Part shown: positions 1-64,000 of the stretch, in pieces | Layout of the letters: each line of letters opens with the position of its first letter | Numbering within the stretch: the first letter of the stretch is position 1 | Source of the DNA: an uncultured Alphaproteobacteria bacterium | GTDB lineage: Bacteria; Pseudomonadota; Alphaproteobacteria; UBA8366 | Assembly: GCA_963711215.1 (NCBI GenBank) | Contig: CAVQDH010000002.1 | Span: 1,110,134 to 1,174,133, forward strand | DNA: 64,000 nucleotides | Direction of reading: 5' to 3' | Notes under the pieces: generated by a model | Databases searched by the model: none | What the model was told of the DNA's origin: nothing | The model's input: only the letters and a program-made list of their open reading frames with translations | Made by a program: the position numbers and the translations under genes

Positions 1-114
1 GCTTGAATCCGAACGCGGGACGGCTGCCGGAAGCAGTCGTCACTTCGGGGTTCGCATTGGTCGTGACGTCCGTCATCGCGTCATTGCCGCTGGCCCGGTC
101 GAGATATCAGCACC

Positions 115-1449
115 TCAGATTTCGCCTGGCATCGGAACCGGGATGCCTTCCTGGGTGTATTGCTTCAGCTTGTTGCGCAAGGTGCGGATCGAAATGCCGA
201 GGATGTTCGCGGCGTGCGTCCGGTTGCCCAGGCAGTGATGCAGGGTCTCGATGATCAGGTCGCGCTCGACCTCGGCGACGGTCTTGCCCACCATGGGAGC
301 GCCATTCGCGCCGGCCGACGTGTCGGCGACGCCGGTCGCGGCGGGGGCGCCGCCCAGATTCAGCATGATGGCGTCGGTGTCGATCTCATCGCCCTGGGCA
401 AGCAGGATGGCGCGGTGGACGGCATTCTCCAGCTCGCGCACGTTGCCGCGCCAGCCATGGCTTTTCAGCCGGCTCGCCGCTTCCGGCGTGAACGGCCGTT
501 CGTCGACGCCGTTCGCCTTGGCGTATTTCTTGGAGAAAAATTCGGCCAGAATCATGATGTCGGCCGGCCGGCTGCGCAGCGGCGGGATCTCGACATTCAC
601 GACGTTGAGGCGGAAGTAGAGGTCTTCGCGGAATTCGCCGCTTTTCACCACCTCTTCGAAATTGCGGTTCGACGTGGCGAGGATGCGCACGTCGACCGGG
701 ATCGGCTGCGCGCCGCCGACGCGGTCGATCTCGCGTTCCTGAATCGCGCGGAGCAGCTTGGCCTGAAGGCGCGGATGCATCTCGCTGATTTCGTCGAGCA
801 GCAGGGTCCCGCCATTGGCTTCCTCGAACTTGCCGATACGGCGGGCGACCGCGCCGGTAAAGGAGCCTTTCTCATGTCCGAAAAGCTCCGATTCCAGAAG
901 GTTCTCCGGAATCGCGGCGCAGTTCACCGCGACGAATTGCCGGGACGCACGCCTGCTCTTGTTGTGGATGTAGCGCGCCATCAGCTCCTTGCCGGTCCCG
1001 GATTCGCCGGTGATCAGCACGGATGCTTCGGATGGCGCGATTTTGTCGGCCAGGCTGAGGACGGCCTTCATGGCCGGATCCTTGTGGACGATCGTGCTGC
1101 TTTCCTCGGACACCGCCTCGAGGACGGCGGCGATCAATTCGGCATCCGGCGGCAGCGGGATGTATTCCTTGGCGCCGGCCTTGATGCTGGCGACGGCGGC
1201 ATTGGCATCGGTGCCGATGCCGCAGGCGACGACCGGAATGCTGATGCGCTCGGAGGCGAGCTGCTCGACGAGATTCGCGATGTTCAGCTTGACGTCGATC
1301 ATCAGCAGCTCGGCGCCGCGGCCCGCCCGGAGCGCGGTGAGCGCTTCATCCACCGTGTTGACGTGGCTGACCTTCGCGCCGCGGGAAATGGCGATCTTGC
1401 CCGCGGTGGTGATATGTCCTTCCAAATCCCCTACGATCAAAAGTCTCAT
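115..1449 (-). CDS. flbD: Sigma-54-dependent flagellar transcriptional activator FlbD (receiver + AAA+ + Fis-type HTH)
   Basis: 444-aa ORF. Walker A GESGTGKE, sigma-54 contact loop GSFTGA, C-terminal HTH AANILGISIRTLRNKL. Last gene of the fliF-fliG-fliH-fliN-motA string. Confidence 0.9.
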   Translation of the reverse strand: MRLLIVGDLEGHITTAGKIAISRGAKVSHVNTVDEALTALRAGRGAELLMIDVKLNIANLVEQLASERISIPVVACGIGTDANAAVASIKAGAKEYIPLPPDAELIAAVLEAVSEESSTIVHKDPAMKAVLSLADKIAPSEASVLITGESGTGKELMARYIHNKSRRASRQFVAVNCAAIPENLLESELFGHEKGSFTGAVARRIGKFEEANGGTLLLDEISEMHPRLQAKLLRAIQEREIDRVGGAQPIPVDVRILATSNRNFEEVVKSGEFREDLYFRLNVVNVEIPPLRSRPADIMILAEFFSKKYAKANGVDERPFTPEAASRLKSHGWRGNVRELENAVHRAILLAQGDEIDTDAIMLNLGGAPAATGVADTSAGANGAPMVGKTVAEVERDLIIETLHHCLGNRTHAANILGISIRTLRNKLKQYTQEGIPVPMPGEI

Positions 1450-1513
1450 CGTTCCGATCCGTTCCCCATTCTTTCCTTGCCGTGCGTTCGCCGGGCCGCG
1501 GCCCGGCCAGCAG

Positions 1514-2287
1514 TCACTGGAAGTAGACGATCTTGTTCTCCGGCGGGAGCACCGTGTTGAGCAGCATCTCCAGCCGGCGCGGGTTTTCCTGACGCGCGAT
1601 CGACCCGGCCGCCATGACGTACATTTCGCTGACGAGCGCGTCCTCCATGGCGTTTCGCTCCAGCTTGGAGGCGAGCGGCGTGAAGACGAGATTGGCCAGA
1701 ATGGCGCCGTAGAAGGTGGTCAGCAGGGCAACCGCCATGCTTGGGCCGATTGTGGACGGGTCTTCGAGATTGCCGAGCATCTGAACCAGTCCCACCAAGG
1801 TGCCGATCAGGCCCATTGCGGGCGAAATCTCCGCGGCCTTGCGCAAGACGCTGACCGTGCGAACCTGGCGGTCGGTCATCGTCTCCAGCTCGCTGTGCAT
1901 AATTCGTTCCACTTCGGCGGAATCGCTGCCGTCCACCACCATCGTGACGCCGCGGTACAGCAGGCCGTTATTCATCAGGTCCGGAAGATAGTCCTGCAGC
2001 GCCAAATGGCCCTTGCGCCGCGCGACATCGGACAGCTGCATGAGATGACGCGCGATTTCGAGCGGCTCCTGCGCGGCGCGGAAGACGGTCTGGCCAATGA
2101 CACGAAACGCCACCAGCATGTCGTGGATCGAGAAGCAGGCGACGGTCACGCCGAAGGTGCCGCCGCCGACGATCAGGATGGACGGGAAGTCGAAGAAGGC
2201 GGCGGGCCGGCCGCCGAGCACGATCGCCGCGACGACCAGCAGGAGCGCCGCCGCAATGCCGATCACCGTCGCAATATCGAGCGACAT
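1514..2287 (-). CDS. motA: Flagellar stator protein MotA
   Basis: MotA/TolQ/ExbB-type C-terminal TM region (PSMAVALLTTFYGAILANLVFTPLASKLE). I chose the internal ATG at 2287 (MSLDIATVIG) with AGGACGG upstream, not the ORF-track start at 2356. Confidence 0.85.
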   Translation of the reverse strand: MSLDIATVIGIAAALLLVVAAIVLGGRPAAFFDFPSILIVGGGTFGVTVACFSIHDMLVAFRVIGQTVFRAAQEPLEIARHLMQLSDVARRKGHLALQDYLPDLMNNGLLYRGVTMVVDGSDSAEVERIMHSELETMTDRQVRTVSVLRKAAEISPAMGLIGTLVGLVQMLGNLEDPSTIGPSMAVALLTTFYGAILANLVFTPLASKLERNAMEDALVSEMYVMAAGSIARQENPRRLEMLLNTVLPPENKIVYFQ

Positions 2288-2393
2288 CGTCGGCGGCGGG
2301 GTCCGTCCTAAGCTGTGCGGGCGAAGCCGCCGCGCGCTTTCTGTGCCAAAGGCCATGACTATATGCTTGCCGTCTCGTTGTTGCCGGGAACCG

Positions 2394-2753
2394 TCAGCTG
2401 CTGCGGTCGGATTTGATGATCTCGGTCATCGTCACGCCCAGCTTGTCTTCCACCACGACCACCTCGCCGCGGGCGACGAGCCGGTTGTTGACATAAATAT
2501 CAATAGCTTCACCGACTTTGCGGTCGAGCTCGACGACCGCGCCGCGTCCCAGTTTCAGAAGCTGGTTCACCTGCATCGTCGCCTTGCCCAGAACGGCCGA
2601 CACCTGGACCGGGATGTCGTACACCGCTTCGAGGTCGCTGGCGCCGTGAGGGCGCCCGCCGTCGTCATCTGCGCTCATGCCGCCGTCATTTTCCGGCGCT
2701 GCGCCCGTCGCCGGGTCGAGCTCGTTGAGCTCCAGGTTTTCTTCCTCAGCCAT
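2394..2753 (-). CDS. fliN: Flagellar motor switch protein FliN
   Basis: 119 aa with SpoA/FliN core (VQVSAVLGKATMQVNQLLKLGRGAVVELDRKVGEAIDIYVNNRLVARGEVVVV). Its ATG directly abuts the fliH stop (TAGATG). Confidence 0.9.
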   Translation of the reverse strand: MAEEENLELNELDPATGAAPENDGGMSADDDGGRPHGASDLEAVYDIPVQVSAVLGKATMQVNQLLKLGRGAVVELDRKVGEAIDIYVNNRLVARGEVVVVEDKLGVTMTEIIKSDRSS

Positions 2754-3617
2754 CTATCGCTCCTCCAATGAATCGAGAGCCTTGACCGGCGCTTCCGCAC
2801 TCTCCGCGAGGGCAGGCGCCGCCGGCTGCCCTCCGTCGTCCGTAGCCCGATCGGCGGCTGGTGCGGTCTCGGCGCCCGCATCCTCCGCATCCGATCCTTG
2901 TTGATCTCCATCCGGCGTCTCGGGCTGGGATGTACCAGCGTCCTCGCCGGCCGGCGGCGGCGCTCCGAGGTAACCCTCGATCGCCGCATCGATCTGCCGC
3001 CAGATATCCTTCGCCCTTCGCTCGAGCCCGCCGCTCTGCCAGGAGACACGGCAATCGGACGGGCCCATGGCGTTGTCCGCCTCGACCATGAAGCGGCCGT
3101 CGAAGCCGCTGGCGGCGGCCGCGGCGGAGAGGTGGGCCGTAATGTTTGCGCTGTGCTCGGCGCTGACCCGGACGATGATCTTTGGCTGGTCGATCAGCGT
3201 GCGAAGGCATGTCGCGAGCAGCGCTTCGATCTCGTTGAGGCCATTTTGTTCCACCAAGGCCGGCAAAATTTTCCGAGCGATCACGGACACCAGGGCCGCG
3301 CCATCGTGCAACAGCCGGTCATTCGCCTCGGCCTGCGCGGTGGACAGGGCCGGCAGCTGGCCGGCGATGTCGGCGACCAGCCGCGCAACCGCCGCCTCGC
3401 TGCTCGACGCGGCTTCCTCGTTGCCCGCGAGCCGGCCCTCTCTGTAGCCCTGCTGCCGCGCCTCCTCCAGCTCCTGCGCGCTGAATGTCGGCTCCGGCGG
3501 CTTCTCGTCTTCCGGCTTCGCCTTCTTCGCGGGCCTTCGCGCCACGTCGAAGGACTGGTCGAAGAGAAACCGGCGCGCCTCTGCCTGTGGCTTGGCCATC
3601 TTGCTGCTGCTTCTCAC
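2754..3617 (-). CDS. fliH: Flagellar assembly protein FliH-like
   Basis: Lies between fliG and fliN. FliH-like helical N-part (EEARQQGYREGRLAG) and C-terminal domain, followed by an acidic/Pro tail. The start could instead be the ATG at 3599. Confidence 0.7.
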   Translation of the reverse strand: MRSSSKMAKPQAEARRFLFDQSFDVARRPAKKAKPEDEKPPEPTFSAQELEEARQQGYREGRLAGNEEAASSSEAAVARLVADIAGQLPALSTAQAEANDRLLHDGAALVSVIARKILPALVEQNGLNEIEALLATCLRTLIDQPKIIVRVSAEHSANITAHLSAAAAASGFDGRFMVEADNAMGPSDCRVSWQSGGLERRAKDIWRQIDAAIEGYLGAPPPAGEDAGTSQPETPDGDQQGSDAEDAGAETAPAADRATDDGGQPAAPALAESAEAPVKALDSLEER

Positions 3618-3650
3618 GGTTCCCGCTCGATCCTGCGTGCTCAGTTATCG

Positions 3651-4667
3651 TCAGTAGACAAGCTGGTCTTCGCCGTCGCCTTCGGCGATGGTGATCTCGC
3701 CCTTGGCGGCCAAGTCCTTGGCAACCGAGACCATTTCGACCTGCGCCTCCTCGACGTCGCGCAGGCGGACGGGGCCCATCGCCTCCATGTCCTCGCGCAG
3801 GATCTTGGCGGCGCGCTCGGACATGTTGCCGAAGAACAGGTCGCGGATCGTCTCGGACGCGCCCTTGAGCGCGATCGACATCTTGTCCTTGTCGACGGCG
3901 CGGAGCAGCGTCTGGATGCCGGCGGAATCGATCTTCGCCAGGTCCTCGAAGGTGAACATCAGCTGCTTGATCCGCTCCGCGGCGTCGCGGTTGCGGTCTT
4001 CCAGCATCTGGATGAAGCGATCCTCCGTCGACCGGTCGAGGTTGTTGAAAATCTCCGCCATCATCTCGTGCGCGTCACGGCCCTGCGACCGCGCCAGGTT
4101 GGACATGAACTCGTTACGCAAAGTGCGTTCCACATCGTCGATGACTTCCTTCTGGACGGCCTCCATGCGCAGCATGCGCATGATGACCTCCATGGCGAAG
4201 TTCTCCGGCAGGCTGGCGAGCACGCGCGACGCATGGTCGGGCTTGATCTTCGACAGGACGACCGCGACGGTCTGCGGGTACTCGTTCTTGAGGTAGTTCG
4301 CCAGGACGACTTCGTTGACGTTCGCCAGCTTGTCCCACATGGTGCGGCCGGCCGGGCCGCGGATTTCCTCCATGATCAGGGAAACGCGCTCTTCGCCCAG
4401 CACCTTGGTCAGCAGGCGCTCGGTGCTTTCGAATGTGCCGACGAGCGATCCGGTCGAGGAGATGCGCTCGCCAAACTCGCTGAACAGCCGTTCGACGAGA
4501 TTGGAGCTCACCGTCCCGAGCTGCGCCATGGTGGACGAGAGCTCGCGGATCTCTTCTTCATCCATGTATTCGAAAACGCGGCTGACATGCTCTTCGCCGA
4601 GCGACAGCAACAGGATGGCCGCCTTTTCGGTGCCGTTCAGGGAGCGGTAATCTTCACGTACGCGCAT
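3651..4667 (-). CDS. fliG: Flagellar motor switch protein FliG
   Basis: 338 aa, collinear with FliG ([15 protein letters not shown] ... MFTFEDL ... torque-helix region). Confidence 0.95.
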
Positions 4668-4676
4668 CGTTCAGTC

Positions 4677-6360
4677 CTACGTCTGATCCTGGTACATCCA
4701 GCTGCGAATGATCGATACGGCTTCCTCCGGATGCTTCTCGATGATGTCGCCGATCTTGCGTACCGCCGAGGCCTGAACCCGGCCCTCGACCTGGGCGATG
4801 TCGAGCATGGCTTCGAGGCCGCCGTCATCGGAAGGAACGAGCGCGCCACCGGCGCCGACCCGCGCGCCGCCGGGACCGGCAATCGCGCCGGCGATGCCGC
4901 GCTGGTTCGTCGAGGAGCGCCTGCTGGCCGTCGGCGCCGATGGCCGCCGCCGGGGCAAGCTGGCTCGGCACCGTCTCGAAGATCTTGGCGATGAGCGGCC
5001 GCACGACGAGCAGGATGATCAGGACGCCGACGACGGCGAGGATGAGGACTTCCACGATGCGCCGCAGATCCGCCGTCGAAAACCCGAGGAACAGCGGCTC
5101 GTCGACGCCGCCGACCATGCCCGGAACCTCGGCAAAGCGCATATTGACGACCTGGACGGTATCGCCCCGCTTGGCGTCGAACCCGACGGTGGATTTCACC
5201 AGCTTCTCGATGTTGGCGAGCTCTTCCTTGCTGCGCGGCTGGTAGGTGATCTTGCCGTTGGCGTCGGCCGCCACGTGGTCATTGACCAGGACCGCGACCG
5301 ACAGGCGCTTCAGGTTGCCGCCTTCGCGGATCTGCTTGCGGATCGTCTTCGAGATCTCGTAATTGACCGTTTCCTCGTTGCGGTTCGATGCCGACTGCGA
5401 TCCGCCCTCGTTGGCCGGCTTCGGCGGATTGGGAAGGTTCTGGCTCACGCTGACGGAGCCGGCGTCGGTATCCTTGCTTTGGTTGCCTTCGGTCACGGTC
5501 TGGGTCGATCGCGTGACCTGGCCGTCCGGGTCGTAGATCTCCTGGTTCGTCACGATCCGGTCGAAATCCATCTCGGCATTCACTTCGGTGCGCACGTTGC
5601 CGATGCCGACGCTGGGTTCGAGCAGCTCGTCCAGTGACCGCGTGAGGCGATCCTCGAGCGCCATCTTCTGTTGTTCGGCGTTCGCCGCCGCGAGGCTTTC
5701 CGGGCTGGAATCGCCGCCGCGGGCGAGCAGCGTGCCGCGATCGTCGAGGATCGAGATGTTTTCCGGCTTGAGGCCAGGCACCGCGGTGGCCACGAGGTGG
5801 CGGACACCATCCACCTGTCCACGGTCCAGGCGGTTGCTGCCGCGCATCTTCAGAACGATCGAGGCGCTCGCCTGCATCCGCTGCCGGCTGAACAGTTCGC
5901 GCTGCGGCAGCACCAGGTGGACGCGCGCCGCGCGGACCGACGAAATCGTCGCGATCGTCCGCGCCAGCTCGCCCTCGAGCGCGCGGACGCGATTGATGTT
6001 CTGGACGAAGCTCGACGTGCCGAGCGTCTGGTCACGGTCGAATATCTCGTAGCCGATCGACCCGTCCTGCGGCAGCCCTTGTTCGGAAAGCGCGATCCTG
6101 AGGCGGGCGACCTGGTCGGACGGGACCCGGATCTGCCGCTTGTTGCTGGTCATCTCATGCGGGATGCCCATGCTTTCAAGCTGCTGGTCGATCCGCGCGC
6201 TGTCCTCAGGGTTCAGGTTGTCGTATAGCAGAGCAAGCTCTGACGTGGACAATCGCGTCGCCAGGAAGACGAAGAAGACGATCAGGCCGATCGTCATCCC
6301 GGCCGCCGCGGCAAGACGCGCAACCCCCAGATTCCGGATTGTCTCAAGAAACGCGTTCAC
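4677..6360 (-). pseudogene. fliF: Flagellar M-ring protein FliF, reading frame broken once (possible sequencing artefact)
   Basis: ORF 4825-6360 carries the FliF N-terminus, ring domains and second TM. The conserved FliG-binding C-terminus (MLDIAQVEGRVQASAVRKIGDIIEKHPEEAVSIIRSWM) is in another frame (ORF 4677-4958). Total length is 3n+1. GTG start at 6360 preceded by AGAGGTGGG. Confidence 0.85.
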
Positions 6361-6526
6361 ACTGGCCCACCTCTAATGGAACGCTTCGCCGAAGCGCTCA
6401 TCTCCCCCGACACGCATGGCCTCTCCGAATCAACTGGCCGACCGTAGCGCCACCCCAGCGCGCAAATACGGACGGATTTCAGCAGCCTTTGCGACCATGT
6501 AGAAGATGAATCTAGACCAGTTCGGA

Positions 6527-6564
6527 GTAAAAAAGAAGATAAAACTCGGCAAAATTTGCCGAGT
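6527..6564 (-). terminator. Rho-independent terminator downstream of the SciP-like gene
   Basis: On the minus strand: ACTCGGCAAATTTTGCCGAGT hairpin followed by TTTATCTTCTTTTTT. Confidence 0.5.
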
Positions 6565-6752
6565 CCGAAAAATAGATTCAATTGAATCGGTTAGAATCGA
6601 TCTGCTATGGCTCAAATTGAAGAAATAGGGACTCTTTATAAACTAGATTCCCAGGGTATATCGGCAGTTTTCCTTGCCAAATACCCAAGGTTCTAAAAGA
6701 GTACCGCCCGAATCCTTACCGCCGTGATGCGGCGATGCGGGCAAGCCGACGG

Positions 6753-7079
6753 TCAGCTCGAACGCGATTCCATTCGCCCGTTCGCGCGGTATTCCTTGAG
6801 CCGCGTAACGCGCAGGCCGCGTATGCCGTGCCGCTCGATCAAGCGCTCCCAGGACGCGTACTCCTCGGCCGTCAGATTGTAACGGCGGAGCGCATCCTCG
6901 AGCGAAATCAGGCCGGCCTGGACGCCGAAGACCACTTGGGCCTTCCTGCGCACCACCCACCTGGTTGTATTTGGCGGAGGTAGATCGTTCAACGTCATCG
7001 CCCTTCCATCAGGGCCGACGACGGCGTGACTACCCATTTCCGCGGTTTCCCTCATTAAACCGACTTGCTGGCTGATCAT
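6753..7079 (-). CDS. sciP: DUF1153 / SciP-like small helix-turn-helix regulator (CtrA-inhibitor family)
   Basis: Motif string LPPPNTTRWVVRRKAQVV...GLISLEDALRRYNLTAEEYASWERLIERHGIRGLRVTRLKEYR matches my recollection of Caulobacter SciP. Lies next to fliF. The true start may be an internal Met (7055 or 7037). Confidence 0.7.
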   Translation of the reverse strand: MISQQVGLMRETAEMGSHAVVGPDGRAMTLNDLPPPNTTRWVVRRKAQVVFGVQAGLISLEDALRRYNLTAEEYASWERLIERHGIRGLRVTRLKEYRANGRMESRSS

Positions 7080-7207
7080 GTACGATTGGCCTTAGCTATA
7101 CGCGGCAATCTTTAACAAATGGCTAAGGCAGGGAGGCCGGCGCGGGAGCCGTTAGGAATTAAAAACAATATTAGTATCAGGTCTCTAACAGGGCCCCTTA
7201 AAGGCTT

Positions 7208-7230
7208 CGGCCCGGCTGGTGGCCGGGCCG
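7208..7230 (-). terminator. GC-rich stem-loop after flgE (candidate terminator)
   Basis: CGGCCCGGC-N5-GCCGGGCCG, a 9-bp stem about 60 nt past the flgE stop. The T-tract is weak. Confidence 0.3.
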
Positions 7231-7288
7231 AGGGGCGGAGCGGAAAGTGGCGGGAGCGGGGGCGTGGCGGGCTGCGCGGCCCGCGATA

Positions 7289-8581
7289 TTACCGGACGAT
7301 CTGCACGAGCTCGTTCAGCATGTCACTGGCGGTGGTGATTACCCTGGTATTGGCCGAAAAGGCCCGCTGGGTGATGATCATGCGGGTGAATTCGTCGGCG
7401 ATATCGACCGTGGACGACTCCAATGCGGACGGCGTGATCGTGCCGGCGCCGCCGGTCCCGGGGGAATGGGCGGTTGGGGTTCCCGAGAAAGTGGTCTCCT
7501 GGTAGACGTTGCCCGTCTTTTCGGCAAGGCCGTCGGGGTTGTTGAATGTGACCAGCGGCACCTGATAGACGTCGCGCGAAATGCCATTGTCGAACTGTAC
7601 GGTGACCGTGCCGTCGTCGGCGACCGTCACACCGGTCAGCGAGCCGAACTGGCGGCCGTCCTGATCGATAAAATTGGGCGTATTGGCGCCGGCGAAGTTG
7701 GTCATGCCATCGGCGGCGTTCAATGTGCCGAGGTTGAGCGTCACAGATACCTGATCGTTCGTCGTGGCGGTATTGCTGTCGTAGTCGCCGGTGAACACGA
7801 GGTCGTCGCCGTTGAGCGTGGTGATGCCGGCATTCGCCGCCACGGTGCCAAGTGTGCCGTCCGGATTGAAGGTGATGGTGCCGAGGGTGGCGGTCGCCGT
7901 GCCCGTGGCGCCGTCATCGAACAGCCCGTTGCCCATGTTGGCCGTGAGCGTCCATTCGCGAGGGTTCGCGGTCTTCGTGAAGGTCTCCGTCATGGTGTGC
8001 GACACGCCCTGCTGGTCGAAGACCTGCACCGCGAGGTCGTAGGTGTCGCCGGTGGCCGCTTCGGCGCTGAGGTTGGCGCCCATGCTGACATTCGATGTGG
8101 CCTCGGGCTGCGCTGTCAAATTGCCGACATTGACGACATTGAAGGCGCTGAGCACGTTTGTCTGCGCGACGACGCCGTTGGTGACCGGCCAGCCGGTCAG
8201 GTAGTAACCCGCCGTGTTGACGAGGTTGCCGTCCTTGTCGGGCTTGAAAGAGCCCGCGCGGGTGAAATAGGTGCTGCCGGAGCCGTTCGGATTGTCGGTG
8301 ACGACGAAGAATCCGCTGCCTGTGATCGCGATATCGGTCGTCGAGGTGGAGGCCTCGAGCAGCCCCTGCTGGTCGACGTTGCGCACGACGTTGCTTTGCA
8401 CGCCGCCGGGCGAGTGCGATGTCTTCGTCGATGAAACCGTCACCAGCGTGGAGAACTGAGAGGAGGTCCGCTTGTAGCCGACCGTGTTCACGTTGGAGAT
8501 GTTGTCGGCGATTATTCCGAGCGCCTGACTTTGCGCCGCGAGGCCTGTAACGGCCGATCGCATTCCACCGAAGATGCTCAT
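7289..8581 (-). CDS. flgE: Flagellar hook protein FlgE
   Basis: 430 aa. N-terminal rod/hook motif (GLAAQSQALGIIADNISNVNTVGYK) and C-terminal FTRMIITQRAFSANTRVITT. Confidence 0.95.
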   Translation of the reverse strand: MSIFGGMRSAVTGLAAQSQALGIIADNISNVNTVGYKRTSSQFSTLVTVSSTKTSHSPGGVQSNVVRNVDQQGLLEASTSTTDIAITGSGFFVVTDNPNGSGSTYFTRAGSFKPDKDGNLVNTAGYYLTGWPVTNGVVAQTNVLSAFNVVNVGNLTAQPEATSNVSMGANLSAEAATGDTYDLAVQVFDQQGVSHTMTETFTKTANPREWTLTANMGNGLFDDGATGTATATLGTITFNPDGTLGTVAANAGITTLNGDDLVFTGDYDSNTATTNDQVSVTLNLGTLNAADGMTNFAGANTPNFIDQDGRQFGSLTGVTVADDGTVTVQFDNGISRDVYQVPLVTFNNPDGLAEKTGNVYQETTFSGTPTAHSPGTGGAGTITPSALESSTVDIADEFTRMIITQRAFSANTRVITTASDMLNELVQIVR

Positions 8582-8652
8582 TGTTTGCTACCCTTTATCA
8601 TCAGGAACTCGGATCGCTTCTCGTTTTCCGATTATGGTGCTGTGCGTTTCGC

Positions 8653-9336
8653 TCAGCTTGATGTGTCGTTGACGACGCGGACGACGTCCGCCAGCGGAAC
8701 CTGCACGCCGTCGAGGTCGAGCGTGGCCACGCCCTTCTCGATGCCGACGCTGGTGACCGTGCCGACGGTCGTGTAGGTCGGCGTGACCTGGGCGTTGTTC
8801 GCGTCGACCGCCGTGACTTGGATGGTGTACTGGCCGTCGGCGACGGTCTTGCCCTGGCTGTCCTTGCCGTCCCAGACATAGTCATGGCGGCCGGCGGTGA
8901 TCTCCGCTTCCCCAACCGAGACGGGCTTGCCGTTTGCATCGTAGATGCCGACGACGGCTGCGGTCGCATCCGACGGCAGCGTATAGCTGAAGGTCGCCTG
9001 GCCGTCTTTCAGCGTGGCCGTCTGGCCGCTCACCTCCACCTGCTTGCCGATATAGGAGACCGCGCCGACCATGTTGCTGGTCTGCTGCAGCGAGATCAGG
9101 GATTCAAGGTTGCTGTTGGCCTGTATCTGCTGTTCGACGCTGGCAAACTGCACCAACTGATTGGTGAATTGCGTCGAGTCCATCGGCGACAGGGGATCCT
9201 GATACTGCAGCTGGGTGGTCAGCAGGGTCAGAAAGTTGTTGAGATTGGAAGATAGATCACTGAGCGACGACGCGCTGTTGCTGCCGGTTGCGCTGGAATT
9301 CGTCGCGGGTGGGGTGCTGTTGACTTGCATGATCAA
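8653..9336 (-). CDS. flgD: Flagellar hook capping/assembly protein FlgD
   Basis: FlgD motif FLTLLTTQLQYQDPLSPMDSTQFTNQLVQFASVEQ, followed by a FlgD Ig-like C-domain. Confidence 0.9.
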   Translation of the reverse strand: MIMQVNSTPPATNSSATGSNSASSLSDLSSNLNNFLTLLTTQLQYQDPLSPMDSTQFTNQLVQFASVEQQIQANSNLESLISLQQTSNMVGAVSYIGKQVEVSGQTATLKDGQATFSYTLPSDATAAVVGIYDANGKPVSVGEAEITAGRHDYVWDGKDSQGKTVADGQYTIQVTAVDANNAQVTPTYTTVGTVTSVGIEKGVATLDLDGVQVPLADVVRVVNDTSS

Positions 9337-9357
9337 GTCCGCAAAGCGGCTCCTTGT

Positions 9358-10917
9358 CTAGACGTGAATATCCACACGGTCGTTCGTGACGATTCCAGGC
9401 CGAGCCTGCGTTGCGGTCGGACTGACGGCGGTCACATCCTCGATCGCCGCGCCGCCCCGGCTGCCCGAGCCCGCGGAATTGCTGCCGTCATTGCCGTTAC
9501 CGCCGCCGTTGCTCTTCAATTCAAAGCTCAGGCTGTTGGCGTCGGCATGGAGACCGGCATCTTGCAGGGCATTCTGGAGGATCCGGGCATCCCGCTGCAG
9601 GAGGTCGAGCGTGTCCGCGCGGTGCGCCGTGATGACGGCGGAAACCCGGCCGTCGCTGCCGACATCGAGCCGAACGTCGACTTTGCCGAGATCAGCCGGC
9701 TTGAGCTGTATGCTGATCCGGTCGTTGCCGTCGCCCACCGCCTTCTGAATCTGCACGGCGACCTGGTTGGCGACGAGGCGCGGCGGCAGCGGGGCCGCCG
9801 GTTTAGCCGGCGCTGCTGCTTCGGCGGCGCGAGGCGCGGACTGCTGGCCCGGCTGCCCGGCTCCGGCCAACGTGATCTGTTCGCTGCGCCCGGGAAGGGA
9901 CGTCTGCGCGTCGGTTTCGTCCGCGCCGCCGGACGCGCCACCGGAATTGGCTGACAGCGCATTGCCGAAGCCCGATTGTTGTGGCGTCGCCGGCGCCGTC
10001 TGCTGCGCAGGCTGGCCCGCGGCCGCGCCGGCAGCCTGGCCGGCCTGGGTGCCATTCGCGCTTTGACCGTTGTGGTTGGCGTTACTGGCGCCGCCGAGCC
10101 GGGTCTGCACTTTCGCCTTCGCGTCGGCGCCAGCCGCCGGCTGAGCCGCGCTGGTTAGAGCCGACGCCGCCACCTGCTGCGGTGAATTGCTCTTGGGGCC
10201 GGTGGCATTGTCCGTCGGCGGGCTGGCCTTTCCGGCTTCGGACTGCGCGGCCACCGCGGTGCGGCCGGAAAGCAAGCTTCCCAGCGACGGCAACGGGTCC
10301 TTCGGGCTGCCATCGACGATCTGGGCCTTCGGGACGGTCCCGGCGCCATCTTGCTGTGTCGGCCGTGTTTGCGTCTGTGCCGGCTGCGGCGCCGTGGCAT
10401 CCTTGGGCGGAAGCGCCTGCTGCGTGGCGTCGGCCTTCGGATGGTCTGCGCCGTGGCTGGGCGGCGCGGCGGCGGCACGGCCATCGGTGGCCGGCGGCTG
10501 CGCCTCGCGCGGTGTAGGCGCCGCGGCGTCGGCTTGCTTGGGCTGCGGGGTGTCGGTGCGGCTTTGCGCCGCCGTCCCGGAGGGTGGCGTCGCTCGATCC
10601 GGCGGCTCGGCCGTCGATACCGGCTGAGCGTCGACGCTGGCCACCGGGTCGTTCCGTTTCGGGCGCTCGGTGCTGCGGGTGTCGCGGGCGGATGATACCC
10701 TGTCGTCCCTGGGCGATGGGTCTTCCGCCGGCGCTTGGGTCGTGGCCGGGGGCAGCGCGCTTTGGGTGAGGGCTGCGACGGACAGGTTCGGGGAATAGAA
10801 GCGGCTCACCAGGGCCGCGAAATCCTGCGACGACACGGCATCAGCGCGTTGAGCCGGATTTACGCTTTGAGGCGTAACCGGCTGCTGCAGGTAGGATGAT
10901 ACGGCCGTGCTGATCAT
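9358..10917 (-). CDS. fliK: Flagellar hook-length control protein FliK
   Basis: Long Pro/Ala/Gln-rich spacer plus a conserved C-terminal Flg_hook domain (RISIQLKPADLGKVDVRLDV...VITAHRADTLDLLQRDARILQNALQDAGL). I chose the start at 10917 (MISTAVSS) because a sigma-54 promoter lies inside the longer ORF-track N-terminus. Confidence 0.8.
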   Translation of the reverse strand: MISTAVSSYLQQPVTPQSVNPAQRADAVSSQDFAALVSRFYSPNLSVAALTQSALPPATTQAPAEDPSPRDDRVSSARDTRSTERPKRNDPVASVDAQPVSTAEPPDRATPPSGTAAQSRTDTPQPKQADAAAPTPREAQPPATDGRAAAAPPSHGADHPKADATQQALPPKDATAPQPAQTQTRPTQQDGAGTVPKAQIVDGSPKDPLPSLGSLLSGRTAVAAQSEAGKASPPTDNATGPKSNSPQQVAASALTSAAQPAAGADAKAKVQTRLGGASNANHNGQSANGTQAGQAAGAAAGQPAQQTAPATPQQSGFGNALSANSGGASGGADETDAQTSLPGRSEQITLAGAGQPGQQSAPRAAEAAAPAKPAAPLPPRLVANQVAVQIQKAVGDGNDRISIQLKPADLGKVDVRLDVGSDGRVSAVITAHRADTLDLLQRDARILQNALQDAGLHADANSLSFELKSNGGGNGNDGSNSAGSGSRGGAAIEDVTAVSPTATQARPGIVTNDRVDIHV

Positions 10918-10951
10918 GGTCGTCGCATGCAATTGACAGTCGCCAACTACC

Positions 10952-11078
10952 AGCAACAGTCGGGCCAACTCTATAACGCATTGATATAAAAATATTTTAT
11001 CGGGAAAGCGGGCTGGTTTTCAGGGCATAAACTTCCGCGCGATGGAAATTTGTTCTGCGATGAAAGGCAGAAATTACC
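10952..11078 (-). promoter_or_regulatory. Sigma-54 promoter module for fliK-flgD-flgE
   Basis: Minus strand TGGCCCGACTGTTGCT (10967-10952, GG-N10-GC). IHF-consensus TATCAATGCGTTA (10986-10974). Degenerate palindrome GGCAGAAATTACC (11066-11078) about 100 bp upstream. Confidence 0.6.
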
Positions 11079-11153
11079 GCTTCGCGCCTTGCCGCGGGCA
11101 TGCCGAATCGCGGCCCATCCCGGCGGAGGGGCCGTGCAAGCGTGCGTGAGGCG

Positions 11154-11597
11154 TCAGATCGACTTGTCGATGACGGCGCCGCCGTTACCGCTGTCCGACG
11201 CGCTCTGAGTCTGCGGGCCGACCACTTGCTTCAGCTGGTGGAGCAGCTCGGACGGCGGAATCGTCTCGATGACTTCCTTGGTCCGGCTGTCTACGAGCTG
11301 CAGCACGATGGTGTCGGTCTCGCGATTGAAGTTGAGCTGCGTGCGGAGGTTCGACAGGCGAAGCCTGTCGAGGGCCTGCTGCGCGGTAACGTGCTCGTCT
11401 TGCTGCTTGCCAATGCGATCCTGCCCGCGCTCGGCTGAGGGCGTCGAAACTTCCGGGCTCACGTTAACCGTCTGCGCGGCGCTGGCGAGCACGGGCTTGT
11501 TTGCCGTGTTCGCATTCGCGCTGTTCGCAGGCACCGGTTGCGGCGATGCTTGCGGCCCGGACGGCAGAACCGTCTTGGGAACGAATTGCACGTCCAT
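11154..11597 (-). CDS. flaG: Flagellar protein FlaG
   Basis: C-terminal FlaG-family signature (LNFNRETDTIVLQLVDSRTKEVIETIPPSELL). ATG at 11597 preceded by GGGAGG. The longer ORF-track start lies upstream of the mapped promoter. Confidence 0.7.
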   Translation of the reverse strand: MDVQFVPKTVLPSGPQASPQPVPANSANANTANKPVLASAAQTVNVSPEVSTPSAERGQDRIGKQQDEHVTAQQALDRLRLSNLRTQLNFNRETDTIVLQLVDSRTKEVIETIPPSELLHQLKQVVGPQTQSASDSGNGGAVIDKSI

Positions 11598-11808
11598 TGT
11601 TGCCTCCCGAACCGGCCTTCTGCCGGCTCCTGGTGGTGTGTCGCGCGCCGCGCCGACGATGCGTCGATCACGGTAGCGCTTGCGGAGCGAGGATCTCGAA
11701 AAGCAGCCGATTTCGGCAGCCGATCCCGGCTCGATCCGGACCAGGGTGCTGGGAGTGAATAGCCGAAAGCCCCAAACGGCGAATTCCCAGTCCGCGCCCT
11801 CAGATACA

Positions 11809-12094
11809 TGCAACCGGTGTGCCAGAGAGACCGTTTTCGACAAAGACGCCCAGCATCGATGGGCAAACGCGAAAATTGTGTAGCTTCTTGAGAGCGGGTC
11901 CGAATCGATACATTTAATAGGCTGTTATATCGAGTAAATATGGCGATCTTTTTGCTGACGGCGCGACGGTCGAGTTTTAACAGATTTACAATTTAAACTG
12001 CTTCAGATCAGGCGCTTACAACTTCAACTACGGTGGTACCGCCTAGGCAATTATTGCCGGCTATCTGGCGCGAATTTGCCCGGCAAAAATTGCC
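11809..12094 (-). promoter_or_regulatory. Sigma-54 promoter for flaG plus upstream palindrome pair
   Basis: Minus strand TGGCACACCGGTTGCA (11824-11809), a perfect TGGCAC-N5-TTGCA. Palindromes GGCAATTATTGCC (12046-12058) and TTGCCCGGCAAAAATTGCC (12076-12094) lie 220-270 bp upstream. Confidence 0.6.
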
Positions 12095-12219
12095 CACTCC
12101 TTCTTCAACGCCGGATCGGCACCGGGTCGAAGTCGTACGGATGGCTGCGATCATTCCGCTGGTGTCGCCCGGCGCAGATTTATTTGGAAGCGCTCGACGC
12201 TTCGCGTAAAGTCGCGCCG

Positions 12220-13047
12220 ATGGCCGACAGTACTTTGAGGCGTGCGTATAACCGTGACGGATACCTCGTCGCACGGAACGTGCTGGAACCGTCGGTGGTG
12301 GAAGGCGTGCTATCGGAATGCCGCGACGTCTTGCGCCTGCAGGCGGAGCGGCACGGAATCGCGGCGGCACCGGAAAGCGGACCGGAATTCGACGCCGCCC
12401 TGGCGGATCTGTTCCGAACATCGATCGGAAGCTATCTGGCCGCGGCCAAATTGACGCAATATCTGCCGTCGCTGCACCGGCTCGGCGCCGATGCTCCGAT
12501 CTTGCATCTCATCCGCTCGCTTGGCATCGACCGGCCGGTGATCTCGACGCGGCCCGTCGTCCACATCGTTTCCGACGATCTCAAGGTTCCCGGCGGCTAT
12601 CATCGGACGCCGCCGCACCAGGATTGGCGCAGCGTTCAGGGCAGCCTCGACGGCTTGGTCGTCTGGCTGCCGCTCGTGCCGGTGGAGGCGCAGAACAATG
12701 CCCTGGAGGTCGTGCCCGGCAGCCATCGCCTGGGGCTCTTGCCCACCGTGCCGCATCCGTTCGGGACGACCGTGACCGATCGCCGGATTGCCGATGACGC
12801 CTTTGTGCCGCTGGGCGCCCAGCCGGGTGACGCGGTGGTCTTCTCGATGTTCCTGGTCCACCGGACGGGATCGGCCACGCGTCCGGGCGTGCGCTGGGCG
12901 GTCAGCTTCCGGTACAACAATCTCGACGAGCCCAGCTTCGTCGCGCGCGACTTCCCCAATCCGTTCATCTACCGGTCGCGCGAGGATCTGCTCGTCGAGG
13001 GATTCCCGACGGCGGAAGAAGTGGATCGCGTCTTCCGTGACGAATGA
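12220..13047 (+). CDS. Phytanoyl-CoA dioxygenase (PhyH) family Fe(II)/2-oxoglutarate oxygenase
   Basis: HxD iron motif (PPHQDW), distal His (FLVHRTG), and RW.VSFRY near the C-terminus. I chose the ATG at 12220 (MADSTLRRAYNRDGY). Confidence 0.75.
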   Translation: MADSTLRRAYNRDGYLVARNVLEPSVVEGVLSECRDVLRLQAERHGIAAAPESGPEFDAALADLFRTSIGSYLAAAKLTQYLPSLHRLGADAPILHLIRSLGIDRPVISTRPVVHIVSDDLKVPGGYHRTPPHQDWRSVQGSLDGLVVWLPLVPVEAQNNALEVVPGSHRLGLLPTVPHPFGTTVTDRRIADDAFVPLGAQPGDAVVFSMFLVHRTGSATRPGVRWAVSFRYNNLDEPSFVARDFPNPFIYRSREDLLVEGFPTAEEVDRVFRDE

Positions 13048-13059
13048 GGGTGTTGCCGC

Positions 13060-13971
13060 CTAGTCCTGTTCCAGAATGGCAAGTCCCATTCCGTCCCGGC
13101 CATAGCCGTTCCCGGTATAGAGCATGTAACGATTGCCGGCGTGATCGAAGACGAAGGGATAGGCGACCAGCTCACTGTCCCACCCGGAATCGGATACGTC
13201 GATCCCCGTCAGCGCGTCCCGTCGCGTCCACGAAAGACCGTCCGGCGATTCCGCATAGCCGATGCGGTAGAGATAATCCGTGCCGCGGTGGCAATACCAC
13301 ATGCGCCACCGGTCCGTGTCGTGGATGACCGAGGGCCGGGCTATCGCGATCTCGGTGGGGCCTTCGGCGCCGATCAAGACCTTCGGATTGGTTTGCCAGA
13401 CGATGCCGTCCGTGCTCGTCGCATGGCGGATGTTGTAGTAGGGCGGCTGCTCGGGTATCGGCCATTCCGTCGCCGAAAAATACCACATGCGCCAGTTTCC
13501 GTCGGAGCCGAGGACGCACGGCGTCGAGACCAGCGTGGGATCCGCGGGGTTGCGGTCCAGCACTGCGTCCGGGCTATACCGCGCATAGGTCTGGCCGCCG
13601 TCACGCGAGATGGCGAGGCCGATGGCGACATGATAGGGATCGGGTCCGTGCTGGGACCAGCCGATGTAATAGAGCCAGCGCTCGTCGCCGCGATGCACCA
13701 GCCACGTCGCGCCGGCGCCGGTATGGTCGAAACGCCCCGGCGCGCCCGGCGCGAGAACGGGCTGCTCGGCAATACGCAGGACGTCCTGCGGTTTCGTGAT
13801 GTCGATGTCGAGCCACCCCGCGTGCGAGCGATTGTTCTCGTTGCGCGTGGTGAACCAGATGCGGACGAGATTGCCGTCAATAGGTTCGGCGAACGGCAAC
13901 AAGCTATGCGACTGCATCCACGGCCGCTGCCCGGCCGCCTTGAAAATGCGGCCCAGCTTGCGCCATCGCAT
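13060..13971 (-). CDS. Beta-propeller protein resembling the GH32/43/62/68 glycosidase clan (function unknown)
   Basis: Repeated W/Y-rich blade motifs (WLYYIGW, WRMWYFS, WRMWYCH, YMLYTGNG). Start ATG overlaps the stop of the upstream acyltransferase (ATGA at 13971-13973). Confidence 0.55.
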   Translation of the reverse strand: MRWRKLGRIFKAAGQRPWMQSHSLLPFAEPIDGNLVRIWFTTRNENNRSHAGWLDIDITKPQDVLRIAEQPVLAPGAPGRFDHTGAGATWLVHRGDERWLYYIGWSQHGPDPYHVAIGLAISRDGGQTYARYSPDAVLDRNPADPTLVSTPCVLGSDGNWRMWYFSATEWPIPEQPPYYNIRHATSTDGIVWQTNPKVLIGAEGPTEIAIARPSVIHDTDRWRMWYCHRGTDYLYRIGYAESPDGLSWTRRDALTGIDVSDSGWDSELVAYPFVFDHAGNRYMLYTGNGYGRDGMGLAILEQD

Positions 13972-14633
13972 CAGAACCCTCGCATCCGGTTGCTCGGCAC
14001 TTTCGATCGTTCCGTCGCCGTCGCCGGATAGACGCCGCCTTCCGCTGCGTCCTGCAGCAGCAAGGCGCCCGCGCCGATCAGGCATCGGGCGCCGATATTG
14101 ATGTTATCCGCCAGCGTCGCATTGACACCGATAAAGCAGTTGTCGCCGACGGTCACCGCGCCGGAAACGACGACATGGCTCGCGATGAATACGTTCGCGC
14201 CGATCGTGGCGTGATGGCCGATATGGTTGCCGCTCCACAGCGTCGTATTTTCGCCAATGGAAACAAAAGGCTGTATGGTGTTGTGCTCAAGCAGGAAGAG
14301 GTTGTCTTTCGGCTCGAATCCGCGCCACACGAAAGCCCGACTCGACACGTAGTGGGCAAAGCGGTAGCCCTTGCGCCGCGCCTCCTGAAACTTCGCCTCG
14401 CGATGCCGGTTCAGCTTGCCGAACGCCATGGCGATGAAGATGTCGCATTGATCCGGGGGAAAGTGGCGCTCCACTTCCTCGAAGGCCACGAGCGGCAGCC
14501 CCATGGCCTGATCGGTTTGCAGAAAATCCGAATCGACGGTGAAGCCGACGACCGAATAGTCGCTATCCTGGACGAAGCAGTAATGCGCGACCTCGGCGAT
14601 CTGGCCCGCACCGAAGATAACCAGCCGTTTCAT
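13971..14633 (-). CDS. NeuD/PglD-family sugar O/N-acyltransferase (left-handed beta-helix)
   Basis: N-terminal Rossmann-like MKRLVIFGAGQIAEV followed by hexapeptide repeats (IGENTTLWSGNHIGHHATIGANVFIASHVVVSGAVTVGDNCFIGVNATL). Confidence 0.8.
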   Translation of the reverse strand: MKRLVIFGAGQIAEVAHYCFVQDSDYSVVGFTVDSDFLQTDQAMGLPLVAFEEVERHFPPDQCDIFIAMAFGKLNRHREAKFQEARRKGYRFAHYVSSRAFVWRGFEPKDNLFLLEHNTIQPFVSIGENTTLWSGNHIGHHATIGANVFIASHVVVSGAVTVGDNCFIGVNATLADNINIGARCLIGAGALLLQDAAEGGVYPATATERSKVPSNRMRGF

Positions 14634-14691
14634 GCGCGGACTATATCAGCGGCTGGCGTGCCCGATAAGTGTCGACGTAAACTGCCGCGCC

Positions 14692-16767
14692 ATGTCGAGC
14701 CCGATCGAAATGTTGCAGGCGGCGCTGAGGTTCCAGCAGCGGGGGGAGCACGCGGCGGCGGCCCGTGTATTGCGCCAGGTGCTGACGATCGATGCGGGAC
14801 ATCCGGATGCCCTGCATCTGCTGGGACTATGCCTGCACGCGCAAGGTGATAGCGCCGAAGCGTTAAAGCAGATTCGCAAGGCGATCGAGGTCAAGCCGTC
14901 GGAGCCGATGTTCCACACCAACGCCGGCGTCGTCGCCGTCGCGATGGGGGACGTCAAGGCCGGCATTACGCATTATAGCCGCGCGCTCGCGCTCGATCCG
15001 GCCTATGTCGACGCTTGCAACAATCTCGGAGTCGCGCTGCAGCGTATGGGGCTTTTCAATGAAGCGGCGACGGCATTCCGCCGGGCCGTCGAGCTTTGCC
15101 CGGACGCGCCGGGCCCGCTCGTCAATCTCGGCAACACCCTGCGGGCGCTCGGCCAACCGGCGGACGCGATCGCGTACTACCGGCGCGCCCTTGCGATTGC
15201 GCCCGATATGGCGGAAGCGCACAACAATCTCGGCAACGCCTTGAAGACGCAGCGGCGCTACGACGACGCCATCGAAAGTTATGACAAGGCGTTGAAACTC
15301 CGGCCCGATTTTTCCGAGGCGCATTTCAACCGCGGGCTCGTTCTTGCGGCTCGCGGCGATCCGGAAGGGGCGGTGGATGCGCTCACGCGGGCGATCGCGA
15401 TCCTCCCGGATCCGCGATATCGCCTCGCGCGGGCCGGCATCCTGCCGGTCATGCCCCGCTCGCTCTCGGATATGGCGGAATGGCGCGAGCGTTTTGCGCA
15501 TGAAATCGCCGCGCTGGCTTCCGAAAAAATCACGGTGCCGGGAACGCCGCTCGAGACACCGGTGATGAATTTCTATCTCGCCTATCACGGTGAGAACGAC
15601 CGCGAGCTCATGGTGCAGCTGTCCCGGCTGTTCCGGCAGGCCTATCCGTCGCTGGAATGGACGGCGCCGCATTGCCAGGACGCAGCATTGCGGGAGCGCG
15701 GGCCGCGCGTCCGTCTTGGGTTTTTCTCCACCTTCCTGTACGACCATGCGGTGGCGTGGAGCATCCGCGGATTTCTCGAAGCGCTGCCGAAGGACCGTTT
15801 CGAGGTCATCCTGTTCACCGTGCGGCAGCCCGAAGGCGACGTTATGCCGGAGATCATGGCCGCGGCAGACAAGGTCATCATGCTGCCGCAGTCGATCGAT
15901 CGGGCACGCGGCCTCATCGCCGAAGCGCGTCTCGATGTCTTGACCTTTGCGGACATCGGGATGGAGAGCTTGAGCTATGCGCTCGCGCATGCGCGATTGG
16001 CGCCGGTGCAATGCGCGACCTGGGGGCATCCGGTGACCACCGGCATCTCGACGGTGGATTATTACATCTCGAGCGATTTCGCCGAGCCGGACGACGCGGC
16101 CGAGCAGTACAGCGAGCGGCTTGTCCGTCTCTCCGGGATCCAATGCACCTACCGCCGGCCTTCCTTCCCGGCCGATCCGAAGCCGCCCGCGCCCGATCTG
16201 CCCGCCGGTGCGACGATCTATCTTTGTCCGCAGAGCCTGTTCAAGATCCATCCGGACATGGACGGGCCGCTGTCGGAAATCCTGCGCCGGGACCCCGCGG
16301 GCGTCATGCTGTTCTTCGAGGGAACGGACAAGGTCATCACCGGCCGCCTGCAGGAACGCTGGCGCGAGACCTTCGCGGATGTGGCCGCGCGCGTACGCTT
16401 CCTGCCGCGCGTGACGGTCGATCGTTTCCTGGAAACCATGGCGTCCGCCGATGTCTTGCTGGACACATGGCCGTTCGGCAGCGGCAACACGAGCTACCAG
16501 GGCTTTGCCGCCGGTATTCCCATCGTGACCTTTCCGGGAAAGTATTTGCGCGGGAGGGGAACGCTGGCGCATTACCGTCACATGGGATTCACCGATTGCG
16601 TCGCGGACACGCCGGAATCCTATGTGGATATTGCCGTCCGCCTCGGCACCGACAGCGAATTTCACCGCCGGATTTCGGCCATGATCCGCGAGCGCTGCCA
16701 CGTGCTGTTCGATGACGAGCGCGTCGGGGCCGACCTCGTGCGGTTCCTCCTGGAGGTGACGGCGTGA
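14692..16767 (+). CDS. TPR + GT41 (O-GlcNAc-transferase/SPINDLY-like) glycosyltransferase, copy A
   Basis: About 8 TPRs, then a catalytic region collinear with eukaryotic OGT (LAPVQCATWGHPVTTGISTVDYYISSDFAEPDDAAEQYSERLVRL; LDTWPFGSGNTSYQGFAAGIPIVTFPG; YVDIAVRLGTDSEF). I chose the start at 14692 (MSSPIEML). Confidence 0.85.
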   Translation: MSSPIEMLQAALRFQQRGEHAAAARVLRQVLTIDAGHPDALHLLGLCLHAQGDSAEALKQIRKAIEVKPSEPMFHTNAGVVAVAMGDVKAGITHYSRALALDPAYVDACNNLGVALQRMGLFNEAATAFRRAVELCPDAPGPLVNLGNTLRALGQPADAIAYYRRALAIAPDMAEAHNNLGNALKTQRRYDDAIESYDKALKLRPDFSEAHFNRGLVLAARGDPEGAVDALTRAIAILPDPRYRLARAGILPVMPRSLSDMAEWRERFAHEIAALASEKITVPGTPLETPVMNFYLAYHGENDRELMVQLSRLFRQAYPSLEWTAPHCQDAALRERGPRVRLGFFSTFLYDHAVAWSIRGFLEALPKDRFEVILFTVRQPEGDVMPEIMAAADKVIMLPQSIDRARGLIAEARLDVLTFADIGMESLSYALAHARLAPVQCATWGHPVTTGISTVDYYISSDFAEPDDAAEQYSERLVRLSGIQCTYRRPSFPADPKPPAPDLPAGATIYLCPQSLFKIHPDMDGPLSEILRRDPAGVMLFFEGTDKVITGRLQERWRETFADVAARVRFLPRVTVDRFLETMASADVLLDTWPFGSGNTSYQGFAAGIPIVTFPGKYLRGRGTLAHYRHMGFTDCVADTPESYVDIAVRLGTDSEFHRRISAMIRERCHVLFDDERVGADLVRFLLEVTA

Positions 16768-18945
16768 GCGAGGTCGGCTTGCTGCTCGCCGAGGCGCAGC
16801 AGCAATTCAAGGCCGGACGAACCGCCGACTCCTATGCGACATGCGGCGAGGTGCTCAAGCGCGATCCGGAAAATTCGGCGGCGCTCGAGCTGATGGGGGT
16901 GCTGGCGAGCCGGCTGGGGGAGATCGAGACCGCCGTGCAGATGCTGGAACGCGCGGCAAAGCAGCGGCCCGGCGAGGCGCGTCTTCTCGCCAATCTCGGC
17001 GCCGTGTACCGGGCGGCCGGGCGGGTCGAGGAGGCGGAGGCGCGCTATCGCGACGCAATCGCCCTCGATCCGGACAGCCGTGCCGGCGCGGTTCAATCTG
17101 GCGAATCTGCTGATGGCACGCGGCGAGTTCGACGCCGCCTTGCGCGAATATGTGGCGATCGTCGAGCGCGATCCATCGAATGCCGGCGCCCTGAACAACA
17201 TGGCGGCAGTCCTCGAGGCCAAGGGCCGTTTCGAAGAGGCGGAAAGCGTTTATCGCGCGCTTCTTGATGCCAATCCGGAGGATGCCGGCGCGTCCAACAA
17301 CCTCGGCGCACTGCTCCGGGACATGGGGCGCATGCCGGAAGCGATCATGCATTACCGGCGAGCGATTGCTCTCGACCCGAAGGCAGTCGAGCCGCGCAAC
17401 AATCTGGGCGTGGCGCTGCTCGACACCGGCGATTTCGAAGCCGCGGTCGACTGTATTCGCGACGCCTTGGCGCTTGGCGGCGACGTCGCCGCGGTCCATG
17501 AAAATCTCGGCAACGCGCTGCGCAAGCTCGGAGAGACGGACGAAGCGGCTCGGGCTTACGAAAAGGCGCTGGCGCTCGGCAACGCGGCCGGCGTGCGCTT
17601 CAAGCTGGCGACACTGCTTCCGGCCGTGGCCGGTTCGACCGACGAGCTCGATCGCTGGCGGCGGCGGATGGCCAAGGCCGTGGATGCGCTCGCCGACGCG
17701 GGCTTCTCACTGCGCGATCCGTATGCGGAAGTGGGGGTCACTACCTTCAACCTGTCCTATCACGATACGAACAACCGCGACCTGCAGGCCTCGCTTGCGC
17801 AGGCCTATCTCCGTGCCTGCCCGACGTTGGCTTTTACGGCGCCGCATTGCGCGGCACCACGGCCATCAGGCGCGGCGCCGCTCAAGGTCGGATTCATTTC
17901 GCGCCAGTTCGCGAACAATGCCGTCGGCTGGTGCTTTCACGGCGTGCTGCGCCACATGCCGCGCGACGATATTTCGGTGACGGCCCTGCGGTTCGGCGAG
18001 TTGGACGATCCCTTGTGGCGGCGCATCGCCGCCGACGTGGACGCGGCGGTGGTCCTGCCGGCGTCGCTGGCGTTTGCGCGCGCGCGCATCGCCGAGCTGG
18101 AATTGGACGTGCTCGTCTATACGGATATCGGCATGGAGCCGCTCACCTACTTCCTCGCCTTCGCGCGGCTCGCTCCGTTGCAGTGCGTGCTGGGCGGTCA
18201 CCCCGATACGCTCGGCATTCCGGCGATCGATCTCTTCATCAGCAGCGACCTGCAGGAGCCGGCCGACGCGGAGGAGCATTACAGCGAAAAACTCATTCGC
18301 TTGCCGGGGGCGCCGACCTATTACGACCGCCCGGAGGTGCCCGCGCCGCTCAAGCCGCGCGCGGCGTTCGGCCTGCCCGAGGAAGGGGCGATCTATTTCT
18401 GCGCCCAGACGCTGATCAAGATCCATCCCGAGATGGACGCGCTCTTTGCCGGCATTCTTGCGGGCGATCCGGAGGGGCTGCTTGTCCTGCCGGCGGGCTA
18501 CAATCCGCGGCTGGCCGAGCGTCTCAAGGCGCGCTTCGCACGAAGCTTGGGGCCTTTGGCGGAGCGGGTCCGCTTCTTGCCGGCGATGAGCCATCTCGAT
18601 TTCATGAACGTCATGGCGCTGGCCGATGTTTCGCTCGATACCCGGCCGTTCGGCGGCGGCAACACGAGCTGGCAGGCGATCGCCGCGGGCACGCCCATCG
18701 TGACGTGGCCGGGCCGGTTCCTGCGCGGCCGCTACACGCAAGCGCTTTATCGCCTGGCCGGCGCGGAAGACACCATTGTCGGCAGCGCCGGGGCCTATGT
18801 CGCGATGGCGCTGCGGCTGGCGCAAGATCGCGATTTCCGGTCCGCCGTGCAGGCCCGGATCGCCGCCGGGGCCGGACGTATCTTCGCCGACAGGACGCAT
18901 GTCGCGGCTTTGCGCGATACGTTCATCCGATACGCCAAGTCTTAG
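16764..18945 (+). pseudogene. TPR + GT41 (OGT-like) glycosyltransferase, copy B, one frame break (possible artefact)
   Basis: ORFs 16764-17267 and 17080-18945 join as ...AIALDPDS|VPARFNLANLL once a C is removed from the CC run at 17077-17078. Length is 3n+1. GT41 motifs (LQCVLGGHPDTLGIPAIDLFISSDLQEPADAEEHYSEKLIRLPG; LDTRPFGGGNTSWQAIAAGTPIVTWPG). GTG start overlaps the copy A stop (GTGA). Confidence 0.8.
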
Positions 18946-19592
18946 ATCTGCGAGCGAATATCGCCGGCGATGATTTCGGCGGGCTCGGTCAATATGCGGT
19001 GCAGGATGCTCCACCGGGAGCCACGCCATTCCGGCAGGAAGCGAAGCTCTATGCCGTGGTGGCCGAACGCCGCGGCATCGTAGAGCGTCCGACCGCCCTC
19101 GAGGTTGACGTAGCGGGTGGCGCCCAGCGCCCGCGCGGCCGCCAGCACGCGGTCTTGCCCATGCAGCGACGGATCGAGGCCGAGCGTGCTGGTGCGGACT
19201 GTCTCAAACGGCAGGTCCAGCGTCCGGCAACAAAAGCCGAGCAGCTTCTCCAGATAGTCGCAGACCGTTCCGTCAAGGCGAAGCATCGCGTCGCAAAGCG
19301 GATGCCGGAAGCTTTGCAGCACCGGGAAGCGCCGAGACGAAGCCTGAAGCCGTTCCAGGGCATCGTCCGCGAACCGCAGGTCGCTGATGCGCGCGTCGAC
19401 CGCCGCCCGCTGCAGCGGCAGGGTAAGCCAGGCGGGGTCTCCCGCGGCGTTGGGCAGGCGGTTGCGATGCACCCATCCGCGGCGCGGGAATTGCACGCAA
19501 TCGAAGAGGGCGACGCGATCGGCGGCTGCGAAAAGCCGGAAATATCCAGCATAGGGCAGGAAATACGGTTGCATCACCGCGACGGTCGTCAT
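18942..19592 (-). CDS. WbqC-family protein (sugar-modification locus protein)
   Basis: N-terminal MQPYFLPYAGYFRL motif typical of the WbqC family; 216 aa. Confidence 0.75.
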   Translation of the reverse strand: MTTVAVMQPYFLPYAGYFRLFAAADRVALFDCVQFPRRGWVHRNRLPNAAGDPAWLTLPLQRAAVDARISDLRFADDALERLQASSRRFPVLQSFRHPLCDAMLRLDGTVCDYLEKLLGFCCRTLDLPFETVRTSTLGLDPSLHGQDRVLAAARALGATRYVNLEGGRTLYDAAAFGHHGIELRFLPEWRGSRWSILHRILTEPAEIIAGDIRSQI

Positions 19593-19691
19593 GCCGGAAG
19601 CCTACCAATTCCAGGAGAGGAAAACGAAGATTCCATCGCGTAAAGCTGCGGTCAAATCCCGTCTTCATATTGCCCGCGCATCCGGGTATTG

Positions 19692-21459
19692 ATGCGGTCG
19701 ATGTCAGGGGCCTTGCAAGACACGTTGCGGCGCGCGCTTGCGCTGCGGGAAGCGGGAAAGACGCACGAGGCGGAAGCCCTGTGCGACGCGGTCCTCACGC
19801 TCGACCCCGAGAATGCGGACGGATGGCAGATTGTCGGCCTCGTCCGTCTCGACCAGGGCATGAACGCCGCCGCCCGCGATGCGCTGGCGAAGGCCGCTGC
19901 CCTCGCGCCCGAGATAGCCGGCAATCACGTCAATTTGGCGACGGCGCTGCAACGGCTGGGGAAGCCGGAGCAGGCGATCCGGAGTCTCGATCGGGCGATC
20001 GCCTTGCAGGATGATTTGCCGGAGGCGCATTACAATCTCGGCAACGTGCTGTTGCAGGCCGGCCGTCCGGCGGAAGCCGAAGCCGCGTTCGAGCGGGCGG
20101 CGATGCTGCGTCCCGGCTATGCGGAAGCGCTCAACAATCTGGGCCTTCGGGCCAAGGAACGCGGCGACGCGGAAGCGGCAATCGATTATTTCCGGCGGGC
20201 GCGGGATGCCGCGCCCGGCTACGCGCCGGCATGGTCCAATCTTTGCGGTGTGCTCCTGGACCGCGGCCGAACGGTCGAGGCTATCGAAGCCGGGCGGCGT
20301 GCCGTGCTTCTGTCTCCGGGCAGCGCCGAAGGCGCATTACAATCTCGGCAATGCGTTCGCCGCCGCGCCGATCCCGGCCGAAGCCGCGGCCTGCTATCGC
20401 CGGGCGCTGCAGGCCGATCCCGCGTATGCCGATGCGTTCGTCAATCTGGGGGTTGCGCTGATGCATCTGGGCGTGTGCGACGAGGCAATCGCCGCGCTGG
20501 ATCATGCGCTCGTTCTCGATCCCGACCTGGCCGAAGCGAACTGGAACAAGGCGCTCGCGCTGCTGCTGTCGGGCCGGCTCGGTGAAGCCTGGGATCTGTA
20601 TGAATGGCGCTGGCGGGCCGTGAAGGATCTGACCTGGCCGAGGATCGACCGGCCGTTGTGGGACGGCGGTGACGGGGCCGGGCGTACGCTGCTGATCCGT
20701 TGCGAGCAGGGCTACGGCGATGCCATCCAGTTCGCCCGCTATCTGCCGCTGGTGCGCCAGCGGAACTGGCGTGTCGTGGTCGAATGTCCGCCGAAGCTGG
20801 AGCGCCTGTTCCGGGCGAGCGGGCTCGCCGATACGGTAATCCCCTTCGGCGCCGAGCGGCCGGCCTTCGACAGCTGGCTGCCGATCATGAGCCTGCCGCG
20901 CGCCTTCGGGACGGAGATCGCCTCAATTCCACAGACATGTCCTTATCTGCAGGCACAGCCCGCGGCGGCAGCGCGGAGCGGCGACCGCCGAACGAAGGTT
21001 GGGATCGTCTGGCAAGGAAGTCTGAGCAACGATCGAGGTCGGTTCAGGTCTTGCGCGCTGGCGGATTTGGCGCCGTTGCGGAACATATCCGGCATATCGC
21101 TTTATAGCCTGCAGGCGCAGCTGTTGGGTGAAGAGCGCGACCGGCTCCGCGCGTTCTCGATTCCCGACCTGGAGACCGGACTGACCGATTTCGCGGAGAC
21201 CGCGGTTGTCCTTCAATCGCTCGATCTGGTGATCACGGTCGACACGGCGATGGCGCACCTCGCCGGCGCCTTGGGCCGTCCCGTCTGGGTGCTGCTGTCG
21301 GCCTTTCCGGATTGGCGATGGCTGCTCGACCGGGACGATAGTCCGTGGTATCCGACCATGCGCTTGTTTCGTCAGCGGCGCATCGGCGATTGGGCGTCGG
21401 TCGTGGATGACGTGGCTTCCGCTCTCGCCGACGATTGCGCGGGAAGGGGTGTTCGATGA
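19692..21459 (+). pseudogene. TPR + GT9-like (heptosyltransferase-fold) protein, copy A, one frame break (possible artefact)
   Basis: ORFs 19689-20585 and 20011-21459 join as SPGSAE|AHYNLGNAF once a G is removed at 20331-20332. Length is 3n+1. C-domain motifs: GYGDAIQFARYLPLV, VGIVWQG, LVITVDTAMAHLAGALGRPVWVLL, WYPTMRLFRQ. Confidence 0.75.
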
Positions 21460-21505
21460 TGCGTTGGCATGCAACGGCATTGCCTGAAAGGGGCGGCGGC
21501 TGACG

Positions 21506-22606
21506 ATGGCGGCACCGGCAATCCCCGTGATGGCGCCCCGGCTGCCCGATGCCGCGGCCCTCATGCCCTATCTCGAGGAAATCGACGTAAACCGCTGGTA
21601 CAGCAATTTCGGGCCGCTGTTGCGGCGGTTCGAGGCGCGGCTGGCGGACCATTTCGACCTGCCCAAGGACGGCGTGGCCTGCGTCGGCAATTGCACGGTG
21701 GGGCTGATGCTCGCCCTCATGGCGGTTGCGCGGGAGCGCGGCGGCTACTGCATCATGCCGTCCTTCACCTTCGTGGCATCGGCCCATGCCGTGCTGGCGG
21801 CCGGCCTCATTCCGCTGTTCATCGACGTGGATTCGCAGTCCTGGACGGTGACCCCGGCGAGCGTGACCGAGGCCGTTCGGTCGGCCGACCGGCCGGTGGC
21901 CGCTGCGCTGGTCGTGTCGCCTTTCGGCGCGCCGGTCGACGTTGCCGCGTGGGACGAATTTGCCGCGCACAGCGGCATCCCCGTCGTGATTGATGCGGCG
22001 GCGGGATTCGATGGCGCAAACGCCGGGAAAGCGCCCCTCGTCATCAGCTTCCACGCGACCAAGGTGATGGGGACGGGCGAGGGAGGGGCCGTACTGAGCC
22101 GCGACGCGGCGGTGATCCGATCGATCGCCGCAGCCTCGAATTTCGGTTTCCACGACAGCCGCGAGGCGAAGGTGGCCGGATTCAACGGCAAGCTCAGCGA
22201 GTACAGCGCCGCAGTCGGCCTTGCGTCATTGGATGCCTGGCCGGCAACGCGCAGGATGTTGGCGCAGCTCACCCGGCTCTACGCCGATGCCTTGAACGGG
22301 ATCGGCAATATCAGCCTGTCGCCGGCCTTCGGCGCCGGCTGGGTCAGCTCGACATGCAACATCGCCTTCGACCGCCCGGTCGTGGAGGCGGTCATGGGCG
22401 CGCTCGCCGACGCCGGGATCGATTCGCGGCAGTGGTGGAGCAAGGGCTGCCACCGGGAGCCTGCGTTTGCCGGCTTTCCCCATCGCGACCTTTTCGTCAC
22501 CGACGATCTCGGCCGGCGCGTTCTCGGCCTGCCGTTCCACGAAGCGCTCAGCGAGCAGGATATCGAGCGCGTCGTCGCCATCGCCGCGTCCGCGGCGCAA
22601 CGATAG
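21506..22606 (+). CDS. DegT/DnrJ/EryC1/StrS-family PLP-dependent sugar aminotransferase
   Basis: 366 aa. Family-typical N-terminus and a putative PLP-lysine context (ISFHATKVMGTGEGG). Confidence 0.85.
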   Translation: MAAPAIPVMAPRLPDAAALMPYLEEIDVNRWYSNFGPLLRRFEARLADHFDLPKDGVACVGNCTVGLMLALMAVARERGGYCIMPSFTFVASAHAVLAAGLIPLFIDVDSQSWTVTPASVTEAVRSADRPVAAALVVSPFGAPVDVAAWDEFAAHSGIPVVIDAAAGFDGANAGKAPLVISFHATKVMGTGEGGAVLSRDAAVIRSIAAASNFGFHDSREAKVAGFNGKLSEYSAAVGLASLDAWPATRRMLAQLTRLYADALNGIGNISLSPAFGAGWVSSTCNIAFDRPVVEAVMGALADAGIDSRQWWSKGCHREPAFAGFPHRDLFVTDDLGRRVLGLPFHEALSEQDIERVVAIAASAAQR

Positions 22607-22667
22607 GCCGGCCTGATTCCCTGACCGTGGAGGCAGGGGCCGGCACCCGGAAAGAACTTCCGGATCT

Positions 22668-22782
22668 GGCAAGTCTTGCCGGGCAAAACGGACTTCGTTA
22701 ACAGGCCCGTTCAGCCCTCATATATAAAAACATATGTAAATCAAATAATTAACCCGCCACGCCGCGCTGGCACGCCAGTTGC
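22668..22782 (+). promoter_or_regulatory. Enhancer-IHF-sigma-54 promoter module for flagellin 1
   Basis: GGCAAGTCTTGCCGGGCAA (22668-22686). IHF consensus AATCAAATAATTA (22739-22751). TGGCACGCCAGTTGC (22768-22782), a perfect -24/-12 element. Confidence 0.65.
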
Positions 22783-22880
22783 CGTTAACCATACCGGGTT
22801 CGGCGTCTCGTCCGCGGTAATTGGCACAAGCGACCCGGTACATATGACGCCAGATGTCAAAGCCAGAAAGGAACTGACAG

Positions 22881-23712
22881 ATGGCTACTCCAAAGATCAA
22901 CCTGAGCGCAGGTGTACGAGCCAATCTGCTCACGCTGCAGAACACGACCAAACTGATCAGCACGGTGCAGACCCGGCTGTCCACCGGACTCAAGGTCAAT
23001 TCGGCCATCGACGATGCGAACGCGTATTTTACCGCGAAGGCGCTCAACAATCGTTCGGACGACCTGAACGCACTGAAATCGAATATCGATCTGTCCATCA
23101 GTGCCCTTCAGGGAGCGATCCATGGCATCGAGTTCGATCACCGATCTGGTCCAGCAGGCAAAGGGCCTGGTCAACACGGCGAAGGCGACGGGCGATACCG
23201 CCGAGCGTTCGCTGCTCGCCGTCCAGTTCAACGCGCTGTTGGTGCAGATCGACAACCTGGCGAACGACGCCAACTTCAACGGCTCGAACCTCATCAGGTC
23301 GACACCCGATAACCTTCAGGTCGACTTCAACGAGGACAGCACCAGCAGCATCACCATCACCGGCCTCGACTCGACGACGGCATCGACGGGCCTGGACATC
23401 ACCGAGGCGGGCAACAATTTTTCCAGCCTCACGGATATCAATTTCTCGATCACGCAGCTGAACAGCGCGCTGACCGAGCTGCGCACCAATGCCTCGACCC
23501 TCGGCTCCAACAATACCGTGCTGCAGACGCGCCTTGACTTCACCGCCAACCTGTCGACGACGCTGACGGAAGGCGCCGGCAAGCTGACCCTGGCGGATCT
23601 CAACGAGGAAAGCGCCAACCTGCTGGCCTTGCAGACCCGGCAGCAGCTTGGCCTGAACTCGCTTGCGCTGGCCGCGCAGAGCGAGCGGCAGATCCTGAGC
23701 CTGTTCGGTTAA
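22881..23712 (+). pseudogene. Flagellin 1, one frame break (possible artefact)
   Basis: ORFs 22881-23312 and 23101-23712 align end to end with flagellin 2. Removing one T from the TT run at 23133-23134 gives AIHGIESITDLVQQ versus AINGINSITELVQQ in the paralogue. Length is 3n+1. Confidence 0.85.
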
Positions 23713-23906
23713 CGCAGGCGGCGCGGCCAGCAGTAGGCCCGCCCGGCGCGGCGGCGCTACCCCTTAACGACAGGGCAGATTTTTCCTGTCGGATGGGAAT
23801 AATTTGCCGGCCTGACCGGAAAAAACTGCCTTCCCGGCCAGTTAATGGCCCCAGGGGGCCTGGCCGGATTTACGAATTCTCAAGGACTTGCTGGTTTTCT
23901 CCTCCG

Positions 23907-23921
23907 TGGCATGGGGGTTGC
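23907..23921 (+). promoter_or_regulatory. Sigma-54 promoter for flagellin 2
   Basis: TGGCATGGGGGTTGC (GG-N10-GC), about 125 nt upstream of the ATG at 24048. Confidence 0.55.
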
Positions 23922-24047
23922 GTGTTTTGACCCCGGACTGCTGATCGCGGGGAGAAGCCCCGTGCTCGGCTGCCGCGGACCCTATGGTTCGCACAACTTG
24001 GCCCACCGCAGAACGCGGCGGGTAACCATCCTAGAAAGGGAGAAACC

Positions 24048-24875
24048 ATGGCTGATAAAATTGCACTATCAGCAGGCGTGCGGTCTAACCTTCTTAGTCT
24101 GCAGGTCACCACCGCCAGCATCAACACGACGCAGCAGCGCCTGTCGACGGGCCTCAAGGTCAATTCGGCCCTCGATAACGCGAGTGCGTACTTTACGTCG
24201 GTTGCGTTGAGCAATCGGTCGTCGGACCTGGGTGCGCTCAAGTCCGATATCGACCTGTCGGTCAGCGCGATCGAATCGGCGATCAACGGTATCAACTCGA
24301 TCACCGAGCTGGTGCAGCAGGCCAAAGGTCTTGCAAACCAAGCGAAGGCGACCGGCGATACGAGTGAAAAGTCGACCCTGGCGACGCAGTTCAATTCGCT
24401 GCTCGACCAGATCGACGCCGTCGCCAATGACGCCAGCTTCAACGGCACGAACCTGATCCAGGCGACGCCGGACAATCTGACGGTCAACTTCAACGAAGAC
24501 AACACCAGTAACCTGACGATCACTGGTCTCGACTCGACGACGGCCACTACCGGCCTTTCGATTGGTGTGGCGACCAATGCCTTTGCGGATAGCGCTTCGG
24601 TCGACTTGGCGTTGACGTCGCTCAACAGTGCGCTCACGACGCTGCGTACCAACGCGGCGACGCTGGGTTCCAACAGCTCGGTTCTTCAGACTCGTCTGAC
24701 CTTCACGTCGAATCAGGTGAATACCCTCGACACGGGCTCAGGCAAGCTGACGCTGGCGGACCTGAACGAGGAGAGCGCCAACCTGCTGGCTCTGCAGACG
24801 AGACAGCAGCTCGGCATCAACTCCTTGTCTCTGGCTTCGCGAAGCGAGCGGTCGATCCTGGCCCTCTTCGGTTAA
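24048..24875 (+). CDS. Flagellin 2 (short alphaproteobacterial type, 275 aa)
   Basis: Conserved flagellin N-terminus (LSAGVRSNLLSLQ...RLSTGLKVNSALDNAS) and C-terminus (ADLNEESANLLALQTRQQLGINSLSLASRSERSILALFG). GGGAGA RBS. Confidence 0.95.
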   Translation: MADKIALSAGVRSNLLSLQVTTASINTTQQRLSTGLKVNSALDNASAYFTSVALSNRSSDLGALKSDIDLSVSAIESAINGINSITELVQQAKGLANQAKATGDTSEKSTLATQFNSLLDQIDAVANDASFNGTNLIQATPDNLTVNFNEDNTSNLTITGLDSTTATTGLSIGVATNAFADSASVDLALTSLNSALTTLRTNAATLGSNSSVLQTRLTFTSNQVNTLDTGSGKLTLADLNEESANLLALQTRQQLGINSLSLASRSERSILALFG

Positions 24876-24897
24876 GCCGGCGGCAACGTCGAATAGG

Positions 24898-24929
24898 AAA
24901 GCGGGGGCTTCGGCCCCCGCTTTTATTTT
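24898..24929 (+). terminator. Rho-independent terminator after flagellin 2
   Basis: AAAGCGGGGGC-TTCG-GCCCCCGCTTTTATTTT. Confidence 0.85.
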
Positions 24930-25001
24930 CCGCTCCATGTACTGGAAAGACTTGGGCAAGAATTCGAATTCGCAATTTATTTCGCCAAATTTGGCTCACT
25001 G

Positions 25002-25016
25002 TGGTATGGAATTTGC
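25002..25016 (+). promoter_or_regulatory. Possible sigma-54 promoter for flbT-flaF
   Basis: TGGTATGGAATTTGC has correct GG-N10-GC spacing and TTGC at -12, but a weaker -24 element. It lies about 58 nt upstream of the flbT ATG. Confidence 0.35.
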
Positions 25017-25073
25017 GTATGATGAGGCAATAATACTGTTTTACTTCGGCAGGATTGGCAGAAAGTCAGAAGA

Positions 25074-25466
25074 ATGCCGCTAAAGATCGTGTTGAAACCG
25101 GGGGAGAAGGTCGTCATCAATCAGGCGGTTCTTCAAAACGGACGCGAGAAGACAGAGATAATCGTACAAAATAAAGCAAGCATTCTCCGAGAGCGGGATA
25201 TAATGGTCGAAAAGGAGGCCAATAGTCCGGCGAAACGGATTTATTTTATTGTTCAGATGATTTATATGTTTCCGAATAAGGAACGTGAATACCAGGAAAA
25301 ATTCCATAAATTCACCAAGGAATTCGTGAATGCTGTGCCGAGTTCTCTGCCTTTGATAATGGATATCGGAAAGCAGATCATCGCAGGCAATGTCTATGGG
25401 GCGCTGAAGCTGTGCCGGAAGCTGGTTAAGTATGAGGACGAGGTTCTAAAACATGCAACAAGGTAA
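25074..25466 (+). CDS. flbT: Flagellin synthesis repressor FlbT
   Basis: MPLKIVLKPGEKVVINQAVLQNGREKTEIIVQNKASILRERDIM matches the FlbT family N-terminus. The gene is markedly AT-rich. Confidence 0.85.
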   Translation: MPLKIVLKPGEKVVINQAVLQNGREKTEIIVQNKASILRERDIMVEKEANSPAKRIYFIVQMIYMFPNKEREYQEKFHKFTKEFVNAVPSSLPLIMDIGKQIIAGNVYGALKLCRKLVKYEDEVLKHATR

Positions 25467-25896
25467 CAAGAGCCAAGCATATCGTTCATCGCAGCGGCTG
25501 GGTTCGAACGCTCGGGATACGGAAGCACAGGCCCTGTTGGAGGCTGCGCGGAAGCTGGACGCGGTGGTCGGTGGCGACGACCAGGATGCCTATCGCACGG
25601 CGTTGCGGCAGAACTGGCGCCTTTGGACGATCATTCAGGCGGATGTCTCCGGCGAAGATTCACCGCTGCCCGATGAGATTCGTCAGAATATCCTTAGCCT
25701 GAGCGTCTTTATCGATAAGCATACGGTCAGTGCCCTCGCGGAGCCGAGCGGGCGAAAGCTCCGGGTGCTGATCGACATCAACCGTCATATCGCCGGCGGC
25801 TTGATGGCTAATTTCAATGCGCAAGCCGACGTTTCGGCGGAACCGGCGCAACCCGCGCCCGCCCGCCCGCGCGTGGATGGTGATATCATCGCCTGA
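25453..25896 (+). CDS. flaF: Flagellin synthesis regulator FlaF
   Basis: FlaF-family motifs (EAQALLEAARKL, ALRQNWRLWTIIQADV, NILSLSVFIDKHT). Overlaps the flbT end by 14 nt. Confidence 0.85.
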   Translation: MQQGNKSQAYRSSQRLGSNARDTEAQALLEAARKLDAVVGGDDQDAYRTALRQNWRLWTIIQADVSGEDSPLPDEIRQNILSLSVFIDKHTVSALAEPSGRKLRVLIDINRHIAGGLMANFNAQADVSAEPAQPAPARPRVDGDIIA

Positions 25897-25958
25897 GATC
25901 GCACGCTTGCCCCCGACAGCGGTCGGCGAAAAGCGCGCGCGAGGCCGAGACGGCTCAA

Positions 25959-28016
25959 TCAGCGCTTCGGTTGGAAAGCACGTCGCAGCTCATCCGCGAT
26001 ACGCCGGGTGACGGAAAGCCAATCACCCGGAGAATCCTGCCTGAATAGCCGCATCGTCGGATACCAGGGGCTATCCTCGCGGTCGAGCAGGTAGCGCCAG
26101 TCCGCCGCGAATCCCAGCATCACCCAGACCGGCCGTCCGAGCGCTCCGGCGAGATGGGCCGCGGCCGTGTCGACACTGATGACAAGATCCAGCTTCTCCA
26201 CGACCGCCGCCGTATCGCCGAAATCCGCCAGCCGCGGCCCCAGATCGGTGATGCGCGATTTCTCCATGGGCGGCGCATCTTTCGCCAGCCCGTAGAAGCG
26301 CACATTTTCCAATTCGAGGAGCGGCACCAGGGCGTCAGGCGGGCACGACCGCATATGGTCGTCCTGTCGCTGCGGGTTGCCGGACCAGACAAGCCCGACC
26401 GAGGGCCCGTCGCCGGAAGGAAAGTCCGCCCAGGCCACGGACTTCGACGGCGGCGCCGAGAGATAGGGCACGCGGGCCGGAATACTGTCCAGCGTCGTAT
26501 TGAAGATGCGCGGGAAGCTGAGCAGCGGCACATGATAGTCGGCGGCCGGGGCCGCTTCGTCGCGGGAGATGATGCGCAGGGCATGCCGGGCATCCCGTGC
26601 CGGGAGCGTCGCCATCAGCGCCGCCAACGAAGGCTGGCACTCGAATACCACCCGTGCCCCGGTTGCGGCGAGAAGCGGGATGTAGCGGCAGAAGTGAAGG
26701 CTGTCGCCGAAACCCTGCTCTGCGTGGACGAGGATCGTCGTCGGCCGGTCGCCGCTTGATGCGTCGCCGCTTGATGCGTCGCCGAGGGGCTCGCCGTTCC
26801 ACAGCGGCGCGCCGAAGTCCGGACGCCACGCGGGCGCCATGTCCGTGCTCCACCGTGCCTCGTAGTTGGCCCACCCGTTCGCGAAGTCGCCGACAAGAAG
26901 CTGAGCGATGCCGAGGCTCATGCGCAGGTCCGGCCGCTCCGGCCGCAGCGCCAGCGCCTTTTCATAGACCGCGATGGCCTCCTGCGGCTTGTTGAGGTTG
27001 AGCAGGATGAGGGCAAGATTACCGTAGCTCATGAAATCCAGGGGCCGCTGATCAATCACGGCGCGGTAGTGCACCGCGGCCTCCTCGAGACGGCCCGTTC
27101 CGCGCAGCAAATTTGCAAGGCTGCGTTGCGCGTCAGAAAATTTATCATTTATTTTCAAAGCATTACGGAAGGCGATCTCGGCCTCGGCCGGCGCGCCGGC
27201 GGCATGAAGGGCGACACCGAGGTTGTGCAGGGTCGTGAGGTTTTTCGGCTCGATTTGCAGCGCGGCTTTCAGTTGCCGGACGGCTTCCACATTCCGTCCG
27301 AGGCTGCAAAGCGCCGCGCCCAGATTGTTCAGTGCGCTTACCGATCGAGGGTCATGGCGCAAGACGTGCCGGCATTGCTCGACGGCCGCTTCCTGATCGC
27401 CCTGTTTCCGGAGAATGGCGGCGAGGTTGAGCCGTGCCTGGTGGAGGAGCGGGTCGGCGGCCAGCGCGTCGCGGTATCGCTCGGCGGCTTCCTCGATCCG
27501 TCCTTCGCAATGCAGCGCATAGCCATAGGCCGCGAGGAGCTTCGCATCGCCGGGCGAGCGCTGCAATGCCGACTGGAAAAGCGGTATCGCTTCGCCGTGA
27601 CGGCCCAGTCGGGAGAGGCACTGCGCCAATTCCGATGGCCAGCGTGCATTGTGGGGATCGAGCTCGGCGGCGCGTTGCCATGGTTCAAGAGCATCCGCAT
27701 CGCGGCCGAGCCGTGACAATGCCTCGGCAAGCGCCGCGCAATAGGCCGCATTTTCTTTCTCGCAGGCCACCGCGCGGATGAAACAATCCACGGCGTCGAC
27801 CGGCCGGCCCGCCGCAAACGCGTTCAAGCCGCGAAGATGCCACGCCCGTCCGTCGTCTGGCCGCTGCTCGACGACTTGGCGCAATATGAGCTCCGCACGG
27901 TCATGCTGCCCGGCCTCATAGGCGTGCGCCGCCTGCTGAAGAAATTTGCCCGCCGATCCGGTATGGGCGCCCGCCGGGGTATTGCGGGAGCCCGGTGCGG
28001 CGGGTTTTTGAACCAT
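25959..28016 (-). CDS. TPR + GT9-like (heptosyltransferase-fold) protein, copy B
   Basis: TPR array plus the same C-domain as copy A (GFGDSLHFCRYIPLL, VGLVWSGN, LVISVDTAAAHLAGALGRPVWVML, WYPTMRLFRQ). Only 27-48 nt downstream of flgL, so probably co-transcribed. I chose the start at the ATG at 28016 (GGACGG RBS). Confidence 0.8.
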   Translation of the reverse strand: MVQKPAAPGSRNTPAGAHTGSAGKFLQQAAHAYEAGQHDRAELILRQVVEQRPDDGRAWHLRGLNAFAAGRPVDAVDCFIRAVACEKENAAYCAALAEALSRLGRDADALEPWQRAAELDPHNARWPSELAQCLSRLGRHGEAIPLFQSALQRSPGDAKLLAAYGYALHCEGRIEEAAERYRDALAADPLLHQARLNLAAILRKQGDQEAAVEQCRHVLRHDPRSVSALNNLGAALCSLGRNVEAVRQLKAALQIEPKNLTTLHNLGVALHAAGAPAEAEIAFRNALKINDKFSDAQRSLANLLRGTGRLEEAAVHYRAVIDQRPLDFMSYGNLALILLNLNKPQEAIAVYEKALALRPERPDLRMSLGIAQLLVGDFANGWANYEARWSTDMAPAWRPDFGAPLWNGEPLGDASSGDASSGDRPTTILVHAEQGFGDSLHFCRYIPLLAATGARVVFECQPSLAALMATLPARDARHALRIISRDEAAPAADYHVPLLSFPRIFNTTLDSIPARVPYLSAPPSKSVAWADFPSGDGPSVGLVWSGNPQRQDDHMRSCPPDALVPLLELENVRFYGLAKDAPPMEKSRITDLGPRLADFGDTAAVVEKLDLVISVDTAAAHLAGALGRPVWVMLGFAADWRYLLDREDSPWYPTMRLFRQDSPGDWLSVTRRIADELRRAFQPKR
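26749..26785. repeat. 15-bp tandem duplication inside TPR-GT9-like copy B
   Basis: GTCGCCGCTTGATGC x2 plus a partial third copy; encodes GDASSGDASSGD on the minus strand. Confidence 0.9.
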
Positions 28017-28064
28017 ATTTCCGTCCTGCGGACGCAACGGCCCGGACTCGCGCCTGTGACGACG

Positions 28065-29021
28065 CTATTTCAAGAAATTGGTGAGGGACAAATTCCCCAG
28101 CCGGGCAATGATCTCATACGATGATTGAATTTGGACCTGTTGGGAATTGAGCACGGTTATCGCCGTGGCGGTATCGACGTTCTCGATATCCCCGATCGAT
28201 TGCGTGACGAAGTTTATGTAGTTCTGATGTTGGGTCTTCTGGGCGTCGAGCTGATTCAGGTCAAGCGTCACGTCGCCCGCGATCTCGCCGATGGTTTTGT
28301 TGGCGCCGTTGTTATCGACGGCTTGGGTGAGGGTATCGGCGGCGTCGTTCAGCACCTGCTTTTCCGCCGCCGTGATCGGACTGCTGAACGTCATATGCGC
28401 GACGGTGTCGAGTGCGCGAATGATCTGCTCAAAGGCGGGCTGGTCGGCGGTGACGCCATACTGTACGACGGTGTTATCGTTGGTACGGACTTCTGAGACC
28501 GTCGAATCGCCCTGGTAATATCCGGTATCGGTGGTGGGGTCGAAGGGCGGCGGCGTCGGGGCCGTGTACACGCCGTTGGACAGATCGACCGGCTTGGTAT
28601 CGGTCTTGCTGCCGGAGAACAGGTAACGCGTGCCGTCCTGCAAATTCATGATGTCGGTAATCTGGCTGAGATATTGCTGCGCCAGCGCGGACAAATTGAC
28701 GGTGTTCGCCGCGTCGCCGTTCAAGTTGGAGCGGATCAGGGAGCGCATGTCGCGGGCCGTGCCGTCTATCTGTTCGAGGCCGAACTCCATCATGTTAAGG
28801 CGACCGGTCACCGTATCGATGTTGGTGACGTACTGCTGCGAGGTCGCGAGCTGGTCCTTGAGATTCGTGAGGCGGGAGGAATCCGGCGCGATGCCGCTGA
28901 AGGTCTGAGACTTCTTGCCAGTGGCGACCTGTAGCTGCGTGTCGGCATAGCGCGCCTGGTTGCGCAGCGTCGCCTCGAGGATGAGCTGCTGGTTCGTGAA
29001 GGTTCCAATCCGCGTTACCAT
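28065..29021 (-). CDS. flgL: Flagellar hook-filament junction protein FlgL (HAP3)
   Basis: 318 aa. Flagellin-like N-terminus (RIGTFTNQQLILEATLRNQARYADTQLQVATGKK). Lies directly after flgK. Confidence 0.85.
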   Translation of the reverse strand: MVTRIGTFTNQQLILEATLRNQARYADTQLQVATGKKSQTFSGIAPDSSRLTNLKDQLATSQQYVTNIDTVTGRLNMMEFGLEQIDGTARDMRSLIRSNLNGDAANTVNLSALAQQYLSQITDIMNLQDGTRYLFSGSKTDTKPVDLSNGVYTAPTPPPFDPTTDTGYYQGDSTVSEVRTNDNTVVQYGVTADQPAFEQIIRALDTVAHMTFSSPITAAEKQVLNDAADTLTQAVDNNGANKTIGEIAGDVTLDLNQLDAQKTQHQNYINFVTQSIGDIENVDTATAITVLNSQQVQIQSSYEIIARLGNLSLTNFLK

Positions 29022-29032
29022 GTCTCACCTTC

Positions 29033-31141
29033 CTACCGGATGACGTTCAACAGCTCATCCAGCATATCGGTCGACGTCGTGAGTACCCGTGCCGAGGCGT
29101 TGTAAGCCTGCTGGAGGATCACGAGATTCGCCAGCTCTTCGTCGATATTGACGCCTGAAACCGACGAATTGCGCGCGTCCAGCGACGTGAGAAGAGACTT
29201 GTTGAAATCGAGCTGGTTGGAGGCGTCCGACGCGCTCGTCGCCTGCAACGACAGGATGGACGAAGCGTAGGATGCAAAGGTGGTCGAGGTGTTGCTGAGG
29301 TCGCCGGTGGCGGAAAAGGTAGTGCTGGCGTTCAAGGCGCCGGCAAGGTCGGTGGCAATCGTTGCATCGCCTTCCGTAACGCCGGTGTCGCCGGCCGCCA
29401 GGCCGGCGGCGCTGCTCAGCTCGGCGCGCGCGATGCGCGCGGGATTGGCGAGGATGTCGCTGCGCACCGCCAAGACGTGGGACGCGCTTGTCGCGTCGGA
29501 TGTCATCTGCGTGGTCGACAGGAAGTTGCCCGAATCCGTGACGATGAAATTGTCCTGGTCGGCGTCCTGGACGATCAGCCGGCGGCCGCTGCCGTCGTTG
29601 ATGACCGAGGCGGCGATGTTTGCGCCGCTCAGGGTGGCGTTGCCGTTGATCGTCGCGGCGATATCTTCGAGGCTGTCGGTCGTCGCGTAGTTGGCCGTGG
29701 TGGAGACGCCGTTGGCGGTGAAGGTCAACGTGCCCGCGATGCCCATGGCCGACGTGCTGCTGCTGAGCTGGGCGGTGGAGAAGCTGCTGTACTGCGAGGG
29801 CGCCACGTTGGTTTGAAACAGGTCGTTCAAGCCCAGATATTGTGAAAGCCCGCGCGTCTCCGAGCCGACCACGGTGACGGCGCTGTCCATCTCGTTGATC
29901 GCGATCCCGTAGCCCGCCGCGCTCGCATTGATCACCACCTTTCCCGCGGAATTCAAGGAGGCGGACGCGTTCGTCATGCCGTTGATCGCGCTTACCACGT
30001 CGCCGACCGTGGTCAGCGCGCCGAGGGCGATGTCCTGCGTCTCGACGACGCTGCCGTCACTCTGGTTGATGACGGCGACGCGCACTGTCCCGGTCGCCGA
30101 CAGCACGTCGGCGCTGTTGAAGCTCTGCGAGCCGGTGAGGGTCGAGGGCGGCGGAAAGGCGGTGCCGGTGTTGTGCACCGCGTTGACCGAGTCCGCCATG
30201 GATTGCGACAGCTGGTCCAGCTCGCTCTGCAGGTTCGGCAGCTGCGTATCGCGCATGTCGATCAGCGCTTTGAGCTTTCCGCTCGCGATCTCGTTGGTGA
30301 TGTCGTCGGTTGCGGCCGTTCCGTTGAGAAATATCCCGGTGATGGCGCCCGGATAGGCGCTGTCGCCCGGGTCGACATAGCCGATGCTGGCGCTGACCTG
30401 CGTCGCCGCCGTGTGGGTCAGGTCGAATGCGGTCGCGCCGCTGACGAGCAGGCGGCTCGATCCGGTGTAGACGTCGACCGAGCCGTCGCTGCGGGGAAAT
30501 ACGTGGATGTCGATATTGTCGGCCACGTCGCCGAGCAGGCGGTCGCGCTCGTCTTGGAGCGCCGCCGTCGTCTGGCCGAGCGTGGTTGCCCGGCTGATCT
30601 GCGCATTGAGGTCGGCAATATTTTTCAGCTTGTCGTTGACCGTACTGACGATCTGCCCGATCTGCGTGTCGGCCTGCAGCCGAAGATTCTGTGACGTGCT
30701 GGCGAAGTTGTTGAAGAGGTCGGCCAGCTGGCTTGCGGCGCTGACGACACTCGACGAATTCGCGGCGAATTCCGGGGTGACCGCCAGCTGCTCGAAGGCG
30801 GTCTGGAGCGCGCTGATCTCGGCGGGGATCGTCTGGTTGTCTTCGGGCGTTCCGAAGAGGCTTTGAATCTGCTGCAGGAACTGGTCGCGAATGGTGTTAT
30901 CGCCGACGACGCTGCGCTGTCCGCGAAGCTGGGAGATGAGGAACTCGTCCACCTGGCGCGCGATCTCGCCGGTCTGCACGCCGGCGCCCTGGCCCGCGAG
31001 GGTCCGCGACTGGAGGTCCACCGTCTTGCGCGTATAGCCGGGCGTGCTCGCGTTGGCGACATTGTCGGACGTGACCTGCAATGCCGCCTGGGCGGCGTTC
31101 AGGCCGCTGAGGGCTGTGCGGATGGACAGGGTGATCGACAT
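29033..31141 (-). CDS. flgK: Flagellar hook-associated protein FlgK (HAP1)
   Basis: 702 aa. N-terminus SITLSIRTALSGLNAAQAALQVTSDNVANASTPGYTRK and C-terminus NIDEELANLVILQQAYNASARVLTT. Confidence 0.95.
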   Translation of the reverse strand: MSITLSIRTALSGLNAAQAALQVTSDNVANASTPGYTRKTVDLQSRTLAGQGAGVQTGEIARQVDEFLISQLRGQRSVVGDNTIRDQFLQQIQSLFGTPEDNQTIPAEISALQTAFEQLAVTPEFAANSSSVVSAASQLADLFNNFASTSQNLRLQADTQIGQIVSTVNDKLKNIADLNAQISRATTLGQTTAALQDERDRLLGDVADNIDIHVFPRSDGSVDVYTGSSRLLVSGATAFDLTHTAATQVSASIGYVDPGDSAYPGAITGIFLNGTAATDDITNEIASGKLKALIDMRDTQLPNLQSELDQLSQSMADSVNAVHNTGTAFPPPSTLTGSQSFNSADVLSATGTVRVAVINQSDGSVVETQDIALGALTTVGDVVSAINGMTNASASLNSAGKVVINASAAGYGIAINEMDSAVTVVGSETRGLSQYLGLNDLFQTNVAPSQYSSFSTAQLSSSTSAMGIAGTLTFTANGVSTTANYATTDSLEDIAATINGNATLSGANIAASVINDGSGRRLIVQDADQDNFIVTDSGNFLSTTQMTSDATSASHVLAVRSDILANPARIARAELSSAAGLAAGDTGVTEGDATIATDLAGALNASTTFSATGDLSNTSTTFASYASSILSLQATSASDASNQLDFNKSLLTSLDARNSSVSGVNIDEELANLVILQQAYNASARVLTTSTDMLDELLNVIR

Positions 31142-31168
31142 CGAATGGGTCCTACGGGGTGTCCGCCA

Positions 31169-31615
31169 TCAGAATGTCTCGTTCAACGACACCGGCATCA
31201 TGTCGGCGCCGATCGATACCTGCGTGCGGGCATAGGCCGCGCCGGTCTTGGTGTAGCCGGCAGCGGAAATGCGCTGGCGCTCGATCGAGCTGGCGATCGT
31301 TTGCACCAGCCGCCGGTTCAGCTCCATCGCGGCACGTAACGCATTGATATTACGGGTTGTTGCGTGATCGAGCTCGTCCTTGACAGCGAACAGGGTGCGC
31401 CGGTCGGCCGGGCCGGTCGCGGCAAGCAGCTCCGGATGTGCGCCGGCTTCCTTCATCACGAACTCATAGCGCGTGGCGGCGTTTTCTTTCACGTCATGCA
31501 ATTCCGTGACGCGGGTCAGCCTTACCTGTCCGAGCGCTTCGCTCTCCTCGTCGAGGACGGCGATCAGCGACTTGCTCGCCGTGACGAGCTCGCGGGTCAT
31601 CTCATTTGGTGTCAT
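31169..31615 (-). CDS. FlgN-like flagellar export chaperone candidate
   Basis: 148-aa helical protein between the rod-binding gene and flgK, the position FlgN occupies in related loci. The assignment rests on position only. Start at ATG 31615. Confidence 0.45.
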   Translation of the reverse strand: MTPNEMTRELVTASKSLIAVLDEESEALGQVRLTRVTELHDVKENAATRYEFVMKEAGAHPELLAATGPADRRTLFAVKDELDHATTRNINALRAAMELNRRLVQTIASSIERQRISAAGYTKTGAAYARTQVSIGADMMPVSLNETF

Positions 31616-31940
31616 TGCTCTGGACCTCCTGATGGCGGATGATTTCCCGCTGAACGGCGTCGGCGAGTCCGATACTGCTCCGCTCTGCGATCGATTTGCC
31701 GTATTCCTGCAGCAGCATCGACCGGAAGATCTTTTCTCCGTTGCCGCCGCCAAACAGGCCGTCGGTCTTGATGCCGGAGAACATGTCTTCAAGCGCCTTC
31801 GCGATGAAGAAGCCTTCAAACTCGACGGCCGCCTTGTGCGCCTTGTCGGGCGCCACCCGTTTCAGCTTGTCGGCGCTCGGCGTCTGCGCCGACCGCAGGC
31901 TCATTGCCGCCTGATCGAGAGAATTCAGCGGGTCCATCAC
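31602..31940 (-). CDS. Rod-binding protein (FlgJ N-terminal-domain-like, no muramidase domain)
   Basis: Motif AAVEFEGFFIAKALEDMF...MLLQEYGKSIA. ATGA overlap with the flgI stop. Confidence 0.75.
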   Translation of the reverse strand: MMDPLNSLDQAAMSLRSAQTPSADKLKRVAPDKAHKAAVEFEGFFIAKALEDMFSGIKTDGLFGGGNGEKIFRSMLLQEYGKSIAERSSIGLADAVQREIIRHQEVQSNDTK

Positions 31941-33103
31941 AGCACCTCTATTTCCGCCTGCAGCGCGCCCGCTGCCTTGATCGCTTGAAGGATGGTGATC
32001 AGGTCGCGCGGCCCGATACCGAGCGCGTTGATCCCGTTCACGAGCTCCTGCAGCGTCACGCCCCTGTCGAGAACGCCGAGCTTCTTGTCCGCGCTGTCGT
32101 CGACCTGGATGTTCGTCCGCGGCACGACGGTCGTGGTGCCGGTGTTGGAGAAGGGCTGTGGCTGCGACACTTGCGGCGTTTCGGTGATGCGGATCGTCAG
32201 GTTGCCCTGCGCGATCGCGACCGTGCTGATGCGGACATTGTCGCCCATCACGATCACGCCGGCCTGTTCGTCGATCACGACTTTGGCGACCTGATCGGGT
32301 TCGACACGCAGCTGTTCGACGTCGGTCAGCAATTCGACGACGGCGTGGCTATAGGTCTTCGGGATCCGGAGCTCGACCGTACCCGGATCGGTGACCCGGG
32401 CCGCCGTCTCGCCGACGAAAGCGTTGACCGCGCGGGATATCCGGCGCGCGGTGGTGAAATCCGGGTTGCGGAGCGAGAGCCGAACCTGCTTCATCGAAGC
32501 CAGCTCGAAGGGGATCTCGCGCTCGACGATCGCGCCATTCGGGATACGGCCGCTGGTCGGGACCCCTCTGGTGACGGACTGGGAGGCTCCCTTCGCGGAA
32601 AAGCCGCCGACCTGCAGATTTCCCTGGGCGACCGCATAGACCTCGCCGTCAGCGCCCAGGAGCGGCGTGACGAGAAGGGTGCCGCCCATCAGGTTCTTGG
32701 CATCGCCCAAGGCGGCGACGCTCACGTCGATGCGATTGCCTTGGCGGGAGAAGGCCGGCAGCGTGGCAGTGACCATGACCGCGGCGACGTTGTTGGTCTT
32801 AAGCTTGGTGTCGCGGGCGTTGACCCCGAGACGCTCGAGCATGCCGATCAGGCTTTCCTTGGTGAAAATCGCGTTGGTCAGGGTGTCGCCGGTTCCGTTG
32901 AGGCCGACCACGAGGCCATAGCCCACCAGCAGGTTCTCGCGGACGCCTTCGAAGTCCACGATGTCCTTGATGCGCGACTGTGCGGCCGCGGGCGCGGCGA
33001 GCATCGCCACCAGCGGAAGCATGGCGAGAAACACCAGCCAGCGCCCGACTCGAATGGGGCGCCGGGCGTGTTCCCGGCTCGAATGGTTTACGGTCCGCGT
33101 CAT
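31937..33103 (-). CDS. flgI: Flagellar P-ring protein FlgI
   Basis: Signal peptide followed by RIKDIVDFEGVRENLLVGYGLVVGLNGTGD; 388 aa. Confidence 0.95.
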   Translation of the reverse strand: MTRTVNHSSREHARRPIRVGRWLVFLAMLPLVAMLAAPAAAQSRIKDIVDFEGVRENLLVGYGLVVGLNGTGDTLTNAIFTKESLIGMLERLGVNARDTKLKTNNVAAVMVTATLPAFSRQGNRIDVSVAALGDAKNLMGGTLLVTPLLGADGEVYAVAQGNLQVGGFSAKGASQSVTRGVPTSGRIPNGAIVEREIPFELASMKQVRLSLRNPDFTTARRISRAVNAFVGETAARVTDPGTVELRIPKTYSHAVVELLTDVEQLRVEPDQVAKVVIDEQAGVIVMGDNVRISTVAIAQGNLTIRITETPQVSQPQPFSNTGTTTVVPRTNIQVDDSADKKLGVLDRGVTLQELVNGINALGIGPRDLITILQAIKAAGALQAEIEVL

Positions 33104-33143
33104 CTTGACCGGCGTGCTGCCCTATTGTTTCCCTAGGGTCTGT

Positions 33144-33287
33144 AGCGAACGCCGTGCCAAAGCAGGGTCATAAGGTGAAATAATAAATCATTGATATATA
33201 ATGTGAAAATACCATATCGGCCGGGCAGGAGCGCGGTGCGCGGGGCCGCTTCGGCAAGCGCTGCCGGGCGCACCGGCAAAGATTTCC
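33144..33287 (-). promoter_or_regulatory. Sigma-54 promoter module for the flgI operon (shared with the divergent fliX)
   Basis: Minus strand TGGCACGGCGTTCGCT (33159-33144). IHF consensus TATCAATGATTTA (33197-33185). Palindromes GGCAAGCGCTGCC (33253-33265) and GGCAAAGATTTCC (33275-33287), centres 22 bp apart. Confidence 0.55.
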
Positions 33288-33358
33288 ATTGGTGGGGTGC
33301 CGGGGGCCGGCCGCGCGTTCTGGTTCAATTCTCAGGGGAAATGAGCTAAGGTCCTGGC

Positions 33359-33788
33359 ATGAAAATTGACCGTACGGGCCCGGTCCGGCCGACCTCTCCC
33401 GCCAAGCGGGGCGAGAAGGCCGGAAAGGCCCAGGGCAGCAGCTTTTCGCAACATCTGAAAACCGGGTCCTGAAGCGGTCGCGGGCGCCGTCGCGCCAAGC
33501 CCCGTCAGTACGGTGGACGCCCTTCTGTCAATCCAGGAAGTTGCGGATTCGACGACCGGGCAATCGAAGTCACGAGCCCGAAAGTGGGGCAATGACGTCC
33601 TTGACCAGCTCGAGCAAATTCGCATCGGCCTCATCGGCGGCGTCATTCCGCGTCACGAGCTCGAACGGATCGCCGCCATGGTCGACGGACAGCGGGAGCG
33701 CACGGACGATCCCGCGCTGGAAATGATCCTCGACGAGATCGAGCTGAGGGCGAAAGTGGAGCTGGCCAAGCTGGACCGCACGCCGTAG
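33359..33788 (+). pseudogene. fliX: Class II flagellar assembly regulator FliX, one frame break (possible artefact)
   Basis: ATG at 33359 opens MKIDRTGPVRPTSPAKRGEKAGKAQGSSFSQHLK, then hits a TGA. The conserved part (VDALLSIQEV...DPALEMILDEIELRAKVELAKL) is in the next frame. Removing one A from AAAA at 33458-33461 joins them. Length is 3n+1. Confidence 0.7.
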
Positions 33789-33867
33789 AAGGAGCGTCGT
33801 CAGGCGCACGTCTGGTGAGCGGGCGGCGGGCAAATCCCTTGCTCAAAATATCTTCATTTCCTGAGGC

Positions 33868-33896
33868 TTGCTAGACCCCTGTCTGGCCATTATATT
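33868..33896 (+). promoter_or_regulatory. Sigma-70-type promoter candidate for dksA
   Basis: TTGCTA-N17-TATATT, about 40 nt upstream of the dksA ATG. Confidence 0.4.
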
Positions 33897-33936
33897 CCGC
33901 GCCGCTTGCATTTTGGTACCGTGCCGGGAGTGACAT

Positions 33937-34356
33937 ATGGCGAACCCATTGCTGCCGCCCGACTATAGGCCAAGCGAAGACGAAGAGTTCATGAATCCGC
34001 GCCAGCGGGAATATTTTCGCCAGAAACTGCATTCCTGGCGGGCCGAGCTGCTGCGTGAATCCAACGAGACGTTGAGAAATCTGCAAAGTGAGAGCCTGGC
34101 GGTGCCCGATATGGCCGATCGCGCCACGAAGGAGACGGATCGCGCGCTCGAGCTGCGCACCCGCGACCGCCAGCGCAAGCTGATCACCAAGATCGACGAG
34201 GCGCTGCAGCGGATCGACGAAGGGACCTACGGCTATTGCGAGGAAACCGACGAGCCCATCTCGCTGCGCCGCTTGGAGGCGAGGCCGATCGCTACGCTGA
34301 GCCTCGAGGCCCAGGAGCGGCACGAGCGCATGGAGCGCACCCGCCGCGACGACTAG
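33937..34356 (+). CDS. dksA: RNA polymerase-binding transcription factor DksA (degenerate zinc finger)
   Basis: 139 aa. Coiled-coil DxxDxA tip region (DMADRATKETD). C-terminal GYCEETDEPISLRRLEARPIATLSLEAQE retains only 1 of the 4 canonical Cys. Confidence 0.9.
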   Translation: MANPLLPPDYRPSEDEEFMNPRQREYFRQKLHSWRAELLRESNETLRNLQSESLAVPDMADRATKETDRALELRTRDRQRKLITKIDEALQRIDEGTYGYCEETDEPISLRRLEARPIATLSLEAQERHERMERTRRDD

Positions 34357-34519
34357 ATCAATCTGCAATCAGGTGGAATCCACCCGATTGCAGGTAAATT
34401 GATCGATTCTAAAAAGATAGAGCAACTTATCTGCGTCCAATAGGACGCAGGTTGCTCTAGTCTCTCACCCGGTTGAGAAACGATAGAGGCCGATGTCCCG
34501 TGGGGGGAGCATCGGCCTC
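34357..34519. other. Three consecutive long stem-loops between convergent dksA and flgH
   Basis: 34357-34403 nested hairpin (ATCAAT/CTGCAATC/GGTGG arms). 34419-34458: 8+8-bp stem (AGAGCAAC..CTGCGTCC / GGACGCAG..GTTGCTCT). 34486-34519: 10-bp stem GAGGCCGATG/CATCGGCCTC with T-rich flanks on both strands. Confidence 0.6.
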
Positions 34520-34618
34520 GTCGTTTGCGCCGTCCTCGCGCGTTGGGGAGGAGGAGAGGATCAGGACGGTCGCAAATCTCGTAAATCTGTTCCTTTCATG
34601 CCGTCATCCGCGGTCCCG

Positions 34619-35381
34619 TTAGAACGGGAACAGGATGTCGATGAGCTGCTGGCCGTAGCGCGGCTGCTGTACGTCCGTCATGTGGCCCCGTCCGCCGTAG
34701 GACAGCCGCGCTTCGGCGATCTTTTCGTAGGAAACGGTGTTCGTGCTGTCGATGTCCTCCGGCCGGATGATGCCCATGATCTGGAGCTCGCGGACCTCGT
34801 AATTGACCCGCGTCTCCTGCTGGCCGAGGATCACCATGTTCCCGTTCGGCAGGAGCTGGGTCACGACGGCGGCCAGCTTGAGCTGGATCTTCTCGGTGCG
34901 GTTGATGCTCGCATCGCCCTTCGATTTGGCCTGGGATGAGAGCGAGAGCAGGTTCGCCGGATCGACCGCGTCGGGCAGAACCTTGTTCAGCATCGTCTCG
35001 TAGCCGAGAAGGGCCGGGGAATCGGCCCCCTCGCTGTTGTCCCGGGTTCGCTGGGTGGTATTGGCCAGTTGCCCCTTGTCGTTGATGTCGATCAGCACCG
35101 TGACGAGGTCGCCAACGCGGGTGGCGCGGAGATCCTTGAAGAAAGCCCGAGATCCGGCGCGCCAGAGCGAGTTGGGCTCGCGGTGCGGCGACAGGGGCGC
35201 CGGCATCGGCATGCTGACGGGCTTATAGCCGCGCTGCTGGACCGGATTCACGATTCCGTTCAACTTCGGCTCGGCGCCGACGTCGGCAAGCCGCTCCAGC
35301 GTATTGCAGCCCGTCAGCGCCGTCCCGGCCAGCAGGAGGCAGGCAATCGTTGCGTGGCGTTTTCGGTATCGTCAGCGACAT
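34619..35381 (-). pseudogene. flgH: Flagellar L-ring lipoprotein FlgH, frame break within the first codons (possible artefact)
   Basis: The main frame encodes RYRKRHATIACLLLAGTALTGC (lipobox LTGC) and a full FlgH but has no start codon. The only ATG (35381, overlapping the flgA end) is in another frame. Length is 3n+1. Confidence 0.8.
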
Positions 35382-36364
35382 TTCGCACACTGCGCCACGG
35401 GCTGGGTGAGCGCCAGCACGGCGACCGCGTTGGGTCCGGTAACGACCGCGTCGACCATCTTGCCGCTACTCGCGTTTTGCACCCGGATCGTATCGCCCTT
35501 CGTGCCGCTCTCGCGCGCCTTGCCATGGGCCGTGATCACCAGGTTCTTGGTGCGATAGACCATGGTGACGATGCTGTTGCGGGCCACCAATTGCGGCTCG
35601 CGAACGTCGGAAGCGTTGAGCGGCTTCCCGTTTTGGAGCGAGCGGCGCGCGCTCTTGCCGATCAGCTGGTCGGGCGCGGTTATGACATTCGTGCCGACAA
35701 AGTCGGCGCGCACGAGCTGCATTTGAACGTCATCCTTGTCGATCATCTCGCCGGAACGCAGACGCCGCGTCAGCATCGGGACGTCGATCATTTCGTGGAT
35801 GCGGCCGGCGACGGGCACGACGACTGCGCCGGGCCGGTCGTCCGGCGCGACCAGCGTCGCCGAAAACCTGCCGTCATAGGTGTCGAAGCGTAGATGCTTG
35901 ATCGTGACGGCCGAGGGCATGCTGGTCGGCAGATGGAGCTCCAGGTCCGGGTTGTCGGTGGCGACCTCGAACTGCTTGCCGGCGCCGACCTGGTCTTGCA
36001 GGGCTTTGTGCAGCGCAGCGAGGATCTGGTCCCGTCGGACGCGATTGCTGCTGCGTTCGACGCGGCTTTCGTCCAGTCCCGGTGCTGGATGCCAGTCGAG
36101 ACCATAGGCGTTGGCGACCTGGCGTAGCCATGTTCCGTTCAGCACGACGCTCTGTCCCGGCTCCGGGGCATGGAACAGGGCAATGCCGCCCTTCTCGCCG
36201 ACGCCGTCGAAGACGTCCCGCAGCCGGACCGTCGCGTCATGGACGACGGCATAGGGGCGCAGGGTGACGGCTTCGGCGCGGCCCGCTGCAGCCGCCAGGA
36301 GAATTCCGACCACCAGGGCGAACAGGGCGGCGAAGGGTCGTGAGGAGGCGCGCTTTCGGTTCAT
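35372..36364 (-). CDS. flgA: Flagellar P-ring assembly chaperone FlgA
   Basis: Signal peptide. SAF-like C-terminal region (GKSARRSLQNGKPLNASDV...VTMVYRTKNLVITAHGKARESGTKGDTIRVQN). Lies between flgG and flgH. Confidence 0.8.
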   Translation of the reverse strand: MNRKRASSRPFAALFALVVGILLAAAAGRAEAVTLRPYAVVHDATVRLRDVFDGVGEKGGIALFHAPEPGQSVVLNGTWLRQVANAYGLDWHPAPGLDESRVERSSNRVRRDQILAALHKALQDQVGAGKQFEVATDNPDLELHLPTSMPSAVTIKHLRFDTYDGRFSATLVAPDDRPGAVVVPVAGRIHEMIDVPMLTRRLRSGEMIDKDDVQMQLVRADFVGTNVITAPDQLIGKSARRSLQNGKPLNASDVREPQLVARNSIVTMVYRTKNLVITAHGKARESGTKGDTIRVQNASSGKMVDAVVTGPNAVAVLALTQPVAQCAKCR

Positions 36365-36390
36365 GGTGTTTCAGCTATCCCCATGGCTGC

Positions 36391-37176
36391 CTAGCGAAGG
36401 TTCGACAGTGTCGCCATCATCTGGTCCGAGGTCTCGATGACCTTGGAGTTCATCTCATAGGCTCGCTGGGCGGTGATGAGGTTGGTAACCTCTTCCACCA
36501 CGTTGACATTCGACGTCTCGAGGAAGCCCTGCTGTATCTTCCCGATGCCGTCGCCGCCCGGCACGCCGGTCGTCGGCGCGCCTGATGCGGGGGTTTCCAG
36601 ATAAAGATTTTCGCCGATCGCCAGCAGGCCGGCTTCGTTGGCAAACGTCGCCAGCTGGAGCTGGCCGACCGTCTGGGGCGCGACCTGGCCGTCGATCTTG
36701 ACCTGCACCTGGCCGGTGGAATCGATCGTGATGTCCGTCGCATTGGCCGGGATGGTGATATTCGGCTGAACCTGGAACCCGTCGACGGTCACGATGTTGC
36801 CGGTATCGCTGAGCTGGAAGGCGCCCGCGCGCGTATACGCGGTGTCGCCGTTGGGCAGCGTGATCTGGAAATAGCCCCGGCCGTTGATCGCCGTATCCAG
36901 GCTGTTTTCGGTCTGCGTCAGGCTGCCCTGCGTCGTGATGCGGTAGACGGCGGCGGTCTGGACGCCGAGACCGAGCTGCACGCCGACGGGGACAAGCGAT
37001 CCGTCGTCCGCGGATTGCGCGCCCGTTCGCCGCAGGTTCTGATAGAGAAGGTCCTGGAATTCGACTCGTCGCCGCGTGTACGCGGTGGTGTTCATGTTCG
37101 CGATGTTGTGCGAAATGACTTCCACGTTGAGCTGTTGAGCCAGCATTCCCGTGGCGCCGATGCTGAGTGACCGCAT
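36391..37176 (-). CDS. flgG: Flagellar distal rod protein FlgG
   Basis: 261 aa. MRSLSIGATGMLAQQLNVEVISHNIANMNTTAYTRR ... TAQRAYEMNSKVIETSDQM. Confidence 0.95.
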   Translation of the reverse strand: MRSLSIGATGMLAQQLNVEVISHNIANMNTTAYTRRRVEFQDLLYQNLRRTGAQSADDGSLVPVGVQLGLGVQTAAVYRITTQGSLTQTENSLDTAINGRGYFQITLPNGDTAYTRAGAFQLSDTGNIVTVDGFQVQPNITIPANATDITIDSTGQVQVKIDGQVAPQTVGQLQLATFANEAGLLAIGENLYLETPASGAPTTGVPGGDGIGKIQQGFLETSNVNVVEEVTNLITAQRAYEMNSKVIETSDQMMATLSNLR

Positions 37177-37233
37177 TGTGCTCTATCCGTCTTTCGTCAT
37201 CTGTTGCGACGTTCGCTCTTCGCCGGGAATCCG

Positions 37234-37983
37234 TTACTTCGAGGCGCCGAGGATCTGGCTGATCGCCCGGCGCATACGGTCATCCTCGTTCTGCAGCACC
37301 TGCTGGTTCGCGGTGTAGGCGCGGCTGATCTCGATCATGTTGGTCATTTCCTGGATCGCATTGACGTTCGACTCTTCGAGCATCCCCTGCATGACGCGCG
37401 TCTGCTCCTTGGCGGGCGTCGGCGTGGCATCCGAGGCATAAAGGCCAAAGGCTTCCCGCTTCATGCTTCGTGGATTGTCGAAGGTCACGACCCCGAGCTT
37501 GCCGACGATGTCGGTGTCGGTGGACACTGTGCCGTCGGTATTGGCGGATACCGTGCCGTCGGGCGCGATGGTGATGACGTTCCTGTCGGTCGGAATCGTG
37601 ATGGGCTGCCCACCGTCGCCCAGCACGGGCTCGCCGCGCTCGTCGACGATCCGCCGCTCCGCATCGAGCTGGAAACGGCCCGAGCGCGTATAGCGCTGGC
37701 CGTTGGGCGTATCGACCATGAAATACCCGTCGCCGCTGAGCGCGAGGTCGAGTGGATTTCCGGTTTTTGTCAGCGGCCCCTCGCTGAGGTCGCGCATCAT
37801 CCCCCGATCCTGAACGAAGGACAGCGGCACGTTCCGCTGCGGCCGGACGAGATATTCGCTGAACATCATCCGCTCCGCCTTGTAGCCCGGCGTGTTGACA
37901 TTCGCGATGTTGTTCGCGACCGCGTCCATGTCGCGCTGTAGCGCGGCCTGCCGTGAGATAGAGATAAGCCAGGGAGATTCCAT
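37234..37983 (-). CDS. flgF: Flagellar proximal rod protein FlgF
   Basis: Rod-family N-terminus (ALQRDMDAVANNIANVNTPGYK) and C-terminus. I chose the start at 37983 because a sigma-54 promoter sits in the longer ORF-track N-terminus. Confidence 0.85.
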   Translation of the reverse strand: MESPWLISISRQAALQRDMDAVANNIANVNTPGYKAERMMFSEYLVRPQRNVPLSFVQDRGMMRDLSEGPLTKTGNPLDLALSGDGYFMVDTPNGQRYTRSGRFQLDAERRIVDERGEPVLGDGGQPITIPTDRNVITIAPDGTVSANTDGTVSTDTDIVGKLGVVTFDNPRSMKREAFGLYASDATPTPAKEQTRVMQGMLEESNVNAIQEMTNMIEISRAYTANQQVLQNEDDRMRRAISQILGASK

Positions 37984-38018
37984 AGTCGCCTTGATCCGTG
38001 TTCGTCGGCGGCAGCGGT

Positions 38019-38134
38019 GCAGATGCCATGCCATGGAGAAAGCGCCCGCTTTCTAAGGCATTGCGATGCGTGCCGGCGACGAGGGTCGGCGGCCTTCTGC
38101 CTATCCTTGCAGGCTTTGCCCGGCAGTTATTTCC
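38019..38134 (-). promoter_or_regulatory. Sigma-54 promoter module for flgF-flgG-flgA-flgH
   Basis: Minus strand TGGCATGGCATCTGCA (38034-38019, GG-N10-GC). Palindrome-like TTGCCCGGCAGTTATTTCC (38116-38134) about 95 bp upstream. Confidence 0.5.
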
Positions 38135-38383
38135 CGCAGTGTCCGGACGGTGCGCCGGCGCCCGGCGGCGGGTGGAGAACAGCGCGCCGTTGAGTCTGTA
38201 TTAGGCAATATTTATTTATGCGAGTCGCATGTAATTGATGAAATCGGGGCCCAGGCAGTTGTTTAGTGATTAGAGTTTTATTTGTTGATTAATCATTTTC
38301 ATATTTGTTAAATTCGCCGCGGCTTGAAATTGCCATTATATGGATTGATTCTTCGATGCCGACATTGATCGCGGTTCTCTCTC

Positions 38384-38941
38384 ATGGCTGACAAGGCGGA
38401 CCCGGCGGCGGAAGACCTTGCCGACGACGCGGAGGGCGAGGGCGCAGACGGCGAAGGCGGCCAAGGGTCGGGGAAAAAATTCGGAAAGAAGAAGCTCATC
38501 CTCTTTGCGGCGATCGGGCTGGTCGTCCTTGCGGGCGCCGGGGCCGGCGTCTATTTCTCGGGCCTGCTCGGCGGCGGCAAGGACAAGGCGCATGCCGGCA
38601 AGGACAGCGCCAGCGCCGAGGCGCCCAAGCCGATCGCGGCGCATTTCCTCGATCTGGACGAGATGGTCGTCACGCTCGGCGGCGTCGGCCGGAAATCGAG
38701 CTTTCTGAAGATGCGGGTGAGCCTGGAGCTGGCCAGTCCGGACGACGAGGCGCGCATCAAGGCCATCATGCCGCGGATCATCGACAATTTTCAGGTTTTC
38801 CTGCGCGAGCTGCGGATCGAAGAGCTGCAAGGGTCCCAGGGGCTATACCGCGTGAAGGAGGAGCTGCTGGCGCGGGTGAACGCGGCGGCGGCCCCGACGA
38901 AGGTGCGCGACGTCCTGTTTCGCGAAATGCTGGTCCAGTGA
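38384..38941 (+). CDS. fliL: Flagellar basal-body-associated protein FliL
   Basis: Single TM, then FliL core (FLDLDEMVVTLGG...SFLKMRVSLEL...IMPRIIDNFQVFLRELRIEEL). Confidence 0.85.
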   Translation: MADKADPAAEDLADDAEGEGADGEGGQGSGKKFGKKKLILFAAIGLVVLAGAGAGVYFSGLLGGGKDKAHAGKDSASAEAPKPIAAHFLDLDEMVVTLGGVGRKSSFLKMRVSLELASPDDEARIKAIMPRIIDNFQVFLRELRIEELQGSQGLYRVKEELLARVNAAAAPTKVRDVLFREMLVQ

Positions 38942-38998
38942 TGCATCGCGCATGCGGACGGAACAGGACGGTGGCAGGCGATTCGAAGGCAGGGTGTG

Positions 38999-40111
38999 AT
39001 GGCTGACGAAATCGAGGAAGCGAAAGAGCCGGCGGCGGAAGACCAGGCCGGCGAGGCGCCGGAAGGCGAAGAGGACGGCGACGATCTCGCCGCCGAATGG
39101 GCCGCGATGGCCGATGGCGACGGCGGCGGCGGCGGTGGCGATGCCGAAGGGGCCGGCTCCGCCCGCGTTCTCAACCAGGACGAAATCGACAGCCTTCTGG
39201 GGTTCCGCGAGGGCGGCGACGATACGACCGAGAAATCGGGCATCGAGGCCATCATCGACAGCGGCATGGTGTCCTACGAGCGCCTGCCGATGCTCGAGGT
39301 CGTCTTCGACCGCCTGGTGCGCATGCTGTCGACCTCGCTGCGCAATTTCACCTCCGACAACGTCGAAGTAAGCCTCGACAACATCTCGTCGATCCGCTTC
39401 GGCGACTATCTCAATTCGATCCCTCTGCCGGCCATGCTGGCGGTCTTCAAGGCGGAGGAATGGGATAACTTCGGCCTGATCACGGTCGACAGCTCGCTGA
39501 TCTACTCGATCGTGGACGTGCTGCTGGGCGGCCGCCGGGGCACGGCGGCGATGCGGATCGAAGGCCGTCCCTACACGACAATCGAACGCAATCTCGTCGA
39601 GCGGATGATCGCGGTCGTGCTGGCCGATCTTTCGGCCGCCTTCGACCCGCTGAGCTCCGTCAATTTCCGCTTCGACCGGTTGGAGACGAACCCGCGCTTC
39701 GCGACGATCGCGCGGCCGGCAAACGCGGCGATCGTGGTGCGCCTCCGGGTCGACATGGAGGATCGCGGCGGGCGTCTCGAGCTGCTGCTGCCTTACGCAA
39801 CCCTCGAGCCGGTCCGCGAGCTGCTGCTCCAGATGTTCATGGGCGAGAAATTCGGCCGTGACTCGATCTGGGAGAACCATCTCGCGACGGAGCTTTGGTA
39901 CACCGACGTCGAGCTCGAAGCGGTTCTGGACACGACCACCGTGACGCTGGCGGAGGTCCTGGAATGGAAGGTCGGCTCGCGCCTGGATCTGTTCGCGACG
40001 CCGAATTCCCTTGTCGAGCTCCAATGCGGCGACGTCCTGTTGTTCCGCGGACAGATGGGGCGCAAGAGCGAAAAGATCGCGGTCCGTATCGAGCAGAAGC
40101 TGGAGACCTGA
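38999..40111 (+). CDS. fliM: Flagellar motor switch protein FliM
   Basis: N-terminal CheY-P binding motif LNQDEIDSLLGF, FliM middle domain, and a SpoA-like C-terminus. Confidence 0.9.
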   Translation: MADEIEEAKEPAAEDQAGEAPEGEEDGDDLAAEWAAMADGDGGGGGGDAEGAGSARVLNQDEIDSLLGFREGGDDTTEKSGIEAIIDSGMVSYERLPMLEVVFDRLVRMLSTSLRNFTSDNVEVSLDNISSIRFGDYLNSIPLPAMLAVFKAEEWDNFGLITVDSSLIYSIVDVLLGGRRGTAAMRIEGRPYTTIERNLVERMIAVVLADLSAAFDPLSSVNFRFDRLETNPRFATIARPANAAIVVRLRVDMEDRGGRLELLLPYATLEPVRELLLQMFMGEKFGRDSIWENHLATELWYTDVELEAVLDTTTVTLAEVLEWKVGSRLDLFATPNSLVELQCGDVLLFRGQMGRKSEKIAVRIEQKLET

Positions 40112-40114
40112 GAG

Positions 40115-40624
40115 ATGTCATTCCCGCACGTTTCCTTTGTCCTTGAAGTGATCGGCGCGTGTCTTCTGCTGGTCATGATCATCTACGCGATTCAGCTCAA
40201 TCGGCGGCTTTCCGGGCTGCAGTCGGACAAGGCCTATCTGCAGAAGCTGATCATGGGTTTCAACGAGGCGACGGAAAGCGGTCGGAAGCAAGCATCGGCC
40301 GGCTGCGGATGGCGGCCCTGGAAGCGAATGACGCGCTGCAGACCAACACCAAGATCGCCAAGGACTTGCGCAATGATCTGTCCTTTCTGATCGACCGCGC
40401 CGAAAGCATGGCGGACCGGTTGGAAAGCTCGATCGCGAGCGGCCGTACGGAGAGCGCCTTCCCCGAGCAGACCGGAGAGTGTCTTCCCGGACAGAGCCGA
40501 GAGCGCCGTGCCGAACAGGACCGCCGAGATTTCCGCCTTCCGGCCGGTAAGAGGCGGCAAGGACACCAGCACTGCGTCGCACACCAAGGCGGCGCTTTCG
40601 AGGGCACTTGCGGGAATCCGCTAG
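40115..40624 (+). pseudogene. DUF6468-like small membrane protein of flagellar loci, probably two compensating frame breaks
   Basis: TM N-terminus (FVLEVIGACLLLVMIIYAIQLNRRL) in frame a. The convincing helical middle (IGRLRMAALEANDALQTNTKIAKDLRNDLSFLIDRAESMADRLE) is in frame b. The plausible tail ending ALSRALAGIR* is back in frame a. The first break is at AAA 40275-40277. Confidence 0.5.
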
Positions 40625-40628
40625 CTCC

Positions 40629-41369
40629 ATGCTGCAACGACTTCGCATCCTGCCGCTGCTGATCCTCGTGTCGGTGGCGATGTTCACCTTGAAGCTCGGC
40701 ACGATCTGGCAGGACATCATCGACCTCAATGCCTCGATGAAGTCGCGCCCGGCGCTGGCCGCAGAAGCGGGAGCGAAGCCGGATGCGAAAGCGCCGGAAA
40801 TGCCGAAGAATGCCGGCCCGGCGGCAGCCGCCAAGGCGCCGGCGGGGAAGTCGGATCCTTCGGCGGAGCTGCCGACCGCGGCACCGCCGGCCGGCGACGG
40901 CTCGTTCGATCCCCGGGATCTCAGCCAGTCCGAGGTGCGGTTGCTTCAGGCCCTGTCGGAACGCCGCAAGCAGCTGGATGCCCGGGAAAACAGCCTCAAC
41001 CAGCGCGAGGCGCTGCTCAAGGCCGCGGAACAGCAGCTGGTCGACAAGCAGGCGGATTTCGTCGCGATGCGGGACGAGGTCAAGGGGCTGCTCGGCCAGC
41101 TCGACGAACAGGAGAAGAAACGCATCAATAGCCTGGTAAAGCTTTATGAAACCATGAAGCCCAAGGACGCGGCCAAGATCCTTAACGACCTCGAATTGAG
41201 CGTCCTGCTCGGCGTCGTCGAGCGGATGAACGTCCGGCGGCTGGCGCCGGTTCTGGCCGACATGGACCCGGAGAAGGCACGCGCCATTACCCGGGCCCTG
41301 GCCACCCGCGAAAAGGCGCAGAAATCCTTGTCCGAGCGCATGAAAGACAGCGTCGCCGAACGCAAGTAG
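40629..41369 (+). CDS. MotE/FlbB-like protein (MgtE-N-like domain)
   Basis: N-terminal TM, coiled coil, then KRINSLVKLYETMKPKDAAKILNDLELSVLLGVVERMNVRRLAPVLADMDPEKA (MgtE_N-type helices). Confidence 0.6.
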   Translation: MLQRLRILPLLILVSVAMFTLKLGTIWQDIIDLNASMKSRPALAAEAGAKPDAKAPEMPKNAGPAAAAKAPAGKSDPSAELPTAAPPAGDGSFDPRDLSQSEVRLLQALSERRKQLDARENSLNQREALLKAAEQQLVDKQADFVAMRDEVKGLLGQLDEQEKKRINSLVKLYETMKPKDAAKILNDLELSVLLGVVERMNVRRLAPVLADMDPEKARAITRALATREKAQKSLSERMKDSVAERK

Positions 41370-41483
41370 CCATATTTCCTCGCAAATTTACCAAGATTTA
41401 ACGGAAACAGGGTTGTATTCCGCGCGTAGTAGGGGGGCGGCGCGACTTCCTCAGCCGCGACTGACCGCGAGGAGATTTGGTTC

Positions 41484-41870
41484 ATGGCCGTTGATTTGAA
41501 TATGCCGGTTCTGATCGTGGACGATTACAAGACCATGCTCAGAATTATCCGCAATCTGCTGAAGCAGATCGGCTTCAACAATGTCGACGAAGCGACAGAT
41601 GGGAAAGCCGCGCTTGAGAAGATGCAGCAGCGCAAGTACGGGCTGGTGATTTCCGACTGGAACATGGAGCCGATGACCGGCTTGGAGCTTCTGAAGGAAG
41701 TCCGCGCGGACGATAAGCTGCGTCCAACGCCGTTCATCATGATCACGGCGGAGAGCAAGACCGAAAACGTGATCGCCGCGAAGCAAGCCGGCGTGAACAA
41801 TTACATCGTCAAACCCTTCAATGCTGCGACGCTGAAGACGAAGCTCACGAGTGTCCTCGGCGACTTCTGA
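41484..41870 (+). CDS. cheY: Chemotaxis response regulator CheY
   Basis: 128 aa single receiver domain: DD (VDDYK), phospho-Asp (VISDWNMEP), T (ITAES), K (VKPF). GAGGAG RBS. Confidence 0.9.
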   Translation: MAVDLNMPVLIVDDYKTMLRIIRNLLKQIGFNNVDEATDGKAALEKMQQRKYGLVISDWNMEPMTGLELLKEVRADDKLRPTPFIMITAESKTENVIAAKQAGVNNYIVKPFNAATLKTKLTSVLGDF

Positions 41871-41881
41871 TTGGAACTGAC

Positions 41882-42559
41882 ATGTCGCGCTCGGTAAATC
41901 CCGAGCTCATGGGCTGTCTTGAGAATCTCAAGGCGGAAGGGGATCGAAAGCTTTCCGCCCGAGAGCTCGCAGAAATCATCGGCGATGTGGCCCGCACGCT
42001 GACTGGCGACCTTGCTCCGACAACGCATTCCATCGAGCCCGCCGCGACAAGCGGCGAGCCGGATGCGGTGCGTACGGCGGTCGCCGGCGCGCTCGAGGCT
42101 TTGCGTCGGATCGGCGATCCGGAGAAGGAGGACGGTCGGCTCGCCGAGCTGTGCTCCGAGATGGACGAGATCCGGGCGGCGACCCAGGATGCCGCGGCGA
42201 AATTCCTGTCGGTCGCCGAGCGTATCGAAGATATCGCCGGTCATCAGGACATGGACTCCGGCGACCAAAGCGATTTGTTCCGCCTGGCCACGGAGATTTA
42301 CGAGGCGTCCGGCTTCCAGGATATCACCGGCCAGCGCCTCACCCACATGGCGCAGACCCTGAAGCAGGTCGAGCTTCACCTCGCAAGCGCGGAAGCGGCG
42401 CTGGGCGATGACTCCGCGATGCACGCCGCCGAGATGCTGTCGGACACGGTCGAGAAGACCGAGGCGCGCAAAGTGGAATATATCTTGCACGGTCCGCAGG
42501 AGGCCGGGACAGCGAATACTCAAGAGGAGATCGACAAGATCCTGGCAAGTTTTGATTAG
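41882..42559 (+). CDS. cheZ: CheY-P phosphatase CheZ
   Basis: Catalytic motif FQDITGQ (E. coli has FQDLTGQ). C-terminal amphipathic acidic peptide QEEIDKILASFD resembles the CheY-binding tail of CheZ. Confidence 0.75.
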   Translation: MSRSVNPELMGCLENLKAEGDRKLSARELAEIIGDVARTLTGDLAPTTHSIEPAATSGEPDAVRTAVAGALEALRRIGDPEKEDGRLAELCSEMDEIRAATQDAAAKFLSVAERIEDIAGHQDMDSGDQSDLFRLATEIYEASGFQDITGQRLTHMAQTLKQVELHLASAEAALGDDSAMHAAEMLSDTVEKTEARKVEYILHGPQEAGTANTQEEIDKILASFD

Positions 42560-42571
42560 CAATTATCCCGA

Positions 42572-43246
42572 ATGAAGCAAATCAAAATCGAGCCTCGTCG
42601 TGACCCAGGAATAACTATATTTCTTAGTCTCTTCCTGTTATTGCTTGCCTTCTTTATTTTGCTGAATTCGTTGGCCACTATCGAGGAATTGAAGACGCGC
42701 AAGGTCCTTACGTCCGTCGCGGCAACCTTTCGCTCCGTGGTGGATAGTGAGACGCGCGAGCAGATCCTGATCTCGGACTTGGGGCCGACGCCGGAAGCAC
42801 AGGATGTTTTGGAGGCGTTACAGCAGCTTTGGGTTACTGCGGTTCCGGTCATCAAGGTGGAAAAGCTCACGCCGGGCCAGGTCATGCAAGTGACGCTCCC
42901 GGTCAATGACCTTTTTATGGGTGGCCGGCCGGTTCTGCGTAGCGACCGGGAGGGCTTGTTCAATCGCACGGCTCTGCTGTTGGCGCTCAAGTCGAAGGGC
43001 GCGGTGACGGACGCTCAGGTCGTATTCGGTATTAAGCGGGGCGAGCACACGCTGGCGGACGCGGATGGGCGCCTTGCGGCCGAACGTGCGGTCAAGATCG
43101 CCACCGCGCTGGTCACCCACGGAACGCCGCCCGACCGGTTGAGTGTCGGCGTGAGCGAGGGCGACCCGAAGACGGTGCGCATCGACTTCGAGATTCGCGA
43201 TGCGGGGCGGGCGCAGGTCACTTTCAAGAAAGAGAGTGCCAAGTGA
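42572..43246 (+). CDS. MotB-like paralogue lacking the conserved TM aspartate, with a degenerate OmpA-like domain
   Basis: Single N-terminal TM (ITIFLSLFLLLLAFFILLNS) without Asp. The C-part is collinear with the OmpA/MotB fold, but GHTD becomes FGIK and the N..LS..RA motif is altered. Confidence 0.55.
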   Translation: MKQIKIEPRRDPGITIFLSLFLLLLAFFILLNSLATIEELKTRKVLTSVAATFRSVVDSETREQILISDLGPTPEAQDVLEALQQLWVTAVPVIKVEKLTPGQVMQVTLPVNDLFMGGRPVLRSDREGLFNRTALLLALKSKGAVTDAQVVFGIKRGEHTLADADGRLAAERAVKIATALVTHGTPPDRLSVGVSEGDPKTVRIDFEIRDAGRAQVTFKKESAK

Positions 43247-43953
43247 GCATGCGGCGTCTTCAGGATCTCAAGAAGCAACAGAGCCCGGACGCCTGGCTCG
43301 TGACCTTCGCCGATATTTCCGCGCTCATGCTGGCATTCTTCGTCATGCTCTTCTCCATGTCGTCGCTCAGGCTCGACAAATGGCAGGCGGTGGTATCGCG
43401 CATGACCAAGGGAGAGCCGGCGCAGGTGCAGCTGCGGCCAAAGCCGATTTCCGAATACAGCGTGCCGACCGTCGATATTCCGCCCGCGCTGCCGCTCGGC
43501 TATCTGTCGCAGGTGCTGGATGAAAAGCTCAAGCCGCAGGTGGACGCCGGCCAGGTGATCATCCAGCGGCTCGACAAGATGCTGGTCGTCTCGCTGCCCT
43601 CGGACGTGCTTTTCCTGCCGGACAAGGCGACGCTGACGCCGCGCGCGAGCCAGGCCTTGTTCGGCGTCAGCAGCGCGCTCGCCCAGATCGGCAATCAGGT
43701 CGACGTCGAGGGGCATACCGCGCCCGCCGCCTCCCCGAAGACCGGGATCGAGTGGAAATGGCGGTTGTCCCTCGAGCGCGCGGCGGCTGTCGCCGACGAG
43801 CTGAAGCGGATCGGCTACCAAGGCAATCCGGCCATTCTGGGCCTGGCGGATTCGCGCTTCGGGTTTCTCGACAAGGCAATCCCGGAAGCCAAGCGGCTCG
43901 TGCTCGCGCGGCGCGTCGATCTCGTGATCCATCCGACGGAAGGTGAGCCGTGA
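43243..43953 (+). CDS. motB: Flagellar stator protein MotB
   Basis: WLVTFADISALMLAFFVML holds the proton-channel Asp. OmpA-like domain with VEGHT...WRLSLERAAAVADEL. GTGA overlap with the upstream paralogue. Confidence 0.85.
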   Translation: MSMRRLQDLKKQQSPDAWLVTFADISALMLAFFVMLFSMSSLRLDKWQAVVSRMTKGEPAQVQLRPKPISEYSVPTVDIPPALPLGYLSQVLDEKLKPQVDAGQVIIQRLDKMLVVSLPSDVLFLPDKATLTPRASQALFGVSSALAQIGNQVDVEGHTAPAASPKTGIEWKWRLSLERAAAVADELKRIGYQGNPAILGLADSRFGFLDKAIPEAKRLVLARRVDLVIHPTEGEP

Positions 43954-46900
43954 GCGCGCGCGCCGTCGCGATATGGCGCGGTCTGCTGGCGCTGGCGTTG
44001 CTGTTGGGATTCGGCCATGCGAGCGTCGCCGCCGACGCGGTCGGTATTCGCGCGTCCGAGCATCCCGGATACGCGCGTATTGTTTTCGACTGGCCCGAGC
44101 CCGTGGCGTTCACCGTCGCAACCCGCGGCCGCAGTCTTTGGATTCGGTTCGATCACGCGCTCCGCGCCGATCCCAAGGATCTCGTCCGGCCGCTGCGCCG
44201 CTATGTCGCCGGTGCGCGTCTGTCCAACGACCGCAAGGGCGTGGACATCGTCCTGAGCAACCCGTACCGGCTCGAATCCTTCGCGCTCGGCAATTCGGTC
44301 GTGTTCGACCTCCGGCCGGTCGGAAGCTCGGCCGAGGCAGGGCAGGACATCCAAGATGCCAACTTTACCGACGTCGCGCGGTCGGCCGACAGCGCGCCAC
44401 CCGAATTGCCGGTGCGGGTCGGCAATCACGACAAATATCTTCGGCTGGTTTTCGATTGGCGGAAGCCGGTCGATTACACCGTCGAGGAAACCAAGACGGC
44501 CGTGCAGCTGCGCTTCGCTCGCGCGGCGCGCGTTGATTTGGCCGCCTTGCGCAAGCGCTTGCCCGCCGGTTTCTCCGGCGCGGCTGTGAAGTCGGAATCC
44601 GGCTCGCTGACGCTGACCTTTCCCAAACCGCCGGATCGGCGGGTCCGCCATTTCAAGGCCGGCGCCAAAGTCGTGCTCGACTTCATGCGCGGCGGCGACA
44701 GCGCCGCGCGCAGCAAGGGTGCGGTCGCGAAGGCGGAGAAACCGGCGAAACCAACCGAAAAGCCGCCCCTAAAGCAGCCCGAGAGACAACCGGAAAAGAG
44801 CGCTAAGAAGGCATCGGAGCCGCCGCCGCCCACGGCGGCGCCGGTGCCGAAAGTTCAGGAAGAGGCGCTCTCGAAGACACCCTCGGCCGGCGAAAAGCCG
44901 GCCGAGAGCGACTCTGCGACCGCCGATGCCGGCAAGGCGATGGAGCCTTCGGCCGGCGGCGCATCGAACGGCAAACAGGATGTGCCCGCTGCGGCCGCGC
45001 CCGATGCTGCTGCGAAAGCGACGCCGCCCGCGGGCGCAAAGAAGGCCGTCAGCCTCGTCTTCGAGTGGCCCGAGCCGGTGGGGGCGGCCGTCTTCCGGCG
45101 TGAACCCTATGTTTGGGTGGTGTTCGACAAGCGCGCGGAGCTCAACCTCGCCGCGCTGAGGACGGCGGGCGCCGACGTGGTCACGATGATCGAGCAGCTG
45201 CCCGTCGGCAGCGGCACGGTCGTGCGCATGATCCCGAAGGATGGGCTGAGCCCGCATGTCGCCCGCGAGGGATCGAACTGGGTCGTTCGCTTCGAGCATG
45301 GTCCGATTTCGCCGCAGGTGCCGATCGCCTTGCGCGTGCGGGCGGAAGCGGACCAGGGCACCCAGCTCGAGCTGCCGGTCTCCGAGTTCGGGCAAATCAT
45401 CCACATTCCGGACCCCGACGTCGGCGATATGATAATCGCCGCGACGGTGCGGGCGGTCGGTCATGGCATTGCGGGGCGTCGGCGCTATCCGGAGTTCGAG
45501 CTGCTGCCATCCGCGCAGGGCGTCGGCATGGAGCCGCTCAGCGACGACGTCGATATCCGCAACGCGGGCGACCGCGGCCTCGTCGTCTCCGCGCCGGGCG
45601 GGCTTCAGATATCGAACGTGAACCAGGGCGCCGCGAAAACCGGAAGCTATCTCGGTCCGCGTATCTTCAATCTGGCCAGCTGGTGGGGTCCCAAGGATGA
45701 GTCCTTCATCCCGGCGCGCCAGGCGATGTTCGCGGCGGTGATCGCAGCCAAGCCCGAGCGCCGCGACGATGCACGGCTCGATATCGCGCGCTTCTATTTC
45801 GCCCGCGGCTTCGGCGCGGAGGCTCTCGGCGTGCTTCGCACGATCGAATACGCCAACCAGGACATGGCGTCCCAGCCGGAATTCCATGCGCTGAAAGGGG
45901 CGGTGCAGGTGCTCATGGACCGCCCGTACGAGGCCAGAAAGGCGCTGCTGGATCCGAGTCTCGACCAGTATCAGGAAATCGAGCTTTGGCGCGGCTCCAT
46001 GTTCCTGGAGAGCGAGGAGCCGAAAAAGGCGGCTGCGCATTTCCGGGCCGGCGAGCCCGCCTTGTCGAGCTATCCCGACCCGATCCGGTCGCGCCTTGCG
46101 ATCCAGCTCGTGGAGGCGAGCCTCGCCGATCTCGACGTCGAGACGGCCGCGCGCTGGCTCGACCAGCTGGCCCACGAGAAGGACAAGCTGCCGCGCGATC
46201 TGGCGGCGCGGATGCTTTACGATCAAGGCGTGCTGGCCAGGGACAACCGCAAGCTCGACGACGCGGTCAAGATCTGGACGAAGGCGACGGAAGGCGACGA
46301 CCGCTGGGCCGCGGCGCATGCGGAATACGCCCTGATCGACCTTGGGCTGCAGCAGGAGACAATGACGCCGGACGAAGCGATCAAGCGGCTGGACCGCCTG
46401 CGCTTTCAATGGCGGGGCGACGATCTTGAGCTGGATGTGCTGCAGCGGCTCGGCAAGCTGTACCTGGCGAAGAACGAATACCGCAAGGGTCTCACGACGC
46501 TGCGGACCGCCGTCACCTATTTCCCGGAGAAGAAGCGGGCGAAGAGCATCGCCAAGACGATGAGCGACGCTTTCCGGAAACTGCATTTGGCCGGCGAGGC
46601 CGATCGGTTGCCGCCGCTGAAGGCGCTTGCGCTCTATGACGATTTCCGCGAGCTGACGCCGGCTGGCCCCGAAGGCGATCTCATGATCCAGCGCCTGGCC
46701 GACCGGCTGGTCGCCGTCGACCTGCTCGACCGCGCCGCGAGCTTGCTTTCCCACCAGGTGCGCTACCGGCTTAAAGGCGAAGGGCGCGCCCGGGTCGGCG
46801 CCAAGCTCGCGTTGATCTTGTTGCTCGATCGCAATCCGAAAGGCGCGCTTGCGGCATTGCGCAACAGCTTCCAACCCAATCTTCCCTACGACGTTGAGGA

Positions 46901-47498
46901 TGACCGGCGGCGCATCAGAGCCAAAGCGACGATGGAGCTCGGCCGTTACGAAGATGCGATCGCGCTTCTGGCGGGCGATGTCAGTCGGGAGGCCGACCTT
47001 CTGCGCGCCAGCATTTATTGGGGCACGAAAGATTATGGCGAGGCCGCGAAGGTTCTGCAGCGGTTGGCCGGCGATCCGTTGGAGGACGGCGCCTATCCGG
47101 ACGACCAGGCGCGCTACATTCTGAACTGGGCCGTCGCCTTACGCCTCAAGCGCGACGATGCCGGGATCAAGATGCTGCGCGAGCTGTACGGCCCGGGCAT
47201 GGGCAAGAGCAAGCTGGCCGACGCCTTCTCCTATATTACGAGCGACGAGCCCGACAGCGTGAGGAACATCGAAGAGATGTCCAAGCGCATCGCGGAAACC
47301 GACAAGTTCGACGGCTTTCTCAAGGAATATCGCGAACGCCTGATGGTACCGCTGGCAGCGGCGTCCAAGACCGGCAAGGACAAGGCGCCGGCAGAGGCGG
47401 GTCAGCAGCAACAGCCGCCGGCCGCGGTTTCCACGCCGGCGCCGCCGCAGCCTGGCCCGGCCGCCATTCCGCCGCCACCGCCGCCGCCCCAAGGCTAG
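43950..47498 (+). CDS. Large secreted repeat/TPR protein of unknown function (1182 aa)
   Basis: Signal peptide (LLALALLLGFGHASVAA). Three repeats of a beta-rich module marked by [RL][IL]VF[DE]W..PV (RIVFDWPEPV, RLVFDWRKPV, SLVFEWPEPV). Lys/Pro/Ala linker, long TPR-like helical C-half, poly-Pro tail. GTGA overlap with the motB stop. Confidence 0.7.
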   Translation: MSARAVAIWRGLLALALLLGFGHASVAADAVGIRASEHPGYARIVFDWPEPVAFTVATRGRSLWIRFDHALRADPKDLVRPLRRYVAGARLSNDRKGVDIVLSNPYRLESFALGNSVVFDLRPVGSSAEAGQDIQDANFTDVARSADSAPPELPVRVGNHDKYLRLVFDWRKPVDYTVEETKTAVQLRFARAARVDLAALRKRLPAGFSGAAVKSESGSLTLTFPKPPDRRVRHFKAGAKVVLDFMRGGDSAARSKGAVAKAEKPAKPTEKPPLKQPERQPEKSAKKASEPPPPTAAPVPKVQEEALSKTPSAGEKPAESDSATADAGKAMEPSAGGASNGKQDVPAAAAPDAAAKATPPAGAKKAVSLVFEWPEPVGAAVFRREPYVWVVFDKRAELNLAALRTAGADVVTMIEQLPVGSGTVVRMIPKDGLSPHVAREGSNWVVRFEHGPISPQVPIALRVRAEADQGTQLELPVSEFGQIIHIPDPDVGDMIIAATVRAVGHGIAGRRRYPEFELLPSAQGVGMEPLSDDVDIRNAGDRGLVVSAPGGLQISNVNQGAAKTGSYLGPRIFNLASWWGPKDESFIPARQAMFAAVIAAKPERRDDARLDIARFYFARGFGAEALGVLRTIEYANQDMASQPEFHALKGAVQVLMDRPYEARKALLDPSLDQYQEIELWRGSMFLESEEPKKAAAHFRAGEPALSSYPDPIRSRLAIQLVEASLADLDVETAARWLDQLAHEKDKLPRDLAARMLYDQGVLARDNRKLDDAVKIWTKATEGDDRWAAAHAEYALIDLGLQQETMTPDEAIKRLDRLRFQWRGDDLELDVLQRLGKLYLAKNEYRKGLTTLRTAVTYFPEKKRAKSIAKTMSDAFRKLHLAGEADRLPPLKALALYDDFRELTPAGPEGDLMIQRLADRLVAVDLLDRAASLLSHQVRYRLKGEGRARVGAKLALILLLDRNPKGALAALRNSFQPNLPYDVEDDRRRIRAKATMELGRYEDAIALLAGDVSREADLLRASIYWGTKDYGEAAKVLQRLAGDPLEDGAYPDDQARYILNWAVALRLKRDDAGIKMLRELYGPGMGKSKLADAFSYITSDEPDSVRNIEEMSKRIAETDKFDGFLKEYRERLMVPLAAASKTGKDKAPAEAGQQQQPPAAVSTPAPPQPGPAAIPPPPPPPQG

Positions 47499-47539
47499 CA
47501 CCGCATTCATCCGGCTGGAGACGGGCGGGACGCCGGCCG

Positions 47540-48304
47540 TCAGCTCGGGCCGAAGCTTTGCACCAGGCTGCCGGCGACAAGGTACCAGCCGTCCACCAGC
47601 ACGAAAAAAATCAATTTGAACGGCAGGGAGATCATCACCGGCGGCAGCATCATCATGCCCATCGACATCAGCACCGACGCCACCACCATGTCGATGATGA
47701 GAAACGGCACGAACAGGAGAAAGCCGATCTCGAAGGCGCGGCGCAGCTCGGAGATCATGAAAGCGGGAATGAGCGCCTGCAGCGGCGTCTTGTCGGGTGA
47801 ATCGATGTTGTCGGCCTTCGCCATGTTGAGAAAGAGGTCGAGATCCTTCGGCCGGACGTGCTCGAGCATGAAGGTGCGAAAAGGAGCGACGCTTCGGTCG
47901 ACCGCCTGCTGCTCGGTGATCTGCTGTGCGATCAGTGGCGCGATGCCGTTTTGGTAGGCCGCCTCGAGCGTCGGCTGCATGATGAACAGCGTCATGAACA
48001 GCGCCAGGCTGATGACGACCGCGTTGGGCGGCGTGCCCTGCGTGCCGATCGCGGTGCGCAGCAGCGACAGCACGATGACGATGCGGACGAAGGACGTCAC
48101 CATGACGAGGATGGACGGCGCCAGCGTCAGGATGGTGAGGAGGGCGACCAGCTGAACGATACGGCCGGTCGCTTCGCCGCCCGTGCCGAAATCCAGGGTC
48201 ACGTTCTGCGCGCCGGCGGCGCCGGAGACCAGGACGGCAAAGGCAAATGCCACGATCGGCGCGATCGCGCGAAGGACGGCGACGGGGCGTAAGCGTCCCG
48301 TCAC
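47540..48304 (-). CDS. fliP: Flagellar export apparatus protein FliP
   Basis: FVRIVIVLSLLRTAIGTQGTPPNAVVISLALFMTLFIM and the remainder is collinear with FliP. Confidence 0.95.
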   Translation of the reverse strand: MTGRLRPVAVLRAIAPIVAFAFAVLVSGAAGAQNVTLDFGTGGEATGRIVQLVALLTILTLAPSILVMVTSFVRIVIVLSLLRTAIGTQGTPPNAVVISLALFMTLFIMQPTLEAAYQNGIAPLIAQQITEQQAVDRSVAPFRTFMLEHVRPKDLDLFLNMAKADNIDSPDKTPLQALIPAFMISELRRAFEIGFLLFVPFLIIDMVVASVLMSMGMMMLPPVMISLPFKLIFFVLVDGWYLVAGSLVQSFGPS

Positions 48305-48654
48305 TGCCGCGTCTCTCCGGGCGACCGGAGCATGCTTTGGAAGCTGCCGCCCTGCGCACCTGGACGCTGTTGCGCAGGCTTGATGTTGCTTTCGATCAGC
48401 AGGTCGGCCGCATTTCCGAGCAGGACGAGATGCTCCGTATCGTCGCGGCGGATCAGGACGAGGCGCCGCCGGGCGTCGAGAGCGGCGACCTCGACCACGG
48501 CCAGCCGCTTTTCAGCCTGCCGGCCCTTGCTGCGAAAGGCGGGCGAGATCCGCACCGTGCCGAAACCAAAACGGCGCAGCAGGAATGCCAGCATCCCTAT
48601 AAGGCCAAGAACAAAAAGCAACGCCAGAAGGAATCTGACGTATTCAACTTCCAC
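48301..48654 (-). CDS. fliO: Flagellar export protein FliO
   Basis: 117 aa, single TM (FLLALLFVLGLIGMLAFLL), then RLAVVEVAALDARRRLVLIRRDDTEHLVLLG. Overlaps the fliP start. GTG start with GGGGAG RBS. Confidence 0.75.
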   Translation of the reverse strand: MEVEYVRFLLALLFVLGLIGMLAFLLRRFGFGTVRISPAFRSKGRQAEKRLAVVEVAALDARRRLVLIRRDDTEHLVLLGNAADLLIESNIKPAQQRPGAQGGSFQSMLRSPGETRQ

Positions 48655-48730
48655 GGCTTAACGATCTCCCCAGTACGTACGGCAAGGGCCTCCGCGCGAG
48701 GAGACAATTGCCGCCGCGAACCAATTTGCG

Positions 48731-49036
48731 CTATGCGCCCGATCGCCCTGCTGTCGTCATCTGGCCGTCCGAACCGCCCGTCGCTTCGAGATCGGCGATT
48801 TTCTCCTGCACCTCGGCCGCGAAACGCTTGAAGTCCGTCAGCAGCTCGATGAGCGTCGGCCGCAACTCGATCGCATCGTCGGGCGGAAGGTCGGTGATCG
48901 ATCCCATGAGCTCACGCAATCTTCCGGGGATATCGCCGATGTCCACGAGCTCGTTGCGCGCCAGCGCGGCGCGCGCCGTCACGATCATCTCGGCAACGAT
49001 CGTCAGTTCGCCGTTAATGGTGTCTTTCGTCATCAT
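48731..49036 (-). CDS. Hypothetical 101-aa helical protein, translationally coupled within the fliO-fliP operon
   Basis: ATGATGA overlap with the upstream gene. Soluble and acidic, with no motif I recognise. Confidence 0.5.
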   Translation of the reverse strand: MMTKDTINGELTIVAEMIVTARAALARNELVDIGDIPGRLRELMGSITDLPPDDAIELRPTLIELLTDFKRFAAEVQEKIADLEATGGSDGQMTTAGRSGA

Positions 49037-49368
49037 GAGCTGGGTACCTCCGGGGGCTGGGCGCCGTTCGCCGCATAGACGTAGCGCAGGATCTCGGCAA
49101 CGGCGATAAAGGCCTCTACCGGGATTTCTTCGTCGAGATCGATGGCGGCAAGAACCTCGGCAAGGTCCGCGTCCTCGCGCACCTTGATGCCATGCGCAAA
49201 GGCAACCTCGAGGATCTTCTCGGCAATCCATCCGCGCCCCGATGCAACGACTTTGGGAGCGGAGCTCTCGTCGACCGGTTGATAGCGGATGGCGACCGCC
49301 GTGCGGCCGGAATCTTCCTTCGCTGTCGTGCCCGGCGGCGCGGCGCCGCCTTTACGGGAATTCGACAT
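49033..49368 (-). CDS. FlhB C-terminal-domain-like protein (EscU/YscU/HrcU family, stand-alone)
   Basis: AVAIRYQP...APKVVASGRGWIAEKILEVAFAHGIKVREDADLAEVLAAIDLDEEIPVEAFIAVAEIL parallels the FlhB cytoplasmic domain at 53000-53250 but lacks NPTH. Confidence 0.75.
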   Translation of the reverse strand: MSNSRKGGAAPPGTTAKEDSGRTAVAIRYQPVDESSAPKVVASGRGWIAEKILEVAFAHGIKVREDADLAEVLAAIDLDEEIPVEAFIAVAEILRYVYAANGAQPPEVPSS

Positions 49369-49797
49369 GGTGCCTTTCGCTATTGCTCTTGTCCGTCGCC
49401 GTGCATGGACCGTTTTCCCCGAGAATGCGGATCGGCTCCGTGCAGGAGCCGGATGCATGATCTCGACGTCATAAGCGCAACCGACGTCGTCAAGACAATT
49501 AAAGTGCTGCGGACGTACGACAACAACATTCGCCACCCGGCAACACTGTGAATCCTCACCTCTGTTGAAAATTATGCGCAGCTTTTATTCATATTTCCAG
49601 CGAAAATGAAGGGTCAAAAATAAATAGACAATATTCCATCTCGCGAATCGACAGTGAAGATTTCCCCTATATTTCGGATATTGGTTTACATATTAAGATT
49701 TTAACGTTAATTTGCGCTCAAATTGAGAATATGCCCTGCGTGATCCGGTCGCCGTTCTTCCTTGCAGGATGATCGTCGGCCAATCTCAAAACGGGCT

Positions 49798-49849
49798 GTG
49801 GCACGCGAGATGCACGCGAATCGGCTAGAGGGCCGGCAAGAAGTGCCGG
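49798..49849 (+). promoter_or_regulatory. Sigma-54 promoter for flgB-flgC-fliE-fliQ-fliR-flhB with a palindrome just downstream
   Basis: TGGCACGCGAGATGC (49798-49812, GG-N10-GC). CCGGCAAGAAGTGCCGG (49833-49849) lies in the predicted leader. Confidence 0.5.
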
Positions 49850-49879
49850 TTCGATTCGCAGCGGATGGGGAAGGCAGAT

Positions 49880-50284
49880 ATGGACCTGAGCAAGCTTCCG
49901 CTCTTTCGCATGATGTCGGAGAAGATGAAGTGGTTGTCTTCGCGCCAGGGCGTCCTGTCGCAGAATATCGCCAACGCCGACACGCCGAAATACCGCCCGA
50001 TGGATCTCAAGCAGATCGATTTCCGTAAGCCGGACGAGGGCTCGCCGTTCCATGTCGCGCTCGCGCGGACGAACGAGGCGCATATTTCCGGCACCGGCGG
50101 GTCGCAGGATTTCCAGTCGGGCAAGGAGAAGGATCCGTATGAGACTCTGCCGACCGGCAATGCCGTGGTGCTGGAGGAGCAATTGATGAAGGTCGCGCAA
50201 AATCAGCACGACTACGAGCTGATGACGGAACTCTATCACAAGCACATGCAGATGTTCCAAACCGCGCTCGACAAAAATTCTTAA
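49880..50284 (+). CDS. flgB: Flagellar proximal rod protein FlgB
   Basis: LSSRQGVLSQNIANADTPKYR motif. ATG at 49880 preceded by GGGGAAGG; the ORF track's earlier start at 49865 is the alternative. Confidence 0.9.
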   Translation: MDLSKLPLFRMMSEKMKWLSSRQGVLSQNIANADTPKYRPMDLKQIDFRKPDEGSPFHVALARTNEAHISGTGGSQDFQSGKEKDPYETLPTGNAVVLEEQLMKVAQNQHDYELMTELYHKHMQMFQTALDKNS

Positions 50285-50301
50285 CGTAACGGGACTGCAT
50301 C

Positions 50302-50709
50302 ATGGACATCGAAAAAAGCCTGATCCTTTCCGCGGCGGGCATGAAGTCGCAAGGCGAGCGCCTGCGCGTGATCTCCGAGAACCTGGCAAACAGCGATTCC
50401 ACGGCGTCCACACCGGGCGGCGATCCGTATCGCCGCAAGGTCGTCACCTTCCATGACGTGCTCGACCGGAAGCTCGACATGAAGCTGGTCAAGGTCGACC
50501 ACGTGCGCGAGGACAAGTCGGACTTTCCGCTGAAATACGACCCGTCGCAGCCGGGTGCGAACAAGGACGGCTACGTGAAGATGCCGAACGTGAACACGCT
50601 GGTCGAGCTGATGGACATGCGGGAAGCGCAGCGCAGTTACGAGGCGAACCTCGATATGATCGAGGTGAGCAAGTCGATGTTGAGCCGCACGCTCGAGCTG
50701 TTGCGTTAG
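50302..50709 (+). CDS. flgC: Flagellar proximal rod protein FlgC
   Basis: ISENLANSDSTASTPGGDPYRRKVVTF ... MREAQRSYEANLDMIEVSKSM. Confidence 0.95.
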   Translation: MDIEKSLILSAAGMKSQGERLRVISENLANSDSTASTPGGDPYRRKVVTFHDVLDRKLDMKLVKVDHVREDKSDFPLKYDPSQPGANKDGYVKMPNVNTLVELMDMREAQRSYEANLDMIEVSKSMLSRTLELLR

Positions 50710-50748
50710 CGTCGGCGGTATCGGGGCATACCAGAAAGGTAGACGACG

Positions 50749-51052
50749 ATGATCAATCCGGCGGATGCGATAAAGGCATTCAACCAAGCCGCCAGCCTGG
50801 GAAGCGACGGCATGGAGGCGCGTGAGAAGCCGCAGTCGACGTTTCTCGATATGCTCGGGAAGATGGCGGAAAACACGCTCGAACTCGGGCAAGAAGGCGG
50901 AGGCGCTGAGCGAAAAGGCCGTCGTCGGGAAGGCCGATCTGATGGACGTGGTGCAGGCGGTCTCCAACGCGGAGCTGACGCTGCAGACCGTGGTGGCCGT
51001 CCGCGACCGCGTGGTGAACGCCTATCAGGAAATCATGCGGATGCCGATCTGA
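50749..51052 (+). pseudogene. fliE: Flagellar hook-basal body protein FliE, one frame break (possible artefact)
   Basis: The N-part (frame of 50749) and the conserved C-part [38 protein letters not shown] (frame of 50822) join once a G is removed from GGG at 50887-50889. Length is 3n+1. Confidence 0.85.
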
Positions 51053-51106
51053 CGGGACGCGGCTCGCTGTTGCATTGACCGGTTTTCGCGCGAGGAGGTG
51101 GGGGAC

Positions 51107-51373
51107 TTGAACGAAGCGCAGGTGATGGATTTCGCACGCGAGGCGGTCTTCACGATGATGAAGGTGGCGACACCGATCATGGTCGTCGGCATGATCGTCG
51201 GCCTCGCGATCTCATTGTTCCAGGCGCTGACTTCGCTCCAGGAGATGACGCTCACCTTCGTTCCGAAGATCCTGATCGTCTTCACCTCGTTGCTGATATT
51301 GCTGCCCTACATGTTTGAGGTGATGCAGCACTTCATGGAGTCAGTGGCCGACCGCATCGTCGGAATCGGCTGA
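51107..51373 (+). CDS. fliQ: Flagellar export apparatus protein FliQ
   Basis: 88 aa, two TM. TTG start 8 nt after GAGGAGG; the ORF-track GTG at 51098 overlaps the RBS. Confidence 0.85.
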   Translation: MNEAQVMDFAREAVFTMMKVATPIMVVGMIVGLAISLFQALTSLQEMTLTFVPKILIVFTSLLILLPYMFEVMQHFMESVADRIVGIG

Positions 51374-51380
51374 CACGGAG

Positions 51381-52155
51381 ATGCTGCAGACCCTGCAGAA
51401 TCTTCTGCCGGCAGAGATTTTTTCATACCTGCTGGTATTTTCCCGCATTGGAACGACCATTTCCTTGATGCCCGGCTTTGGCGAAAGCTACGTATCGCCG
51501 CGCATCCGCTTGCTGCTCGGGCTGGCGATCACGGTGCTCCTCACGCCGATCGTGCAGAACAAGCTGCCGGCGCTGCCGGGCTCGCCGATCACCTTGGCGC
51601 TGCTCGTCGCCGGGGAAGCGGTGATCGGGCTTTTCATGGGAAGCGTCGCCCGCCTGCTGCTATCCGCGCTTGCGACCGGTGGCGCCATTCTCGCCTTCCT
51701 CAGCGGGCTTGCCAACGCGCAGCTGTTCAATCCTCTGATGTCGGACCAGGGCGCGTTGCCCGGCGTCTTCCTGTCGGTGATGGGGTTGCTGCTGATCTTC
51801 GTCACCGATACCCATCACCTGATGCTGATGGCGCTGCTGGACGGTTATACGGTCTTTCCGCCGGGCGGGCCGCTGCCCTTGGATGATTTCGCCAATATCC
51901 TGGCGCAGCTCTCTGGCGGGCAGCTTCCGGCTCGGGATGGAAATCGCGTCGCCCTTCCTGATGTACGGGCTCGTTTTCTACGCCGGCATGGGGTTGCTTG
52001 CCCGGATGATGGCGCAGCTGCCGATTTTCTTCGTGGCGCTGCCGATCCAGATCATGCTCGGCCTGTTTACCATGCTGCTCACCTTCCCGGCCGCGCTTTT
52101 GTGGTTTCTTAACTACTATCAATCGACATTTACCCGGATCTTGCTCCCCAGCTGA
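51381..52155 (+). pseudogene. fliR: Flagellar export apparatus protein FliR, one frame break (possible artefact)
   Basis: ORFs 51381-52112 and 51883-52155 join near 51915-51920 (G run) to give ...ILAQLS.GSFRLGMEIASPFLMYGLVFYAGMGLLARM. Length is 3n+1. Confidence 0.85.
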
Positions 52156-52192
52156 CAATTGAGGTCGCGCGCACGCCGCGTGGAATGGGCCC

Positions 52193-53287
52193 ATGTCTGA
52201 AGAAACAGACGACACACAAAAAACAGAAGATCCGACACAAAAAAAGGTCGACGAGGCGCGTAGTCATGGCCAGGTCGCCATCAGCCGGGAAATCAATACC
52301 TGGCTCATGCTGGCCGTCGGCACGCTGATCATCGCCATGATGCTGCCGATAATGATGACCCGGCTGCGCGTGGCGCTGCTGCCGTTTATCGAATCACCGC
52401 AACTCTATGCCCTCAACATCGGCGCGACGGTTCACCTGATGAAGGCCACGCTGTTCAGCGTGTTCCTGGTCGTCTTCCTGCCGCTGCTGTTCTTTTTCGT
52501 GATCGCGATGGCCGGGCCCATCATCCAGAACGGATTGGTCTTTTCCCCGAAGGCTCTCGAGGTGAAGTGGGACAAGTTCAATCCGGTGAATGGCGCTAAG
52601 CGCCTGTTCTCCGTGCGGCAGCTGATCGAGCTTCCAAAAGGCATCGTGAAGCTGGCGATCGTCGGCGGTGTCGGGGTTGCGGCGCTGATGCCGGCCTTCT
52701 TCTCGCTCGATGTCGTACCGTCCTTCGCATTGCCCGATTTTCTCGACGCGCTCTATACGCTGATCCTCAAGATGCTGATCGTGACGCTGGCGGCGTTCTT
52801 CGTGATCGCGGTCCTCGACCTCATATTCCAGCGTTTCCAGCACCTCAAGCAGCTGCGCATGAGCCGCCAGGAGCTGCGGGACGAGTTCAAGCAATCGGAA
52901 GGCGACCCGACGGCGAGGCAAAGGCTGCGCCAGGTTCGCCAGGATCGGGCACGGGCGCGCATGATGCAGGCCGTGCCCGACGCCGACGTCGTGGTGACCA
53001 ACCCGACCCATTTCGCCGTCGCCCTCAAATACGAGCCGGAGGCGATGGGTGCGCCGAGGCTGGTCGCCAAGGGCGTGGACCTGATCGCCCAGAAGATACG
53101 CGAAGTCGCCGAGGAGCACGGTATCGCCATCATCGAGAACCCGCCGCTTGCCCGTGCGCTCTACGCCGCCGTCGACCTTGATGAAGAGGTGCCGCCGGAG
53201 CACTATCAGGCCGTGGCCGAGGTTATCAGCTACGTATGGAATATCGAAGGCCGCAGAATGCCCAAGGAGGCCGGTATTGCCCGATGA
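52193..53287 (+). CDS. flhB: Flagellar export switch protein FlhB
   Basis: 364 aa, N-terminal TM domain, NPTH autocleavage site (VVVTNPTHFAVALKY). Confidence 0.95.
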   Translation: MSEETDDTQKTEDPTQKKVDEARSHGQVAISREINTWLMLAVGTLIIAMMLPIMMTRLRVALLPFIESPQLYALNIGATVHLMKATLFSVFLVVFLPLLFFFVIAMAGPIIQNGLVFSPKALEVKWDKFNPVNGAKRLFSVRQLIELPKGIVKLAIVGGVGVAALMPAFFSLDVVPSFALPDFLDALYTLILKMLIVTLAAFFVIAVLDLIFQRFQHLKQLRMSRQELRDEFKQSEGDPTARQRLRQVRQDRARARMMQAVPDADVVVTNPTHFAVALKYEPEAMGAPRLVAKGVDLIAQKIREVAEEHGIAIIENPPLARALYAAVDLDEEVPPEHYQAVAEVISYVWNIEGRRMPKEAGIAR

Positions 53288-53378
53288 CCAGCGCAAGACC
53301 GTGACCCCGGGAGCCGGCCGCGGCAGGGGCGGGGGACCGGGCGTGCCGGCCGCGCCAGCGCCGGCCGAGCGCTACGAT

Positions 53379-55490
53379 ATGCCGCCGATATCCATCAGCA
53401 GCGGCGGCCGCTTCTTCCTGTTCGTGCTCTTCGTCGGGATCGCCTTCGGCATCCTGTACTATCTCGAGCGGACGATCGGCTTTCCGGCCGAGGCCCGCGT
53501 CCCGATCTACGCGACCGTCGGCATGGTGGGAACGATCGGGCTGATCCTGATCTGGGGCGCGCTGCGCGGGCAGCGCCGCATGGCGCAGTCGATCGTCGAG
53601 CGCATCGGCATGGTCACCGGGGCCGGCATCGCCATCGAGGAAGCGGAAGGGCGCCTGACCTATGTCAACGGTCCGTTCCTCGAGTTCCTGGGCCTGTGCG
53701 GCGCGGAAACGCGGGAGGAGGAAGGCCTCTGGACCATGTATGTCTTCCGCACCCAGAACGAGGCGGCGCGCACGTTCAAGAAGCTGCGTGCGGATGCCCT
53801 CAAGGCCGTCGCCAGCCGCGAGATCATTCATTTGCCGCGGAGCGGCCGCGACCCGCTGCGGCTCGTGCTGGGGGCGGCGCCCGGCAACGCCGGGGAAGTG
53901 ATCTGGACCAGCCAGGGGCTGTCCAGCTATCGCCGCGAGGAAGCGCTGTCCGCCGAGCTCGCCGGCCTGCGTAACCAGCTGGAAACCGTGCCGGTCGGCA
54001 TGGCCGTGCTCGACTCCCATGGCTGCGTGGTCGAATGCAACCCGGCCTGCCGCGACCTGCTCGTCTGCGACGATCCGATCAACCAGCCGATCGTCGAGTT
54101 CGTCCGCCCGGCCGACCGCGCCGTCCTGGCGCAGCGCCTGTCGGGCATGCTCGACGACACGCAGATGGCGGTGCCGATCGATGTCGAGATCGAGGGGACG
54201 GGCCATCGCGTCGTCTCGATGTATTTCTCGCGCCGTCCCGCCGAGACCGAGACCGAGGCGCATGGCCCCGGCGGCCTTGCGCTCCACATGATCGACACGA
54301 CGGAGAAAAAGAAGCTCGAGATCCAGTTCTCCCAGTCGCAGAAGATGCAGGCGGTCGGCCAGCTCGCCGGCGGCATCGCGCACGACTTCAACAACCTGCT
54401 GACCGCAATGATCGGCTTCTGCGACCTGCTGCTGCAGCGCTACCAGCCGGGCGAGCAGAGCTTCTCCGACATCATGCAGATCAAGCAGAACGCCAACCGC
54501 GGCGCGCGCCTGGTGCGCCAGCTGCTGGCCTTCTCGCGCCAGCAAACGCTGCAGCCGCGCGTGCTCGACGTCACCGACGTGCTGACCGAGCTGTCGAGCC
54601 TGCTGCACCGGCTGCTCGGCGAATCGGTCGACCTGAAATTCGTGCACGGCCGCGACCTCGGCAAGGTCAAGGTCGACCAGGGCCAGCTCGAGCAGGTCAT
54701 CATCAACCTCGCGGTCAACGCGCGGGACGCGATGCCGCGCGGCGGCAAGCTGATCATCGGCACGCGCAACTGCAGCCTGTTGTCCGAGATCGACCGGGCG
54801 CATGCCGAGATCATGCCCGCCGGCGACTACGTCATGATCACCGTGACCGACACGGGCATCGGCATGCCGCAGCACGTGCTCGACCGCATCTTCGATCCGT
54901 TCTTCACGACCAAGGAGGTCGGCTCGGGCACCGGGCTGGGGCTGGCCACCGTCTACGGCATCATCAAGCAGACCGGCGGCTTCATCTTCGCCGACAGCGA
55001 GGGCGAGAGTAAGGGCGCCATCTTCACCATCTATCTGCAGCGCTACGAAGGGAAGGAAGAGCGGACGAGCGCCCGCGCCCCGGTCGAGCGCCCGCCCGCG
55101 GCCAAGGACCTGACCGGCGGCGGCACGATCATGCTGGTCGAGGACGAGGACCCGGTGCGGATGTTCGGCGCACGCGCGCTGCGCAGCAAGGGCTACGAGG
55201 TGATCGAGGCGCGCAACGGCGAGCAGGCGATCGAGCTGCTGAACGACACGCCGATCGACCTGCTGATCACCGACATGGTGATGCCGAAGGCCGACGGCGC
55301 CGCGGTGGTCGCCGCTGCGCGCAAGAAGATGCCCGGCGTCCCGGTCATCTGCATCTCGGGCTATGCCCAGGAATCCGTGATCCGCGAGGTCGAGAGCCTC
55401 GACAACGTCAATTTCCTCGCCAAGCCCTTCAGCCTCCGCCAGCTCGCCGGCAAGGTCAAGGAAGTGCTGGAGAAGCAGCCCTCGGCGTAA
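53379..55490 (+). CDS. CckA-like hybrid sensor histidine kinase (2 TM, PAS, HisKA, HATPase, receiver)
   Basis: H-box AGGIAHDFNNLLTAMIGFCDLLL; N, G1 and G2 boxes (NLAVNARDAMP, DTGIGM, GSGTGLGL); C-terminal receiver (LLITDMVMP...KPF). The start could instead be the TTG at 53277, overlapping the flhB stop. Confidence 0.8.
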   Translation: MPPISISSGGRFFLFVLFVGIAFGILYYLERTIGFPAEARVPIYATVGMVGTIGLILIWGALRGQRRMAQSIVERIGMVTGAGIAIEEAEGRLTYVNGPFLEFLGLCGAETREEEGLWTMYVFRTQNEAARTFKKLRADALKAVASREIIHLPRSGRDPLRLVLGAAPGNAGEVIWTSQGLSSYRREEALSAELAGLRNQLETVPVGMAVLDSHGCVVECNPACRDLLVCDDPINQPIVEFVRPADRAVLAQRLSGMLDDTQMAVPIDVEIEGTGHRVVSMYFSRRPAETETEAHGPGGLALHMIDTTEKKKLEIQFSQSQKMQAVGQLAGGIAHDFNNLLTAMIGFCDLLLQRYQPGEQSFSDIMQIKQNANRGARLVRQLLAFSRQQTLQPRVLDVTDVLTELSSLLHRLLGESVDLKFVHGRDLGKVKVDQGQLEQVIINLAVNARDAMPRGGKLIIGTRNCSLLSEIDRAHAEIMPAGDYVMITVTDTGIGMPQHVLDRIFDPFFTTKEVGSGTGLGLATVYGIIKQTGGFIFADSEGESKGAIFTIYLQRYEGKEERTSARAPVERPPAAKDLTGGGTIMLVEDEDPVRMFGARALRSKGYEVIEARNGEQAIELLNDTPIDLLITDMVMPKADGAAVVAAARKKMPGVPVICISGYAQESVIREVESLDNVNFLAKPFSLRQLAGKVKEVLEKQPSA

Positions 55491-55564
55491 AGGGCGGGCG
55501 TCCTCTCTGAGAGCTTGCACCGCCTGACCGGCTTGCTGGAGCTGAGCCGGCATCGCGCCGGGCC

Positions 55565-57114
55565 TCACGCCGCCGGCGGCGTACCAGGCCGTGTCCGGGT
55601 CCATCGGATAGACCGGGCGCGGCAGCTTCTTCCATGGGAAGTTCGCCAGGTTGGGCGAGGTCAGGCCGGGCACGTCGATCTCGAAGATGCGCTCGGGCGG
55701 GAAGATGTGCTGGAAGCCCGCCCGGAAATGCCCGCGCGACTTGACCACCGCGCAGCGCGCCTTGGCGGCGTCCAGGCCGAAATGCTGGAAATAGTCGTTG
55801 CTGAGGCATTGCTGGCGGATCGAGATGACGATGATCCGGACGTCGCCCCCATTCTGGCGGATGCGCAGCAGGCAGGACGCGGCCGAGCTGGACGGTACGG
55901 CCCTTGACCATGCCGACGGTGCCGACGAATTGGCCCTCGGACAGCTTTTCCACGACCGCGTCGGTGGTAAAGGGGAGGGAGAACTGGTCCTTCTCCGCGC
56001 TGTTGAAGTCGGCCTTGATCTTGGCGCCTTCGCCCGCCTTGAAGGCCTTCTCGACCAGCGGCGCATCGTTGAACACGCCGAACAGGGCATCCGGCACGCC
56101 CGCTTCGACGAAGGCCTTCAGTACATAGGTCGTGTTGCCGCGGCCGCCGCCGCCGGGATTGTCGGCCGGGTCGCAGAACAGCAGGTTCGGGCGGCTCGTG
56201 TCGCGCCCGACCTCGAGCGCCATGCCGACAGCCTTATCGAGCGGCGTCAGCCGCGTCTGGTAGCGCGCCCGGTCGGCCCAGCCGGCGATCGCCAGCTCGC
56301 GCGCGGCGGCCTTGGCCTTGGCCGCGTCCTTGCGCGCGGTCACGATCACCGTCATGCCGTTGCGGTCGGTATCGCTCCAGGCGAAGCCGCCGAGGATGGT
56401 GACGTTCATGATATCCGGGCCGACCTTGGTCTGGCCCAGCCGGATCAGGTCGCCATAGGGATGACCCTCGGCGGTCAGCAGGGTGACCGAGGGCGCGACC
56501 AGCGGAATGCGGATCGCCGCCGCCTTCGGCCTGACGCCGTCGAACATCTCCAGCATGCAGCGCGCGGCCTCCTGGCCCCGCTCGTAAGCGTCGACATGCG
56601 GGTTGGTGCGATAGCCGATCAGGATGTCGGTCGCCTCCACCATGCGCTCGGAGACGTTGGCGTGCAGGTCGAGGGTGGCGATCACGGGCACGTCCGGCCC
56701 GACGGCGCGGCGGGCCAGGGCGAAGACCTCGCCATCCGGGTCGTCGTTCTCGCTGGACAGGCCGGCGCCGTGCTCGCAGCAATAGACGCCGTCGAGTTTT
56801 CCCGCTTTTTCAAGGCCGTCGCGCATCGTCTCCAGAAGATGGTCGAAGAATTTCTGGTCCGCCGGGCCGTTCGGGTGCGCCGCCGCGAAGACGATCGGCA
56901 CCGGCTCCCAGGGGCCGCTGGCGTCCATCACCTGATAGAAGCCGCAGATCCCGCCGTTGATCACCGGCGCCGGGCGGCGGGCGTCTTTGCTGATATCCTC
57001 GCCGTAGAACAGCCCGCGGTCGCGGAACTCCTTCTCGCCGCAGATCGGGGAGAAGCGGTTGGTCTCGAGGCTGAAGCCCATAATGGCAATGCGTTTCGGG
57101 CGGTCGGCGGGCAT
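55565..57114 (-). pseudogene. MlrC-family (M81, microcystinase-C-like) peptidase, about two frame breaks (possible artefact)
   Basis: N-terminus KRIAIMGFSLETNRFSP and body in ORF 55456-57114. The conserved C-part (DVRIIVISIRQQCLSNDYFQHFGLD...VVKSRGHFRAGF) is in the frame of ORF 53226-56090, with the junction at 55881-55882. A stop reachable by a further +1 shift at 55565-55567 gives a length of 3n+2. Confidence 0.65.
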
Positions 57115-57269
57115 GGGATTTCCTTTGTGTCGAGCGTGGCAAGAGGGGGACTGGACGCGACTTCGAATTTCAACATTATAGGCAGTGCGCGGGCCGCGTA
57201 TAGCCGTCCGCTTGCCCCCCGCCGACGGCCTTTTTAGGTACAGCCTCAGTCTTCAAGGAGAATGACAGC

Positions 57270-58774
57270 ATGAGCGACATCGACATGACCGGTGTGGACA
57301 TCATCGTCGTGGGGGCCGGCAACGCCGCTGCTTGCGCCGCGCTCTCGGCCGTCGAGCATGGCGCCAAGGTGCTGATGCTGGAGACCGCGCCCAAGCAGTC
57401 GCGCGGCGGCAACTCCGCCTTCACCGGCGGCGCCTTCCGATTCGCCTACAACGGCGTCGACGACCTGATGCAGCTCTGCCCGAGCCTCGCAGGACGAGGA
57501 TCTCGACAACATCGACTTCGGCACCTACACGCACGAGCAGTACTACGACGACGTCTTCCGCATGACGCAATACCGCTCGGACCCGGACCTGACCGAGGTG
57601 CTGATCACCAACAGCTTCGAGACGGCGAAGTGGATGACCACCCACGGTATCCAGCTCATCCCGTCCCTCGGCCGCCAGGCCTTCAAGGTCGACGGCAAGT
57701 TCAAGTTCTGGGGCGGGCTGGCGCTGCGCATCAACGGCGGCGGCGAGCAGCTCGTCGAGACCCTGCACGAGAAGGCGGAGAAGGCGGGCATCCGCGTCGT
57801 CTACGAGGCGACCGCGATCGACCTGCTGACCGACGGCGACGGCGGTGTCTGCGGCGTGCGCTGCCGCCACGGCGGTCGGACGCACGACCTCAAGGCCAAG
57901 GCGGTGGTGCTGGCCTGCGGCGGCTTCGAGTCGAACCAGGCGATGCGCGCGCGCTATCTCGGCCCGGGCTGGGACCTCGCCAAGGTGCGCGGCACGCGAG
58001 TTCAACAACGGCGAAGGGCTGGAGATGGCGCTCCGCATCGGCGCCATGCCCTATGGCCACTGGTCGGGTTGCCACGCGGTCGCCTGGGACCTCAACGCGC
58101 CGCCCTATGGCGATCTCGCGATCGGCGACCAGTTCCAGAAGCACAACGTGCCCTTCAGCATCGTCGTCAATGCCAACGGCGAGCGCTTCCGCGACGAGGG
58201 CGAGGACTTCCACAGCTACTGCTATGCGCGCTACGGCGGCGAGATCCTGCAGCAGCCGGGCATGTTCGCCTGGCAGATCTTCGACCAGAAGGTGACGCAT
58301 CTGCTGCGCAGCGAATACCATATCCGCCGCATCACCAAGGTGACGGCGGACACCATCGAGGCGCTGGCCGAGAAGCTCGACGGCGTGAACGCGCAGAACT
58401 TCATCCGCACGGTGAAGGAATTCAACGCCGCCTGCCGGACCGACGTGCCGTTCGACCCGAACGTCCATGACGGCCGCTGCACCGAGGGGCTGCGCATCAA
58501 CAAGTCGAACTGGGCCAACCCGCTCGACACGCCGCCCTATGAGGCCTTCGCCGTGACCGCGGGCGTCACCTTCACCTTCGGCGGCATCAAGGTCAGCACG
58601 CTGGCCGAGGCGGAGCGCCACGGCAAGAAGAAGATCCCCGGCCTGTACGCGGCGGGCGAGATGGTCGGCGGCCTCTACTTCCACAACTACGCCAGCGGCA
58701 CCGGGCTGATGGCCGGCGCCACCTTCGGCCGCATCGCCGGCCGCGAGGCGGCGGGGTATGTGAAGGGGGCGTGA
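57270..58774 (+). pseudogene. FAD-dependent oxidoreductase (fumarate-reductase/TcuA-like flavoprotein), two frame breaks (possible artefact)
   Basis: GxGxxA dinucleotide fold (DIIVVGAGNAAACAAL). Three consecutive frames (57270, 57562, 57845) carry collinear pieces. The junctions are near 57485-57486 and 57990-58000. Length is 3n+2. Confidence 0.7.
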
Positions 58775-58868
58775 GTCGCGGGGCGAGGCGGCGTTCCGGC
58801 GCCGCCGGCTCCCTGAATCTGGGGCGGTGTTTCTATTTTAAATAGCTGAATTCACACATATTCTATGG

Positions 58869-58908
58869 GAACAAAAAAAGAACTTGCGGACTGGAACAAA
58901 ATAGGTAC
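58869..58908 (+). promoter_or_regulatory. LexA (SOS) boxes of the alphaproteobacterial GAAC-N7-GAAC type upstream of recA
   Basis: GAACAAAAAAAGAAC (58869-58883) is a perfect match. GAACAAAATAGGTAC (58894-58908) has one mismatch. Confidence 0.7.
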
Positions 58909-59033
58909 ATAGTTCGTCATCGGTTGTACCGGGGTTGCATCGCGGCGGCTTGAGAACACCCGAGGCGGGAAGTCCCGCCGCTGCGGCAGATTGCATCGCC
59001 CCTTGCCCTGTGGAATAAGAAGGGAAATTAACC

Positions 59034-60128
59034 ATGATGAACCCGGCCCTACGCCTCGTCGAAAAGGACACGATGGACAAGCAGAAAGCCCTGGAGGCGG
59101 CCCTCACCCAGATCGAGCGGTCGCATGGCAAGGGCTCGATCATGAAGCTCGGCCAGCAGACGGCGGTCGAGGTGGAGTCGGTGCCCACCGGCTCGCTCGG
59201 CCTCGACATCGCGCTCGGCATCGGCGGCTTGCCGCGCGGCCGCGTCGTCGAGATCTACGGGCCGGAAAGCTCGGGCAAGACCACGCTGGCGCTGCATGTG
59301 CTGGCGGAGGCGCAGAAGCTCGGCGGTACCTGCGCCTTCATCGACGCGGAGCACGCGCTCGACCCCGGCTACGCCAAGAAGCTCGGCGTCAACCTGGACG
59401 ATCTCCTGATCTCCCAGCCCGACGCCGGCGAGCAGGCGCTCGAGATCGCCGATACGCTGGTCCGCTCCGGCGCGATAGACGTCATGGTCATCGACTCGGT
59501 GGCGGCGCTCGTGCCGCGGGCCGAGCTCGAGGGCGAGATGGGCGACAACCATGTCGGCCTGCACGCCCGCCTGATGAGCCAGGCGCTGCGCAAGCTGACC
59601 GGCTCGATCAACCGCTCGAAGACCATGGTCATCTTCATCAACCAGATCCGCATGAAGATCGGCGTCATGTTCGGCAGCCCGGAGACCACGACCGGCGGCA
59701 ACGCGCTCAAATTCTACGCCAGCGTCCGGCTCGATATCCGCCGCATCGGCCAGATCAAGGACCGCGACAACGTGGTCGGCAACCAGACGCGTGTGAAGGT
59801 GGTCAAGAACAAGGTCGCGCCGCCCTTCAAGGTGGTCGAGTTCGACATCATGTACGGCGAGGGCGTGTCCAAGACCGGCGAGCTGCTCGACCTCGGCGTC
59901 AATGCCGGGATCATCGAGAAGTCCGGGGCCTGGTTCTCCTACAAGGATCAGCGGATCGGCCAGGGCCGGGAAAACTCCAAGACCTTCCTCAAGGAGAATA
60001 CGGAGATCGCGGCCGAGATCGAGCGCCGCATCCGCGAGAATGCCGGCATCCTGTCGGAAGTCATGCTGGAAGGCCCGACCGCCGAGGAGGCGGCCGACGA
60101 CCCGGTCGACGTGGCCGAGGAGGCATAG
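59034..60128 (+). CDS. recA: Recombinase RecA
   Basis: Walker [10 protein letters not shown], and full-length collinearity with RecA. The N-terminus [20 protein letters not shown] matches alphaproteobacterial RecA. Confidence 0.97.
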
Positions 60129-60258
60129 GGCGCGCGCCATCCCGTTATCAGAGGCAAGAGGTGTTACCCCCAGGAAGACGATGAAGGCACTGTTACCACC
60201 CACCGGGTAGCCCGGCATGTTACCGGCCGGGATGCCAGAAGCTACCCCTTCGACCCTG

Positions 60259-60294
60259 CTGCGGCGCGGCCCCCTACCGCGCCGCAGTGCTTTT
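60259..60294 (+). terminator. Rho-independent terminator after recA
   Basis: CTGCGGCGCGG-N7-CCGCGCCGCAG followed by TGCTTTTG. Confidence 0.7.
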
Positions 60295-60560
60295 GCGGTC
60301 GGGTCTTTTGCAGCCGGGCCGGTTGCGCCGGGCATGGCCGCCCGCCGCGCCCGGCCGCCGCGTCCCGCGGTTGAACCGGGGTGATTTCGTCATAGTTTCT
60401 GCCAGGCTGGAAGGCGCCGCGGGCGCGCCGTTTGCTGGACAGCGACCGGCGCAGCGGGGTACAACCGCGATCGGCCTTTTTTCCCGTTTTTCGAGGGTTT
60501 TGCGGCCGGACCGCGGGGCGGACAGCCGTCCGGCCGATAGCCGAAGGCGGTCGCCGGTGA

Positions 60561-60590
60561 GGGATGAGGGTGACGGGTGAGGGTGACGGG
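60561..60590 (+). repeat. G-tract tandem repeat (G-quadruplex-type motif) just upstream of the alaS start
   Basis: GGGATGAGGGTGACGGGTGAGGGTGACGGG: five G3 runs with 3-4 nt spacers, including a direct repeat of GTGAGGGTGACGG. It ends 20 nt before the ATG. Confidence 0.6.
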
Positions 60591-60609
60591 CGAAAGTGAA
60601 GAGTATGCG

Positions 60610-63285
<2,676 letters not shown>

Positions 63286-63366
63286 AGGGCGTGGCCGGCT
63301 TGATCGAAATCTCACCGCGGCCTAAGCTTTGCCGCACCGCAACAACCAGCAGAATCAGGAAAATTC

Positions 63367-64000
63367 ATGCGATTCGAAGGAACCGATAGCTACGTCGCGA
63401 CCGAGGACCTGATGGTTGCGGTCAACGCGGCGATCAATCTCGAGCGCCCGCTGCTGATCAAGGGCGAGCCGGGAACCGGCAAGACGATCCTCGCGCATGA
63501 GATCGCCCGGGCGCTGAAGACGCCGCTGATCGAATGGCACATCAAATCGACCACCAAGGCGCAGCACGGCCTCTACGAATACGACGCGGTCAAGCGCCTG
63601 CGCGACAGCCAGCTCGGCGACGGGCGGGTGCAGGACATCGGCAACTACATCGTGCGCGGCAAGCTGTGGGAGGCGTTCGAGGCCGACGAACGGCCGGTGC
63701 TGCTGATCGACGAGATCGACAAGGCGGACATCGAGTTCCCGAACGACCTCCTGCTCGAGCTCGACCGCATGGAATTCTATGTCTACGAGACGCGGACCCT
63801 GATCAAGGCGCGCCAGCGTCCGATTGTCATTATCACGTCGAACAACGAGAAGGAGCTGCCGGACGCCTTCCTGCGCCGCTGTTTCTTCCACTACATCGCC
63901 TTTCCCGACAAGGAGACGATGGCCGAGATCATCGAGGTGCACTATCCCGACATCCAGAACATGCTGGTGCGCGAAGCCCTCAAGGTCTTCTACGAAATCC
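63367..64000 (+). CDS. MoxR-like AAA+ ATPase (partial, runs off the window)
   Basis: Not in the ORF track because it has no stop in the window. Translation MRFEGTDSYVATEDLMVAVNAAINLERPLLIKGEPGTGKT...VLLIDEIDKADIEFPNDLL shows Walker A and B. Confidence 0.8.
   Translation, partial: MRFEGTDSYVATEDLMVAVNAAINLERPLLIKGEPGTGKTILAHEIARALKTPLIEWHIKSTTKAQHGLYEYDAVKRLRDSQLGDGRVQDIGNYIVRGKLWEAFEADERPVLLIDEIDKADIEFPNDLLLELDRMEFYVYETRTLIKARQRPIVIITSNNEKELPDAFLRRCFFHYIAFPDKETMAEIIEVHYPDIQNMLVREALKVFYEI

Follow-up and report, generated by a model that had tools for sequence, protein, structure and literature searches.

Flagellin glycosylation is encoded by islands of different composition. The viosamine islands of Pseudomonas syringae and P. 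aeruginosa, with the VioA aminotransferase, the VioB acetyltransferase and the VioM methyltransferase, make a sugar other than pseudaminic (Pse) or legionaminic (Leg) acid; in P. syringae pv. tabaci and P. aeruginosa PAK (a-type), they comprise vioA/orfA, vioB/orfE, vioM, vioT/orfN, vioS, vioR and acp (PMC3927599). In the Caulobacter and Brevundimonas system, Pse or Leg is transferred by FlmG (596 aa; TPR domain 1–313, glycosyltransferase domain 309–596), the TPR domain being the flagellin-binding module. In Caulobacter, flmG and flmH (CCNA_01523/01524) are adjacent and far from the scattered pseB/C-like, flmC/D and neuB genes (flmA/B, CCNA_00233/4; flmC/D, CCNA_02946/7; neuB, CCNA_02961) (PMC7591256). 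FlmG has been reported to be confined to Caulobacterales (bioRxiv 10.1101/2023.12.03.569772). Enterobacterial islands (De Maayer and Cowan 2016, PMC4875605) fall into 42 types, with GT41 enzymes in ~14–15 types, most of them fused to methyltransferase domains, and DegT aminotransferases in 242 of 307 strains. These islands are predictions only, most types lack nonulosonic-acid genes, and the text of that paper makes no mention of WbqC, phytanoyl, dioxygenase or glycoside hydrolase. The premise of a preliminary description of the locus analysed here, that known flagellin islands centre on Pse or Leg, therefore does not hold, as both the viosamine and the enterobacterial islands use other sugars.

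A cassette including WbqC is also found in lipid-carrier (Arn/Gtr-like) clusters, e.g. in Xanthomonas arboricola (CP011256) and Pseudomonas sp. TH39, where it accompanies GT2, GtrA/EamA and GT-C membrane proteins, often with Wzm/Wzt, which indicates periplasmic decoration of a polysaccharide.

Gene content and borders of the island

The window, a 64-kb stretch of alphaproteobacterial DNA, contains eight genes between flaG and two flagellin genes, and their previously stated domains were confirmed by Pfam, NCBIfam and structure searches; three genes (propeller, acyltransferase and WbqC) are on the minus strand. The left border is flaG (11154..11597, minus strand; PF03646; 50% identity to flaG of the related contig L001), with the sigma54-type motif TGGCACACCGGTTGC upstream at 11810–11824 (minus strand). 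Motifs of the same type precede flagellin 1 (22768–22782) and flagellin 2 (23907–23921), which are followed by flbT and flaF (25074..25896, plus strand; PF07378, PF07309), encoding regulators of flagellin translation and secretion. A complete flagellar regulon surrounds the island, and there is no difference in GC content between island and flanks (0.62–0.68).

The first gene (12220..13047, plus strand) encodes a PhyH-family Fe(II)/2-oxoglutarate dioxygenase (PF05721, 64 bits against a cutoff of 22) with an HxD motif (PPHQDW), a distal His (LVHRTG) and weak PDB matches to PtlH, PhyH and SnoN. The glycosidase-like beta-propeller of the preliminary description (13060..13974, minus strand; 304 aa) has no Pfam match, but the description is supported by its fold: the AlphaFold model (AF2, pLDDT 94.1) is a five-bladed, GH130/GH43-like propeller, closest in Foldseek to BT_0996 (5mui, E 1e-13, TM 0.75) and GH130 beta-1,2-mannoside phosphorylases (TM 0.73–0.75 over these matches together). 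It has 3821 homologues at E<=1e-5, with ~50% identity in Xanthomonas and Pseudomonas. Its start shares 4 bp with the stop of a NeuD/PglB/VioB-family left-handed beta-helix N-acyltransferase gene (13971..14633, minus strand; TIGR03570, 172 bits against a cutoff of 160.8; Hexapep and PglD_N domains in Pfam), whose nearest PDB relatives, PglD, PerB and VioB, acylate a C4 amine. The WbqC-family protein (18942..19592, minus strand; PF08889, 120 bits; AF2 pLDDT 94.1) matched BshC (4wbd) best among PDB folds, if weakly (E 0.01, prob 0.97, TMq 0.42); the next matches, among them class I tyrosyl-tRNA synthetases, were far weaker (E 0.26 upwards, prob <=0.3). The protein is possibly an ATP-dependent ligase or a nucleotidyltransferase-like enzyme. 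The last gene (21506..22606, plus strand) encodes a DegT/DnrJ/EryC1 PLP-dependent sugar aminotransferase (PF01041, 219 bits) with the PLP lysine motif SFHATK. Among NCBIfam models, a DesI-type one gave it the highest score (181.6 bits), with LegC at 114 bits and PseC at 109 bits, all under their cutoffs, and its PDB matches include 3ju7 (188 bits), DesI (2po3, 143 bits) and perosamine synthetases; DesI and the perosamine synthetases, its nearest relatives, are C4 aminotransferases of 4-keto-6-deoxyhexoses. Neither DegT nor the acyltransferase reached an equivalog cutoff.

Two GT41 enzymes with N-terminal TPRs are encoded in tandem. GT41a (14692/14710..16767, plus strand; PF13844, 73.6 bits; at least five TPRs) is 100% identical to a 685-aa database protein that begins at 14710. 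Its catalytic domain matches T. terrenum OGT (5djs, E 4e-26), human OGT, SPINDLY, XcOGT and HMW1C, and the alignment keeps the human OGT His (FGNHPTSH motif) and Lys (NQLYKIDP motif). GT41b (16764..18945, plus strand; PF13844, 72 bits) has a frameshift near 17073, on either side of which the 726-aa L001 orthologue aligns (residues 1–103 to 16764–17072, residues 104–720 to 17074–18924). The GT41 domains of the island can be aligned to the catalytic domains of OGTs and share the NQLYKIDP Lys. The TPR-GT9-like protein (TPR-GT9a; 19701..21459, plus strand) has TPRs and PF01075 above cutoff (27.9 bits against 22, over 36 residues), but the GT9 label is a match to only ~36–42 residues of the Pfam profile, and no PDB relative was found, profile search included. 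Just past flaF, beyond the eight genes first described, lies a fourth enzyme, TPR-GT9b (25959..28037, minus strand; 692 aa; TPRs and PF01075, 24.3 bits), with 35% identity to TPR-GT9a. It belongs with the island, and all relatives seen have it between flaF and flgL (L001, L002, L008, L009, L010 and L087). The copies of TPR-GT9a and TPR-GT9b have 563–692 aa, in which TPRs at the N terminus are followed by a ~290-aa C-terminal domain. All four glycosyltransferases carry TPRs and none has a TM segment; domain and TM searches found no membrane or lipid-carrier component in the island.

Flagellin 1 (22881..23712, plus strand; 276 aa after repair) was recovered as a tblastn match split over two frames, and flagellin 2 (24048..24875, plus strand; 275 aa) has Flagellin_N at residues 16–139 and Flagellin_C at 191–274, with a conserved FNEDxTSxLTITGLDSTTATTG between them. 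The peptide quoted previously, NEDNTSNLTITGLDSTTATTGLS, belongs to flagellin 2; its counterpart in flagellin 1 is NEDSTSSITITGLDSTTASTGLD. The Ser/Thr-rich centres were borne out, with 17–20 Ser/Thr per 60 residues here and in L001 and L087, and 12–13 in L008, and the motif TS-x-LTITGLD(S/A)TT is kept in flagellins across lineages.

Compared with the viosamine islands, the locus shares a DegT-family aminotransferase, a VioB/NeuD-family N-acyltransferase, several large soluble glycosyltransferases, precursor genes from elsewhere and, by our proposal below, a non-nonulosonate flagellin sugar from a dTDP-4-amino-4,6-dideoxyhexose (PMC3927599); the methyltransferase of those islands appears here in close relatives of the window. 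It differs in lacking the VioS/VioR/ACP acyl-chain module, in having WbqC, the propeller and PhyH, in having TPR-GT41 and TPR-GT9-like enzymes rather than the ~1170-aa VioT/OrfN type, and in its alphaproteobacterial host with short, Caulobacter-like flagellins of ~275 aa. It shares with the FlmG system of Caulobacter and Brevundimonas the alphaproteobacterial host, short flagellins, flaF/flbT and, by layout and description, a soluble TPR glycosyltransferase encoded beside an acetyltransferase; here the TPR glycosyltransferase genes adjoin the flagellins too, and sugar synthesis partly encoded elsewhere, as in that system, is likewise proposed. FlmG, however, transfers Pse or Leg, and no nonulosonic-acid genes were seen in the window, which has four TPR glycosyltransferases, including two that are clearly GT41; the acyltransferases also differ, FlmH having been described as PseH-like and that of the island belonging to the NeuD/PglD beta-helix type. 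The enterobacterial islands resemble the locus in their flagellar location, GT41 (SPINDLY/COG3914), DegT, NeuD-type acetyltransferases and methyltransferases (PMC4875605), but differ in lineage at the phylum level and in flagellin type. With the lipid-carrier clusters, the island shares WbqC, the acyltransferase (55% identical), the propeller (~51% identical) and, in Xanthomonas, DegT, which was not found in the Pseudomonas flanks; a methyltransferase also accompanies the WbqC cassette there. Their sugar product is presumably the same as or similar to that of the island, but their lipid-carrier and export partners are replaced here by cytoplasmic TPR glycosyltransferases beside flagellin.

Conservation of the island and distribution of the cassette

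The same genes occur in the same order between flaG and two flagellins in L001 and L002, with island proteins 57–69% identical, and the island also adjoins flagellins in the GTDB MAGs L007–L010, including a marine lineage of 46.5% GC (L008), and in the near-identical L087. The related alphaproteobacterial contigs keeping this order range from 46 to 65% GC and carry Rhodospirillaceae, Rickettsiales or Alphaproteobacteria MAG labels; close relatives add a SAM methyltransferase to the sugar cassette. The suggested survey of co-occurrence with flagellins was thus positive in L001, L002, L007–L010 and L087, and the order conserved inside the flagellar cluster of divergent relatives upholds the link between island and flagellin. 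TPR-GT41 genes with the cassette also occur away from flagellin genes (L012–L014 and L021), so flagellin is perhaps not the sole target.

WbqC, the NeuD/PglD-type acyltransferase, the propeller and DegT recur together in many phyla as a cassette that often includes a methyltransferase or PhyH as well. There, the cassette accompanies GT2, GtrA/EamA-like proteins, GT-C (PMT_2/DUF6077) and Wzm/Wzt, and several of the loci also have RmlA/RmlB. Among 83 WbqC loci, an epimerase/dehydratase-family cluster adjoins 18 and an RmlA-like cluster 7; the NCBIfam dTDP-glucose 4,6-dehydratase cutoff was passed by four of six scored members (L023, L047, L055 and L075) and the RmlA cutoff by two of three (L055 and L075). 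Since RmlA and RmlB can lie next to the cassette in other loci, a dehydratase absent from the island need not be absent from the pathway. No RmlA/RmlB precursor genes were found within the window, and they must be supplied from outside it, so the dTDP route draws on other genomes. A PhyH family member accompanies the WbqC cassette in several non-flagellar loci (L017, L019, L046, L049, L055, L065, L067 and L083, among others), which suggests that the further oxidation proposed in the preliminary description concerns the sugar or its acyl group rather than flagellin.

A proposed route to the filament and its alternatives

We consider it probable (about 0.6) that this is a flagellin glycosylation island of two modules, a sugar-tailoring cassette and a set of TPR glycosyltransferases; the products of the eight genes most likely make an unusual amino-sugar and decorate the protein of the flagellar filament with it. 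The gene content fits the earlier suggestion of an amino-sugar made by DegT, the acyltransferase and WbqC and attached by soluble TPR glycosyltransferases. The soluble tailoring module (DegT, the NeuD/PglD/VioB-type N-acyltransferase, WbqC, the propeller and PhyH) would most likely start from dTDP-4-keto-6-deoxyglucose, provided by RmlA and RmlB, whose genes would lie in another part of the genome, although a UDP- or GDP-linked 2-acetamido sugar (Leg/Pse/bacillosamine type) may be the substrate instead. DegT would aminate the sugar, probably at C4, and the acyltransferase would then N-acylate the amine before further decoration, in which WbqC may act as a ligase for a carboxylate or amino acid and PhyH may hydroxylate or otherwise oxidize the sugar or its acyl group, giving a tailored dTDP-4-amino-4,6-dideoxyhexose-type sugar. 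In the second module, the two GT41-type and two GT9-like cytoplasmic enzymes probably bind unfolded flagellin before export through their N-terminal TPR domains, as FlmG does, and would place the sugar or sugars on Ser/Thr of the short, exposed stretch that separates the N-terminal from the C-terminal helices of flagellin; the four may act sequentially, giving an oligosaccharide, or at different sites.

It is unlikely that the island is instead the flagellin-proximal part of a Leg or Pse system, in which DegT would be a LegC/PseC-type aminotransferase, the NeuD/PglD-type enzyme a LegH-type N-acetyltransferase and the TPR-GT9-like proteins FlmG-class transferases using CMP-Leg or CMP-Pse, with dehydratase, NeuB synthase and CMP-transferase encoded elsewhere. 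Caulobacter offers a precedent, its flmG and flmH being together and its other Pse genes distant by locus tag, and the Leg genes of Brevundimonas are also spread over several loci; the TPR-GT9a/b layout resembles FlmG, TIGR03570 spans NeuD- and PglD-type enzymes, and DegT does match the LegC and PseC models. DegT nevertheless fits DesI-type models and structures better (~181 bits; PDB 143 bits), and where precursor genes adjoin the cassette, they are RmlA and RmlB. As noted previously, no dehydratase, NeuB-type synthase or CMP-transferase, nor a Maf domain, was found among the likely genes called across the window, and NeuB, CMP-transferase, hydrolysing epimerase and Maf are likewise absent from the 64 kb and from the annotated flanks of L001, L002, L003, L005 and L087. 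The claim that there is no nonulosonic-acid pathway thus holds only for these 64 kb: given the scattered Pse genes of Caulobacter, away from flmG (PMC7591256), such a pathway could lie elsewhere in the genome. A FlmG-class assignment would also sit outside the reported Caulobacterales range, given the labels of the relatives, and a Leg or Pse system leaves WbqC, the propeller, PhyH and the two GT41 enzymes unexplained.

Less probable still is an incidental proximity to flagellin, e.g. of a horizontally inserted cassette, with the genes serving LPS, capsule or another glycoprotein and the TPR glycosyltransferases modifying other proteins. The cassette does occur overwhelmingly in O-antigen or lipid-carrier settings, and the TPR-GT41 loci without flagellin genes are consistent with other targets; against this, the flagellin linkage is retained across lineages from 46% to 65% GC, the island matches its flanks in GC, all membrane and lipid-carrier components are absent and the fourth TPR glycosyltransferase is fixed between flaF and flgL. 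We regard as very improbable that the island is decaying, with GT41b, TPR-GT9a and flagellin 1 as true pseudogenes and the system non-functional in this strain. Three 1-bp frameshifts do lie inside 6.1 kb and outside long homopolymers (GT41b, ~17073; TPR-GT9a, ~20329, insertion; flagellin 1, ~23134, insertion), but there are no further signs of decay and deleting a single base restores each gene to full length (GT41b gives a 726-aa ORF). They look like assembly errors, because the 99.4% identical contig L087, which covers TPR-GT9a and flagellin 1 among the frameshifted genes, has both intact (TPR-GT9a with 585 aa), with one-base differences at exactly those sites, and because frameshifts occur at similar density in fliR, mlrC and an FAD oxidoreductase (twice) elsewhere in the window.

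The preliminary view that the chemistry is uncharacterized stands insofar as no characterized role in any flagellin glycan was found in the literature for WbqC, the propeller or PhyH, but non-nonulosonate flagellin islands were already known. Flagellin glycosylation is a well-known theme, and the island is a fresh variation on it rather than a new kind of system.

Layout of the island within the flagellar cluster

The window (GC ~64%) holds a single, large flagellar cluster of the alphaproteobacterial type, extending from position 115 to ~53.3 kb. Before the island lie, in order, flbD, motA, fliN, fliH, fliG, fliF, flgE, flgD, fliK and flaG; after it come two flagellin genes, flbT, flaF, a TPR-glycosyltransferase gene, flgL, flgK, a rod-binding protein gene, flgI, fliX and dksA, then flgH, flgA, flgG, flgF, fliL, fliM, cheY- and cheZ-like genes and motB. 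The cluster ends with fliP, fliO, flgB, flgC, fliE, fliQ, fliR and flhB, beyond which are the housekeeping genes recA and alaS. Directly 3' of motB lies a gene (43950-47498, +) whose 1182-aa product matches TPR and AMIN-like domains only weakly.

The island comprises genes for a PhyH protein (12220-13047, +), a 304-aa propeller (13060-13974, -), a NeuD/PglB/VioB acyltransferase (13971-14633, -), two TPR+GT41 proteins, GT41a (14692-16767, +) and GT41b (16764-18945, +), a WbqC protein (18942-19592, -), a TPR+GT9-like protein, TPR-GT9a (19701-21459, +), and a DegT protein (21506-22606, +). All eight agree with the domain list of the preliminary description, by Pfam and NCBIfam searches or, for the propeller, by fold; glycosyltransferase and sugar-modification genes are embedded here in a flagellar locus beside the flagellins. 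Its statement that no sugar 4,6-dehydratase, NeuB-type synthase or CMP-transferase is encoded also held among the likely genes called across the 64 kb, and no UDP/GDP-GlcNAc 4,6-dehydratase, NeuB-type synthase or CMP-transferase was present in the window or in the annotated flanks of two related contigs (L001 and L002) and a JGI metagenome contig (L087). No gene scanned in the window gave a Pfam match to the Maf domain (MAF_flag10/DUF115), and the window contains neither RmlA nor RmlB.

Motifs of the sigma54 type (TGGC-N7-TTGC) precede the two flagellin genes (22768-22782, +, and 23907-23921, +), flaG (11810-11824, -) and possibly PhyH (11941-11955, +). Matches in the window numbered 11, against 3.1 expected. 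These motifs fit FlbD/FliX-type regulation, which is also encoded in the window.

GT41b, TPR-GT9a and flagellin 1 are each broken across two reading frames by a single extra base (at ~17073, ~20329 and ~23134, respectively), and none of the three sites holds a long homopolymer. L087 is 99.4% identical to the window over 10.7 kb. In it TPR-GT9a is unbroken at 585 aa, as is flagellin 1 at 276 aa, and at each of these two break sites the window differs from it by exactly one base. Removing one base from GT41b gives a 726-aa ORF, the length of the L001 orthologue. Similar breaks occur in fliR (~51880), mlrC (~55920) and, twice, an FAD oxidoreductase gene (~57450 and ~58000). Given these comparable breaks outside the island and the intact L087 copies, we read the island frameshifts as assembly indels and reject pseudogenisation specific to the island. 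Altogether, single-base frameshifts in the window number at least seven and affect unrelated genes; two were compared with L087, where the genes concerned are intact. The assembly appears to carry about one indel error per 9 kb.

Conservation of the island and of the flagellins

L001 and L002, both long contigs, were reached through homologues of GT41a (57-58% identity) and share one gene order: flaG, methyltransferase, PhyH, propeller, acyltransferase, GT41, GT41, WbqC, TPR-GT and DegT, with flagellin, flagellin, flbT, flaF and TPR-GT downstream of DegT. The SAM-dependent methyltransferase gene between flaG and PhyH (6801-7520, -, in L001; 6804-7523, -, in L002) is missing in the window, where 11598-12219 is only a 620-bp intergenic stretch. 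Since close relatives have this gene and the window has none, the glycan may differ by one methyl group between lineages. Scanning a WbqC alignment against GTDB species representatives retrieved more flagellin-linked versions, in MAGs labelled Rhodospirillaceae, Rickettsiales and Alphaproteobacteria (L007-L010). In all relatives that reach that far, a TPR-GT gene sits between flaF and flgL. With the island order and this TPR-GT gene both kept in relatives, the association with flagellin genes is old and maintained; the survey for co-occurrence with flagellins found it in L001, L002, L007-L010 and L087.

The marine locus L008, with a GC of just 46.5%, contains three GT41 genes and a HAD hydrolase gene and has flaG at its far end. 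The third GT41 gene (3366-5054, +) lies between the TPR-GT9 gene and flaF, and its product is more OGT-like (PF13844, 313 bits); the HAD-family hydrolase gene (16858-17589, +) is within the island. As this example illustrates, the transferase set differs from lineage to lineage.

Both flagellins of the window are ~275 aa long, with ~50 residues between Flagellin_N and Flagellin_C. Their centre is Ser/Thr-rich, as had been described, with 19-20 Ser/Thr in a 60-residue stretch holding the inter-domain segment. The central motif FNEDxTSxLTITGLD(S/A)TT(A/G)(T/S)xG is kept from the 46% GC to the 65% GC lineage. The Ser/Thr residues of the exposed segment are conserved, and its NxS/T sequons vary between paralogues and lineages. 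Because these sequons are not conserved, O-linkage would be more likely than N-linkage of the NGT type. An NGT/HMW1C-like N-glycosylation on NxS/T, to which the same variation is unfavourable, is also made unlikely by scores of 95 bits for OGT-type matches vs 43-47 bits for NGT matches.

Glycosyltransferases and the sugar cassette

All four glycosyltransferases carry TPRs at the N terminus and lack any TM segment. GT41a and GT41b match PF13844 at 73.6 and 72.2 bits (cutoff 25), which together with the TPRs places them in CAZy family GT41. PDB matches of the GT41 domain were the bacterial OGT 5djs, human OGT, SPINDLY, XcOGT and HMW1C. When GT41a is aligned with human OGT, two motif residues are conserved, the GNHP His and the NQLYKIDP Lys. 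Judged by these sequence features, the GT41 domains are genuine. The GT9 label of TPR-GT9a and of TPR-GT9b, the protein encoded past flaF, depends on a stretch of 36-42 residues surrounding the motif VDTAxAHLAGALGxPVW: PF01075 scores 27.9 and 24.3 bits (cutoff 22), with only profile positions 165/170-205 of 247 aligned. Searching the PDB with a profile of this domain gave nothing at E<=1. Its family (query: window 25962-26840, -) contains 39,104 clusters at 50% identity (E<=1e-3), of which the best 150 are only giant multi-copy proteins of 1000-3100 aa with three to six tandem domain copies. TPR-GT9a is 585 aa in L087 and 563-586 aa in L001/L002, and TPR-GT9b is 692 aa. The TPR-GT9b gene (25959-28037, -) has the same place, between flaF and flgL, in every related locus seen; compared with L087, it has 15 bp near 26748 tandemly duplicated in frame.

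The sugar-modification genes also occur as a cassette outside flagellar loci. At E<=1e-5, 3821 relatives of the propeller were found in the database, among them ~50%-identical proteins of Xanthomonas and Pseudomonas. In Xanthomonas arboricola, the propeller gene is accompanied by genes for WbqC, a methyltransferase, DegT and an acyltransferase of the same family (55% identity); in Pseudomonas the locus is alike except for DegT, which was not found in its flanks. Both cassettes are embedded among GT2, GtrA/EamA-like and GT-C-like membrane proteins. When every ORF lying no more than 8 kb from WbqC was clustered for 83 loci from many phyla, the families present included DegT (53 loci), methyltransferase/GT2 (49), acyltransferase (33), propeller (25) and an epimerase/4,6-dehydratase family (18), followed by Wzm/Wzt (9), a PhyH cluster (8), RmlA-like proteins and a sugar N-formyltransferase (7 each), and an AMP-binding enzyme and PMT_2 (GT-C) proteins (5 each). 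With NCBIfam models, four of six dehydratase-cluster members scored passed the dTDP-glucose 4,6-dehydratase equivalog cutoff (L023, L047, L055 and L075), and two of three RmlA-like members scored passed the RmlA cutoff (L055 and L075).

A recurrent operon, WbqC - GT2 - methyltransferase - NeuD/PglD acyltransferase - beta-propeller (- EamA/GtrA - DegT - GT-C), is seen in L003, L005 and about 25-50 of the loci L011-L086, often adjoined by Wzm/Wzt, in Proteobacteria, Bacteroidota, Cyanobacteria, Planctomycetota, Acidobacteriota and Actinomycetota; it is apparently uncharacterised. Four loci (L012, L013, L014 and L021) have a non-flagellar module of TPR-GT41, WbqC and two further proteins, one with a metallo-beta-lactamase fold (509-571 aa) and one of ~337 aa without a Pfam match.

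DegT is nearest to DesI and the perosamine synthetases, with DesI-type models scoring best (181.6 bits, cutoff 650; 143 bits for DesI 2po3), below every equivalog cutoff. The acyltransferase passes TIGR03570 (172.2 bits, cutoff 160.8), making it a VioB/PglD/NeuD-family N-acyltransferase, nearest to PglD, PerB and VioB. Taken with RmlA and RmlB beside other cassettes, these nearest relatives point to a cassette that would convert a dTDP-4-keto-6-deoxyhexose, supplied by genes elsewhere in the genome, to an amino-dideoxyhexose bearing an N-acyl group. A dTDP-amino-dideoxyhexose is the product that we narrowly favour.

The propeller model (AlphaFold, pLDDT 94.1) is a five-bladed beta-propeller whose fold is nearest to BT_0996 and GH130 beta-1,2-mannoside phosphorylases (Foldseek E 1e-13 to 1e-10, TM 0.73-0.75). 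Identity to these matches is 16-17%, no Pfam family matched at E<=0.01 and the NCBIfam mannobiose phosphorylase model gave 29 bits (cutoff 450); the label 'glycosidase-like' is therefore right for the fold, which is GH130/GH43-like, and fails for sequence-family membership. WbqC matches PF08889 at 120.1 bits (cutoff 21.3), in a family with 2665 database matches. The best PDB match to its model (pLDDT 94.1) is a weak one, to BshC (E 0.01, prob 0.97), the cysteine-adding enzyme of bacillithiol synthesis; far weaker matches follow, including class I tyrosyl-tRNA synthetases. From this fold similarity, WbqC might tentatively be seen as an ATP-dependent ligase that couples the amine of the sugar with a carboxylate or an amino acid. 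The name wbqC presumably derives from the E. coli O121 cluster. E. coli O121 bears amide-linked N-acetylglycine (reviewed in PMC7685785). A connection between wbqC and this N-acetylglycyl-amino sugar is only a lead, and our literature search found no functional study of WbqC. PhyH scores 64 bits (cutoff 22) and keeps the HxD...H metal triad (PPHQDW and LVHRTG in the translation). Since PhyH is also found with the cassette outside flagellar loci, its substrate is more likely to be the sugar, or the acyl group on it, than flagellin.

Relation to known flagellin glycosylation systems

The contrast drawn in the preliminary description with known islands, as centred on pseudaminic or legionaminic acid, was overstated: the viosamine islands of P. 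syringae and P. aeruginosa (PMC3927599) have no nonulosonic acids, and neither do many enterobacterial island types, which combine GT41, DegT, NeuD-like and methyltransferase genes (PMC4875605). An acyltransferase of the VioB/PglD/NeuD family is common to the viosamine pathway and the island, whereas VioS, VioR and ACP, used for the 3-hydroxybutyryl group in the Pseudomonas viosamine island, are missing here, with no gene of these types (KAS III, ketoreductase, ACP) in the island. Pseudomonas FgtA (PA1091) was dropped as a GT41 precedent, the literature giving it as a GT2 enzyme (PMC11833859).

The main rival to a dTDP-sugar pathway is a nonulosonic-acid system like that of Caulobacter. There, the TPR-glycosyltransferase FlmG, whose TPR domain binds flagellin, and the acetyltransferase FlmH are adjacent, and the Pse pathway is dispersed (PMC7591256). 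TPR-GT9a and TPR-GT9b resemble the soluble FlmG (TPR ~310 aa, GT ~290 aa) in size and layout; the NCBIfam search of the island genes gave no FlmG match. The lack of a nonulosonic-acid pathway stands within the 64 kb, and, as the Caulobacter genes are dispersed, such a pathway might lie elsewhere in the genome.

We conclude that the island is real and conserved and would serve to glycosylate flagellin, which is its probable target (probability about 0.75). A more far-reaching reading, which we consider doubtful as a whole, has three joint parts: TPR-GT41 enzymes would be a further class of dedicated flagellin O-glycosyltransferases beside Maf, FlmG and the GT2 type; the cassette would make a new amino-sugar, for example an aminoacylated, hydroxylated 4-amino-4,6-dideoxyhexose, with WbqC as a BshC-like amide ligase; and the cassette would have moved from lipid-carrier polysaccharide decoration to cytoplasmic protein glycosylation. 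Three features appear uncharacterised so far: the participation of WbqC, the propeller and PhyH in a flagellin-glycan pathway, TPR-GT41 proteins as candidate flagellin transferases in Alphaproteobacteria, and the apparent redeployment of an O-antigen-type cassette alongside protein glycosyltransferases of the cytoplasm.

Flagellin glycans influence filament assembly, motility, phage attachment and immune recognition. If the proposal is true, TPR-guided cytoplasmic glycosylation of flagellin would reach past Caulobacterales and past nonulosonic acids, and GT41 enzymes would gain a defined bacterial protein substrate. Flagellin mass would provide a tractable, soluble readout for three as yet unassigned components of the sugar pathway, of which two or more are widespread (the WbqC and propeller families) and which also decorate O-antigens in Xanthomonas, Pseudomonas and many other phyla. 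The island would further show how a single sugar cassette comes to be re-plugged into differing delivery machineries.

Follow-up and report, generated by a model that had tools for sequence, protein, structure and literature searches.

Gene content of the flagellar island

The window, a 64,000-nucleotide stretch of a contig from an uncultured alphaproteobacterium, contains a large flagellar cluster, as the original prediction had proposed. Within it, two adjacent plus-strand genes, GT41a and GT41b, encode TPR-containing GT41 glycosyltransferases, with a pair of flagellin genes 4-5 kb further downstream. The surrounding sugar-modification island reads as follows.

12076-13047, plus strand: PhyH-family Fe(II)/2-oxoglutarate dioxygenase (PF05721, E 5e-17; longest ORF)
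13063-13971, minus strand: conserved 303-aa protein, translationally coupled to the acyltransferase gene
13974-14633, minus strand: left-handed beta-helix sugar N-acyltransferase, PglD/NeuD-like (Hexapep, E 1.6e-18)
14692-16767, plus strand: GT41a, TPR-GT41 glycosyltransferase, 691 aa, intact (single ORF; PF13844 and TPR families)
16764-18945, plus strand: GT41b, TPR-GT41 paralogue, 726 aa after repair, out of frame in the window
18942-19592, minus strand: WbqC-family protein (PF08889, E 1.6e-34), syntenic in all relatives
19773-21459, plus strand: FlmG-like TPR-glycosyltransferase 1 (BLASTP to FlmG; weak GT9-like match, Glyco_transf_9, E 1.9e-6)
21506-22606, plus strand: DegT/DnrJ/EryC1 PLP sugar aminotransferase (PF01041, E 1.5e-64)
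22881-23712, plus strand: flagellin 1, ~276 aa, frame broken by an extra T at 23134 (L010 copy intact)
24048-24875, plus strand: flagellin 2, 275 aa, rich in Ser/Thr in its central region (Flagellin_N and Flagellin_C)
25074-25896, plus strand: flagellin synthesis regulators FlbT (PF07378, E 2e-42) and FlaF (PF07309, E 5e-30)
25959-28037, minus strand: FlmG-like TPR-glycosyltransferase 2, 692 aa (BLASTP to FlmG; Glyco_transf_9, E 2.2e-5)

The locus therefore encodes four TPR-glycosyltransferases from two families. The match to orthologues of the PhyH-family gene spans 12430-13044 (68% identity, tblastn), and the gene is syntenic in the relatives L002, L003, L005 and L006. The 303-aa protein returned no match in a Pfam search; it is 59% identical to its L002 orthologue and occurs in all five relatives. 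The acyltransferase gene, divergent from GT41a across 58 bp and syntenic in all relatives, also matched PglD_N at E 5.7e-4, below the Pfam cut-off. The WbqC gene converges on GT41b, their 3' ends overlapping by 4 nt. For the DegT aminotransferase, the top NCBIfam match was of the DesI type at 181 bits, far under the cut-off of 650. FlmG-like gene 1 is shifted in frame by an extra A at 20330, and the copy in L010 is intact (585 aa). Domain searches of the island found no flippase, polymerase or lipid-carrier transferase.

The gene order listed above was retained in L002, L003, L005, L006, L007 and L010 at 43-99% identity, and in all relatives examined the island sits between fliK/flaG and the flagellin genes. 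L006 is missing the first FlmG-like gene and has an additional GT41 gene, so the transferase complement varies between relatives. At 40-42% identity, homologues have pyruvate phosphate dikinase and riboflavin genes as neighbours instead. Because the pair keeps its flagellar placement in every relative down to 43% identity, and homologues at 40-42% are found elsewhere, flagellin is the most economical substrate.

Architecture and coupling of the GT41 pair

The features within the pair are given below.

14713-15435, plus strand: GT41a TPR array, seven repeats and a capping helix (AF2 model, Pfam)
15709-16767, plus strand: GT41a GT-B catalytic region (AF2 model, alignment to human OGT and TtOGT)
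17076, plus strand: extra A that breaks the GT41b frame at codon 105, after the third TPR
17857-18945, plus strand: GT41b catalytic region (alignment)

Both proteins scored well above the Pfam PF13844 cut-off of 25 bits (GT41a 73.6 bits, E 1.3e-20; GT41b 72.2 bits, E 3.5e-20) and are 38% identical to each other (E 2e-136). Each consists of a TPR superhelix, with seven repeats in GT41a and one more in GT41b, fused to a GT-B domain of the OGT/SPINDLY type, and neither contains the intervening domain of animal OGT. GT41 membership is supported for both by sequence and for GT41a also by fold. All the motif strings quoted in the original prediction occur in the window, and their human OGT counterparts are visible in the PDB alignment.

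The ATG at 14692 agrees with the starts of aligned orthologues. In the AlphaFold (AF2) model of GT41a (pLDDT 93.9), TPR helices begin at residue 2 and there is no signal peptide; the array is formed by 14 paired helices (H2 to H231) followed by H235-242, with an Asn recurring every 34 residues, and the catalytic region folds into two Rossmann-like lobes of strands and helices. Foldseek matched the model to SPINDLY and OGT at E 1e-32, to TtOGT at 7e-27 and to XcOGT at 1e-24, the best structural matches being full-length SPINDLY (TM 0.73) and OGT; the fit to SPINDLY and human OGT extends along the whole of GT41a. A PDB sequence search with the catalytic half gave Thermobaculum OGT (3.7e-26), human OGT (1e-23), SPINDLY (9e-19), XcOGT (2e-18) and HMW1C/NGT (1e-11). 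In the alignment, His352 (15745-15747) and Lys518 (16243-16245) fall at the positions of H558 and K842 of human OGT; among 50 homologues the Lys518 position was invariant and the His352 position at least 90% conserved. GT41b aligned with Lys552 (18418-18420) as the catalytic Lys and retained the phosphate-loop motif LDT..GGNT. Where GT41a and OGT have the His, GT41b has Asn385 (17917-17919), and the b-type orthologues of five of the six lineages also have Asn at this position. Lacking the His of GT41a and the reference enzymes, GT41b may have weak activity or none.

The GTG start of GT41b overlaps the GT41a stop within GTGA at 16764-16767, as had been predicted, and is preceded by GGAGG 7 nt upstream. 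An overlap of 4-8 nt between the two genes is retained in five relatives. Between L002 and L003, dN/dS was 0.12 for GT41a and 0.09 for GT41b (whole gene); for the repaired window copy of GT41b compared with L004 it was 0.17. Judged from the sequence, translation of the two genes is coupled and purifying selection acts on each, and from the L002-L003 ratios both paralogues look functional.

Both members of the proposed tandem pair are real genes, but the second lies in two frames in the window, which the original prediction had overlooked. The ORF starting at the GTGA overlap has 167 codons before its stop (16764-17267), a separate frame (17080-18945) contains the GT41 domain, and the source annotation of the gene consists of a 621-aa product only. 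In the 99%-identical contig L004, GT41b is intact at 726 aa (P0122). The alignment of the two at 17076 (GGAC-GCCGTG against GGACAGCCGTG) places the extra A as the sole indel in 4,052 aligned bases of 99.06% identity. Single-base indels relative to L004 and L010 were all insertions in the window (17076, 20330, 23134, 33242, 33458 and 34375). Besides 17076, at least eight single-base insertions fall in unrelated genes of the window, where FliR and one FAD enzyme are likewise split. Because 99%-identical contigs are intact and the window has these other insertions, the GT41b frameshift looks like a sequencing or assembly error, although it could be a genuine recent mutation of the strain.

Comparison with FlmG and other glycosyltransferases

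The parallel drawn earlier with FlmG of Caulobacter crescentus (PMC7591256; bioRxiv 10.1101/2022.03.25.485807) holds for the architecture and stops at the catalytic domain. FlmG is also a soluble protein with an N-terminal TPR and a C-terminal GT-B domain, encoded with flagellar genes. Its catalytic domain could not be aligned with that of either GT41 protein and has no detectable sequence relation to them: BLASTP alignments were confined to the TPR parts, and a Pfam search of FlmG found no GT41 match. FlmG uses CMP-pseudaminic or CMP-legionaminic acid, whereas no such pathway is present in the window; domain searches detected no dehydratase, nucleotidyltransferase or nonulosonate synthase within the 64 kb. 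The FlmG-like proteins of the island aligned with Caulobacter FlmG through the GT domain (BLASTP E 5e-28) for the first and across 607 columns that take in the GT domain (E 7e-25) for the second. Since further TPR-glycosyltransferases of the locus align with FlmG, the GT41 pair is not its sole candidate flagellin transferase, and the two true FlmG homologues could explain flagellin glycosylation alone.

With OGT and SPINDLY (PDB 3pe3, 7y4i, 8dtf) the pair shares a TPR superhelix running into the GT-B domain (full-length TM at most 0.73), a Lys matching K842, in GT41a a His matching H558, and the motifs AEQYSE.L, LDT and DIAV.LGTD. It differs in its shorter array of 7-8 repeats, in the missing intervening domain, and in GGNT in place of GHTT. 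K898, H901, R904 and D925 of human OGT, which we take to be the residues that hold uridine, are replaced in the pair, so the sequence does not point to an O-GlcNAc or UDP-HexNAc donor. An aminotransferase and a PglD-like N-acyltransferase are co-conserved neighbours, and the donor need not be UDP-GlcNAc.

Among bacterial enzymes, XcOGT (Xanthomonas; 2vsn, 2jlb) and TtOGT (Thermobaculum; 5djs) share family and overall architecture with the pair at ~20-24% identity. We know of no established natural protein substrate for either, whereas the conserved genomic context of the pair points to one. HMW1C/NGT enzymes (3q3e, 8j30), which are not known to have canonical TPRs, matched the catalytic half of GT41a only at E 1e-10 to 1e-11 in the PDB sequence search. 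Like Ogt of Synechococcus elongatus, which acts on the pilin PilA (PMC9306852), they are bacterial GT41 enzymes with a defined appendage or adhesin substrate; these substrates are different, and the NGT linkage is N-linked. Shewanella Maf-1 and other Maf proteins (bioRxiv 10.1101/2023.12.03.569772) resemble the pair in joining a flagellin-binding TPR to a transferase that acts in the cytoplasm before export, but have a GT-A (MAF_flag10) catalytic domain, a C-terminal TPR and nonulosonic acid donors.

A candidate role in flagellin glycosylation

We consider it moderately likely, from the conserved position and by analogy, that GT41a and GT41b are soluble, cytoplasmic, flagellum-dedicated protein O-glycosyltransferases whose likeliest acceptors are the two ~275-aa flagellins. 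Direct binding of flagellin is established for the TPR domains of both FlmG and Maf-1 (PMC7591256; bioRxiv 10.1101/2023.12.03.569772), and the TPR arm of the pair would similarly bind flagellin before export and bring Ser/Thr residues of the flagellin central region into the active site. Transfer would proceed with inversion, as in GT41 enzymes. The sugar would probably be an N-acylated amino-deoxyhexose rather than GlcNAc, with the co-conserved island proteins (DegT aminotransferase, PglD-like acyltransferase, WbqC and PhyH-like dioxygenase) tailoring it. The paralogues, one with the acceptor-side His and the other with the conserved Asn, would be non-redundant; their targets may be distinct sites or distinct flagellins, or priming by one may be followed by extension by the other. 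A further sugar would come from the two FlmG-like enzymes.

It is also conceivable, if rather unlikely, that the pair elongates or branches a glycan begun by the FlmG-like enzymes, or that one member acts on protein and the other on sugar. The presence of four TPR-glycosyltransferases of two families, the conserved Asn of GT41b in place of the acceptor-side His, and a translational coupling that fits sequential steps would all agree with this. However, a long TPR array is a protein-recognising device and is kept in both paralogues under purifying selection, and L006 has the pair without the first FlmG-like gene. A role for GT41b as a non-catalytic partner, either a pseudo-enzyme dimerising with GT41a or a second substrate-binding TPR arm, or its decay in this strain, would suit the His-to-Asn change in five of six lineages and the frameshift. 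We regard this as very improbable: the catalytic Lys and the LDT..GGNT motif are retained, the whole-gene dN/dS is 0.09, and the insertion behind the frameshift has many single-base counterparts in the window, while the 99%-identical contig is intact.

The genomic setting bears on two other readings. The substrate could be another protein (hook, junction, cap, FlaG-like or an unrelated cytoplasmic protein), the flagellar location reflecting co-regulation only. TPR-GT41 proteins form a very large family (4,874 matches at E<=1e-10 among the 8,000 candidates scored), close outgroups have non-flagellar contexts, and pilin and adhesins are among the proteins that bacterial GT41 enzymes are known to modify (PMC9306852, PMC3012730). 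Yet this subfamily is tied to the flagellin/FlbT/FlaF stretch in every relative examined, and the flanking sugar-tailoring genes are typical of flagellin glycosylation islands (PMC4875605), which makes a different substrate improbable. Genes for DegT, hexapeptide acyltransferases and WbqC are also typical members of O-antigen clusters (for WbqC, according to the Pfam description of PF08889), and a surface polysaccharide (O-antigen or capsule) rather than a protein glycan might be the island's product. This reading is barely credible, as no Wzx/Wzy, ABC exporter, initiating phosphoglycosyltransferase or ligase was found in or near the island, its position between fliK/flaG and the flagellin genes is fixed in all relatives, and GT41 enzymes are protein glycosyltransferases.

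GT41 in flagellin glycosylation islands is already known from Enterobacteriaceae, where an earlier genome analysis described GT41 (COG3914) genes in such islands (De Maayer and Cowan 2016, PMC4875605). As here, those islands adjoin flagellin genes and contain DegT-type aminotransferases, acyltransferases and methyltransferases, with flagellin as the predicted target. Compared by description only, the enterobacterial proteins differ in their fused methyltransferase domains, with TPRs unmentioned in the paper's text; they belong to Gammaproteobacteria, and their flagellin target is itself a prediction. For the alphaproteobacterial pair, the substrate is likely a dedicated one rather than proteome-wide, in contrast to OGT and SPINDLY.

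Gene content of the flagellar locus

The window is a flagellar supercluster in which an island (12076-22606) lies between flaG/fliK and two flagellins with FlbT and FlaF. Ahead of the island, a sigma-54 activator, MotA, FliG, FliF, FlgE, FlgD, FliK and a FlaG-like protein are encoded in this order. Behind it come the two flagellins, FlbT, FlaF, FlgL, FlgK, FlgI, FlgH, FlgA and FlgG/F, and then FliM, MotB, FliP, FliR and FlhB. Glycosyltransferase and sugar-tailoring genes stand together beside the flagellins, the gene content of a flagellin glycosylation island.

Features of the island and of the region just beyond FlaF

PhyH-family dioxygenase
13063-13971, minus strand: conserved 303-aa protein, no family match
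Hexapeptide-repeat acyltransferase, weak PglD-type N-terminal match
14692-16767, plus strand: GT41a, first TPR-GT41 protein, 691 aa
16764-18945, plus strand: GT41b, second TPR-GT41 protein, 726 aa once repaired
WbqC-family protein
19773-21459, plus strand: FlmG-like 1, TPR protein with a weak GT9-like match
DegT-type aminotransferase, best match of DesI type and below threshold
25959-28037, minus strand: FlmG-like 2, TPR/GT9-like protein, just beyond FlaF

In total, the locus holds two GT41-type and two FlmG-type TPR-transferases alongside only two flagellins. Genes for the dehydratase and nucleotidyltransferase steps were not present in the 64-kb window.

Several smaller features of the locus were also recorded. 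The 303-aa protein falls in no Pfam family; its gene is translationally coupled with that of the PglD-like acyltransferase, and all five relatives compared below have it. Its only leads were weak and below threshold, one a match to a beta-1,2-mannobiose phosphorylase model and the other a faint GH43-related match of the orthologue on contig L006. It could be a glycan-processing enzyme of the island that has so far escaped recognition. The 58-bp divergent spacer between the acyltransferase and GT41a (14634-14691) shares short blocks with the relatives L002, L003 and L005, for example GGTGA.T.TAAC and GATAA...GTA(A/G)AC, which may be a candidate common regulatory site. At 18942-18945 the 3' end of GT41b runs 4 nt into that of the convergent WbqC gene, so that there is no space for a terminator between them; this junction is tight or overlapping in relatives too. 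Farther along, after MotB, a 1,182-aa protein (43950-47498, plus strand) gave a weak TPR match and a sub-threshold AMIN-like match.

Family, predicted fold and reading frame of the GT41 pair

The tandem pair that the original prediction had placed at 14692-18945 was present as two adjacent genes on the plus strand, but GT41b is out of frame in the window because of an extra A at 17076. GT41a is a single open frame. Its longest ORF begins at 14632, and the ATG at 14692, which aligns with the start codons of its orthologues, gives the 691-aa product. The GTGA overlap read between the two genes was borne out, as the GTG at 16764 overlaps the GT41a stop codon and a GGAGG lies 7 nt upstream. The peptide strings cited for resemblance to eukaryotic OGT were located in GT41a (16099-16131, 16459-16500 and 16627-16662) and GT41b (18271-18303 and 18634-18675), and the human OGT strings used in that comparison were seen in a printed PDB alignment.

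Both proteins carry the TPR array and GT41 domain claimed for them. Against the curated cut-off of 25 bits, PF13844 (Glyco_transf_41) scored 73.6 bits in GT41a, 72.2 bits in GT41b and 72.0 bits in P0122, an intact 726-aa GT41b orthologue; CAZy family GT41 is the OGT/SPINDLY family (COG3914). Many TPR families matched residues 1-260 of GT41a, with Glyco_transf_41 in the C-terminal part, and GT41b was organised alike. The two proteins are 38% identical across 660 residues, and the 34-residue offset of GT41b corresponds to one extra N-terminal TPR. When the catalytic half of GT41a was searched against the PDB with phmmer, it matched exclusively GT41 enzymes: Thermobaculum OGT (TtOGT, E 3.7e-26), human OGT (E 1e-23), Arabidopsis SPINDLY (E 9e-19) and Xanthomonas XcOGT (E 2e-18), with HMW1C/NGT at E 1e-10 to 1e-11. 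Membership of both proteins in GT41 is solid, the resemblance being far past chance.

An AlphaFold (AF2) model of GT41a, built with 50 homologues and numbered on the 685-aa annotated form, reached a pLDDT of 93.9 and a pTM of 0.89. In the model, residues 2-231 form seven TPR helix pairs, followed by a capping helix, two long transition helices and two Rossmann-like lobes. In a Foldseek search of the PDB, the chain aligned over its full length with SPINDLY (E 1e-32, TM 0.73) and also with human OGT, Thermobaculum OGT and XcOGT. The predicted structure is a GT-B fold continuous with an N-terminal TPR superhelix; animal OGT has an intervening domain, whereas GT41a does not. Signal peptides and membrane segments are absent from both GT41a and GT41b, since their TPR helices start at residue 2.

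The frame opened by the GTG at 16764 stops after 167 codons, and the remainder of GT41b lies in the +1 frame from 17080. Accordingly, the source annotation holds GT41b only as a 621-aa piece, while its database cluster-mate P0122 has 726 aa. The contig encoding P0122 (L004) is 99.06% identical to the window over 4,052 bases, with the extra A at 17076 as the sole length difference. L010, a further contig of the same metagenome, is 99.04% identical to the window over 15.9 kb and carries unbroken versions of FlmG-like 1 and flagellin 1, which are split in the window by an extra A (20330) and an extra T (23134). Further one-base differences at 33242, 33458 and 34375 were again insertions on the window side, which makes six single-base indels relative to L004 and L010, all of them window-side insertions. 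FliR (~51860), a FAD-binding enzyme (~57500 and ~57850) and FliX are also split, and the 64 kb contains at least nine one-base insertions across unrelated genes.

At least nine in number, scattered over unrelated genes and on the window side wherever a 99%-identical contig could be compared, these insertions have the look of assembly consensus errors, not of decay of GT41b. With the extra base removed, GT41b differs from the L004 copy by 20 synonymous and 10 non-synonymous changes (dN/dS 0.17), and we infer a functional 726-aa gene. A genuine pseudogene was considered and set aside as the leading explanation, since the 99%-identical contigs are intact, the indels are window-side insertions and unrelated genes are split too. 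Programmed frameshifting at 17076 was also rejected, as the orthologues read through without a shift. Pseudogene calls anywhere on this contig warrant caution. Unlike the one-base insertions, a 15-nt in-frame tandem duplication relative to L010 inside FlmG-like 2 (26752-26766; CGCCGCTTGATGCGT) looks like genuine strain variation.

Conservation, active site and relation to FlmG

We compared the island with contigs carrying GT41a homologues of 58, 57, 53, 48 and 43% identity. Its arrangement was the same in all five, and the order was kept in six related contigs. The relatives' order starts with FlaG, a methyltransferase (four of five), PhyH, the unknown protein and, on the opposite strand, the acyltransferase. 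It continues with GT41a and GT41b, which overlap by 4-8 nt, and WbqC convergent with GT41b, and ends with an FlmG-like gene (four of five), DegT, two flagellins, FlbT, FlaF and another TPR-transferase. At the PhyH position of L007 there is an unannotated gene of matching size. The placement of the pair in a flagellar locus, as first proposed, was thus upheld by its position beside flagellins in every relative compared. Between two fairly close relatives, dN/dS was 0.12 for GT41a and 0.09 for GT41b (FlgE, 0.03; DegT, 0.17), and both paralogues are under purifying selection. For the wider TPR-GT41 family, a single search gave 4,874 matches at E<=1e-10 among the 8,000 candidates scored. Homologues at 40-42% identity are longer (742-805 aa) and lie beside genes for pyruvate phosphate dikinase and riboflavin, away from flagellar genes; the flagellar association therefore marks a subfamily of a very large family.

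Two differences in gene content were noted among the relatives. The SAM-dependent methyltransferase found between flaG and the PhyH-like gene in four of them (6801-7520 in L002; compared with window 11844-12430) has no counterpart in the window by tblastn, so a methyl group may be missing from the glycan made here. L006 (19597-22070) has no FlmG-like gene between WbqC and DegT, and just beyond its FlaF it encodes a 613-aa protein with a GT41 match and then another TPR protein; the set of TPR-transferases therefore varies by lineage around a constant GT41a/GT41b core.

Active-site residues were read from an alignment of six sequences of GT41a type (a-type), seven of GT41b type (b-type), human OGT and Thermobaculum fragments. 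Human OGT has a catalytic lysine, K842, which stabilises the departing diphosphate and corresponds to Lys518 of GT41a and Lys552 of GT41b. This lysine was kept in every sequence aligned and was invariant in 12 a-type and b-type sequences and among 50 homologues. At the position of human OGT H558 and XcOGT H218, the acceptor-side histidine, GT41a and all of its orthologues have His. The b-type proteins have Asn there in five of six lineages, L005 being the exception. The second GT41 gene of L005 (12073-14355, 760 aa) carries the a-type signature, including His, at all active-site positions scored. This points to either gene conversion or a recent duplication of the a-type gene.

The donor side of the pocket is different. 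K898, H901, R904 and D925, the uridine contacts of human OGT, are replaced by Val (a-type) or His (b-type), Phe, Thr or Val, and Gln, and the GHTT phosphate loop reads GGNT in the pair. As judged from the alignment, neither protein appears to have the UDP-GlcNAc pocket of human OGT. Since the uridine-contact residues are replaced, identity as O-GlcNAc transferases becomes less likely and a UDP-GlcNAc donor cannot be assumed. The earlier description of the pair as O-GlcNAc-transferase-like thus holds for the OGT/GT41 family and calls for revision as to the donor. OGT-like action on a protein acceptor is not weakened by these replacements.

The original prediction had also drawn a parallel with Caulobacter FlmG. 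We recovered flmG from a Caulobacter vibrioides genome via a published cloning primer, and the 596-aa product agreed with PMC7591256. In BLASTP, the FlmG TPR region matched those of GT41a (E 8e-14) and GT41b (E 5e-14) at a level generic for TPR proteins, and FlmG did not align with the catalytic half of either protein past the TPRs. FlmG also gave no GT41 match in Pfam. With similarity confined to the TPR region, we rejected membership of the GT41 pair in the FlmG class. The two FlmG-like proteins, in contrast to the GT41 pair, aligned with FlmG through its glycosyltransferase domain (28% over 394 columns, E 5e-28; 26% over 607 columns, E 7e-25) and so share its catalytic domain. For the GT41 pair the parallel survives as a shared design, a TPR-plus-transferase architecture, and not as kinship of the catalytic family. 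FlmG-class systems use a Pse or Leg donor pathway. The ORFs scanned in the 64-kb window included no nonulosonate synthase or CMP-transferase of such a pathway, which may be encoded elsewhere in the genome. A 2023 preprint from the Viollier laboratory divides soluble flagellin transferases into two classes, Maf and FlmG, and limits FlmG to Caulobacterales. The FlmG-like genes described here lie outside that order: by RecA the organism falls among uncultured Alphaproteobacteria, and its nearest named relatives belong to Rhodospirillales (85-88% identity).

Proposed role of the GT41 pair

GT41a and GT41b are probably cytoplasmic O-glycosyltransferases that act on flagellin. We favour this substrate on three grounds: the pair keeps its place next to the flagellins, its TPR-plus-GT-B design is cytoplasmic, and there is the experimental precedent of FlmG and Maf-1, whose TPR domains bind flagellin (PMC7591256; bioRxiv 10.1101/2023.12.03.569772). 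The TPR arm would catch flagellin ahead of export, and the OGT-type active site would place a sugar on Ser/Thr of the flagellin central region; in the 275-aa flagellin this region is rich in Ser and Thr. An N-acylated amino-deoxyhexose is the suggested donor, given the aminotransferase, PglD-like acyltransferase, WbqC protein and dioxygenase conserved alongside the pair. The two enzymes may split the work by site, by flagellin, or by priming versus extending, as their His/Asn difference and the additional TPR of GT41b suggest.

Other roles were weighed against this one. The pair might serve only to extend a glycan, a role that we regard as unlikely. It is less likely still that the substrate is another protein: the more distant homologues do lie away from flagellar genes, and the island itself adjoins flagellins in every relative compared. 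A GT41b that is a non-catalytic partner or a pseudogene would fit its Asn and its broken frame in the window; its lysine, its low dN/dS and its intact close copies argue for an active enzyme, and we consider such a loss of function quite improbable. The sugar-tailoring genes could in principle serve a polysaccharide, but the locus has no flippase, polymerase or lipid-carrier transferase, which makes that role very improbable.

Taking flagellin as the substrate, a more far-reaching proposal is possible though doubtful as a whole. The pair may represent a further class of dedicated cytoplasmic flagellin O-glycosyltransferase, with an OGT/SPINDLY-type catalytic domain and a TPR arm, working from one locus together with enzymes of FlmG type. 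It would draw on an N-acylated amino-deoxyhexose as donor and not on GlcNAc or a nonulosonic acid, and the His-to-Asn GT41b would serve a second step or acceptor.

Our literature search, with most subscription journals outside its scope, did not find a characterised flagellin transferase with a TPR array and a GT41 domain. In a purely bioinformatic study, De Maayer and Cowan described eleven distinct GT41/COG3914 enzymes, most with fused methyltransferase domains, from the islands of 198 enterobacterial strains, and predicted GlcNAc-type modification while allowing wider specificity (PMC4875605). The pair is not a new principle, since earlier work covers islands for flagellin glycosylation, flagellin transferases guided by TPRs, and GT41 genes within such islands; it is best filed as a TPR-GT41 flagellar-locus subfamily inside the known class of flagellin glycosylation islands.

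To our knowledge, TPR-containing OGT homologues are very numerous in bacteria and almost none has a known substrate. For a subfamily tied to a flagellin glycosylation island, the question of what a bacterial OGT-like enzyme modifies becomes experimentally simple. Two GT41-type and two FlmG-type enzymes with two flagellins form a small natural set in which to ask how acceptor and donor specificity is apportioned between TPR arm and GT-B domain. If the proposal is true, bacterial OGT homologues of the TPR type would gain a natural substrate, and the division of acceptor and donor specificity could be studied in a system of four enzymes.

Follow-up and report, generated by a model that had tools for sequence, protein, structure and literature searches.

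We propose that the gene at positions 43950..47498 (forward strand) of the window, i.e. of the whole 64,000-nucleotide stretch of DNA analysed here, encodes a Rhodospirillales-type long-form orthologue of the Caulobacter protein FssB, an assignment to the PflA/MotK/FssB class of stator-scaffold proteins that we consider quite probable. The product of this gene (1182 aa; evidence from the ORF, its translation, homologues and BLASTP) is a real, widely conserved periplasmic protein of the flagellar motor. The support for the orthology, all of it drawn from sequence and structural modelling, comes from the match to a Caulobacter protein at the CC_2058 position, the domain architecture, the flagellar synteny and the coupling to motB.

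Coupling to motB and flagellar neighbourhood

The 1182-aa ORF begins with a GTG codon that overlaps by 4 nt (GTGA) the TGA stop codon of the preceding gene (43243..43953, +), and inspection of the sequence showed a purine-rich GGAAGGTGAG close upstream of this start. Judged from its sequence, the preceding gene is a genuine motB: it encodes 236 aa matching Pfam MotB_plug (E=6e-14) and OmpA (E=2.5e-8), with a transmembrane aspartate (Asp24) that is kept in 68 of 68 loci. It is itself overlapped by 4 nt by the gene of a 224-aa MotB-like paralogue (42572..43246, +; weak MotB_plug and OmpA matches), in which Ser19 replaces the proton-carrying Asp; this position is occupied by S, G or A, never D, in all 34 of the 34 loci.

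The same-strand string of genes starts with fliL and fliM (38384..40111, +; Pfam FliL, FliM and FliMN_C), followed by a DUF6468 gene of uncertain ORF limits (40159..40662, +; Pfam DUF6468, E=8e-12), which stands where the Caulobacter locus has pflI (CC_2060). Then come the gene of a MotE/FlgY/FlbB-type protein (40608..41369, +; Pfam MgtE_N, E=2e-5; NCBIfam collar_FlbB, E=4e-9) and, between it and the motB paralogues, cheY and a cheZ-like gene (41484..42559, +; NCBIfam CheY, E=1e-47; Pfam CheZ, E=1.8e-7). The resulting order is fliL-fliM-DUF6468-motE-cheY-cheZ-motB'-motB-X, convergent with fliP, where X is the gene of the 1182-aa protein. By its sequence, the MotE/FlgY/FlbB-type protein comprises an N-terminal membrane anchor, a coiled coil and an MgtE_N/ARM-like domain, and it is the predicted E-ring partner of the 1182-aa protein, MotE/FlgY being described as an E-ring component (PMC13023049). 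The motA gene lies outside the motB operon, about 40 kb off (1514..2356, -; Pfam MotA_ExbB, E=1.9e-26).

The homologue search returned 175 or more proteins of comparable length, and relatives are encoded by over 537 species genomes. We compared 80 related loci from different species: motB directly precedes the homologue in 69, and at least six of the other 11 end at a contig edge, with no upstream sequence. The first in-frame start is found at -20 to +30 nt from the motB stop in 57 of these 69 loci, about 21 of which have the exact 4-nt overlap. The initial annotation, which had noted the GTG start, the overlap and a genetic tie to motB, and had called for a survey of this neighbourhood, is borne out on these points. 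The conserved coupling fits the finding, cited in PMC10954123, that joint expression of both genes is needed to rescue Sinorhizobium mutants in motB and motC.

Flagellar synteny occurs in essentially all of the 80 loci having flanking sequence, and also in Caulobacter, Erythrobacter and Azospirillum lateral-flagellum clusters; in the 80 loci, the homologues sit with flagellar genes, not with pil or tad genes. This synteny already largely refutes the proposal that we are dealing with a general envelope TPR/AMIN protein (Tol-Pal/CpoB-like, BcsC-like in cellulose export, or an "endoglucanase") that acquired its flagellar neighbours by chance. Such a protein would account for the labels "endoglucanase" of some Caulobacter orthologues and "cellulose synthase operon protein C" of one relative, for weak profile matches to YbgF/CpoB, BamD and PorW, and for the frequency of TPR and AMIN domains in envelope machines. 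It is nonetheless very improbable in view of the conserved start/stop coupling to motB, the specific Mot- phenotype of the Caulobacter orthologue (PMC7885107) and the profile searches, which detected no catalytic domain.

Domain architecture of the 1182-aa protein

The N-terminus, MSARAVAIWRGLLALALLLGFGHASVAA followed by DA, has the features of a Sec-type signal peptide (aa 1-27; 43950..44030, +): it combines a positively charged n-region with a core of hydrophobic residues (Kyte-Doolittle 2.58) and a cleavage region rich in Ala, without a lipobox Cys. Sequence and hydropathy revealed neither a Cys nor a second hydrophobic stretch. An N-terminus of the same kind is present in 93 of 99 homologues, in agreement with the secretion postulated at the outset.

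AlphaFold2 (with the 99 homologues as input) predicted four confident beta domains (pLDDT >90). Three of them are AMIN-like modules, D1 (aa 30-126; 44037..44327, +; pLDDT >90), D2 (aa 150-250; 44397..44699, +) and D3 (aa 364-453; 45039..45308, +), which are true homologues of one another rather than chance look-alikes: profile-profile comparison with hhalign gave E=7e-32 for D1 and D2, 8.5e-14 for D1 and D3, and 8e-17 for D2 and D3. The three copies of a ~90-aa beta module noticed at first are therefore real (~95 aa each, pairwise E <=8.5e-14). Each carries one copy of the motif (RIVFDWPEPV, aa 43-52; RLVFDWRKPV, aa 165-174; SLVFEWPEPV, aa 367-376); the third copy opens with S, not with R or L. 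In the domain HMM scan, D1 is missing from the Caulobacter orthologues. Between D2 and D3 runs an Ala/Pro/Lys/Glu-rich linker (aa 251-362; 44700..45035, +) that is predicted to be disordered (pLDDT 43-63, no secondary structure), contains 28 Ala, 19 Pro and 15 Lys among 113 residues (aa 250-362), and varies in length from homologue to homologue.

The conserved FssB core starts with D3, where the Caulobacter protein aligns from its aa 182 (BLASTP); D3 bears a strongly conserved EPVGAAVFRR motif with an invariant R384. The fourth beta domain, D4 (aa 456-553; 45315..45608, +; pLDDT >93), which contains the conserved motifs DPxVGD and YPEFxLLxSAQG, showed no relation to D1-D3 by hhalign (E>0.1). 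D3 and D4 together form a core (D3-D4, or A3-D4) that a search at E<=1e-3 placed in 1,937 representative clusters, and one at E<=1e-10 in 1,075.

The AMIN likeness suggested by the initial annotation holds at the fold level, the best Foldseek match of the N-terminal half being PilQ of the Myxococcus type IVa pilus machine, with its tandem AMIN domains (E=1.2e-4), and the AmiC AMIN domain aligning to the model at an rmsd of 3.3 A; it is only borderline by sequence, where the best Pfam AMIN-like score, 26.4 bits, falls short of the cut-off (27). For D2, the scores (AMIN-like, 21-26 bits; AMIN, 17.6 bits) are both under cut-off, and a PDB profile search matched the PilQ AMIN region at E=0.008-0.019 (E=0.008 for D2). 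These PilQ matches, together with the published likeness of PflA to PilQ-AMIN and PilF (PMC11870540), are what a type IV pilus or secretin accessory would predict, namely a fusion of PilQ AMIN and PilF TPR-like parts serving a pilus or secretion system. We find this hardly credible, since the protein has no secretin domain, the neighbouring genes are all flagellar and none is a pilus gene, and the likeness is limited to common domains.

The C-terminal half is a TPR-like alpha-solenoid of about 33 helices (aa ~575-1131; 45672..47342, +), which in the AlphaFold2 model is all-helical over ~557 aa (mean pLDDT 90.2). It matched Pfam TPR_19 (33.8 bits) and gave 185 Foldseek TPR matches at E<=1e-3, including the C. 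jejuni scaffold chain 9hmf_K; LRFxWRGD and LYDDFRELTP are its conserved motifs. A disordered Pro/Ala/Gln-rich tail follows (47355..47495, +; 15 Pro per 47 residues, aa 1136-1182), ending with PPPPPPPQG. The first description, about 550 aa of TPR-like helices with a poly-proline tail, was thus accurate.

Relationship to FssB and proposed mechanism

The sequence match that identifies the family is with a 982-aa Caulobacter sp. protein, P0215 (BLASTP E=1e-91, 32% identity over 785 aa, spanning A3-D4-TPR), whose locus (flgH-flgA-flgG-flgF, then fliL-fliM-DUF6468-263aa-982aa, then fliP) has the layout of CC_2062..CC_2058. The AMIN-like module of this protein (aa 34-122 by domain HMM scan) agrees with the AMIN domain reported at 36-132 in CC_2058 (PMC10954123), which supports the match to the CC_2058 position; the link to FssB runs via proteins that occupy this genomic position in Caulobacter sp. 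and C. mirabilis, not via the C. crescentus sequence. FssB is CC_2058 (CCNA_02137) of Caulobacter crescentus, and its deletion yields flagellated yet paralysed cells, like that of motB (Hershey, Fiebig & Crosson 2021, PMC7885107). In the literature, the E-ring and spokes of Caulobacter are assigned to CC_2059 and CC_2058 by inference rather than from tomograms of mutants. By analogy, the paralysed phenotype, the binding to MotE and MotB and the spoke geometry may carry over to the source organism of the window.

We propose that the 1182-aa protein, produced in a ratio to MotB that the overlapping stop and start codons would fix, is exported by Sec. At the stator radius, its N-terminal AMIN-like modules, spaced by the flexible Ala/Pro/Lys linker, would anchor the protein to peptidoglycan and/or periplasmic MotB. 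A radial spoke built from the A3-D4 beta core and the TPR superhelix of roughly 16 hairpins would reach the MotE/FlgY-homologue ring around the MS-ring, and spoke and ring together would recruit, hold and activate the MotA/MotB stator units. We infer the contact partner of each domain, and the AMIN-like modules, whose Pfam scores fall a little short of the gathering thresholds, may bind peptidoglycan. Because of this proposed role in stator recruitment and activation, loss of the protein would be expected to leave flagella assembled but paralysed.

Alternatively, the protein could act in a MotC-like manner, as a soluble periplasmic activator that is kept stable by a MotE chaperone and binds MotB transiently, without any stable ring or spoke; in doing so, it would act on the MotB periplasmic domain, either freeing the plug so that the channel opens or adjusting speed. 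Two points favour it. First, the gene lies directly after motB, as does Sinorhizobium motC, and its operon also encodes a MotE homologue (PMC10954123, PMC13023049). Second, mutations suppressing the related fssA defect of Caulobacter lie in the MotB plug, and fssB belongs to the same pathway (PMC7885107), which points to stator activation. We nevertheless regard this alternative as rather unlikely, since PflA, the architectural equivalent, appears as a static spoke in situ (PMC12222027), and MotE reaches the motor without needing MotK, which speaks against a role purely as chaperone (PMC13023049). The 16-hairpin solenoid suggests a fixed, elongated structural element. The AMIN fold serves peptidoglycan-linked localisation in AmiC and PilQ, and three such modules suggest a fixed position. 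The soluble-activator and scaffold models are not fully exclusive.

Comparison with PflA, MotC, MotK and FssB

The literature has placed CC_2058, MotK of Cereibacter and PflA of Campylobacter and Helicobacter in one group of "spoke" proteins, composed of AMIN, linker and TPR parts, that bind the MotE/FlgY E-ring and MotB (PMC12054838, PMC11870540, PMC13023049), so that the comparison with PflA made by the initial annotation is also that of the recent literature. PflA spokes scaffold the stators and contact the FlgY E-ring (PMC12222027, PMC12054838, PMC11870540). Like the 1182-aa protein, PflA of C. jejuni and H. pylori has an N-terminal AMIN-like beta-sandwich, an unstructured linker and a superhelix of 16-17 TPRs; it is periplasmic, has the MotE homologue FlgY as its partner and is required for stator occupancy. 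Both halves of our model match 9hmf_K (773 residues), which we infer to be PflA minus 15 N-terminal residues; this chain ranks 10th among hundreds of TPR matches (TM 0.26), with E=0.66 for the N-terminal match, and in the model the likeness is that of generic TPR and beta-sandwich matches. No sequence similarity to PflA was detectable. Furthermore, PflA has a single beta-sandwich and a PflB rim, whereas the gene cluster showed no PflB-like partner (membrane-anchored TPR), for which reason the spoke-and-rim geometry is not directly transferable, and the components of the Campylobacter cage, medial disk and basal disk are missing here.

MotC of S. meliloti, known since the 1990s according to the introduction of the MotK paper, resembles our protein, in the accounts that PMC10954123 and PMC13023049 give of it, in being a periplasmic TPR protein whose gene directly follows motB; it depends on MotE and on a correct MotB:MotC stoichiometry, and is required for rotation. 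It differs in being a 434-aa, TPR-only protein without AMIN modules or beta core, and its homology to the AMIN/TPR spoke class has been proposed on structural grounds only. Profile searches gave no MotC match, by profile or sequence, nor any to FlgT or FlgP, as the initial annotation had it; MotE is a separate upstream gene.

MotK, from the Fla2 system of Cereibacter sphaeroides, is needed for rotation, not assembly, and binds MotE and MotB2 (PMC10954123). It shares with our protein a signal peptide, an N-terminal AMIN-like beta domain, a disordered Pro-rich linker, TPR-like helices, a disordered Pro-rich tail and a fliL-pflI-motE-stator gene operon, but it has 652 aa, a single AMIN domain and a helical region of only about 275 aa, and its gene follows motA2, not motB. 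Its authors list CC_2058 as a distant homologue (Velez-Gonzalez et al. 2024, PMC10954123) and report no BLAST similarity between the two. We link our protein to MotK and MotC by architecture, context and structural comparisons in the literature; the domain HMM scan detected no A3-D4 core in an Azospirillum lateral-flagellum relative with the MotK-like layout (signal peptide, AMIN, linker, TPR).

FssB resembles our protein in arrangement, sharing the Sec signal peptide, an AMIN-like module, the A3-D4 beta core, the C-terminal TPR solenoid, and the order fliL-fliM-DUF6468(pflI)-motE-X, convergent with fliP. The periplasmic motor scaffold first suspected is well supported by this match, the synteny and the architecture. 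The accompanying views that no alphaproteobacterial equivalent had been described, and that the component itself was undescribed, do not stand, since FssB (2021, PMC7885107) and MotK (2024, PMC10954123) predate them and the CC_2058-position match puts the protein in an already known family, that of FssB, which is related to MotK and PflA. It differs from FssB in being ~200 aa longer, with an extra N-terminal AMIN-like module and the 113-aa disordered linker. Its gene is start/stop coupled to motB and separated from motE by cheY, cheZ, the Asp-less motB paralogue and motB, whereas the Caulobacter gene directly follows motE. What sets this member apart is its long form, with an extra AMIN module and a long linker, the tight coupling to motB, and the conserved Asp-less MotB paralogue encoded upstream.

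The large gene downstream of motB and its product

The large gene first described by the initial annotation was confirmed as an ORF at 43950..47498 (+), with a GTG start and 1182 codons. As had been stated, this start overlaps the stop of the upstream motB; the overlap is of four bases (GTGA), and it is immediately preceded by the purine-rich GGAAGGTGAG. The upstream gene (43243..43953) encodes a true MotB (Pfam matches to MotB_plug, E=6e-14, and OmpA, E=2.5e-8). The signal peptide was likewise recovered: the N-terminus MSARAVAIWRGLLALALLLGFGHASVAA, followed by DA, shows all three regions of a Sec signal peptide, and the same kind of N-terminus is found in 93 of 99 homologues. The protein possesses neither a lipobox cysteine nor a hydrophobic segment beyond the signal peptide. 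An antisense ORF (44769-46874, 701 aa) was dismissed as a high-GC artefact, because it is the sense frame that a deep set of homologues and a confidently predicted structure support. A promoter/terminator scan of the 38000-48400 region gave counts not above those of shuffled sequence, and is therefore uninformative on the operon limits.

The structure was predicted with AlphaFold2, in two halves run separately, from an alignment of 99 homologues. The N-terminal half (aa 28-575; mean pLDDT 81.7) comprises four confident beta domains, D1 to D4 (aa ~30-126, 150-250, 364-453 and 456-553, respectively). The motif by which three modules had been recognised does occur three times (aa 43, 165 and 367), but its third copy starts with Ser and not with the expected Arg or Leu. 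When D1-D4 were compared profile versus profile, from sub-alignments of the homologue family, D1, D2 and D3 (also designated A1-A3) proved to be mutually homologous (E=7e-32 for D1-D2; 8.5e-14 for D1-D3; and 8e-17 for D2-D3), whereas D4 was unrelated to any of them (E>0.1). Hence, the three ~90-aa copies are genuine repeats, as proposed, and the "further beta region" of the initial annotation is a separate domain. The Lys/Pro/Ala-rich spacer corresponds to the linker between the second and third beta domains (aa 251-362), which is disordered and counts 28 Ala, 19 Pro and 15 Lys among 113 residues. The TPR-like helices form an unbroken solenoid of about 33 helices (aa 565-1135; mean pLDDT 90.2), and the poly-proline tail corresponds to the final 47 residues, which are rich in Pro, Ala and Gln.

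The suggested resemblance of the repeated modules to AMIN domains can be accepted at the fold level, from the following lines of evidence. First, the sole PDB match of the N-terminal model at E<=0.001 in Foldseek is PilQ (E=1.2e-4, 296 columns), in a model of the Myxococcus type IVa pilus, where its N-terminus consists of tandem AMIN domains. Second, the AMIN domain of AmiC (4bin) matched the same model with a probability of 1.0 and an rmsd of 3.3 A over 114 columns. The sequence-level AMIN signal is borderline: the Pfam scores are 26.4 bits for AMIN-like (PF24837; gathering threshold 27) and 17.6 bits for AMIN (PF11741; gathering threshold 20.5), the precomputed annotation of the protein includes PF24837.2, and the family profile matched PilQ among PDB sequences at E=0.008-0.019. 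The N-terminal model also gave small heat-shock/p23-like matches in Foldseek (E 0.04-0.7, rmsd >10 A), which we set aside as generic beta-sandwich matches. The AMIN-like modules may bind peptidoglycan.

Flagellar neighbourhood and the Asp-less MotB paralogue

The large gene sits mid-way in the flagellar region of the window. The flgK, flgL, flgH, flgA, flgG and flgF genes lie on the minus strand, while the plus strand carries, in this order, fliL, fliM, the gene of a DUF6468 protein, a MotE/FlgY/FlbB-type gene, cheY, a cheZ-like gene, a MotB-like gene, motB and the large gene, on which fliP converges. The fliR, flhB, fliF, flgE, flgD, fliK, flagellin and motA genes are found elsewhere in the window. 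The MotE/FlgY/FlbB-type protein (40608-41369, +) matches MgtE_N (E=2e-5) and collar_FlbB (E=4e-9). Its mechanical ORF overlaps by 55 nt that of the DUF6468 protein (40159-40662, +; the pflI position), the ends of which give an implausible translation; the true limits probably enclose less, the likely start of the MotE homologue being the Met of MLQRLRILPLL. Within the motor operon, the cheY and CheZ-like phosphatase genes (41484-42559, +) separate the motE homologue from the motB paralogues; most related loci keep them at this position, and the Caulobacter locus lacks them. The cheY-cheZ-motB'-motB insertion between motE and the large gene is characteristic of this lineage.

The motB' gene is a MotB-like ORF of 224 aa (42572-43246, +) located between cheZ and the true motB, which it overlaps by 4 nt. 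Its product gave weak MotB_plug and OmpA matches and, in its transmembrane helix, Ser19 replaces the proton-carrying Asp (FLSLF, versus FAD in MotB). In related loci, S (28 cases), G (4) or A (2) occupies this position and D does so in none, whereas the true MotB retains the Asp in 68 of 68. The motB' product is a conserved pseudo-MotB.

More than 175 full-length relatives of the large protein were found by database search, mostly in Rhodospirillales-type alphaproteobacteria, and every one bore the name "hypothetical" or "TPR repeat protein". When one genome was scanned for each species, the presence of a relative was confirmed in at least 537 of them. The best 80 loci share the gene string of the window and include the genera Thalassospira, Terasakiella, Rhodospira, Novispirillum, Caenispirillum, Kiloniella, Oceanibaculum, Haematospirillum and Tepidicaulis. 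MotB is encoded immediately 5' of the large gene in 69 of these 80 loci, at least six of the 11 others having no upstream sequence. Measured from the motB stop, the first in-frame start of the large gene falls at -20..+30 nt in 57 of the 69 loci, and the exact 4-nt overlap is present in about 21. Two loci (L021 and L061) keep motB', motB and the large gene only, the fliL-fliM block being missing, so that this triad is the most constant unit. The motB neighbourhood is thus conserved, and the situation that the initial annotation regarded as adverse, homologues typically located away from flagellar genes, is clearly not that of the best 80 loci; non-flagellar readings are excluded by synteny. 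The region formed by A3 and D4 (the A3-D4 core), searched in a library of 1.84 billion representatives, is both specific and widespread: at E<=1e-3 it was found in 1,937 representative clusters, a figure that falls to 1,075 at E<=1e-10, mostly in proteins of 950-1,290 aa.

Several other features of the window are worth recording. The motA gene (1514-2356, -) lies near fliF (4825-6360) and adjoins a gene encoding an FlbD-like sigma-54 activator with a receiver domain (115-1449, -). It is ~40 kb away from motB, so the stator genes are unlinked, as they also are in Caulobacter. A 167-aa ORF (49033-49536, -), separate from the full-length flhB (52193-53287), resembles FlhB in its C-terminal part alone (Bac_export_2 positions 261-335), and has a counterpart 3' of fliP in most related loci. 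Four genes encoding TPR-glycosyltransferase (GT41 or GT9) fusions (14632-16767, 17080-18945 and 20011-21459, +; 25959-28037, -) adjoin the flagellin genes (24048-24875 and 28065-29021) and an aminotransferase gene (21506-22606), and probably constitute a flagellin glycosylation set; these proteins are of cytoplasmic type and unrelated to the large gene's product. At the right end of the window (59049-63315, -), ORFs of 428 aa and 1013 aa gave no Pfam match.

Relationship to the FssB (CC_2058) family

The initial annotation knew of no equivalent of the large protein in alphaproteobacterial motors. This claim of novelty is not supported, since FssB (CC_2058) and MotK have already been described. 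Using tblastn on plasmids and chromids, we found shorter relatives within flagellar clusters, namely a TPR-only protein of 548 aa in Erythrobacter (L082 6953-8599, Erythrobacter aureus plasmid); proteins of ~615 aa with a signal peptide and TPR in Alloyangia and Marinovum (L081 6905-8752 and L083 7833-9686, plasmids); and an 831-aa protein with a signal peptide, one AMIN-like module, a Pro-rich linker and TPR in Azospirillum lipoferum (L084 7149-9644, plasmid AZO_p5), the gene of which is directly 5' of motA-motB in a lateral-flagellum cluster. Apart from the Azospirillum protein, these are TPR-only forms of 548-617 aa. These layouts cover the four genera, a Salipiger match being left out. The short relatives share a WRGD-like motif (LRFAWRGD in Azospirillum, WRGD in Alloyangia and Marinovum, ISFGWRGGE in Erythrobacter); their four-sequence alignment was misaligned around it and was left out as a query.

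The homologue search seeded with Azospirillum mainly returned Azospirillum proteins, plus a group of ~950-990 aa including a Caulobacter sp. cluster, while the best 120 matches of the Caulobacter-seeded search were all Caulobacter-type proteins, this family of 950-990 aa being found across the genus. By the following lines of evidence, the window protein matches the Caulobacter protein at the CC_2058/FssB position, the last step, to C. crescentus, being made by position and genus-level homology. First, a 982-aa Caulobacter sp. protein (P0215) aligned with the window protein in BLASTP (E=1e-91, 32% identity over 785 residues) throughout module 3, D4 and the entire solenoid. Second, its locus (L085) reads flgH-flgA-flgG-flgF / fliL-fliM-DUF6468-263aa-982aa / fliP, the same arrangement as that around C. 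crescentus pflI (CC_2060), CC_2059 (a 264-aa MotE homologue) and CC_2058 (PMC13023049, PMC10954123). Third, domain HMMs placed the N-terminal AMIN-like module of P0215 at aa 34-122, in agreement with the 36-132 coordinates published for CC_2058 (PMC10954123). Like FssB, the window protein has a Sec signal peptide and a TPR region, and the fliL-fliM-pflI-motE-fssB string convergent with fliP is that of the window, where cheY-cheZ-motB'-motB is inserted.

According to domain HMMs built on the window protein's family, the layouts are SP-A1-A2-linker-A3-D4-TPR (SP, signal peptide) in the window protein's own subfamily, to which a ~1,260-aa group also belongs, with one member from Xanthobacteraceae; SP-A-A3-D4-TPR in Caulobacter; and SP-A-linker-TPR in the Azospirillum lateral system. 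The window protein thus represents a long form: it carries one AMIN-like module more, plus a long linker. We class it as an architecturally expanded member of the described FssB class. This class grades from TPR-only to one AMIN plus TPR, and then to three AMIN plus beta core plus TPR, a gradation in support of the ancient origin and wide distribution recently proposed for E-ring and spoke structures. As for database names, Caulobacter FssB-family records (P0245, P0263, P0265, P0342 and others) are often called "endoglucanase", and one Azospirillum-type relative is recorded as "cellulose synthase operon protein C"; both names look like annotation errors, as a catalytic domain is not detectable. 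About 1,900 unannotated clusters ("hypothetical", "TPR repeat" or "endoglucanase") of alphaproteobacterial flagellar loci are hereby tied to the phenotyped FssB and, through it, to the PflA/MotK stator-scaffold class, which should improve their annotation.

Proposed role and comparison with MotK, MotC and PflA

The periplasmic motor role guessed by the initial annotation is essentially right, and the literature on FssB, MotK and PflA supports it. In C. crescentus, CC_2058 is fssB, which encodes a TPR-domain protein with a Sec signal. Cells deleted for fssB make filaments and cannot swim (a defect "analogous to a motB mutant"), and the mechanical signalling pathway that depends on the stator is blocked in them as well; in the FssB family, the paralysed-flagella deletion phenotype is known only for this organism (PMC7885107). 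MotK of the Cereibacter sphaeroides Fla2 system is a 652-aa protein, in which an AMIN-like N-terminus is followed by a Pro-rich linker, a TPR-like region and a Pro-rich tail. It is encoded by the fliL2-pflI-motE-motA2-motK operon, is needed for rotation and not for assembly, binds MotE and MotB2, and depends on MotA2/MotB2 for its polar localisation (PMC10954123). Its authors listed CC_2058 as a distant homologue, the published BLAST between the two proteins being negative (PMC10954123). Similarly to MotK, the window protein has an AMIN-like beta domain after the signal peptide (three copies versus one), a disordered Pro-rich linker, TPR-like helices and a Pro-rich disordered tail; similarly to motK, the large gene shares an operon with a motE homologue (40608-41369) and a stator gene, motB. 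By analogy with these relatives, the window protein would be necessary for rotation and would contact MotE and MotB.

We propose that the AMIN-like modules and the linker attach the window protein to peptidoglycan at the stator radius, that the A3-D4 core and the TPR solenoid form a spoke to the MotE ring, and that the stop/start overlap sets the ratio of this protein to MotB. The conserved coupling of the large gene to motB is in keeping with the MotB:MotC stoichiometry need of Sinorhizobium, the motB and motC mutants of which are, as mentioned in the MotK report (PMC10954123), rescued only by joint expression of both genes. The main rival explanation, compatible with a scaffold, is a transient activator in the style of Sinorhizobium MotC in place of a fixed scaffold. 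Like motC, the large gene follows motB, and a motE homologue is present. MotC is a ~434-aa, TPR-only, periplasmic and MotE-dependent protein, from which the window protein differs in size and domain content. In agreement with the initial annotation, neither the full-length protein nor any of four segments of it gave a MotC, MotE, FlgT or FlgP match when scanned against NCBIfam and Pfam up to E=10; as regards MotC membership, this result is compatible with distant homology.

The scaffold reading also draws on PflA of C. jejuni and H. pylori, which comprises a beta-sandwich, a linker and 16-17 TPR, and forms radial spokes from the E-ring of FlgY (a MotE homologue) to the stator ring (PMC12222027, PMC12054838, PMC11870540). 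The window protein similarly combines a periplasmic beta-sandwich, a loop and a TPR superhelix, with additional beta domains. Both halves of its model matched in Foldseek chain K of the C. jejuni scaffold 9HMF (9hmf_K; 773 residues), which is presumably PflA minus 15 N-terminal residues; these matches are consistent with kinship and not proof of it, since they score as generic TPR and beta-sandwich pairs do. PflA was absent from the 57 matches (E<=10) of a profile search of PDB sequences, a set from which the chains of 9HMF, an alpha-carbon trace, are possibly missing; this search returned designed or generic TPRs and weak PilQ matches only. As to a PflB-like gene, no second periplasmic or membrane TPR gene occurs in the flagellar cluster of the 64-kb window, the other TPR genes of which carry glycosyltransferase domains. 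FlgY-PflA, MotE-MotC/MotK, FlbB-FlcB and CC_2059-CC_2058 are treated as equivalent pairs in reviews (PMC13023049).

Membership of the FssB class extends current views to a lineage without experimental work, and does not overturn them. A bolder and rather unlikely proposal is that the stators of spirillum-type alphaproteobacteria are anchored by a distinct structure, made of the long-form protein (three AMIN-like modules, long linker and A3-D4), the pseudo-MotB and MotB, which a start/stop-coupled triad of genes encodes. This structure might be tied to peptidoglycan at several points, the pseudo-MotB might pair with MotB in a heterodimer or be a structural subunit that does not conduct, and the A3-D4 core might be a previously unrecognised MotB- or MotE-binding module. 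If true, these alphaproteobacteria would possess a static stator retention unlike both the E-ring of Caulobacter and the PflA/PflB spoke-and-rim of Campylobacter.
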